From Octopus sinensis (lineage: Eukaryota): DNA of 45,381 nucleotides. The notes under the pieces were generated by a model. It was not told the DNA's origin. It did no database searches and saw only the letters and a list, made by a program, of their open reading frames with translations. Every line of letters starts with the position of its first letter. Position 1 is the stretch's first letter. Below, in pieces: positions 1 through 45,381 of the stretch. A program made the translations under genes and the position numbers. The stretch spans positions 1 through 45,381 of the forward strand of contig NW_021832848.1 in assembly GCF_006345805.1 (NCBI RefSeq). The letters run 5' to 3'.

Positions 1-3000
1 TATAAATATTGAAATACATATATATAATTTGTATATATCATACACATATATAATTGTATATATTCATGTGCAAATATATAATTTGTATATATTTATATAC
101 AAATATATAATTTGTATATTTTATATACAAATATATAATTTGTAATATTTAGATTATGTATATAAATATATACAAATTATTATATAATTATATATTCTTG
201 TATATATCTATCTACAAATATACATTTGTATACGTTTATTACATATATATAATTTGTATACGTTTATATACATAAATATACTTTGTATACGTTTATAACA
301 TATATATAATTTGTATACGTTTATATCCATATATATATTTGTATACATTTATATACATATATATAATTTGTATACATTTATATACATATATATAATTTGT
401 ATACATTATATACATATATATATTTGTATACATTTATATACATATATATGATTTGTATACATTTATAGACATTTTATATTTATATATCATTTGTATACAT
501 TTATATACATATATATTAATGTATACATTATATACATATATAATTTGTATACCTTTATATACATATATATAATTTGTATACATTTATATACATATATCTA
601 ATTTGTATACATTTATATACATATATATAATTTGTATACCTTTATATACATATATATAATTTGTATACATATATATAATTTGTATACATATATATAATTT
701 GTATACATATATATAATTTGTATGCATATATATAATTTGTATGCATATTTATAATTTGTATATCTTCATATACATATATGTAATTTGCATATTTTCATAT
801 ACATATATGTAATTTGCATATCTTCATAGACATATATGTAATTTGTATATCTTCATATACATATATGTAATTTGTATATCTTCATATACATATATGTACT
901 TTGTATATATTCATATACATATATGTACTTTGTATATATTCATATACATATATGTACTTTGTATATATTCATATACATATATGTACTTTGTATATATTCA
1001 TATACATATATATACTCTATATATATTCATATACATATATATAATCTGTATATATTCATATACATATATATAATCTGTATATATTCATATACGTATATAT
1101 AATCTCTATATATTCATATACATATATATAATCTGTATATATTCATATACATATATATAATCTGTATATATTCATATACATATATATAATCTGTATATAT
1201 TCATATACATATAAATAATCTGTATATATTCATATACATATATATAATCTGTATATATTCATATACATATATATAATCTGTATATATTCATATACATATA
1301 TATAATTTGTTTATATTCATATACATATATATAACTTGTATATTATCATATACATATAGATTACTTCTATATATCCATATACATATAGATAACTTGTATA
1401 TATTCATATACATATATATAAATTGTATATATTCATATACATATATATAACTTGTACATATTCATATACATATATATAACTTGTATATATTCATATACAT
1501 ATATATAATTTGTATAAATATTCAAATACATATATATAATTTGTATATATTCATACACATATATATAATTTGTATATATTCATATACATATATATAATTT
1601 GTATATATTCATATACAAATATATTATTTGTATATGTTTATAAACAAATATATAATTTGTATACGTTTATATAAATATATATAATTTGTATACATTTATA
1701 TACATATATATAATTTGTATACATTTGTATACATATATATAATTTGTATACATTTATATACATATATATAATTTGTATACATTTATATACATATATATAA
1801 TTTGTATACATTTATATACATATATATAATTTGTATACATTTATATACATATATATAATTTGCAGGCATATATATAAGTTGCATATCTTCATATACATAT
1901 ATATAATTTGCAGGCATATATATAAGTTGCATATCTTCATATACATATATATAATTTGCATATTTTCATATACATATATGTAATTTGCATATTTTCATAG
2001 ACATATATGTAATTTGCATATTGCTATACATATATATAATCTGTATATATTCATATACATATTATAATCTGTATATATTCATATACATATATAATCTGTA
2101 TATATATTCATATACATGTATATAATCTGTATATATTCATACACATGTATATAATCTGTATATCGTTTGTATAAAGTATATAATCTGTATATATTCGTAT
2201 ACATGTATATAATCTGTATATATTCGTATACATGTATATAATCTGTACATATTCGTATACATGTATATAATCTGTACATATTCGTATACATGTATATAAT
2301 CTGTACATATTCGTATACATGTATATAATCTGTACATATTCGTATACATGTATATAATCTGTATATATTCGTATACATGTATATAATCTGTATATATTCA
2401 TATACATGTATATAATCTGTATATATTCATATACATGTATATAATCTGTATATATTCATATACATGTATATAATCTGTATATATTCATATACATGTATAT
2501 AATCTGTATATATTCATATACATATATATAATCTGTATATATTCATATACATATAGATAACTTGTATATTATCATATACATATAGATAACTTGTATATTA
2601 TCATATACATATAGATAACTTGTATATATCCATATGCTTATATATAACTTGTATATATTCATATACATATATATAACTTGTATATATTCATATACATATA
2701 TATAACTTGTATATATTCATATATATATATATAATTTGTATAAATATTCAAATACATATATATAATTTGTATATATTCATAGACATATATATAATTTGTA
2801 TATATTCATATACAAATATATAATTTGTATATATTTATATACAAATATATAATTTGTATATATTTATATATATGTATATAAATATATACAAAATATATAT
2901 ATAATTATATATACTTTGTATATTTTTATCTACAAATATACAATTTGTATACGTTTATATACATATATATAATTTGTATACGTTTATATACATATATATA

Positions 3001-6000
3001 ACTTGTATACGTTTATATACATATATATAACTTGTATACGTTTATATACATATATATAATTTGTATACGTTTATATACATATATATAATTTGTATACGTT
3101 TATATACATATATATAATTTGTATACATTTATATACATATATATAATTTGTATACATTTATATACATATATATAATTTGTATACATTTATATATATATAT
3201 ATAATTTCTATACATTTATATACATATATATAATTTGTATACATTTATATACATATATATAATTTGTATACATTTATATACATATATATAATTTGTATAC
3301 ATTTATATATATATATATAATTTCTATACATTTATATACATATATATAATTTGTATACATTTATATACATATATATAATTTGTATACATATATATATTTT
3401 GTATACATATATATAATTTGTATACATATATATAATTTGTATGCATATATATAATTTGTATGCATATATATAATTTGTATATCTTCATATACATATATGT
3501 AATTTGCATATTTTCATATACATATATGTAATTTGCATATCTTCATAGACATATATGTAATTTGCATATATTCATATACATATATGTACTTTGCATATAT
3601 TCATATACATATATATAATCTGTATATATTCGTATACATGTATATAATCTGTATATGTTCGTATACATGTATATAATCTGCATATATTCGTATACATGTA
3701 TATAATCTGCATATATTCGTATACATGTATATATTCTGCATATATTCGTATACATGTATATAATCTGCATCTATTCGTATACATGTATATAATCTGCATA
3801 TATTCGTATACATGTATATTATCTGCATATATTCGTATACATGTATATAATCTGCATATATTCGTATACATGTGTATAATCTGCATATATTCGTATACAT
3901 GTGTATAATCTGCATATATTCGTATACATGTGTATAATCTGCAATATATCGTATACATGTGTATAATCTGCATATATTCGTATACATGTGTATAATCTGC
4001 ATATATTCTTATACATGTGTATAATCTGCATATATTCATATACATGTGTATAATCTGCATATATTCATATACATGTATATAATCCGCATATATTCATATA
4101 CATGTATATAATCCGCATATATTCATATACATGTATAATCTGCATATATTCGTATACATGTATATAATCTGCATATATTCGTATACATGTGTATAATCTG
4201 CATATATTCGTATACATGTGTATAATCTGCATATATTCGTATACATGTATATAATCTGCATATATTCGTATACATGTGTATAATCTGCATATATTCGTAT
4301 ACATGTGTATAATCTGCATATATTCTTATACATGTGTATAATCTGCATATATTCATATACATGTGTATAATCTGCATATATTCATATACATGTATATAAT
4401 CCGCATATATTCATATACATGTATATAATCCGCATATATTCATATACATGTATATAATCCGCATATATTCATATACATGTATATAATCCGCATATATTCA
4501 TATACATGTATATAATCCGCATATATTCATATACATGTATATAATCCGCATATATTCATATACATGTATATAATCCGCATATATTCATATACATGTATAT
4601 AATCCGCATATATTCATATACATGTATATAATCCGCATATATTCATATACATGTATATAATCCGCATATATTCAATTACATGTATATAATCCGCATATAT
4701 TCATATACATGTATATAATCCGCATATATTCATATACATATATATAATCCGCATATATTCATATACATTTATATAATCTGCATATATTCATATACATATA
4801 TATAATCTGTATATATTCATATACATATATATAATCTGTATATATTCATATACATAATCTGTATATATTCATATACATATATATAATTTGTATATTATCA
4901 TATACATATAGATAATTTGTATATATTCATATACATATAGATAATTTGTATATATCCATATACATATAGATAATTTGTATATATTCATATACATATATAT
5001 AACTTGTATATATTCATATACATATATATAATTTGTATATATATTCATATACATATATATAATTTGTATATATTCATACACATATATATTTTGTATATAT
5101 TCATATACATATATATAATTTGTATATATTTATATACAAATATATAATTTGTATATATTTATATACATATATATAATTTGTATATATTTATATACATATA
5201 TATATTTTGTATATATTTATATACATATATATATTTTGTATATATTTATATATATGTATATAAATATATACAAATTATATATATAATTATATATATTTTG
5301 TATATATTTATATACAAATATACAATGTGTATACGTTTATATACATATATATAATTTGTATACGTTTATATACATATATATAATTTGTATACGTTTATAT
5401 ACATATATATAATTTGTATACATTTATATACATATATATAATTTGTATCCATTTATATACATATATATAATTTGTATCCATTTATATACATATATATAAT
5501 TTGTATGCATATATATAATTTGCATATCTTCATATACATATATATAATTTGCATATTTTCATATACATATATGTAAGTTGCATATTTTCATATACATATA
5601 TGTCATTTGTATATATTCATATACATATATGTAATTTGTATATATTCATATACATATATGTAATTTGTATATATTCATATACATATATGTAAGTTGTATA
5701 TATTCATATACATATAAGTATTTTTTATATATTTATATACATAATTTGTATATATTCATATACATATATATAACTTGCATATAATCATATACGTATATAT
5801 AACTTGTATATATTCATATACATATATATAACTTGTATATATTCATATACATATATATAATTTGTATATATATTCAAATACATATATATAATTTGTATAC
5901 GTTTATATACAAATATATAATTTGTGTACGTTTATATACATATATATAATTTGTATACGTTTATATACATATATATAATTTGTATACGTTTATATACATG

Positions 6001-6678
6001 TATATAATTTGTGTACGTTCATATACATATTTATAATTTGTATCCGTTTATATACATATATATAAATTGTATATATATATACATATATATAATTTGTATG
6101 CATATATATAATTTGTATATATTTGTATGCATATATATAATTTGTATGTATTTACATGCATATATACGGTTTGTATATATTTACATACATATATGCAGTT
6201 TGTATATATTTACATACATATATGCAGTTTGTATATATTTACATACATATATGCAGTTTGTATATATTTACATACATATATGCAGTTTGTATATATTTAC
6301 ATACATATATGCAGTTTGTATATATTTACATACATATATGCAATTTGTATATATTCACATACCTATATGCAATTTGTATATATTTACATACCTATATGCA
6401 ATTTGCATATAATTACATACCTATATGCTATTTGCATATATTTACATACCTATATACAATTTGCATATATTTACATACCTATATACAATTTGCATATATA
6501 TACATTCCTATATACAATTTGCATATATATACATACCTATAGACAAATTGCATATATATACATACCTATATTCAATTTGCATATGTATTCATACCTATAT
6601 ACGATTTGCATATATTTACATACCTATATACAATTTGCATATATTTACATACATATATACAATTTGCATATATACAAT
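1..6678. repeat. AT-rich tandem satellite, ~29-bp monomer (e.g. ATACATATATATAATTTGTATATATTCAT), in homogenised variant blocks; runs off the window start
   Basis: Continuous 29-bp periodicity. Variant blocks include ATACATGTATATAATCTGTATATATTCAT, ATACATGTGTATAATCTGCATATATTCGT and a 19-bp deletion variant. All Y/I/H/C-rich ORFs here are repeat translations. Confidence 0.97.
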
Positions 6679-6883
6679 TGTCTTTAAAGCATACAATGTA
6701 GAGAAAAAAAGAAGATTTGAACACCTGGAGGAAAGCACCATCGAAAAGTGTCTTGGTGCGACTATGAAAGATATCCCCGCAGAAGTAGAGGTAGCCACAC
6801 TTCTACACCAGAGGGAGGACAAAATACAATTGGTCGAATTTGCAAGAGACGGGCCTACAATTCCAGTCTGTTATATATTTTGA
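6679..6883 (+). other. Short unique, coding-like segment (VFKAYNVEKKRRFEHLEESTIEKCLGATMKDIPAEVEVATLLHQREDKIQLVEFARDGPTIPV), identity unknown
   Basis: Open frame of ~65 codons with protein-like composition, directly after the satellite. No family recognised and no clear splice donor. Confidence 0.2.
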
Positions 6884-7009
6884 GTATTGTTATCACTAGC
6901 GATATCAAGATATAACATTGTATTTTGTATTTTATGTGTAAATGTATATATATGTATATATATGTGTTCATGTAATATGAACACATATATATACTCATAT
7001 ATACATGGA

Positions 7010-7139
7010 CTAGCACTATGAAACTAAGAATGTGTATCTGTCTGTCTATGTGAATCCCTATAACTTGAGAACTACACAACCAATTTCATTCAAATTTTAC
7101 ACACACCTTGCTTAGGGTCCACGGAGTGTCAGGAGCAAG
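7010..7139 (+). mobile_element. Probable fragment of a Helentron/HINE (DINE-like) non-autonomous element core
   Basis: (TCTG)n microsatellite followed by AACTACACAACCAATTTCATTCAAATTTTACACA, resembling the core of invertebrate DINE/HINE-like elements. No termini seen. Confidence 0.3.
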
Positions 7140-9506
7140 GCTCTGGGCGCCGTTGGGCTCACTGTCCACGGCTACGAGACCACGGTGAGCGCTACGGCGC
7201 CCAGAGCTCGCTCTGGGCGCCGTTGGGCTCACTGTCCACGGCTACGAGACACGGTGAGCGCTACTGGCGACCAGAGCTCGCTCTGGGCGCCGTTGGGCTC
7301 ACTGTCCACGGCTACGAGACCACGGTGAGCGCTACGGCGACCAGAGCTCGCTCTGGGCGCCGTTGGCTCACTGTCCACGGCTACGAGACACGGTGAGCGC
7401 TACGGCGACCAGAGCTCGCTCTGGGCGCCGTTGGGCTCACTGTCCACGGCCACGAGACAACAGTGAGCGCTACGGCGACCAGAGCTCGCTCTGGGCGCCG
7501 TTGGGCTCACTGTCCACGGCCACGAGACAACAGTGAGCGCTACGGCGACCAGAGCTCGCTCTGGGCGCCGTTGGGCTCACTGTCCACGCTACGAGACCAC
7601 GTGAGCGCTACGGCGACCAGAGCTCGCTCTGGGCGCCGTTGGCTCACTGTCCACGGCTACGAGACCACGTGAGCGCTATGGCGACCAGAGCTCGCTCTGG
7701 GCGCCGTTGGGCTCACTGTCCACGGCCACGAGACAACGGTGAGCGCTACGGCGACCAGAGCTCGCTCTGGGCGCCGTGGGGCTCACTGTCCACGGCTACG
7801 AGACCACGGTGAGCGCTACGGCGACCAGAGCTCGCTCTGGGCGCCGTTGGGCTCATGTCCACGGCTACGAGACCACGGTGAGCGCTATGGCGACCAGAGC
7901 TCGCTCTGGGGCCCGTTGGGCTCACTGTCCACGGCTACGAGACCCGTGAGCGCTACGGCGACCAGAGCTCGCTCTGGGCGCCGTTGGGCTCATGTCCACG
8001 GCTACGAGACCACGTGAGCGCTATGGCGACCAGAGCTCGCTCTGGGCGCCGTTGGGCTCACTGTCCACGGCTACGAGACCACGGTGAGCGCTACGGCGAC
8101 CAGAGCTCGCTCTGGGCGCCGTTGGGCTCACTGTCCACGCTACGAGACACGGTGAGCGCTACGGCGACCAGACTCGCTCTGGCGCCGTTGGGCTCACTGT
8201 CCACGGCCACGAGACAACAGTGAGCGCTACGGCGACCAGAGCTCGCTCTGGGCGCCGTTGGGCTCACTGTCCACGGCCACGAGACAACAGTGAGCGCTAC
8301 GGCGACCAGAGCTCGCTCTGGGCGCCGTTGGGCTCACTGTCCACGGCCACGAGACAACAGTGAGCGCTACGGCGACCAGAGCTCGCTCTGGGCGCCGTTG
8401 GGCTCACTGTCCACGGCCACGAGACAACAGTGAGCGCTACGGCGACCAGAGCTCGCTCTGGGCGCCATTGGGCTCAATGTCCACGGCTACGAGACCACGG
8501 TGAGCGCTACGGCGACCAGAGCTCGCTCTGGGCGCCGTTGGCTCACTGTCCACGGCTACGAGACCACGGTGAGCGCTACGGCGACCAGAGCTCGCTCTGG
8601 GCGCCGTTGGGCTCACTGTCCACGGCTACGAGACACGGTGAGCGCTACGGCGACCAGAGCTCGCTCTGGGCGCCGTTGGGCTCACTGTCCACGGCTACGA
8701 GACCACGGTGAGCGCTACGGCGACCAGAGCTCGCTCTGGGCGCCATTGGGCTCACTGTCCACGGCTACGAGACACGGTGAGCGCTACGGCTACCAGACGC
8801 TCTCGGGCCTGGGCGCCGTGGGGCTCACGTGTCCCCGGCTGACTACTGGACATCAGTACGCGTACGCTAGGCGACCAGAGCTCGCTCTGGGCGCCGTTGG
8901 GCTCACTGTCCACGGCTACGAGACCACGGTGAGCGCTACGGCGACCAGAGCTCGCTCTGGGCGCCGTTGGGCTCACTGTCCACGGCCACGAGACAACAGT
9001 GAGCGCTACGGCGACCAGAGCTCGCTCTGGGCGCCGTTGGGCTCACTGTCCACGGCTACGAGACCACGGTGAGCGCTACGGCGACCAGAGCTCGCTCTGG
9101 GCGCCGTTGGGCTCACTGTCCACGGCTACGAGACCACGGTGAGCGCTACGGCGACCAGAGCTCGCTCTGGGCGCCGTTGGGCTCACTGTCCACGGCTACG
9201 AGACCACGGTGAGCGCTACGGCGACCAGAGCTCGCTCTGGGCGCCGTTGGGCTCACTGTCCACGGCTACGAGACCACAGTGAGCGCTATGGCGACCAGAG
9301 CTCGCTCTGGGCGCCGTTGGGCTCACTGTCCACGGCTACGAGACCACGGTGAGCGCTACGGCGACCAGCTGCTCGCCTGGGCGCCGTTGGGCTCACTGTC
9401 CACGGCTACGAGACCACGGTGAGCGCTACGGCGACCAGAGCTCGCTCTGGGCGCCGTTGGGCTCACTGTCCCGGCTACGAGACCACGGTTGCGTGCGCTA
9501 GCGGCG
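7140..9506 (+). repeat. GC-rich 70-bp tandem repeat, ~33-34 copies, hairpin-forming monomer
   Basis: Unit GGTGAGCGCTACGGCGACCAGAGCTCGCTCTGGGCGCCGTTGGGCTCACTGTCCACGGCTACGAGACCAC. Period 70 (AGACCACGGT at 9061 and 9131); 48/70 G+C; 9 CpG per unit. Confidence 0.97.
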
Positions 9507-9526
9507 TTTGGTCTTACCACTATAAC

Positions 9527-10316
9527 TGGCTGGCTTGGCTTGGCTTGGCTTGGCTTGGCTTGGCTTGGCTTGGCTTGGCTTGGCTTGGCTTGGCTTGGCT
9601 TGGCGCTTGGCTTGGCTGGCTTGGCTTGGCTTGGCTTGGCTTGGCTTGGCTTGGCTTGGCTTGGCGTGGCTTGGCTTGGCTTGGCTTGGCTTGGCTTGGC
9701 TTGGCTTGGCTTGGCTTGGCTTGGCTTGGCTTGGCTTGGCTTGGCTTGGCTTGGCTTGGCTTGGCTTGGCTTGGCTTGGCTTGGCTTGGCTTGGCTTGGC
9801 TTGGCTTGGCTTGGCTTGGCTTGGCTTGGCTTGGCTTGGCTGGCTTGGCTTTGTTGCTTGGCTTGGCTTGGCTTGCTTGGCTGGCTTGGCTTGGCTTGGC
9901 TTGGCTTTGGCTTGGCTTGGCTTGGCTTGCTTGGCTTGGCTTGGCTTGGCTTGGCTTGGCTTGGCTTGGCTTGGCTTGGCTTGGCTTGGCTTGGCTTGGC
10001 TTGGCTTGGCTTGGGCTTGGCTTGGCTTGGCTTGGCTTGGCTTGGCTTGGCTTGGCTTGGGCTTGGCTTGGCTGGCTTGGCTTGGCTTGCTTGGCTTGGC
10101 TTGGCTTGGCTTGGCTTGCTTGGCTTGGCTTGGCTTGGCTTGGCTTGGCTTGGCTTGGCTTGGCTTGGCTTGGCTTGGCTTGGCTTGGCTTGGCTTTGCT
10201 TGGCTTGGCTTGGCTGGCTTGGCTTGGCTTGGCTTGGCTGCTGGCTTGGCTTGGCTTGGCTTGGCTTGGCTTGGCTTGGCTTGGCTTGGCTTGGCTTGGC
10301 TTGGCTTGGCTTGGCT
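9527..10316. repeat. (TTGGC)n pentanucleotide microsatellite, ~790 bp
   Basis: Nearly pure TTGGC run. The AWLGL/AKPSQ ORFs are its translations. Confidence 0.98.
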
Positions 10317-11168
10317 ACATAGAGAAATATAGCGTGAAGGCAGCATATAAAAAAAAAACAAAAAAAAAAAAACAACCCTTCAGTTGTTGGCAGTTTTACT
10401 TACTCCGCATTGCAACAAGATGTGTCTTCGTTAAAGCAATTGCTCTCCCAAAGCAAATTAGATAAAATTTGACATACGTGGAACGTCAAAGCTGCTAACA
10501 AAATCAGGACAGTCAAAATTTTCGCTAAGGGCTGTTTAACCCTAACGAGGTGACATGGTGAACGCTGCAGAAAGAAAGCTTTGTCAAGAGACAGACGGGA
10601 ATGCATGAACGAAAAGAAAAAGAATTACATTTAGAAATAGATCTATAGTTATTGAGGACAGAATTTCTGTTAGAAATAGAGAACTATAAATATTGAATTA
10701 TGCATAAAGCGCTGACTTACATTCGGGGCTTCCAATTTCTCTGTAAAATATAAGATTGTCGCAAAATCATCGCACATGTCACCATCGATTACAAATGCCG
10801 GTGGAAGATAAACGTTCCAGAGGACATTCTTGTTCTTTCGTTCGTACAAGGATCGTATTATGTTTCGGCTTAAATAAATTATAGATACAAATATAATGTA
10901 TAGAAATATATAAAAACCAGAATAGAAAATAAACGTCTTAGGCATATAAAATGAGATAACATGAGATATCAAGGTGTTTTAAACTTGAAACTTACTAGAA
11001 TATCATAGATTATATATATCAAGTCATCCAGTCAGTTCTGTCCAATTTTACTGTTTTTTAGATTTGAATGAAATTTAATAGTATTTGCAAATGTCTAATT
11101 CAATTAAAAATTATTTTTATGCATTTGTGTACGTTTAAACTAATTCAATATTGTTTTACAAAATAATA

Positions 11169-12490
11169 GACGGTGTCCACAAAGACTGCGTACATGGGAA
11201 TTAACACATACTTTTAAAACAAAACAATTTTATTTTTATAATGTTAATATAATATTTTCAAAGTGATTTCCATCATTTTCAATGCATAACTTGATGCGCC
11301 TTGCAAAATTCAGGTGAACTTGATTAAATAAGTCTACATTGCCATCAATTTAAGCACACTGACTGGTAATGCGTTCTCTCGTGTGTTTTAAATCTGTAAT
11401 CTTTATTGAGTAAACTTTCTCTTTCAACATACCCCAGAAAAGAAATCAAGGGGAGAAAGGTCTGGTGAACGAGGGGACCATTCCATATGACCCCTTCTTC
11501 CAATCTAGTGAGGAGGAAAAGTGTCATTAAATCAATCTCTAACAGTTGTGGCAAAATGGGTAGGGGCCCCATCCTGCTGAAACCAATTCGGAAGGCCCTC
11601 GCCTAGGCGCTCAATTTAAGATATTAATTTGTCTCTCAATATATTTGCATAAGTCTCATCCGTTACATGTTCAATGAAGAAGGTCCTAGAACATGAGCTT
11701 CCAAAAACCACACCACACCATCACCTTTTGCTGTCTTGCTGTTTGGATAGATCCATCCAATGTGGATTACCTCGAGACCAGTATAGAAGATTCTGTCTGT
11801 TGACCTCACCATTTACATAAAACGTAGCTTTGTCACTGAACAACACAAAGTTTTTCGTAAAATTGATATTTTCATCCAATTTATCTGAAAACCATTCGCA
11901 CGTCTACATTCGCCTATCAGGATCGTCTTCATTTAAGTGATGCAATATCTGTAGGTTGTATCGATGAAACTTTTCCTCAACCAGCATTTTGTGGATGGTT
12001 GGTTTTGGAACACCTAACACCGTAGATGTCCGACGAAGTGATTTTTGGGGGCTAGCTAGCAGAAACTTTAGCCTCGACAGCCTCTTTAGTTTCATCTGAA
12101 GTCTTTGGTCGCCCGGAACGGGGTTTATCCGAAACACTGCCTGTTTCTTTAAATGTCTTGATCAATTTCCTGACGGCAGTAAAATAAATAGGTTGCCTAC
12201 AAGGGTGTGGAAGATTAAATTCTTCCGCAATTTTGCGATAAGACCATCCCTCTCGTCCACTTAATAATACTAACTCGATTCTTTCTTCTTTAGACAGATT
12301 CATCATTCGATCTGGGATTCTTCTTTCTTCTTTAGACAGAGCCATCATTCGATCATCTGTAGAAAAAATAACAATAAATTTAGAAAAGTAAAGTATTTTT
12401 TTTATTTAATTTAAACAAAAGTAAAAAAGGAAAATTATTATTTCTTATGTTATGATTTTATTCCATAAACCCAGACTTCGTGACACACCC
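11169..12490 (-). mobile_element. Tc1/mariner superfamily DD41D (rosa-like) element, ~1.32 kb, decayed
   Basis: Degenerate TIRs (GACGGTGTCCACAAAGACTG / CAGACTTCGTGACACACCC) each flanked by TA; transposase remnants on the minus strand. Confidence 0.75.
11240..12348 (-). pseudogene. DD41D transposase pseudogene
   Basis: HTH region (KTFKETGSVSDKPRSGRPKT); FSDKATF; WFQQDGAPTH...WSPRSPDLSPLDFF. Hand count gives 41 residues between the QQD aspartate and the PLD aspartate. Trp codons mutated to TGA/TAG. Confidence 0.85.
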
Positions 12491-12521
12491 TAAAATTGCT
12501 TTGATTAAAACCCCTTTCAAC

Positions 12522-13520
12522 ATGGAAGTATCCAAGGAGCATTTAAGGCACATATAATTCTTTATGAGTACAATAAAGGTAACTCTGCTGCCGAAGTGAC
12601 TCGAAACATACACTCAGTTAATGTTTATGGCAAAGTGCTCGAATGAAAGAACTTGCAGGAGATCGTCTGCAAAATTGAAGATGAATATCGAACAGGATGT
12701 CCAGTTGAGTTTGACAAGCTCCTTGAGGCATTACTTGAAGAAAATCCGTCATTATCAGTTGAAGAATTGGCAATAAAGCTTACTTCAAACCATACAACAG
12801 TTCATCGTCATCTACAACAACGTGGAAAGATTCCTAAACTTGGATAATAGGTGCCTTATGTATTGTCCGAAAGCAACCGCAAATCCCGAGTTGGCATCTG
12901 CTCTTCTCTCCATTCTCGCAAACTCATTTCACCATTTTTCGATAGACTTGTGATGAAAAATGGATTTTCTATCGAAATGTTAGACGTCGTAAACAGTGGC
13001 TTGGTAAAAGGGAAAATTCTCAACCACAACCGAGAAGGGAACTTCATGGGAAAAAGGTTCTACTCTCTATCTGGTGCGATTGCAAAGGCGTAATTCACTT
13101 TATATTGTTACCACCTAATGCAACAATCAATGCTCAAGTCTACTGTCAGCAATTAGAGCGTTTGAACCAAGCTTTGAAGGAAAAAAACCGCTTTAGTGAG
13201 TTGAAAACGAGTGATGTTTCATCAGGACAATCGCAACCCCACACTGCAAAGATCACATCACAGAAGATCGAAGGGGTCGGTTTGGAAAAATTTCTTCATC
13301 CAACTTATTCTCCCGACCTTACTCCTTCAGGATACCATTTGTTTCATAGTTTACAGAATTAGTAGGGGGATACAACTTTCGCAAGCCAGGGGAGGTCGAA
13401 CCTGACATTTCAGAGTTCTTCGCTTTGAAACCAAAAGAGTTTTACGTTGATGGGATTAAAAAGCTTGTAAATAGATGGAGGTAAGTCATAGATAATTAGG
13501 GAAAGTACATTGATGATTAA
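12522..13520 (+). pseudogene. Mariner transposase pseudogene
   Basis: MEVSKEHLRH...YEYNKGNSAAEVTRNI; HRHLQQRGKIPKLG..VPY (WVPHEL-like); FHQDN; HPTYSPDLTPSGYHLF (YSPDLAPSD motif, last D changed to G). Multiple frameshifts and stops. Confidence 0.9.
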
Positions 13521-13990
13521 CTTTCAATTAAATATAACATTTGATCACTTGTATTATTTATCCAAAATTCAGACAGAACTTATGGGATGACCTGAGATAT
13601 ATACACTGGCGAAATATATTTAAGACAGACGATAAAAGTTCTATTTCTTACAAATATTTTGTTACTAACACCATACAAATTATTTTTATCTTTTACACCT
13701 TATGCAAATTTATTTCGCTTTCGAATGATGCAGACAATAACCATTTTTATACTACTTGAAGAATTCTAATGCTAAATATAATTTTAATGGAGATAACCTG
13801 CAGTATATAGTACAACATTTTTGTCTCCGTATATGAGCTAAGTATTAATAAAATGTGGTATACGATAAAAATTTCGGATATTTGTCTTAAAACATTCAGA
13901 CAAGAAAATTCAGATGTAGCACATGAGGTATTATTCCATACGAATATCCACATATTTATATTAAGAATTTCATGATAAAAATATAAAATA

Positions 13991-14474
13991 TTGGGTTGTC
14001 CGGAAAGTTCTTGCAGATTTATAGTAGCTTATCTTTCGACTTATTTTAGAACATGTTTGAGTCCATAAAATAGGATTTGACTACACCTCCATTTGGAGCA
14101 CAGTTTAATCTATCTTTTCGTGGAAGAGGTTTATGTTCCAATAACCTGTGTTAATTCTGTAAACCTTTAAATTAAAAGATGAGAAAAATTCATTATCGGC
14201 ATTTGATGCTTTGGGAACCAGACAAAAATTGCTGCAGCAGCTTGGCTGGGGTGACTTACCCCACCCTCCATATTCACCAGATATTACTCCTTCGGATTTC
14301 CACTTATTCAGGTCTCTGCAGAATAGTCTTAATGGTGAAAATTTCAATTCCTTAGATGACGTAAAAAGATACCTTGATGAATTATTTGCCTTGAAACCAC
14401 CCCAATTCTGGGAAGAGTATTTAGTGACCATGTACTTTCCTTAAAAATCGGAACGAACTTTCCGGACAACCCAA
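13991..14474 (+). mobile_element. Internally deleted mariner derivative (484 bp)
   Basis: Matching TIRs TTGGGTTGTCCGGAAAGTTC / GAACTTTCCGGACAACCCAA with TA on both sides. N-terminal MRKIHYRHLML (ATG 14179) is joined out of frame to C-terminal HPPYSPDITPSDFHLFRSLQN. Confidence 0.92.
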
Positions 14475-14849
14475 TAAAACATAACAATGAAATACAAATA
14501 AAAACATGAAAAATAAAACCTAAATTGAAAGAGGCGATTAAATTTTTTTTCCTAACCTGCAGCCGTTTGTTGTACGAAGTATTCGAAATTCAGCCCTCCT
14601 TCCTCAGGGTTCCTTTCTCGAGGTAAAATCCAGCAGAAAGCAGTAAGGCACTACATGACGAGTATTCAGTTCGTGAAAGTTCAGTTTTATTCATTGTTGA
14701 CCAGTTTTTCAAGAGGATTGCCACGTTTAAATAAGAAATGAAAATCGTTTAGTTAATCATGCAATTTTGGGAATGTTCCATTTTTTACTGATATATACTA
14801 CAATAACAAAGAAATTATTTAAGATTTTAGATTTATGCATTCTTATGGT

Positions 14850-15130
14850 TCCAAAACGCATGGTTCTCAGTTCAGTCCCACTGTGTGGTAACTTGGCATG
14901 TGTCTTCTACTATAGCCTGAGACCAACCAAAGCCTTGTCAGTGGATTTTGTAGACAGAAACTGAAAGAAATCAATCGTATATATATGTATGTATGTATGT
15001 AGTAGTGTGTGTGTCTTTGTGTTTCTCCCTCATCACTGCTTCACAACTGGTGTTCGTTTATTTATCCCCATACATACTGGTTTCACAAGAAGAAACTGAT
15101 AGAATAAGTACCAGGCTTATCAAAATTTAA
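14850..15130 (+). mobile_element. Degenerate tRNA-derived SINE (family A of this window)
   Basis: CATGGTTCTCAGTTCAGTCCCACTG...GTGGATTTTGTAGACAGAAACTGAAAGAA...GATAGAATAAGTACCAGGCTT matches the other copies in the window. Confidence 0.75.
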
Positions 15131-15242
15131 AAAAGCTCTACGCAGTGTCTCACATTTTTGTTTGCCCACTCAGTTGTATCTATCAATTTTATTTGTGTGT
15201 GTGTATGTGTGTGTACATAATATATATATGTATATATATATA

Positions 15243-15304
<62 letters not shown>

Positions 15305-15372
15305 ATTTCGTGGACAGGAACTGAAACAAATCAATCGTATATATATGTATGTATATATGTAAGTGTATGTGT

Positions 15373-18031
15373 TTTAGTATTGGCAACATGAATGACAATA
15401 GCCAGAGACTACTTGAATTTTGCACATACCATAACCTGTGCATCACCAACACATTCTTTCCCAACAAGACATCCCACAAGGCATCTTGGAGACATCCAAG
15501 ATCTCACCACTGGCATCAGTTGGATCTCATCATTACACGAAGATCCTTTCTGAATTCTGTTCAACTGACCCGTAGCGCGGATTGTGAGACAGATCATTCA
15601 CTAATAAGAAGGGTGAGGATTCTGCCTAAAAAGTCCATCACTCCAAGAAAATTAGCCAACCACGCATTAACACTGCCAGAACCTCGAACCCTACACTGCG
15701 ACAATGTTTTGCTGTGTTTTTATCAAGGTTGCCCTCAGTAGCTGCCCAACCTCCTCTGCTGAAAGTAGGTGGAATTATATCAGGGAAGCTTTGTATACCA
15801 CATCAATAGATACTTTCGGAATGAGAGAAAGGTAAAACCCAGATTTTGTTCAGTGCTGGGCTCTCAGAGCTGGAACCAGTTATCGAAGCAAAGCGTACAG
15901 CTCTGATGCAATACAAGAGTGGTCTTCTACAAAGTCACACGAAGAACTCAGAAAGGCAAGAAATAAAACCCAACTGACTGCCAGACGCTATGCAAATGGG
16001 TATTGAAAGGAAATCTGTCAGAGTATCCAGTCAGCTGCTGACAGTGGCGACACCCGTGGGATGTATGCCGGTTTGAAGAAGGCCCTCGGTCCATCCGCAA
16101 ATACCTCAGCCCCTCTGAAATCAACTACTGGAGATCTCATCAGGGACCAAAGCAAGCAAATGGATAGATGGATGGAGTACTACCAGGATCTCTACTCACG
16201 AGAGACCACGGTAGCTGAGGCTGCAATCGAGGGTGTCAAGATCTTGCCAGTCATGTGTGAACTTGACAGTCTGCCATCTATAGCAGAGCTCACCAAATCT
16301 ATTGACTCCCTAGCAAGTAACAAGGCTCCGGGAAAAGACGGCATCCCCTTAGAGATCATCAAAACCGGCAAAAACACCATCCTGCTTCGGCACATTCATG
16401 AGCTTCTGTGTCAGTGCAGGTAAGAGGGTACAGTCCCTCAGAATATGCGGGATGCTAACATCATTACGCTTTACAAAAATAAAAGTGACCGTGATGATTG
16501 TAACAATTACCGTGGAATATCTCTTCTAAGCACAGTTGGAAAGGCCTCTGCTTGCATTATCCTGTCCAGGCTGCAACTAATTGCTTCTCGAATTTATCCA
16601 GAATCGCAGTGTGGCTTTAGAAGCAGATCAACTATTGACATGATATTCTCCATACGCCAACTTCAGAAGTCCAGAGAGCAGAACATGCCATTATATATGG
16701 CCTTCATTGATCTGACAAAGGGCTTTGACTTGGTAAGTAGAAAAGGCCTCTTCATCCTGCTCCAAAAAATCGGATGTCCACCAAAGCTGCTGAGGATCAT
16801 CAAATCATTCCATGCTAATATGCAAGGCACCATACAGCACAATGGTTCAACATCAGCCGCCTTCCAAATAAAAAATGGGGTAGAGCAAGGTTGTGTCCTT
16901 GCTCCTACATTATTTGGCATCTTCTTCTCGCTGCTGCTGTCACATGCCTTTGAGACATCAGATGATGGAGTGTTTCTGCACAGTAGAAGTGATGGGGAAC
17001 TGTTCAATCTCTCGCGTCTGCGTGCCAAGACCAAAATTTCAGAAGCATCCTGATCAAGGAGATGCTATTTGCAACTGTTTTGAGCAAGCATTTGGCAACT
17101 TTGGCTTAGTTATCAGCCTCAAGAAGACCAACATCATGGGTCAGGCTACATCGGACATCCCAAACATACATATTGGAGACCACAGAGTATAGGAGGTGGA
17201 GAAGTTTACCTATCTTGGCTCTACCGTCACCTACAACCTATCCCTTGATGCTGAGCTCAATATACGCATTGGCAAGGCAGCTGCTGTGATGGCCCAACTC
17301 ACCAAACGCGCATGGGACAACAATAAGCTGACCAAGACCACAAAAATGAAGATTTACCAGGCATGTGTACTTAGCACTCTACTGTATGACTTTGACGCCA
17401 TACACACGCCATACGACGCCATACGTCGCCTAAATATCTTTCACCTGCGCTGTCTCCGGAAAATCCATCGCATCAAATGGCAGAATCATGTCCCTAACAA
17501 AGATGTCCTCAAGCAAGCAGGAATACCAAGCATGTTTGCACTCTTCACACAAAGACGTATGAGATGGCTTGGACATGTTAGCCGTATGGAAGATGGCAGA
17601 ATCCCCAAGGACATACTCAACGGAGAGCTTGCTAGGGGCACTAGGTCTGTGGGAAGACCGTTCTTACGATACAAGGATGTTTGCAAAAGGGACATGAATG
17701 CCTGCAACATCAATATTACCAACTGGGAAGCAGTTGCCAGCAACCGTGGAGATTGGCGACGTACCGTGAAAGAGGGAACACAAAGGAGTGACACAGTGAG
17801 AAAGGAGAAATGGAAAGACAAGAAAAGACGTCAACAAGAAACTATGACATTACAACCAGTCAGGCAAAGTCTTCGCTACATTTACGGCACCTGCCAGAGG
17901 GAGTGTTTGTCCCGGATAGGACTACACAGCCACAGCAAGAGATGTATTAGGACATGAAATGTAAAAGCCGGACAAGATTATTTTATGCGCAACTCCATTG
18001 TCTCCCGAGACAAAAAGGATGCCAACAACAA
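15373..18031 (+). mobile_element. 5'-truncated, decayed RTE-clade (BovB-like) LINE
   Basis: AP-endonuclease end (ITNTFF..WRHPRSHHWHQLDLII); RT (KAPGKDGIP, NYRGISLLS, QCGFR, FIDLTKGFD, GVEQGCVLAPTLF); C-terminal CQRECLSRIGLHSHSKRC; 3' end GTCTCCCGAGACAAAAAGGATGCCAACAACAA. Frameshifts present and the FADD motif is deleted. Confidence 0.95.
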
Positions 18032-18036
18032 TATAT

Positions 18037-18260
18037 ATGGATTTCGTAGACAGGAACTGTAACAAATAAATCGTATATATATGTATGTATATATGTAAGT
18101 GTATGTGTGTGTCTTTGTCTCTGTGTTTCGCCCTCATCACAGCTTCACAACTGCTGTTCACTTATTTACATCCACATAACTTACTGGTTTCACAAGAACA
18201 AACTAATAGAGTAAGTACTAGGCTTATCAACATAAAAAAGCACTAGGCTGTGTCTCATAT
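18037..18260 (+). mobile_element. Remainder of the SINE-derived segment interrupted by the RTE
   Basis: Continues the sequence at 15301-15372 and parallels 14942-15130. Confidence 0.7.
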
Positions 18261-18325
18261 TTTTGTTTGCTCACTCAGTTGTATCTATCAATTTATCTTT
18301 GTATGTGTGCATGTGTGTGTGTATC

Positions 18326-18358
<33 letters not shown>

Positions 18359-19854
18359 CCCTAATGGGAGCCTTAAATCCCAAATTTTAGTAATTTCTTT
18401 TATGATCCAAAACTTGGTCAAAAGTACTGAATGGATCTTTATGAAATTTGGAAATTATATTCTATGCATAAGGGCCATAACACCCATGACAATTCATATA
18501 TTTTTGCTGTTGATGAAATTTTAACCATAGACATTAGACACAAATGAAGTAATATCTATAAAATTTCATCTTACAAAGTTAGAAAGACCCCTCCATGGGG
18601 ACTTAACAACTACAATTTTGTCATTTTATCTAAGCAAAAATGAATACAGTTGTGCTCTTGGAAGCTGTAGGGTTACCCGAGCATAAAAGATGAGCATTAT
18701 TGTAATTCAATGGTACAACAGTGTAACAGTTTGCTTTGACATACACACTGCATAAATTGTCAAGTAAATGAGAGGCATCTTTGCCTCCACTGATTCAGTT
18801 GCAAAGTGTAGAGTAAAATTTATTTGATTGCAGACCTCCTTTCAGTCTTTTTATTATCACTCGGTCACACATAGTCCCCAGATGGTAACATTGATTTCAA
18901 GGCCTTCCCAGATGAGTGACTGGTTATTCGAAGACATTTATAGATTTTAAATTTATTCTGTCCAGTTACGTATCAGTATAGTGGTCATTTGCAAACTACA
19001 GAGGTGACACTTTCATTTCTCCTTAGCTCTCACGTCAAACAGTTGTTAATGTTGATTTCAGTTGGGTCACGCCCTTCCAATTGCTATAGATTTGTAATGC
19101 ATCTTACGGCTGTGCCTGTCACCTGGATGGTGAGGAATCCTACATTAGGAGTGGTAACGACTAGGGTAGGGTAACTGACTGCTTATTGTGATCATTCGTC
19201 TTTTGGTTTCCTGTAGCTTTGCTCTCTTTTACAAACCCAGTGAAAACATATTTCCTATTTCAAAGAAATTCAAACAATAGATATAAGACCCAAGTTAAAA
19301 AGATTTTCAACAATTCAACTTCTCTGGTTGACATTAAGATGCCCACCCCCAACAGGGGCCTTAACTCTCACATTTTAGAGCTCCATGACCTTCATTTTTC
19401 AGGAACAAAAATCTTTTTAACAAGTTAAATAAGACTGGAATTTTGGAATATGCGCATAAAAATTAGGATTATGGGATACATGTGGCACGATTACAATTTT
19501 TTAGGGTGTGTAAAGATTGAAATAACCCTCATCTGCAATTTTGATGAAATTCGAAACATAGATATTCCAGTTCATCACAGAAGATATAACAGAAAAGTCT
19601 AATTCTCCAATTGAATGTAATCGGGTAACGCCGGGTATCTCTGCTAGTTATATATAAATATAAAAAAGTAAAAGATATGCAATAAATATAAATATGTATA
19701 TAAAAGTAAAAATGTGCATATATATATATATACATATTCTTTCTTTTCTTTTTTTATTCTTTATTGTTTCGACCCGAACACTTCTTTAAAGTAATTCTAT
19801 ATATTTCGCAAGAAAGAACAATAATATTATGTATATACATGCCACCATCGGGGG

Positions 19855-20310
19855 GACAAACACAAACACACACACAGTTCCGTCTACCAAATTCACTCAC
19901 AAGGCTTTGGTTGGCCTGAGGCTCTAGTAGAAGACCAAGGCGTCGCGTAATGGGGCTGAAACCAGAACCATGTAGTTGGTAAGCAGGCTACTTACCACAC
20001 AGCCACTCATGCATATGTATGTGTGTGTGTGTGTGTTGTGTATGTGGTGTGTGTGGTGTGTGTGTGTGTGTGTGTGTGGTGTGTGTTTGTGTGTAGTTTG
20101 ACAAGTGTCAATGAACGAAACTCTCGCCCCCCGAGTCACTCTGTTGCTTCTGCTAAATATTGATAAACACATATATGACAAGCTTTTTCAGATTCCGTCA
20201 ACCAAATCTACTCACAAGGGTTTAGTCGACCCAGGGCTATAGTAGAAACACCCACTCAAAGTGCCACGCAGCTGGACTGAACCGGAACAGCTTACAACAC
20301 AGTCACGCCT
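19855..20310 (-). mobile_element. Two partial family-A SINE copies (~19855-20010 and ~20175-20310) separated by (GT)n
   Basis: TTCCGTCTACCAAATTCACTCACAAGGCTTTGG...CTTACCACACAGCCACTC, the reverse complement of the SINE head. Confidence 0.75.
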
Positions 20311-20340
20311 GCTTCTATTCACATATATACATGATATATA

Positions 20341-20564
20341 TTTCTTTTGCTACCCACAAGGGGCTAAACATAGAGGGGACAAACAAGGACAGACAAACGG
20401 ATTAAGTCGATTACATCGACCCAGTGCGAAACTGGTACTTTATTTATCGACCCCGAGAGGATGAAAGGCAAAGTCGACCTCGGCGGAATTTGAACTCAGA
20501 ACGTAGACGAAATACTGCTAAGCATTTCGCCCGGTGTGCTAACGCTTCTGCCAGCTCGCCGCCT
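20341..20564 (-). mobile_element. tRNA-derived SINE, family B (Nin/Deu-domain-like)
   Basis: Minus strand: A-box-like GGCAGAAGCGTTAGC, B box GAGTTCAAATTCC, central GCCTTTCATCCTCTCGGGGTCGATAAAT-AAGTACCAG. Confidence 0.85.
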
Positions 20565-20707
20565 CTTGCATATAAATCTATGTGCGTATATAGACACAGT
20601 TATACATACACATACCTAGTCATGGATGGCTACACACACTAACACACACGTACACATACACGTGCAAGTAGTCACACGAGTGTACACACAACACACACAT
20701 ACGCACG

Positions 20708-20738
<31 letters not shown>

Positions 20739-21119
20739 ACTCGCACGCACGCACATAATCTCCTTCCTCTCACCCTTATTCTTCTAAGCAAACACACATA
20801 TACACACATAGAAAGGCATGCATGCACGCAGACATAAGATTAATTCGCGGCCAAATTTCAGGGCAGACGTTGAAGAGAAAGGACAAGCTATTGAAAAGGT
20901 CGCGAAAAATAGCGACGAACGGACTTTCACGAAGAAATAAAACTTGATTGTTAACCAAACAAACGATCGATTACGAAGTTGGTCAGATGTGTAACCATAT
21001 CGTTATTGGCATAATGACCCTCCCATGAATCAACCAAGTATGTGTGTGTATACGTGTGTGAGTGTGTGTGCGTATGTGTATATATGTATGTGTGTGTGTA
21101 TATGTATGTGTGTGTGTGT

Positions 21120-21250
21120 GGCAAAAACAGACTGATAGAATAAGTACTAGGCTTACAAAGAATAATCCCTAGAGTCGATTTGCTCGACTAAAGGCAGTGC
21201 TCCAGCATGGCCAAAGTCAAATGACTGTAACAAATAAAAGAATAAAGAGT
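21120..21250 (+). mobile_element. 3' fragment of a family-A SINE
   Basis: GATAGAATAAGTACTAGGCTTACAAAGAATAA...CTCCAGCATGGCCAAAGTCAAATGACTG. Confidence 0.75.
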
Positions 21251-21279
21251 ATATATATACATATATATATATATATATA

Positions 21280-21672
21280 CTAGCAGTGTCGCCCGGCGTT
21301 GCTCGGGTTTGTAAGGGAAATAACTATATAAGCTTTTAGAGATGTAAAATATAATAGCCATCTCAATATGGCTAACCACAAAGGGGGAGTGTTACTGTAG
21401 CTTTTTACATTCTGAGATTTAATAATACATTTTAGAGAGTACTTCCCTTATATAAACCGAGCGAAAATGCATTAAAAATGCGGAAAAAATTATGGTAATT
21501 TTTTTTAAAATCGTAAACTCATCGTAGACGTGCGCTAATACCCAGAAGGGCTCGATATGAATCACGACTATAAGATACCCGCTTTTGGTTACACTGCACC
21601 GCAAAATGAGGGAGTAGTTAGGAATCTAAATCGTAGGAGACAGACACACAACTTCACTTTTATATATAAAGA
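21280..21672 (-). mobile_element. Non-autonomous Helitron (~393 bp), subfamily 1
   Basis: Minus strand starts TCTTTATATATAAAAG and ends with the CCCGAGCAACGCCGGG hairpin then CTAG. Inserted between A and T, no TSD. Confidence 0.88.
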
Positions 21673-21744
21673 TATATATATATATATATATACACACACA
21701 TACACATATATATACAGTATATATATATATATATATATACATAG

Positions 21745-24256
21745 TGATGCTCAAAATATCTGGTAGTGTCGGCTATAGCTTAGTCACCCGTATAGTTAAC
21801 CAGGTGATACACGAAGGAGTCATACCCAATGACTGGTGTAGCAGCATAATAGTCAACTGCTACAAAGGTAATGGTGACGCCCTAGATACAAATAACTACA
21901 GGGGCATCAAGCTGCTGGATCAGGTAATGAAGGTTACGGAGAGGGTTATAGCCCAATTAATTAGAGAGAGAGTTAGCTTAGATGATATGCAGTTTGGGTT
22001 CGTGCCAGGGAAAAGTACTACTGATGCTATATTCCTGGTAAGACAGCTGCAGGAGAAATACCTAGCCAAAGATAAGCCCTTGTATCTGGCTTTTGTTGAC
22101 TTGGAGAAAGCCTTTGACAGGGTCCCCCGATTCCTTATCTGGTGGTCAATGAGGAAACTAGGGATAGATGAATGGTTAGTGAGAGCTGTGCGAGCCATGT
22201 ACAGAGACGCTGCTAGTAAGGTGAGGGTTGGCAACGAGTACAGTGAAGAATTCCGGGTAGAGGTTGGGGTCCACCAAGGTTCAGTCCTCAGTCCCCTCCT
22301 ATTTATCATAGTCCTCCAGGCAATAACGGAGGAGTTCAAGACAGGATGCCCCTGGGAGCTCCTCTATGCTGATGACCTTGCTCTAATTGCTGAGTCACTA
22401 TCAGAACTGGAGGAGAAGTTTCAGGTGTGGAAACAAGGATTAGAATCGAAGGGCCTTAGAATCAACCTAGCCAAAACCAAAGTCCTAATAAGTAGGAAGG
22501 TGGACCAATCACAAACGACTTCAGGTAGATGGCCCTGCTCGATCTGTAAAAAAGGTGTGTAGGTAGAAACTCTATAAGGTGCACCAAGTGTAAGCTATGG
22601 ACACATAAGAGGTGCAGCAATGTCAAAGGAAGGCTAACTAGGAAAATAGTTTTTGTCTGTGGCAGATGCTCAGGAGCAATAAACACTGGAAATGTGCAGA
22701 GACCAACTTCTACCACGTTCCAGGGAGACAAACTAGAAGTAGTTGATAGCTTCCGCTACCTAGGAGACCAAGTCAGTAGCGGGGTGGGTGTGCTGAAAGT
22801 GTAACTGCTAGAGTAAGAATAGCCTGGGCAAAGTTTAGAGAGCTCTTACCCCTGCTGGTGACAAAAGGCCTCTCGCTAAGAGTAAAAGGCAGACTGTATG
22901 ATGCATGTGTACGTACAGCCATGCTACATGGTAGTGAAACATGGGCCGTGACTGCTGAGGATATGCGTAAGCTCGCAAGAAATGAAGCCAGTATGCTCCA
23001 ATGGATGTGTAATGTCAGTGTTCATAATCGTCAGAGTGTGAGTACCTTGAGAGAAAAGTTGAACCTAAGAAGCGTCAGTTGTGGTGTGCAAGAGAGACGG
23101 CTGCGCTGGTATGGTCATGTGACGAGAATGGCTGAAGATAGTTGTGTGCAAAAGTGCTACACCCTAGCAGTTGAGGGAACCTGTGGAAGAGGTAGACCCA
23201 GGAAAACCTGGGACGAGGTGGTGAAGCACGACCTTCGAACTTTAGGTCTCACCAAGGAAATGACTAGAGACCGAGTCCTATGGAAGTGTGCTGTGCGTGA
23301 GAGGACCCGGCAGGACTAGTCAGGCCATAACCCGTGGCCCCTACCTGGGACGTAGTCGGTCCACCTGTGCATACCTTCCTTCTTGTGACACTTGTGAAGA
23401 CCTTCTGAGGCAAGTGAAAATCAAAAATCAAAATAGATGAACATCAAGGAATTTGTATCTTTGTGGTACCAGTGCCGGTGGCACACAAGAAAACCATCCG
23501 AACGTGGCCGTAGCCAGTACCGCATCGACTGGCCTCCGTGCTGTGGGCACATGACAAAACACATCCGATCGTGGCCGTTCGCCAGCCTCATATGGCACTG
23601 TGTCGGTGGCACATAAAAAACACCATCCGAAGACCCGGCAAGACTAGTCAGGTCATAACCCGTGGCCCCTACTGGGACGTAGTCAGTCCACCTGTGCATA
23701 CCTCCTTCTGTGTGACACTTGTGAAGACCTGTTGAGGCAAGTGAAAATCAAAATCAAAATCAAAATCAAAACAAATCAAAATAGATGAACATCAATGGAA
23801 TTTGTATCTTTGTGGTACCAGTGCCGGTGGCACACAAGAAAACCATCCGAACGTGGCCGTAGCCAGTACCGCATCGACTGGCCTCCGTGCTGTGGGCAAG
23901 TAACAAACACCATCCGATCGTGGCCGTTCGCCAGCCTCATCTGGCACCTGTGTCGGTGGCACATAAAAACACCATCCGAGCATGGCCGTCTGCCAGCCTC
24001 GTCTGGCACCTGTGTCGGTGGCACATAAAAAACACCATCCGAGCGTGGCCGTTCGCCAGCCTCGTCTGGCACCTGTGTCGGTGGCACATAAAATCACCCA
24101 CTACACTCTCGGAGTGGTTGGCGTTAAGAAGGGCATCCAGCTGTAGAAACACTGCCAGATCTGACTGGCTGGTGCAGCCTTGGGCTCCCCAGACCCCAGT
24201 TGAACCGTCCAACCCATGCTAGCATGGAAAGCGGACGTTAAATGATGATGATGATG
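21745..24256 (+). mobile_element. 5'-truncated RTE-clade LINE (second family) with repeat-rich 3' UTR and (GAT)n tail
   Basis: RT ORF 21744-22562 (NYRGIKLLD, QFGF, FVDLEKAFDRVP, GVHQGSVLSPLLF, LLYADD). Frameshift near 22555; continuation to 23319 (LRWYGHV..GRGRPRKTW). Tail ACGTTAAATGATGATGATGATG. Confidence 0.95.
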
Positions 24257-24283
24257 GTATATATATATATATATATATATAAT

Positions 24284-25027
<744 letters not shown>

Positions 25028-25576
25028 ATATATATATATACAGACAGTCTTTTCTGTTGCTTTGACCATTAATACCTACGCTATATATCTCTCTCTTGCT
25101 GCCTTCGAAAACACACTGCCACACATACATAGACGCACACACACATACACGAAAGCAATTTCTCACACTCAAACACTCTAGCACTCATTCTTAAAATAAT
25201 TCAAATAAAACACCAGTCATACAGAATACATTCACACTCTTTGATTTTCCTGTACCCCCCTTCTCCTAACCGGATTCTGACCTTGAACTATCTTAACGGA
25301 CATTCTCGTCTGCTTTCACCAGCCTGGCGTCAACGCATATAGATAGACAGTTTGTGTTTGTGCCATTTTATTCCATGGCTCCTCGTGAGCGTTTGTGAAA
25401 AGCTTGCTGTGCATTTTGTTGGAGAGAATTAAGTTCCTGGATTTTCCTGAAGAGAAGGCTGCAAAATGGACTCCTTATTCAATCCGAATTAGGGACTTTG
25501 CAGCCTTGGAACATATGTAGAAAATAATAAAAAGGAATTTTGTTAAATCTTCGTTTCTTCCTACACTAATATATAT

Positions 25577-25641
<65 letters not shown>

Positions 25642-25855
25642 GCAATAATAATTCTCTAAACGAGATATAGACAGTAACTGCTCCATAACATAAGGGACGT
25701 TAGCCATCTGAATGTGGCTAGGGACAGGGCAGGGCGGTGGGGGTGTTACTGATGCATTTAGCCCCAGGCGATCATCAACGTCACCAGGAGGGCTGACGCC
25801 ATCCCGGCGTCCTCTAGCCTGCAAAGGGAGATCATTCCCCGAAGAAGCGGATGCC

Positions 25856-25902
25856 ACATACGGACCTAGGTTTCAAGGTGTTTGCCTATTATCAACGTAT
25901 AT
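25856..25902 (-). ncRNA. Minimal type I hammerhead ribozyme-like motif, U3-A8 core variant
   Basis: Minus strand AUAUACG-UUGAUAA-UAGGCAAACACCUU-GAAA-CCUAGGU-C-CGUAUGU: 7-bp stem I, palindromic stem III ACCUAGGU, GUC triplet. Confidence 0.65.
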
Positions 25903-25970
25903 TTATTACACACATGTGAGTGAGAACACTTTGAGATATTTTTGGTATCTAACATATGTCAGATACTGCG

Positions 25971-26126
25971 AGCGCTGCTTCTGATTGGTCAATCCATGGT
26001 GATGACCCGAGGTCACGGTGACAGCGCTGCTTCTGATTGGTCAATCCATGGTGATGACCCGAGGTCACGGTGACAGCGCTGCTTCTGATTGGTCAATCCA
26101 TGGTGATGACCCGACGTCACGGTGAC
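25971..26126. repeat. 3 x 52-bp tandem repeat
   Basis: AGCGCTGCTTCTGATTGGTCAATCCATGGTGATGACCCGAGGTCACGGTGAC at 25971, 26023 and 26075. Confidence 0.95.
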
Positions 26127-26235
26127 GGCACTACTTTTGTCATTCATAAGTTACAACTAAACGTGAAGAATTTAGTTATTGGCTTAATAAAATATGGTCG
26201 TTTATTCGTGTGTAATAATAAAATACCAAACTCAT

Positions 26236-26308
26236 TCCCTATGGATACCGTATTTATTACAACTCGTTTACAAGCCACTCGTTGTAATAAATACGGTATC
26301 CATAGGGA
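26236..26308. repeat. Perfect 28-bp inverted repeat with 17-nt spacer
   Basis: TCCCTATGGATACCGTATTTATTACAAC (26236-26263) and its exact reverse complement (26281-26308). Confidence 0.95.
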
Positions 26309-26572
26309 CTCGTTGGTTATTTCTATATATATTCAGTCAAACTAATGCACCTGCTTGTTATTCCTGCACCTGTCTTCGTTTTTTGTTGTTTTCTGTAAAT
26401 ATATCCTTTTATAATGTGTGCTGCAAGATTCTTGATGTGAAACCGTGCGTTGAAACAGATATGTTGTATTTCGAGATAGTTATTTTTCCCCTCTTTTTGC
26501 CAATAAACAGGCGCACTATATAATTCCCTTTTCACTCATTTATTACTGTTCTTATTCTAATTTATGTTTATC

Positions 26573-26614
26573 GTCGGGAAATCTTTCGTCACACTCTGTG
26601 AACTCTTCAGCGAC
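26573..26614 (-). ncRNA. Minimal type I hammerhead ribozyme-like motif, canonical core
   Basis: Minus strand GUCG-CUGAAGA-GUUCACAGAGUGUGAC-GAAA-GAUUUCC-CGAC: stem I GUCG/CGAC, stem II with one bulge. Stem III/cleavage region imperfect. Confidence 0.6.
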
Positions 26615-26844
26615 ACTTTCTGTCTTCGTGTGTACTCTTGCTCCGCTTTTATACATATACACACATACGCGAGTAAATATACGGGTAAAACCTTGTGGTA
26701 TGCTATATAAAGCTCGTATAAAGTCTTACTCAAAGAAGGTGCATTTCACACCTTGAATGGTGATAATGATTACACAACATCTCACCAATGAATAAGTGTA
26801 AAAATGTGTCGAACAATTGTAATGTTTATAGATAATGTCATATA

Positions 26845-26880
<36 letters not shown>

Positions 26881-27273
26881 TGTATGTATGTATGTATGTA
26901 TGTATGTATATATATACTTACATATATATGTATATACATATGCATATATGGGTTCAGGACGTCACAGAAGGTAAACAACAGGAAATACGAAATACGAAAA
27001 TGGAATACGAACTTTTTTGCGAACAGCGAAGAAACAATAGTATCGATAATGCCCGAAATTGCGTTTGACTCCTCTTGCTGATAACTGATGAAGAATTTGT
27101 GACCTCGTGTGTTTCTGTTCGCCTGTGCATTTAGTATGTGTTCGTTTGTTTATTTACAATACGTTTATTTTTAATTATATATATATAGATATGTCATATT
27201 TTCCGTTTGTTGTCTTTTTATTTAATCCTGAAGATATTATTTATGTAACGCACGCACTCATTAATCTTTTACC

Positions 27274-27304
<31 letters not shown>

Positions 27305-27523
27305 ATGTGTGCGTGTGTGTGTGTGTGCGCGCGCGCGCGCGTGTGTGTGTGTGTTAGTTCAAATTTACAGAAACAACGACGAAGACAGGTGAAAGAACAA
27401 CAAGCAGAGTTTGAAGGTTTTTTAGTTATAGAAATCGACCCCAGGACTTACTCTTGGGAACCTAGCACTATTCTATCGGTTTCTTTTCCAAAACGCTAAG
27501 CTACGGGACGTGTATATATATAC

Positions 27524-27555
<32 letters not shown>

Positions 27556-27586
27556 CTATATATATAATATATATATATTATATATA

Positions 27587-27830
27587 GGCGTAGGAGTGAC
27601 TGTGTGACAAGAAGTTTGCTGCCTGGTCACTAGGTCAAATAGATTTGGACGATGGAAACTGAAAAAAGCCCGTCGTATATACGTGTTTGTGAGCCGGAGG
27701 GGGCTAGCTTCGTGCTTGTCCCAGACAACCGCTTGTTGACTTCCTTTCCATCCCCGCAACTTAGAAGTTCGACGAAATTAACCGATAGAATATGTCGAAT
27801 GACTGAGACAGTAAATGTTTTTTTTTAGAT
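27587..27830 (+). mobile_element. Degenerate family-A SINE
   Basis: GGCGTAGGAGTGACTGTGTGACAAGAAG...GATGGAAACTGAAAAAAGCCCGTCGTATAT...ACCGATAGAAT. Confidence 0.7.
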
Positions 27831-28057
27831 ATATCGTAGTAATATCTAAGTAGTTGTGGTTTACGACCAGTCAGGACGTTACCATTGGTTTCACACTTTT
27901 TATACTCTTAGCAATATAGACGTCTCCCACGGCTAAGAACGTAAAAGGCGCGAAAGCAAAGGTGACTCCCTGACCGGCCATACCAGCCACATAGTTTCGG
28001 GTTCATTCACACTGCGTGGCACCTTAGAACCTAGGGTTGGATTCAAAATTCTACCAG

Positions 28058-28103
28058 GACACCTGATGAAGGCTGGAGAGTAAATCAGCCGAAATTTTGT
28101 GGT
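28058..28103 (+). ncRNA. Penelope-type hammerhead motif, stem III decayed
   Basis: GACAC-CUGAUGA-A-GGCUG(GAGAGUAAAU)CAGCC-GAAA-UUUU-GUGGU: intact core and 5-bp stem II. The expected ACGU palindrome reads AUUU. Confidence 0.6.
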
Positions 28104-28690
28104 AGCAACAAACAAGATGAGGACAAATAACCGTCCAATGTAAAAAATGTAAATATTGTACAGAATTCCTCATCTCTAAAATATAGAACAATTTATGATT
28201 GTTTAAAAAATTCCATGTTGACTTAATCTTGCATCGTGTTTTTAAACGACTCCACAATTAATGATGTAGTCATATCCGTTGTACAGATACCCCGTTCATA
28301 GAAATGATCCCTCGCAACTCTCTACAAAAAATAATATGCTGAAGTGTTTGTCTATCGCTTAAATATAGGACATTAATCAATGTTTATAGTGGACGACACA
28401 GCGGTCACGTTTATAAACATGATTGAAGATAAGTCAAAATGAATTTGTAGAAATAATTGTAAACTATGAAACAAAAATAATAACGCAAACTCCACTTTTC
28501 AGTGCTTATTACTTCTGTAACCCCTAAGAGGAAACATGACTCCTCCTTCACTCCTCTACCCTTCATTTATGGTTTGAGAATAATTCTATAATGTTGTAAA
28601 CTGGAATGGAATTTACTCTCTTTCTGCTCACATCCTTCACCATTTAATGCTACTTGCTTTGCATCTTTTAGAGAGATAGATTAGATATAA

Positions 28691-29083
28691 CTAGCAGTAT
28701 CGCCCGGCGTTGCTCGGGTTTGTAAGGGAAATAACTATATAAGTATTTTTAGAGAGTTATAGCCAAAAAATAGCAAAAAAATGCATTAAAAATGGAAAAA
28801 AATTATGGTAATTTTTTTTTAAATCGTTGACTCATCGTAGACATTTTTAGAGAGTTACTTCCCTTATAAATATCGAAAAAATGCATTAAAAATGGAAAAA
28901 AATGATGGTAAATTTTTTTTAAATCGTAGACTCATCGTAGACGCGCGCTAATACCCAGAAGGGCTCGATATGAATCACGACTATAAGATACCCGGTTTTG
29001 GTTAAACTGCACCGCAAAATGTGGGAGTAGTTAGGAATCTAAATCGTAGGAGACAGACACACAACCTCTTTTATATATAAAGA
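28691..29083 (-). mobile_element. Non-autonomous Helitron (~393 bp), subfamily 2
   Basis: Same TC start, hairpin and CTAG end, A|T insertion site; internal ~100-bp duplication. Confidence 0.88.
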
Positions 29084-29134
29084 TAAACTCAAAGAGCAAC
29101 TAGAAAGTGAAAGTAGTTTCTAACTTAGGATGTC

Positions 29135-29555
29135 TCATAGATAGTGGTGGTGGCAATGGTGTTGGAGGTGGTAGATGTGGTTATCATGGCAGTGGTGGTG
29201 TAGTGGTGACAGTGGATGTGTATGATGGCAGAAATTATAGTGTTGGTGTTTTTGTAGAGGTGGTGGTGTGGTGGTGGTGCGGCAGTGGATGATGATGATA
29301 ATGATGATGATAGTAGTAGTAGCATTTATTATGTTAGGATGTCTCATGGATGGTAGAGTTGAAGACATTGCAGAGTGTAGTGGTGGTGAAATTGGTGATT
29401 TTGAATATGATGCTGGTATTGATCTTGGGGTTGTGGTTGCAGAAGATGGTTGTGGTGGTGGCATTCGAGGTTGTAGTAATGGTTGTAGTGGTGGTTGTGA
29501 AGATGATTCTGATATTGATAGTCTTTGCATTGAGGTGGTGGCAGAGTCAGAGTAA
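29135..29555. repeat. Degenerate (GGT/GAT/AGT)n low-complexity tract
   Basis: Trinucleotide-like composition; overlapping ORFs in several frames on both strands. Confidence 0.8.
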
Positions 29556-30274
29556 ATAATAAGAGCCGAGTTAACACAAGATTCTTAAATTTCGGAGATC
29601 ATAAGATAGAGAGCAAGAAGTTAAAAGTTCCAATACTGGCCCAATACCTACCACCCCAGATTCTTCAACTATTTTATAAGAAAGGGGTTAATGGCAGGAT
29701 AGGGATTCAGCTTTAAAATAAATTGTATAACAAAAAATACATAAATAAATTACTGCTCCAACGATGTAATTTTAGTATGTGTGTATGTATGTGTGTGTGT
29801 GTAAGCAATGCAAACAATGGAAAATAATTTAAGCACTCATTTTCTGATGTCTCAGGATGGATATTTATGCGTATGAATCTTTTTCTTTTTATTTTCTTTG
29901 AAATATAATTCTAGGGAACTGAAAAAGCTGTGTACGATGCCAAGCGAATTTAGCTGTTTACGATGAGCGGATGTTTACGTCACAAACGAATCTGTAGGTC
30001 TGTTTACATGTTTACGTTAACCACGTCACAAAATAGCTGTTTACGCCACAGTAACAATATTTTGAGAGGCAGCAAATAATATGAGGCCGAAAGAAAGAAT
30101 ACCATTGGTTAAAATTCGAATTATTAAACAACGTTAAACTTAGAAATTACAATTCCGTTTTCATTTTGGGTTACAATTATGTTTTCTTTTGACACATTCT
30201 ACCAGTATACGAAGTTTCAAATTGTTTAGTTAACTAAGAAAATCTGGCCTTCAAACTGAAAAGATCCCTGGTTT

Positions 30275-30642
30275 TAGCTTTAAGGTTTTAGGGTTAGGGT
30301 TTTAGGGTTAGTGTTAGGGTTTTAGGGTTAGGGTTAAAGTTTTAGAGTTAGAGTTTTAGGGTTTTAGAGTTAGGGGGTCAGGGTTAAGGTTTTAGGGTTA
30401 GGGTTAGGATTTTTAGTGTTAGGGTTAGGGTTAGGGTTTTAGGGTTAGAGTTAGGGTTGGGGTTTTAGGGTTAGAGTTACGGAAAAAAATGAAAAATGAA
30501 GATAGGGTTAGGGTTTTTGAGTTAGGGTTAAGGTTAGGGTGTTAGAGTTAGGGTTAGGGTTAGAGTTTTAGAGTTAGGGTTTTAGGGTTAGGGTTTTAGG
30601 TTAGGGTTAGGGTTAGGGTTGGGGTTTTATGGTTAGAGTTAC
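30275..30642 (+). repeat. Interstitial telomere-like repeat (TTAGGG with TTTTAGGG/TTAGAG variants)
   Basis: Dozens of TTAGGG-like units; internal duplication of ...GGGTTAGAGTTACGGAAAAAAATGAAAAATGAAGA at ~30470 and ~30630. Confidence 0.85.
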
Positions 30643-30748
30643 GGATAAAAATGAAAAATGAAGAAATTGGAGGAGTAGATGTAGGGGATATGATGATCCA
30701 CATTAATTTGGATATAAAGAATGCCTTTTGCTATTAAAAATGCTTCTG

Positions 30749-32012
30749 GGATCTTTTCGGTTTGAACGGCAGTTTTTTCTAGCGGTGTCATATGAAATTG
30801 TCACCCATAATTATGACCCTAGTATCGATATATTGCATTTCAATGTGTTTTAGGGTTAGGATTAGGGGTGGGGGGAAGAGTATCTTTTTTCTTCACAAAT
30901 GTAAATAAACCCAATCTGTTTCTTAAACGAGGGACATATTCATATGGCACAGAATGTTTTTTACCTCAATAGACGTCATTGATGGGTTGAAATTGCAGAA
31001 ATTGAAGAAAAAAACCAACAAATATTTTACAAACTTTAGAATTTTCTCAATAAAGCCAAGAGAAAAAAGATGTTTTATAAACACATTCTACCAGTATACG
31101 AAGTTTAAAAGTGTTTAGTTACTCTTTACTCTCTCTTTTACTCTTTTACTTGTTTCAGTCATTTGACTGCGGCCACGCTGGAGCACTGCCTTTAGTCGAG
31201 CAAATCGACCCCGGGACTTATTCTTTGTAAGCCCAGTACTTATTCTATCGGACCCTTTCGCCGAACCGCTAAGTAACGGGGACATAAACACACCAGCATC
31301 GGTTGTCAAGCAATGCTAGGGGGACAAACACAGACACACAAACATACATATATATATATATACATATATACGACAGGCTTCTTTCAGTTTCCGTCTACCA
31401 AATCCACTCACAAGGCTTTGGTCAGCCCGAGGCTATAGCAGAAGACACTTGCCCAAGATGCCACGCAGTGGGATTGAACCCGGAACCATGTGGTTGGTAA
31501 GCAAGCTACTTACCACACAGCCACTCCTGCGCCTATGTTACTCTCTTTACTCTTTTACTCTTTTACTTGTTTCAGTCATTTGACTGCGGCCATGCTGGAG
31601 CACCGCCTTTAGTCGAGCAAATCGACCCCGGGACTTATTCTTTGTAAGCCCAGTACTTATTCTATCGGACCCTTTTGCTGAACCGCTAAGTAACGGGGAC
31701 ATAAACACACCAGCATCGGTTGTCAAGCAATGCTAGGGGGACAAACACAGACACACAAACATATACATACACATGCATATATATAAATACATATATACGA
31801 CAGGCTTCTTACAGTTTCCGGCTACCAAATCCACTCACAAGGCATTGGTTGGCCCAAGGCTATAGCAGAAGACACTTGCCCAAGGTGCCATGTAGTGGGA
31901 CTGATCCCGGAACCATGTGGTTGGTAAGCAAGCTACTTACCACACAGCCACTCCTGCGCCTATGTTACGTGGAAATTATTTTAAAAAACTGCCGGTCAAA
32001 CCGAAAAGATCC
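30749..32012. mobile_element. Non-autonomous DNA transposon: 30-bp TIRs, 8-bp TSD, interrupted by a SINE dimer
   Basis: TIR GGATCTTTTCGGTTTGAACGGCAGTTTTTT at 30749-30778 and its reverse complement (1 mismatch) at 31983-32012. TGCTTCTG at 30741-30748 and 32013-32020. Confidence 0.88.
31118..31961 (-). mobile_element. Head-to-tail dimer of full-length family-A SINEs
   Basis: Two ~420-bp copies (~31118-31534, ~31537-31961). GTTAC occurs at the left, middle and right junctions. Confidence 0.92.
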
Positions 32013-32417
32013 TGCTTCTGTTGCTAATAATTATTTTTAGAATATTTCTAACACAAAGTTGTTTTTTTTTTTTATTTAGGTGAACAAACAAAGTCCAAAA
32101 GACTAGTTTAGCAACTGAAAGAAAACTAAACACATCTGTCATTAGATTATTAATTGCTCCATAATTTATTCGTTATGTTGTTTGTTACAAAGAGTGATTA
32201 CCAAATATGTCAATTTGATAGATTTACACAGGAAAAAAATCAAATATTCCATTTTTTTCTATAGATATTGAATGGTTGTGACAGGTATTTTTTTTAAGCT
32301 GACATAACTGTATTTGTAATTGATGGCAATGTAGAAAAACCTTGTTTTCTTCAAGATGAAGATTAGAGAGAAACAAGTTTCAGAGATTACGTATAAAGCA
32401 GTCTTTTAAACAAGACT

Positions 32418-32819
32418 ATCATCATCATCATCGTTTAACATCCGCTTTCCATGCTAGCATGGGTTGGACGGTTCAACTGGAGTCTGGGAAGCCCGAAGGC
32501 TGCACCAGGCCCAGTCTGATCTGGCAGTGTTTCTACAGCTGGATGCCCTTCCTAACGCCAACCACTCCGTGAGTGTAGTGGGTGCTTTTTACGTGCCACC
32601 GGCACGGGGGCCAGACGAGGCTGGCAACGGTCACGGTCGGTTGGTGCTTTTTACATGCCACCGGCACGGGGGCCAGTTGCGGTGGCGCTGGCAACAGACA
32701 CGTTTGGATGGTTCTCTTACATGCTACCAGCACTGGTATCACAGCTACAATTTCCATTGATGTTGAACAATTTCGATTTTGATTTTGATTTTCACTTGCC
32801 TCAACAGGTCTTCACAAGT
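32418..32819 (-). mobile_element. 3' UTR fragment of the second RTE family
   Basis: Reverse complement of the 23740-24256 region including the (GAT)n tail, with different minisatellite units. Confidence 0.9.
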
Positions 32820-32893
32820 AGGGTGTGTGTATTTATTTATTTTTATATTTATATTTATTTATATTTATAACTTAACCTTATGTACTTTCTAAA

Positions 32894-33017
32894 ATCTCTG
32901 ACGAAGCCTAGAGAAACACCCAAGTAACTCAATTTCATCTCCTTATTACTTCAGTCTACTGGAGGGATAAAGGTAGAATGAGGTATTTTTACCTCTTAGC
33001 TGAAACAGCTGTAAGCT
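32894..33017 (+). ncRNA. Type I hammerhead motif with extended stem II/loop
   Basis: AUCU-CUGACGA-A-GCCUAGAG...(~80 nt)...CUCUUAGCU-GAAA-CAGCUGU-A-AGCU: intact core, palindromic stem III ACAGCUGU, GUA triplet. A second 3' half (UAGCCGAAACAGCUGUAAGAU) lies at 33412-33432. Confidence 0.65.
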
Positions 33018-33258
33018 ATTTTCCCAATTTATATTCCTGTATGTTATATTTTAATAATTACTGGTGTCTTTATATATTAATATATTTTTATATGTAAAGT
33101 ATATGTTATACATGTATGTATATTCTTGTAATTGTCAAATATATTTCTGCTCTAATACTTTAGAGTATGCATCTTTTTTTGGATATATGAACTGACTATT
33201 ATATATATATATTTATATTTCCTCTGTCTTCTCTTCTCTGGATCTTTCCTTTTCCTAT

Positions 33259-33293
33259 GTTTCCGACAAAGAGCTCCGCTCGAAACGTTAAAC
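33259..33293 (+). ncRNA. Decayed minimal hammerhead motif
   Basis: GUUU-CCGACAA-A-GAGC(UCC)GCUC-GAAA-CGU-U-AAAC: all three stems intact, core CUGANGA mutated to CCGACAA. Confidence 0.55.
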
Positions 33294-33381
33294 CCTCCTT
33301 CTTTCCTTAGCATCCAATAATACTATATTTGTTCCACGTCCTCGCGTTGTTGTGTTTTTTTGTGCTTTCTTGCTTGGATTA

Positions 33382-33413
<32 letters not shown>

Positions 33414-33662
33414 GCCGAAACAGCTGTAAGATATAGTGTATATTTATATTTATATCTATTTATATTTATTTATTTATATCCTCTTATAATGATTGTACCT
33501 ATTGTATTGTATTACTCATCATGTACGCTGTTTTGTTATATATTTTTATGTTTAACCTTAATTTTCTTATGTAGTGGTTCAATAAAGATTGTGATTGGGT
33601 ATTATCTGGTAGTTGATTAATGATTTAGAGTATTTCTCCATTTTCTGATTTTGTATATATAT

Positions 33663-33724
<62 letters not shown>

Positions 33725-34298
33725 GCTCTTTCTAGCAAAAGGATTCCTATGATGGAAGCCTCTTAATGTGTTTTAATGTACACTGTATTTTATATGAATA
33801 ATATATTGTCTATTGACTAATTTTTTTATGCTAGGCCACTGGTAGTAAAAATTTCTAAACTTTTTATTACCCTGATTTAATTAATTATGTATAATGATTT
33901 CTGGTTGATTCGTTCGAAGATTTTACCAGCATTTTCCTGCTGCCGACGAAAAAGACTACAATTGTGCAGTGGATTTGAAAAGAATTAAAATGTACAAGCA
34001 ATGAGACACATGCTGGATTGGCCTCATTGTTTGTATATTTAATCTATGGTGTTCCAGTTGATGAAGACTTCGCCTGGTAAATAATTTTTATTTACTAAAA
34101 TAAGTCAGAAACCATGGTCCAGGAATTAGATGGTAAATGTTTTTATTTTTCATTCCCTTCGAGAATTTATCCTTAATTAGTGGTTTGGACTTTAACTGTT
34201 CTTTCTAGCGTAAAGGATTCCTATGGTGAAGCCTCTTATTTGTTTTTATGTAGTACCCTGTATTCAATATGAAGTATATATATGTATATATTATATAC

Positions 34299-34334
<36 letters not shown>

Positions 34335-34482
34335 ATATATATATTATATATATGTATTCTATATTCTATATATATATATATATAGATATGTAGAGATATA
34401 TATATATATCTATATAATATATTATATATATATATGTATATATATATATATAGGTATATATATATATATACTATATATATAA

Positions 34483-34550
<68 letters not shown>

Positions 34551-34810
34551 TATATTTATGTATATATATTACTATATATATACCAGTAATCTCTGACTAT
34601 CGCAGGGTGTTACATTCCACACCACCACCCCTGCGACAAGGTGAAAATCTGCAAAGTAGAAACAGTACTGTATATTTTTTTTATTACTTTTATAATTTAT
34701 ATATGTTTATTTTATAAAACTGTAAAATAGCACCACAGAGGATAGAGACGTAAGCTTAAATAATAAAAACCACAATAGGTGAACCGCATATGGGCGAGGG
34801 ATACTGTATG

Positions 34811-34842
<32 letters not shown>

Positions 34843-34873
34843 TAATATATGTATTATATACATTATATACATA

Positions 34874-35270
34874 GGCGTAGAGTGGCTGTGTGTAAGTAGC
34901 TTGCTAACTCAACCACCATGGTTCCGGGTTCAGTCCCATGCGTGGGCTCTTGGGCAAGTGTCTTCTGCTATAGCCTCGGGCCGACCAATGCCTTGTGAGT
35001 GGATTTGATAGACGGAAACTGAAAGAAGCCTGTCGTATATATGTATATATATATATATGTATGTGTCTGTGTTTGTTCCCCTAGCATTGCTTGACAACCG
35101 ATGCTGATGTGTTTACGTCCCCGTCACTTAGCGGTTCGGCAAAAAGAGACCGATAGAATAAGTACTGGGCTTACAAAAAGAATAAGTCCCGGGGTCGAGT
35201 TGCTCGACTAAAGGCGGTGCTCCAGCATGGCCACAGTCAAATGACTGAAACAAGTTAAAGAGTAAAAGAG
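34874..35270 (+). mobile_element. Full-length family-A SINE
   Basis: GGCGTAGAGTGGCTGTGTGTAAG head, GGTTCCGGGTTCAGTCCC B-box-like, tail GACTGAAACAAGTTAAAGAGTAAAAGAG. Confidence 0.92.
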
Positions 35271-35350
35271 AGAGATATATATAACACACAATATATATAT
35301 ATATATATACATACATATGTATGTATATATATATATATAATATATTATAT

Positions 35351-35427
<77 letters not shown>

Positions 35428-35429
<2 letters not shown>

Positions 35430-35804
35430 CTTTTATTCTGTTATTTGTTTCAGTCATTCGACTGCAGCACCATGCTGGAGCACCACTTTTAGTCAAGCAA
35501 ATCGACCCCAGGACTTATTCTTTGTAAGCCCAGTACTTATTCTATCGATCTCTTTTGCTGAACCACTAAGTTATGGGGACGTAAACACACCAGCATCGGT
35601 TGTCAAGCAATGTTGGGGGTACAAACACAGACACATAAACATATACATACATACATTTATAAATATATATTTCAGTTTCCGTCTACCAAATCCACTCACA
35701 AGGCTTTGGTCAGCACAAGGCTATAGTAGAAGACACTTGCCCAAGGTGCCATGCTGTGGGACTAAACCTGGGACCATGTGGTTGGTAAGCAAGCTACCTA
35801 TCAC
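35428..35804 (-). mobile_element. Near full-length family-A SINE, inverted relative to 34874-35270
   Basis: Reverse complement of the same consensus. Confidence 0.9.
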
Positions 35805-36027
35805 CTAGACTGTTGCCATAGTAACAAAGCTAAAGCATGCAGAGTGATCAACTGAAAGCAGTTTTGGCACAAACTTGACAGATACTTATCTCATACCCAA
35901 ATCTTCAGTGATAATGGGCTGAATTGAACCATAACGAATCCACACATTCTCTGATGACTCACAGTCAATCTATGCCAAGCAGCTTCACTCTGCGTACTTT
36001 ATCTTCATGACTATGGCAACAGTCTGG
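35805..36027. mobile_element. MITE-like element with ~16-18-bp TIRs
   Basis: AGACTGTTGCCATAGT at 35807-35822 and ACTATGGCAACAGTCT at 36010-36025. No TSD recognised. Confidence 0.55.
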
Positions 36028-36052
36028 TTACTTATTGATCAGACCTCGTATA

Positions 36053-36450
36053 TCTTTATATATAAAAGTGAAGTTGTGTGTCTGTCTCCTACGATTTAGA
36101 TTCCTAACTACTCCCACATTTTGCGGTGCAGTTTAACCAAATCCGGGTATCTTATAGTCATGATTCATATCGAGCCCTTCTTGGTATTAGTGCGCATCTA
36201 CGATGAGTCTACGATTTAAAAAAAAATTTACCATCATTTTTTCCATTTTAATGCATTTTTTCGCTATTATATAAGGGAAATAACTCTCTAAAAATGTCTA
36301 CGATGAGTCAATGATTTTTTAAAAAATTTACCATCATTTTTTTTTCCATTTTTAATGCATTTTTTTGATATTTTTTGGCTATAACTCTCTAAAAATGCTT
36401 ATATAGTTATTTCCCTTACAAACCCGAGCAACGCCGGGCGAAACTGCTAG
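36053..36450 (+). mobile_element. Non-autonomous Helitron (~398 bp), subfamily 2
   Basis: A|TCTTTATATATAAAAG ... CCCGAGCAACGCCGGGCGAAACTGCTAG|T. Confidence 0.9.
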
Positions 36451-36460
36451 TATATATATA

Positions 36461-36700
36461 TCTCTTATTATAAAGGCAGATTTTATCTGCCTCCCTTTGG
36501 GAGTTATACAAATCTACAATATAGGATTTCTTCAATTACAATTTACCTTGCATTTTTAAGAGTACAATGCATCGCGTCATGCCAGGTCCAGTTTTTAAAA
36601 TTTAACTCCAGTTAAGCAAAATTTACAGAAAACTCACATTCTGGTGTGTGTTGTCAAATGCTTTTCTTAGTCTGGTTTACAGCACACCACGCAACACACA
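36461..36700 (+). mobile_element. Possible 5' part of a second Helitron-like family
   Basis: Starts A|TCTCTTATTATAAAG with a GGCAGAT-TTT-ATCTGCC hairpin. No 3' CTAG terminus found; the end coordinate is approximate. Confidence 0.35.
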
Positions 36701-36960
36701 CACAGTGGGCAACGAATAAAATGAAAGTAATTGACTTACTGTAGTGTGATTCTTTCACTCTGCCTCCCACTTCCCTTTCCCCACACAGACACGCAAATAT
36801 ATAAATAAAATTGTAAGCTAACGTGCGTGTGTGTGAGTGGGTGTGTGTGGGTGTGTGCGCGTGTGTGTGTGTGTGAGGGTGCGTGGTTGCGTGTGCCGTG
36901 AGTGTGTGACAGGAAAGTTTTTTACGACGAATATAACACCTATATCCAAGTAGCAGAAAG

Positions 36961-37433
36961 ATAAGACAGTAAGGTGTGATTTGAGGGAGATTTGGCTGCT
37001 ATTCTACCCATTTCTAGCTGCCATGTAGGGGTCTCCCTCATAGGCTCATACATACATATATACATAGATAAGACAGTAAGGTGTGATTGGGGGAAATTTG
37101 GCTGCTTTTCTACCAGGTCTAGCTGCCATGTAGGGGTCTCCCTCATAGGCTCATACATACATATATACATAGATAAGACAGTAAGGTGTGATTGGGGGAA
37201 ATTTGGCTGCTATTTCTACCAGGTCTAGCTGCCATGTAGGGGTCTCCCTCATAGGCTCATACATACATATATACATAGATAAGACAGTAAGGTGTGATTG
37301 GGGGAAATTTGGCTGCTATTTCTACCAGGTCTAGCTACCATGTAGAGGTCCCCCTCATTGGCTCATATATATATACATACATAAGACAGTAAGGTGTGAT
37401 TTGAGGGAGATTGGCTGCTGTTCTCTACCAGGT
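36961..37433 (+). repeat. Tandem repeat of ~105 bp, 4.5 copies
   Basis: ATAAGACAGTAAGGTGTGATT starts at 36961, 37068, 37173, 37279 and 37381. Confidence 0.93.
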
Positions 37434-37499
37434 CTGTTAGGCCTTCTCATGTAAACTCAAGCTTTCTCATGCCTTCAACATATGACCAAAGCAGAGAAT

Positions 37500-37790
37500 G
37501 TATTCTTTTATTCATCTGCTTTTTCCAGCCATTGGTCTGTGGCCATGCTGGGGCAATGCCTTGAAGAATTGTAGTTTAATGAATCAACTCCAGTTTTATT
37601 TTGTAAGCATTGTACTTATTCTATCTGTTTCCTTTGTCAAACCACTAGGTGACAGGGATGTAAACAAACCAACATTCGTTGTCAAGCAGTGGTGGAGGAC
37701 AATCACAAGCACAGACACGCACACAACACACATACATGCATACACATATACACACATACATACATACATACATATATATATATGTGTGTA
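37500..37790 (-). mobile_element. Degenerate 3' half of a family-A SINE
   Basis: TGTGGCCATGCTGGGGCA...GTACTTATTCTATC...GTCAAGCAGTGGTGGAGGACAA. Confidence 0.7.
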
Positions 37791-37798
37791 TATATATA

Positions 37799-38064
37799 TT
37801 GCAGCGTGGAAGGTGTTTGTAAGCCATTTAAGAAACACACAAAAACCGTTACATTCACTTCAACATTTAAATTTAATTTGCCAAAATATTTTCGTCGCTT
37901 TCAGACGAAAATATCGTGCTATGTTCACTGACAAAAATATCGTGCTAACAGGTCGCGGTCTCAAAGCGACGAAAATATTTTGAAATTAATTTAAATGTTG
38001 AAGTGAATCTAACGGTTTTTGTGTGGTTTCTTAAATGGCTTTATAAACACCTTCAACGCTGCAA
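37799..38064. repeat. Foldback with ~105-bp inverted arms, probably an inverted duplication of a Penelope-like terminal repeat
   Basis: TTGCAGCGTGGAAGGTGTTTG...TTTTCGTCGCTTT versus AAAGCGACGAAAA...AAACACCTTCAACGCTGCAA. Confidence 0.88.
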
Positions 38065-38219
38065 CGTTTTTCGTTCCAGCACCGATCTCAGATCAAGTCA
38101 CTTGCTATGCAAGTACATCTCTGTAACTATATATATATTATATATATATATATATGTATATGGTAAAAACAGTAAGATAACAAAAGAAAGAAAGAGACCT
38201 CATATTATGTAATACGAAA

Positions 38220-38609
38220 TCTTTATATATAAAAGTGAGGTTGTGTGTCTGTCTCCTACGATTTAGATTCCTAACTACTCCCACTTTTGTGGTGCAGTTT
38301 AACCAAAACCGGGTATCTTATAGTCGTGATTCATATCGAGACCGTCTGGGTATTAGCGCGCGTCTACGATGAGTCTACGTTTAAAAAAAAATTTACCATC
38401 AATTTTTCCCATTTTTAATCCATTTTTGACATATATAAGGGAAGTAACTCTCTAAAATTTATTTTAATCTCAGAACGTAAAAAGCTACAGTAACACCCCT
38501 CCCCTTTGTGGTTAGCCATATTGAGATGGCTATTATACTTTACATCTCTAAAAATGCTTATATAATTATTTCCCTTACAAACCCGAGCAACGCCGGGCGA
38601 TACTGCTAG
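38220..38609 (+). mobile_element. Non-autonomous Helitron (~390 bp), subfamily 1
   Basis: A|TCTTTATATATAAAAG ... CCCGAGCAACGCCGGGCGATACTGCTAG|T. Confidence 0.9.
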
Positions 38610-38622
38610 TATATATATATAT

Positions 38623-38961
38623 GAAGGTGCATGGCTCAGTGGTTAGAGCGTCAAGCTTACAATCGTGAGGTTGTGAGTTCAAATCCTGGACCTGGCTGGG
38701 TGTTGCATTCTTGAGCAAGGCACTCTATATCACGTAGCTTCAGTTCACTCAGCTGTAGAAATGAGTTGCGACGTCACAGGAGCGAAGCTGTATCGGCTCC
38801 TTTGCCTTTCCCTTGGATAACATCAGTGGCGTGGAGAGGGGTGGCCCGTATGCATGGGCGAACTGCTGGTCTTCCATAAACGACCTTGCCCGGACTTGTG
38901 CCTGAAAGGGTAACTTTCAAGGTGCAGTCCCATGGTCAGTGTCATGACCGAAGGAGGTCTC
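38623..38961 (+). mobile_element. tRNA-derived SINE, family C
   Basis: A box TGGCTCAGTGG and B box GAGTTCAAATCC followed by a ~250-bp non-tRNA body. Confidence 0.8.
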
Positions 38962-38970
38962 AGCATATAC

Positions 38971-39049
<79 letters not shown>

Positions 39050-39062
39050 TATATATATATAC

Positions 39063-39123
<61 letters not shown>

Positions 39124-39309
39124 CTATATCATCTATATATATATATATAAAGATATACGAGGTCTGATCAATAAGTATATATGTATATATATGTGTGTAT
39201 ATATATATGTATATATATTATATATATATATATAAAGAGATATAGATATATATATATCCATACATATACATACATATATATATATAAATACAGATACGTG
39301 TTTGGATAT

Positions 39310-39715
39310 CCACTCTTCCTAGATGTGTGCATATCCCATCTATTCCCAGAAGGTTCGTATGGATAGAATCCTGAGACACCTCCTCCCTAGGGTCCTGTCA
39401 GAAGCAACCATCATTAGATTTTCCACCCACATTCCCAGTCAAGACCAACTGTCGCGACAGATATTATTCAATCATTTCATTCTTGGTCTACTCCTAGGTC
39501 TCTTACCGGTTAGTTTGGCTTGAAGAATCTGTCTTGCTATTCTTTCCTGTGACATTCTAATCACATGTCTGCAGTGCTGGAGCTGTGACTCCTCAATGCA
39601 GAGAGGCTCCCTGATTTCCAAGCTATGCACCTTGTTGAGTAACATTACTCCAGAGATCCTCTGTACTGGAAGTCTTTCACTTCTAACCTCTAGTAGAAGT
39701 CTTTCTCTTAGCACC
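39310..39715 (-). mobile_element. 3' fragment of a third RTE-like LINE family
   Basis: QRISGVMLLNKVHSLEIRE...HVIRMSQERIARQILQAKLTGKRPRSRPR resembles the RTE C-terminal LRWxGHVxRM...GxRPRGRP region. Confidence 0.75.
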
Positions 39716-39825
39716 CCTAATGGTTATCTATATGAAACGCTCACTCCCACTTCCAGCCCTATCTTGTAACTATCTCCTGGTAAACGTAGTGTATGTGAAG
39801 CAAGCAAAATGATGGTGTAGTGTAT

Positions 39826-40940
39826 GCTGGCAGAACCGTTAGCACGCCGGGCGAAATGCTTAGCGGTATTTCGTCTGCCGTTACGTTCTGAGTTCAAATT
39901 CCGCCGAGGTTGACTTTGCCCTTCATCCTTTCGGGGTCGATAAAATAAGTACCTGTTACGCACTGGGGACAACATAATTGACTTAATCCGTTTGTCTTTC
40001 CTTGTTTGTCCCCTCTGTGTTTAGCCCCTTGTGGGTAGTAAATAAATAGGTATTTCGTTTGCCATTACGTTCTGAGCTCAAATTCTGCCGAGGTCGACTT
40101 TGCCCTTCATCCTTTCGGGGTCGATAAATTAAGTACCTGTTACGCACTGGGGCGACATAATCGACTTAATCCCTTTGTCTTTCCTTGTTTGTCCCCTCTA
40201 TGTTTAGCCCCTTGTGGGTAGTAAAGAAATAGGTATTCCATCTGCCATTATGTTCTGAGTTCAAATTCCGCCGAGGTCGACTTTGCCTTTCATCCTTTCA
40301 AGGTCAATAAATTAAGTACCAGTTACGCACTGGGGTCGATATAATCAACTTAATCCGTTTGTCCTCTCTGTGTTTAACCCCTTGTGGGTAGTAGAGAAAT
40401 AGGTATCTTGTCTGCCGTTACGTTCTGAGTTGAAATTCCGCCGAGGTCGACTTTGCCTTTCATCCTTTCGGGGTCGATAAATTAAGTACCAGTTACGCAT
40501 TGGGGGTCAATGTAATCGACTTAATCCGTTTGTCTGTCCTTGTTTGTCTTCTCTATGTTTAGCCCCTTGTGGGTAGTAAAGAAATAGGTATTCATCTGCC
40601 ATTATGTTCTGAGTTCAAATTCCGCCGAGGTCGACTTTGCCTTTCATCCTTTCAAGGTCAATAAATTAAGTACCAGTTACGCACTGGGGTCGATATAATC
40701 AACTTAATCCGTTTGTCCTCTCTGTGTTTAGCCCCTTGTGGGTAGTAGAGAAATAGGTATCTTGTCTGCCGTTACGTTCTGAGTTGAAATTCCGCCGAGG
40801 TCGACTTTGCCTTTCATCCTTTCGGGGTCGATAAATTAAGTACCAGTTACGCATTGGGGGTCAATGTAATCGACTTAATCCGTTTGTCTGTCCTTGTTTG
40901 TCCCCTCTGTGTGTAGCTCCTTGTTGGCAGTAAAGAAATA
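39826..40940 (+). repeat. Tandem array of six family-B SINE units (one with head, five 5'-truncated)
   Basis: GGTAT unit starts at 39865, 40049, 40232, 40402, 40587 and 40756. Each unit keeps the B box and central domain. Confidence 0.93.
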
Positions 40941-40949
40941 TGAAACCTA

Positions 40950-41484
40950 CTTGTACCTGTACGATGTCTGCCAAACGTACGTGCGAGCTTTCTTTACAGA
41001 CGCAAAATGCTGTCCCTCATCCCTATGTCTCCCTGGCCCACATCTTCCACATCCTCAGAATTGGCACACTTAATGCGGACACATTGAAAGGTAAGTCTGA
41101 TGAGATTGTCCAGATGCTTGAATTGAGGCATGCAGATTTGTGTTGCTTCCAAGAAGTAAGGTAGAGAAGAGGTTCTGCTAGGTTCCTCACAGGCAAAGAG
41201 TATAGGTATAAGATTTTCTGGGTAGGGAACAGTGATGGTGTTGTGGGCATGGGTATATGCTTTGCTGAGAAATGGGTCAATAAGGAAATCAAGGGACAAA
41301 GAGAATGCCAAATGTTAATCCAAATGAGGGACCAGCTATCCGAATCAACAGTACCTTGGTAGATAAAGCAATTAAGGATATGAAGACAGGGAAAGCCCCT
41401 GGCCCATCAGGGACCCCTGCTAAGATGTTTAAAATATCTGGCAGTGTAGGTTATGGTCTAGCCACCCATATAGTTAACCAGGTG
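40950..41484 (+). mobile_element. 5' fragment of the second RTE family with a large internal deletion
   Basis: AP-endonuclease start (LRIGTLNADTLKGK..DLCCFQEVR) joined to pre-RT MKTGKAPGPSG..KISGSVGYGLATHIVNQV, matching 21744 onward. Confidence 0.85.
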
Positions 41485-41996
41485 GGAAGATTCCCCTGGT
41501 TCAATAAAAGAAAGAGAACAACTGATTAGTTTGGAATGAAAATGTGTTATTATCATAGGCTAAAGGGACCTGTCCCCTTTGTCTCTGACATGGTAAGTAA
41601 CCCCTCAAAATTGTTAGTCTTTCTTTGGTGCTGATAGCGTCACTATTTTCTCATTTGTGAGGTGGAGTCTCAATTTTGCGATGTCCTCATCTGCAAAAGA
41701 AAAGTTAAAGGATATAGATTTAGACTTTATGGACAAAAAAAATATATTTTTATTCTTTGTAAGCTTAGTAATTATTCTATCGGTCTTTTTTGCTGGACTG
41801 CTAAGTTATGGGGACATAAACACACCAACATTTGTTGTCATGTGATAGTGATGGGAAACAAACTCACACAAACACACACCCACACATACATATATATATA
41901 TATATAAAGAGAGTTTATGAAAAATACAAAAGACGAAGACAGGTGGTGTACAAAACAAACAGATGTATTAGTAAAACGCTCAGGAATAGAAAAAGT

Positions 41997-42032
41997 CTTT
42001 TATGTTTCGAGCCTATGCTCTTCTACAGAAAG
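41997..42032 (-). ncRNA. Hammerhead-like motif with non-canonical core
   Basis: Minus strand CUUU-CUGUAGA-A-GAGC(AUAG)GCUC-GAAA-CAU-A-AAAG: stems I and II intact, A6 changed to U, stem III ACAU. Confidence 0.45.
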
Positions 42033-42163
42033 GGACACAGAAAAAACAAGGAGAGAAAAAAATGTGTGTAGTGGCTAGTGATTTAGAAGTTAAGGAACCA
42101 ACTAAGGGATAGTACGTATCCAATATATATATATATACATACACACATATATATGTATGTATG

Positions 42164-42254
<91 letters not shown>

Positions 42255-42256
<2 letters not shown>

Positions 42257-42557
42257 GAGGCACAATGGCCCAGTGGTCAGGGCGGCGGACTCGCGGTCGT
42301 AGGATTGCGGTTTCGATTCCCAGACCGGGCGTTGTGAGTGTTTATTGAGCGAAAACACCTAAAACTCCACAAGTCTCCGGCAGGGCAGGGGGTGATCCCT
42401 GCTGTACTCTTTTGCCACAACTTTCTGTCACTCTTTCTTCTGTTGGCCTGCTTGCTTAGCCAGTGGAGTGGCGTCATTTGGAGGCTAAAAACAATGCAAA
42501 GTGCATTGTGACCAGCGATGTTCAGCAACATCTGATAGCCTGGTCGGTCACAGTGAG
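42255..42557 (+). mobile_element. tRNA-derived SINE, family D
   Basis: TGGCCCAGTGG A box, GGTTTCGATTCCC B box; head shared with 44641. Confidence 0.8.
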
Positions 42558-42589
42558 ATATATATATATATATATATATACGACGGGTT

Positions 42590-42725
42590 TCTTTCAATTT
42601 CTGTCTACCAAATCCACTCAATGTAGGAAATCAATGTAGGAAACATTTTCCCTAGTGGGACTGAACCAAGAACCACATGGTTGGGAAGCAAGCGTCTTAC
42701 CACACAGCCATTCCTGCACCCTGTA
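42590..42725 (-). mobile_element. Family-A SINE head fragment
   Basis: CTACCAAATCCACTCA...AACCACATGGTTGGGAAGCAAGCGTCTTACCACACAGCCATTCCTGCACC. Confidence 0.75.
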
Positions 42726-42783
42726 CATAGCATACATAATCCACCAACAGCAACAACTGAAGACCACATAGAATAATACCTAC

Positions 42784-42921
42784 TGGTTGTTGGACACAGC
42801 ACTTTGGTGCACGAAACTCTGTTCTTGGTGTCACAGAAGCAAGTGTTGCATCTGTCCTTGAAGCTGGCTCCAACTTTGTACACCTGTTCCTTGTATACAC
42901 ACACTTCTTCTGTTCCTTTGT
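42784..42921 (-). CDS. Internal coding exon (138 bp, phase 1-1) encoding a 6-Cys pacifastin/VWC-like module
   Basis: Acceptor TTACTCTTTTCTGCACAG|, donor |GTAGGT. Translation (D)KGTEEVCVYKEQVYKVGASFKDRCNTCFCDTKNRVSCTKVLCPTT with C..CNxCxC..CTxxxC pattern. Confidence 0.8.
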
Positions 42922-43104
42922 CTGTGCAGAAAAGAGTAACCAACATATAAAGAAGTTAAGACGACGAATAGAAATTCAAATGTAATCAAATGTTTTAAAA
43001 GAAATTCAAAGTGCCTACGTGATAACTGTAAACCTACTTTTGGGTCACCCTGTACACATTCTTGCAATTTCATCCTTTTGTAGTCTGTATGTTTACTACT
43101 ACTA

Positions 43105-43187
43105 CTACTACTATTATCATTATCATCATTATTATTGCTATTATTATCATTATTATTATTATTAATATTATTATTATTATTATTATT
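43105..43187. repeat. (ATT/ATC)n microsatellite at the 3' flank of the Dong-like element; matching tract at 44208-44290
   Basis: Direct reading. Confidence 0.95.
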
Positions 43188-44207
43188 GTTATGTTTTTTC
43201 CTTCTTTCTTCAAATTTTCTTCCGTTTCTCGCCGAGTGTTTTCCATACACCTCCAGGGCAGAGAAGGGCATTGTATGCATTCCCAGATTACACGCGCAAA
43301 TTCAAAGATAAAATATGTATTTAAAAATTAATAACTAAATAAATTCATGGATGGATGTTGTTTTCACAGCGATAATGCTCTTCTCAGTACATGAGCTGTT
43401 CCAGTTAATATATGATTTTTGCACTTCCAGTAGGGATGGTAAGCCTGGAATCATTTTCAAATAGGTTTCAGTACCGTTTTTTATTATTCCCAGAGATCCT
43501 ACAATCACTGGTACTGTAGTCGCCTTGAGATGCCACATTTTTTCAATTTCCATTAGCAGGTCTTTATATTGACTAATCTTGTCAAATTCTTTCGCCGCTA
43601 TATTGTGATCACAGGGAATACTCATGTCAATTAATAAACACATCTTTTTTGTCTGATCTTTTATAATAATATCCGGTTTATTAGCTTTTATAATCTTGTC
43701 GGTCTGTACGGGGAAGACCCATAAAATCGACACATTTTCTCCCTCAGTCACAGCTTCAGGATGATGTTTATACCATTTGTCAGCGGTTTTGATTTTATAA
43801 TACCGACATATTGTCCAATGTAAATACTGGCCGACTCTGTCATGTCTTGCCTTATATTCTGCAGGTGCTAAGACTCTACACCCTGAGATTAGGTGGTCTA
43901 TTATTTCAATCTCATCATTACAGAATCGGCATTTTGGGTCAGCTCCATTTTTCATCACATTGGCTTGGTAGTTCCGGGTTAATAAGCTTTGGTCTTGAGC
44001 AGCTAATATGAAACCTTCACTCTCTGCTTTTAGCCCTGAACTTCGTAACCATTGGTGCATGTGTTTCTGGTCGACATCAGCTTGTTTGCTACGGGCCACA
44101 TACTTGCCATGGAGAGGCTTCTGTTCCCATCTGCTAGCTAAATTTTCATGTGCTTTTGTCTTTGCAATTAATTTATTTTCTTTGCAGCTGCAGTTGGCGC
44201 ATTTCCT
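43188..44207 (-). mobile_element. 5'-truncated R4/Dong-clade non-LTR retrotransposon (restriction-like endonuclease domain)
   Basis: WEQKPLHGKY; CRFC..HLISGC zinc knuckle; RHD; KPDIIIKDQ..LLIDMSIP (PD..D). Terminal frameshift before the expected ILTGTAHVLRKALSL. (TAA)n on both sides. Confidence 0.9.
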
Positions 44208-44640
44208 TTATTATTATTATTATTATTATTATCATTATTATTATTATTATTATTATTATCATTATTATTATCATCATTATTATTACTGTTTCTAATATTA
44301 TTATCATTAGTTGCAGCTATGTACTTAGGAAGTTCGTTTTGCAATGATATTGTTTTGAGAAAATAATAAATTAATACAAAAATCCAGGTGTGATATGAAC
44401 ACTGGATGTAAAGAGTTGTCTCTTAATAACATCACCACTACCACCACCACCATCCACATCATGACCATCACCACCACTGCCACCACCACAACCACTATAA
44501 TCACCACCACCATCACCATCATAACCATCGTCACCATCAACATCACTACTGCCACCATCAGCAACATCACCTAAAACTCCATGAGGCTCCAGCAGGGGGT
44601 GGTGGTGACCCCTGTTGTACTCTTTCGCTCCAACATCAAG

Positions 44641-44990
44641 TGGAGGCGCAATGGTCCAATGGTTAGGGCAGCGGACTCACAGTCAGAGGATCACAGTTTC
44701 GATTCCCAGACCGGGCGTTGTGTGTGTTTATTGATGAAAACACCTAAAGCTCCACGAGGCTCCAGCAGGGGAGGGTGGCGACCCCTGTTGTACTCTTTCA
44801 CCCCAACTTTCTCTCACTCTTTCTTCCTGTTTCTTGTCCCCGACTTCCTACACAACCGCTGAGCCTGGATGCGCATTCATCTATCCATCGATGCTCTCTG
44901 TGTCGGGGGTTGACCTGCTTGCTCTTCTGCGGGTCTTACGAATAGCAAAGGACCCCGTTTCGGACTTCTCCCACTGGGACGAAGACCACT
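44641..44990 (+). mobile_element. tRNA-derived SINE, family D head with a different 3' body; partial duplicate at ~44568-44632
   Basis: TGGTCCAATGG A box, AGTTTCGATTCCC B box, CCAGACCGGGCGTTGTG shared with 42255; diverges after CACTCTTTCTTC. Confidence 0.78.
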
Positions 44991-44997
44991 ACACTCA

Positions 44998-45365
44998 ACA
45001 GCAACAGCAGCAGCAGCAACATCAACACTGACAACCATGGTATCAACACCATCACCAACAACACCACCACCACCATCACCATCATCACTACCACCATCGT
45101 CATCACCACCGGCAACACCACTGCTGCCATCACCACCATCACCATTGAAAGTAGCAACACTACTGCCATCGTTGCCATCCGCACCACCACCACCACCAAC
45201 ACTAACAATAACACAAACAACATCACCATCATCACCATCGCCACCACCACATCCACCACCACCATCACCATCACAGGCATCATTATCAACACCACTAATG
45301 AACATTGCCATCATCACCACCATCACCACCAACAATGCAAATGCTAACAACAACAACAACAAAAC
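44998..45365. repeat. Degenerate (CAC/CAT/CAA)n low-complexity tract; similar tract at ~44420-44570
   Basis: Trinucleotide composition; ORFs are homopolymer-rich translations. Confidence 0.85.
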
Positions 45366-45381
45366 TGCAACAGAAAACAGC

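What the first reader, a model, noticed from the sequence alone, without database searches (positions are those of the whole stretch)
7140..9506. Array of ~34 GC-rich 70-bp units, each a near-perfect hairpin with wobble-compatible variation
Within each unit, GTGAGCGCTACGGCGACCAGAGC-TC-GCTCTGGGCGCCGTTGGGCTCAC pairs at 20 of 23 positions (mismatches G.G, U.U, A.G) and extends by three more pairs. Recurrent variants tend to preserve pairing on the plus strand. ACAGTGAGC versus ACGGTGAGC swaps A-U for G.U opposite GCTCACTGT; CTATGG gives U.G; GTGGGG turns U.U into U.G. One variant (CCATTG) breaks a pair. A transcript would be a string of ~55-nt stem-loops separated by ~15-nt linkers, resembling a hairpin-RNA/small-RNA precursor array or a protein-binding scaffold. 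As DNA it is a cruciform array. At 69% GC with 9 intact CpG per unit, it is a strong compositional outlier here. The 2-4 nt loop and ~26-bp stem argue against a canonical Drosha substrate. I found no hammerhead core in it.
Basis: partly seen in the sequence, partly recalled or inferred. Interest (0 to 1): 0.72.

Follow-up and report, generated by a model that had tools for sequence, protein, structure and literature searches.

The report
Palindromic GC-rich octopus minisatellite array
The 70-bp hairpin array is real, but it is most likely an ordinary non-coding tandem repeat whose unit is a DNA palindrome, sitting inside a large repeat block that occurs at a dozen or more places in the common-octopus genome, and nothing found here shows it makes a structured RNA.

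Summary
Observation confirmed. Window 7140-9489 holds 33.7 tandem 70-bp units (94% match), 67.8% GC, CpG obs/exp 1.06, 9 CpG per unit. Each unit carries a 26-position imperfect palindrome with 3 fixed mismatches.

The RNA interpretation is not supported. Both strands fold. There is no Rfam match. Within the window there is no true covariation.

The translated repeat found 16 junk gene models, all in Octopus vulgaris. Eleven fetched loci on 9 sequences gave 13 further arrays. All share one layout: a 29-bp AT-rich satellite (12 of 14 arrays), a conserved leader, the 70-mer array (0.3-4.4 kb), a conserved tail, compound microsatellites, then 10-20 kb of colinear sequence. That sequence ends at a sharp shared terminus (window 30267).

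Over 326 monomers, the three mismatches are invariant. Two pairs switch compensatorily (21:48, 8:61), which is nominally marginal (p about 0.04). Two stem-breaking changes are fixed in whole arrays. Rare variants hit stem and non-stem sites equally.

Best reading: a dyad-symmetric minisatellite module of a dispersed composite repeat, evolving by unequal exchange. Hairpin-RNA or cis-element roles remain untested. The core 26-mer is absent from prokaryotic, viral and metagenome collections, so it is not a contaminant.

The parts
1..6676 (+). 29-bp AT-rich satellite (about 211 copies, cut by the window start). It is the upstream partner of the 70-mer array.
   Evidence: TRF. The same satellite lies directly upstream of 12 of the 14 arrays examined.
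6674..7139 (+). Conserved 466-bp spacer. The last ~115 bp (about 7025-7139) is a leader found next to every array. It contains an AT-rich palindrome at 6942-7010.
   Evidence: 85-99% identical in L001-L003, L006, L007 and L010. Only the last ~115 bp is shared with L004a/b, L009, L011 and the L001 mini-array.
7140..9489 (+). The finding: 33.7 tandem copies of a 70-bp GC-rich unit. Each unit is a 26-position imperfect palindrome (unit positions 8-33 / 36-61) plus a 16-nt linker. Two monomer subtypes occur (GACCACGG and GACAACAG). One degenerate stretch lies at 8768-8918.
9490..9526 (+). Degenerate half unit plus conserved tail (GGCGTT.GGTC..ACCACTATAAC) that closes the array.
   Evidence: A related tail follows the arrays of L002, L005, L007 and L008.
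9527..10316 (+). (TGGCT)n microsatellite, 159 copies. It is part of a compound microsatellite block, (TGGCT)n/(ATTT)n/(CAA)n, whose components differ in length between loci.
10317..30267 (+). About 20 kb colinear with the other loci at 93-99.7% identity. It carries old mariner-type and LINE remnants and a window-specific 2.5-kb insertion at 21744-24257. It ends at a sharp terminus ...CTGAAAAGATCC, beyond which the loci differ.
   Evidence: blastn. Terminus. Pfam RVT_1, HTH_32 and Transposase_1.

Best explanation
The array is a non-coding GC- and CpG-rich minisatellite (satellite-DNA family) whose 70-bp monomer is an imperfect DNA palindrome. It is one fixed module of a large composite repeat unit of the Octopus vulgaris-group genome.

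The unit runs: 29-bp AT-rich satellite, spacer/leader, 70-mer array, tail, compound microsatellites, then about 20 kb of old transposon-riddled sequence with a defined end. It is present at 12 or more loci on 9 or more chromosomes or scaffolds.

Shown: each array is homogenised internally and carries private variants, and copy number ranges from 5 to about 62.

Inferred: this pattern reflects unequal exchange, replication slippage and gene conversion, probably helped by the monomer's own hairpin or cruciform potential. The hairpin is a property of the DNA sequence on both strands. The plus-strand 'wobble-compatible' variation in the window comes from recurrent transitions at CpG sites that face each other across the palindrome, together with long-read assembly noise. 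No sequence-specific RNA function is needed to explain anything seen. How the whole unit spread (transposition of a very large element versus segmental duplication) is not resolved, though the shared sharp terminus favours a mobile-element end.
For: Array and palindrome.

Non-coding: the period is not a multiple of 3, every frame has stops (the plus strand has one stop per 210 nt, the minus strand three), and no Pfam family passes its cut-off.

Only Octopus vulgaris 'hypothetical proteins' match the translation. There are 16 models on 9 sequences of GCA_951406725.2. Their ATG is created by the C21>T variant, so they look like ab initio artefacts.

The same module order holds at 11 fetched loci, including two loci on each of OX597840.1 and OX597843.1.

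Concerted evolution with array-private variants: a 73-bp monomer in L002, G8/C61 in L007, T5/A35 in L006, G16 in all 41 monomers of L010.

No purifying signal on stems. Rare substitutions run at 0.85 per stem site versus 0.94 per non-stem site (p=0.66). Array-level changes are 7/52 stem versus 5/18 non-stem (p=0.27). Stem-breaking changes are fixed or common: C58>A in 143 monomers and C16>G in L010.

The same two CpG sites (21, 48) mutated singly in non-adjacent window monomers and jointly elsewhere, which indicates mutational hotspots.

Deletion load per monomer in the window (0.67) matches L004b, L007 and L008 (0.59-0.84) of an ONT-based, Illumina-polished assembly (PMC10700109).

No Rfam family matches. 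The core is absent from prokaryotic, viral and metagenome collections.
Against: Two base pairs switch compensatorily between arrays. Pair 21:48 is C-G in 131 monomers and T-A in 179, with only 12 intermediates. Pair 8:61 goes A-T to G-C in L007. Pair 10:59 is G.T or A-T.

L002's 3-nt insertion lengthens the stem by 4 bp, taking the DNA hairpin from -23.4 to -29.4 kcal/mol.

Two doubly hit pairs among 7 array-level stem changes has a nominal chance of 0.04. This hints that dyad symmetry is retained by selection or by a templated-mutation process.

The three mismatches are invariant in all 14 arrays. They are of the stabler type on the plus strand (G.G, T.T, A.G versus C.C, A.A, C.T), so the plus hairpin is 2-7 kcal/mol better.

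Six of 9 CpGs are intact everywhere and CpG obs/exp is 1.06, which is unusual for junk in a genome at 0.72.

Transcription, small RNAs, methylation and protein binding were not testable here.
Confidence: 0.7

Rival explanations
1. Tandem hairpin-RNA precursor. The array is transcribed (plus strand) into a chain of about 55-nt stem-loops. These are diced or otherwise processed into endo-siRNAs or piRNA-like small RNAs, as with the tandem hp-CG4068 hairpins of Drosophila. The small RNAs perhaps silence the composite unit itself.
For: Stable local hairpins form on the plus strand, 2-7 kcal/mol better than on the minus strand. The internal mismatches are invariant and two pair switches are compensatory. 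Copy number varies between loci, as in hp-CG4068 clusters (PMC10317233). Gene models begin in the array, although these are explainable as ab initio ORFs.
Against: Compensatory switches are strand-neutral and few, and one involves facing CpG hotspots. Stem-breaking changes are fixed in whole arrays. Rare variants are not depleted in stems. In a multi-unit transcript the minimum-energy fold is long-range nesting of arms from different units, not separate hairpins. No target homology is known. There is no Rfam hit. A 26-bp stem with a 2-4-nt loop is not a Drosha/miRNA substrate.
Confidence: 0.1
2. Cis-acting module of a very large mobile or self-propagating element. The tandem palindromes would be binding sites for a dimeric DNA-binding protein (transposase-like, insulator or centromere-type). 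Alternatively they form a CpG-island-like promoter or origin, like the monomer arrays in mouse L1 5' UTRs or the central repeats of Helentron-derived HINE/DINE-1 elements.
For: The array keeps a constant position and orientation within a unit that has a precise shared end in the window, L006 and L007, plus an inverted copy in L001. The leader and tail are conserved, and microsatellites adjoin the array as in HINEs (PMC7492417). The 26-nt core is perfectly invariant and CpGs are retained.
Against: No transposase or other element-specific ORF was found in the unit apart from nested mariner and LINE remnants. The other end, any TIRs and any target-site duplication were not found. HINE sub-terminal repeats were not identified, and the colinear block is 10-20 kb rather than 0.5-3 kb. 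Invariance of the core can be explained by recent homogenisation.
Confidence: 0.17
3. Assembly artefact or foreign (bacterial or viral) contaminant joined to octopus sequence.
For: There is an abrupt GC jump from 14-25% to 68%. Many 1-nt deletions and one garbled stretch are present.
Against: Identical junctions on both sides recur at 11 other loci on 9 sequences, with locus-specific variants. The core has no exact match in 185,579 prokaryotic genomes, IMG/VR or JGI metagenomes.
Confidence: 0.01

Closest known systems
Satellite/minisatellite DNAs with dyad symmetry (non-B-form-prone satellites; Kasinathan & Henikoff 2018, PMC5889037)
   Same: Head-to-tail non-coding monomers, multi-locus distribution, concerted evolution, and monomers predicted to extrude hairpins or cruciforms on both strands.
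   Different: The dyad here is far longer (26 positions versus under 10 bp). The arrays are short (0.3-4.4 kb) and GC/CpG-rich. Chromosomal (centromeric) location is unknown. Loci occur more than once per chromosome.
Tandem-repeat-carrying non-autonomous Helentrons of molluscs and flies (Cg_HINE of Crassostrea gigas, PMC7492417; DINE-1, from my own knowledge)
   Same: Short satellite-like arrays dispersed through a mollusc genome. They are bounded by conserved left and right flanks, with an adjoining variable microsatellite and a nearby palindrome.
   Different: Sub-terminal inverted repeats and the 3' palindrome terminus were not identified. The conserved flanks extend 10-20 kb. The microsatellite lies on the opposite side unless the element is read in reverse. 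The arrays reach 62 copies.
Tandem hpRNA cluster hp-CG4068 of Drosophila (20 tandem hairpins from one transcript, Dicer-2 dependent siRNAs, target mus308; PMC10317233)
   Same: Tandem copies each able to form a hairpin, with copy number varying between related genomes or loci.
   Different: There is no evidence of transcription, small RNAs or a target. The stems are only 26 bp. The arrays are multi-locus and embedded in a repeat unit.
Tandem monomer promoters of mouse L1 5' UTRs (from my own knowledge)
   Same: CpG-rich tandem monomers at a fixed position in a multicopy element.
   Different: No downstream ORFs belong to the unit and no promoter evidence exists. The monomers here are palindromic.

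Membership tests
Satellite / minisatellite DNA | Head-to-tail tandem monomers of uniform length | tested here: met
   70 bp x 33.7, 94% match. There are 13 further arrays of 1 to about 62 monomers.
Satellite / minisatellite DNA | Non-coding | tested here: met
   The period is not divisible by 3. Stops occur in all frames. No Pfam family is above cut-off. Only array-derived 'hypothetical' models match.
Satellite / minisatellite DNA | Several genomic arrays showing concerted evolution (within-array homogeneity, between-array differences) | tested here: met
   Array-private fixed variants occur in L002, L006, L007 and L010.
Satellite / minisatellite DNA | Heterochromatic or centromeric location | not testable with these tools
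   No cytogenetic or chromatin data are available. Loci lie at varied positions, two per chromosome on two chromosomes.
hpRNA / endo-siRNA hairpin precursor | Transcribed, and yields Dicer-dependent small RNAs from the stem | not testable with these tools
   No RNA data are accessible. Gene models starting in the array are explainable by ORF content.
hpRNA / endo-siRNA hairpin precursor | Pairing conserved through compensatory change on the transcribed strand | tested here: inconclusive
   Two compensatory pairs are seen (98 of 500 shuffles reach this; nominal p 0.04). Set against them are two fixed stem-breaking changes and no strand bias by site.
hpRNA / endo-siRNA hairpin precursor | Sequence homology of the arms to a target gene | not tested
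   No octopus transcript or genome DNA search was available. The 26-nt arms are too short for the protein searches used.
Canonical miRNA cluster | Stem of about 33-35 bp with a terminal loop of 10 nt or more; match to a known family | tested here: not met
   The stem has 26 positions and the loop 2-4 nt. There is no Rfam hit at gathering score, and the best in the array is E=0.1 at 28 bits versus 53.
Self-cleaving-ribozyme satellites (hammerhead etc.) | Ribozyme catalytic core | tested here: not met
   No ribozyme family is reported at E<=1 on either strand.
Helentron-derived HINE with central tandem repeats | Conserved flanks on both sides of a short array, with an adjoining microsatellite | tested here: met
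   A leader of about 115 bp, a tail of about 27 bp and compound microsatellites are found at all loci.
Helentron-derived HINE with central tandem repeats | 11-12-bp sub-terminal inverted repeats, a 3' terminal palindrome, and element size of a few kb | tested here: inconclusive
   These were not identified. Colinearity extends 10-20 kb beyond the array. The only defined end...AAAAGATCC, lies about 20 kb away. The 5' end is unknown.
Prokaryotic repeat (REP/CRISPR) or contaminant | Presence in prokaryotic or viral sequence; unique spacers between repeats | tested here: not met
   There are zero exact matches of the 26-nt core. Units abut without spacers.

The most novel reading that the evidence does not exclude
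The AT-rich satellite + palindromic GC-rich array + microsatellite + ~20-kb body is a giant satellite-carrying mobile element of octopuses. Within it, the 70-mer array is a functional module that holds its dyad symmetry under constraint. It would act either as a tandem hairpin-RNA (endo-siRNA/piRNA) source or as a protein-binding, promoter or origin array.
Probability: 0.12. Interest if true: 0.7.

Novelty: new member of a known kind. Interest (0 to 1): 0.33.

Why it matters
Taken at face value this is one more satellite family. Its value is descriptive: no octopus satellite DNA or composite repeat of this kind turned up in the literature searched. It generates at least 16 spurious 'hypothetical protein' gene models in the O. 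vulgaris annotation, including a chimeric 'MTO1 homolog' model.

If the dyad symmetry proved to be under constraint, or the 30-50-kb unit proved to be mobile, it would give a tractable example of how satellites are carried around a cephalopod genome. It would also show whether long palindromic monomers act through DNA structure or through RNA.

Tried and rejected
- Rfam at gathering score on the whole window, and at E<=1 on 6600-9600. Nothing relevant was found. The only hits with E below 0.01 are an AT-rich palindrome in the spacer matching repeat-derived miRNA models, far below threshold.
- tRNA scan: none found.
- Exact-core scans of prokaryotic genomes, IMG/VR and metagenomes: zero matches.
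- 'One locus per chromosome, hence centromere-linked': rejected. OX597840.1 and OX597843.1 each carry two loci.
- 'A different microsatellite motif at each copy, hence a retrotransposon-style tail': rejected. The loci share a compound (TGGCT)n/(ATTT)n/(CAA)n block whose parts differ in length.
- 'All gene models are on the plus strand, hence plus-strand transcription': rejected. My queries were plus-frame only, and the plus strand has one stop per 210 nt against three on the minus strand.
- 'CpG decay explains all variation': only partly true. CpG transitions are 5 of 18 possible types, against 20 of 52 for other transitions.
- Looking up a window ORF to identify the source record found nothing.
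- My first megablast check wrongly suggested that L010 and L011 lack the AT-rich satellite. A more sensitive blastn showed that they have it.
Full report
**1.
Tandem Repeats Finder reports window 7140-9489 as 33.7 copies of a 70-bp unit: 94% matches, 2% indels, score 4089. The raw sequence shows the array running into a degenerate half unit that ends near 9526.

The 26-nt core GGCGACCAGAGCTCGCTCTGGGCGCC occurs 30 times on the plus strand, only inside the array, against 0 expected. The array is 67.8% GC with 286 CpG (obs/exp 1.06). The rest of the window is 34.9% GC with obs/exp 0.72, and the satellite just upstream is 13-25% GC.

In the register CGAGAC..., positions 8-33 pair with 36-61. The unit folds at -41.1 kcal/mol as RNA (z = -4.8) and -25.2 as DNA (z = -5.5).

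**2. The variation inside the window does not point to an RNA.**
I aligned 31 clean units and counted pairs over the 26-position helix. Fifteen pairs never vary. The only two 'changes on both sides' lie in unit 9339-9408, where an indel has scrambled the loop region.

The recurrent variants are as follows:
- G10>A turns G.U into A-U. It is linked to C7>A in the same unit and T69>C in the preceding linker, so it marks a monomer subtype.
- C21>T occurs in 4 units.
- G48>A occurs in 2 units.
- T50>G occurs in 2 units.

Positions 10, 21 and 48 are CpG sites. Positions 21 and 48 are partners of the same pair, so the same mutational process gives a plus-strand wobble on one arm and a minus-strand wobble on the other.

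About 20 single-base deletions sit mostly in short homopolymers (CC, GG, GGG). Stretch 8768-8918 is garbled and matches no other locus. The deletion load of 0.67 per monomer equals that of several arrays in the ONT-based, Illumina-polished O. vulgaris assembly (PMC10700109). I take it to be largely assembly noise, which is an inference.

The minus strand also folds well: RNA -35.7 for the window consensus and -32.1 for the commonest monomer. A six-unit transcript prefers long-range nesting of arms from different units in its minimum-energy fold.

Rfam gives nothing at gathering score. In a permissive scan, no hit inside the array is better than E = 0.1, and no ribozyme family appears. No tRNA is present.

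**3. Where else the repeat occurs.**
The invariant core has no exact match in 185,579 prokaryotic genomes, IMG/VR or JGI metagenomes. No eukaryotic DNA collection was available, so I searched the protein collection with the translated repeat.

The matches are 16 proteins, all 'hypothetical predicted protein [Octopus vulgaris]' except one chimeric 'MTO1 homolog'. They lie on nine sequences of GCA_951406725.2. Their start codon is the ATG created by the C21>T variant (CTATGG). The plus strand has only one stop per 210 nt, so these look like ab initio artefacts.

Fetching the DNA around 11 of them gave loci L001-L011 and 13 further arrays. The window is not identical to any of these loci.

**4. 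The array is a module of a large composite repeat.**
The order of parts is the same in every locus.
- A 29-bp AT-rich satellite of 6-21 kb lies upstream of 12 of the 14 arrays.
- A spacer follows. Its last ~115 bp (window about 7025-7139) is a leader next to every array.
- The 70-mer array spans 0.3-4.4 kb.
- A conserved tail of about 27 bp closes it.
- A compound microsatellite block, (TGGCT)n/(ATTT)n/(CAA)n, follows, and its components differ in length between loci.
- Then comes sequence colinear with window 10.3-30.27 kb at 93-99.7% identity.

That body contains mariner-type (HTH_32, Transposase_1) and LINE (RVT_1) remnants shared between copies. It also carries copy-specific insertions and deletions, for example window 21744-24257, which is absent from L006 and L007.

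In the window, L006 and L007 the colinearity stops at exactly the same base (...CTGAAAAGATCC, window 30267), with unrelated sequence beyond. L001 carries an inverted copy of the last 268 bp ending at the same base. A shared precise end favours a mobile-element terminus. However, the other end, terminal inverted repeats and target-site duplications were not found, so how the unit spread remains open.

Other arrangements were seen:
- L004 has two arrays head-to-head around one AT-rich array.
- L009 is a short, deleted copy with five monomers.
- OX597840.1 and OX597843.1 each carry two loci, so the repeat is dispersed rather than present once per chromosome.

**5. Structure conservation tested across 326 monomers from 14 arrays.**
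The three mismatches are invariant: 317-322 of 326 monomers keep each one.

Points in favour of constraint on the dyad:
- Pair 21:48 is C-G in 131 monomers and T-A in 179, with 12 intermediates.
- Pair 8:61 is G-C in the L007 array and A-T elsewhere.
- Pair 10:59 is G.T in the window and L010, and A-T elsewhere.
- L002's 73-bp monomer has a 3-nt insertion that adds four pairs.
- Two doubly hit pairs among seven array-level stem changes has a nominal chance of 0.04.

Points against:
- The 21:48 switch joins two facing CpG sites, and these also mutate singly and repeatedly in the window.
- The tool's pair-count measure is reached by 98 of 500 shuffles.
- C58>A (G.A mismatch) is present in 143 monomers.
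- C16>G (G.G in mid-stem) is fixed in all 41 monomers of L010.
- Array-level change is not significantly rarer in stems (7/52 versus 5/18, p = 0.27).
- Rare substitutions are equally dense in stem and non-stem positions (0.85 versus 0.94 per site, p = 0.66).

All the compensatory switches are strand-neutral. Wobble-type states arise at one site for each strand. The only consistent plus-strand bias is that the three fixed mismatches are of the more stable kind on that strand (2-7 kcal/mol).

Verdict: there is a weak, strand-neutral hint that the palindrome is retained, and no evidence for a plus-strand RNA.

**6. Best explanation and rivals.**
I commit to a dyad-symmetric, CpG-rich minisatellite that expands, contracts and homogenises by unequal exchange, slippage and conversion within a dispersed composite repeat (confidence about 0.7). 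Array-private variants and the copy-number range are shown. The turnover mechanism, and any contribution from hairpin extrusion, are inferred from established satellite biology.

The rivals are:
- a tandem hairpin-RNA source of the hp-CG4068 kind (PMC10317233), at about 0.10;
- a cis-acting module (protein-binding, promoter or origin) of a giant mobile element, with Helentron-derived HINEs of oysters (PMC7492417) and L1 monomer promoters as analogies, at about 0.17;
- artefact or contaminant, at about 0.01.

**7. Comparison with what is known, and novelty.**
The array meets the defining features of satellite/minisatellite DNA that could be tested. It fails the tests for miRNA clusters, ribozyme satellites and prokaryotic repeats. 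It resembles HINE-type repeat carriers in layout but not in size or in identified termini.

Satellites prone to non-B DNA are well known (PMC5889037), although a 26-position dyad filling three quarters of the monomer is at the long end. Literature searches found no description of octopus satellites or of this unit.

I rate it a new member of a known kind, of modest interest. The practical by-product is that it seeds spurious gene models in the reference annotation.

Noticed in passing
window 1-6676: A 29-bp AT-rich satellite of about 211 copies, with a subtype shift at 6086-6673. It is physically coupled to the 70-mer array at 12 of 14 arrays, so the two form a bipartite AT-rich/GC-rich satellite pair.
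   Followed up: partly
window 30267-30626: The shared end of the large repeat unit (...AAAAGATCC) is followed immediately, in this copy only, by about 350 bp of degenerate telomere-like (TTAGGG/TTTTAGGG)n. L006 and L007 have unrelated flanks at this point.
   Followed up: partly
L001 1879-2146; L004 64664-86241: L001 has an inverted copy of the last 268 bp of the unit, about 10 kb upstream of its AT-rich array. This could be a terminal inverted repeat or a separate fragment. L004 has two 70-mer arrays head-to-head around one AT-rich array.
   Followed up: partly
window 6942-7010: An AT-rich near-perfect palindrome in the spacer gives sub-threshold Rfam hits to repeat-derived miRNA families (mir-297, mir-1277, mir-466; 44 bits versus gathering 90). 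I judged this to be low-complexity noise.
   Followed up: no
window 12052-13405, 15349-17957, 21744-24257: Mariner-type transposase remnants (HTH_32, Transposase_1) and two LINE reverse-transcriptase fragments. The second sits in a 2.5-kb insertion, together with a 63-bp x4.4 tandem repeat, that is absent from L006 and L007.
   Followed up: partly
O. vulgaris annotation (P0001-P0016; L003, L004, L006, L007): Sixteen annotated 'proteins' are translations of the 70-mer array. Three models splice the array to a low-complexity exon 16-19 kb downstream. One fuses real MTO1 exons, a mariner fragment and the array. These are probable annotation artefacts.
   Followed up: partly
window 39865-40940, 36959-37435, 25971-26126: Other tandem arrays: a 170/354-bp unit x6/x3 that looks SINE-derived (no tRNA called), a 106-bp unit x4.5, and a 52-bp unit x3 at 99% identity.
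   Followed up: no
L010 8547-11481: All 41 monomers of this array carry C16>G, a G.G mismatch in mid-stem, together with G10.T59. This shows that a stem-weakening change can sweep a whole array.
   Followed up: yes
window 44430-45274: CAC/CAT-rich imperfect trinucleotide tracts that give long low-complexity ORFs on both strands.
   Followed up: no
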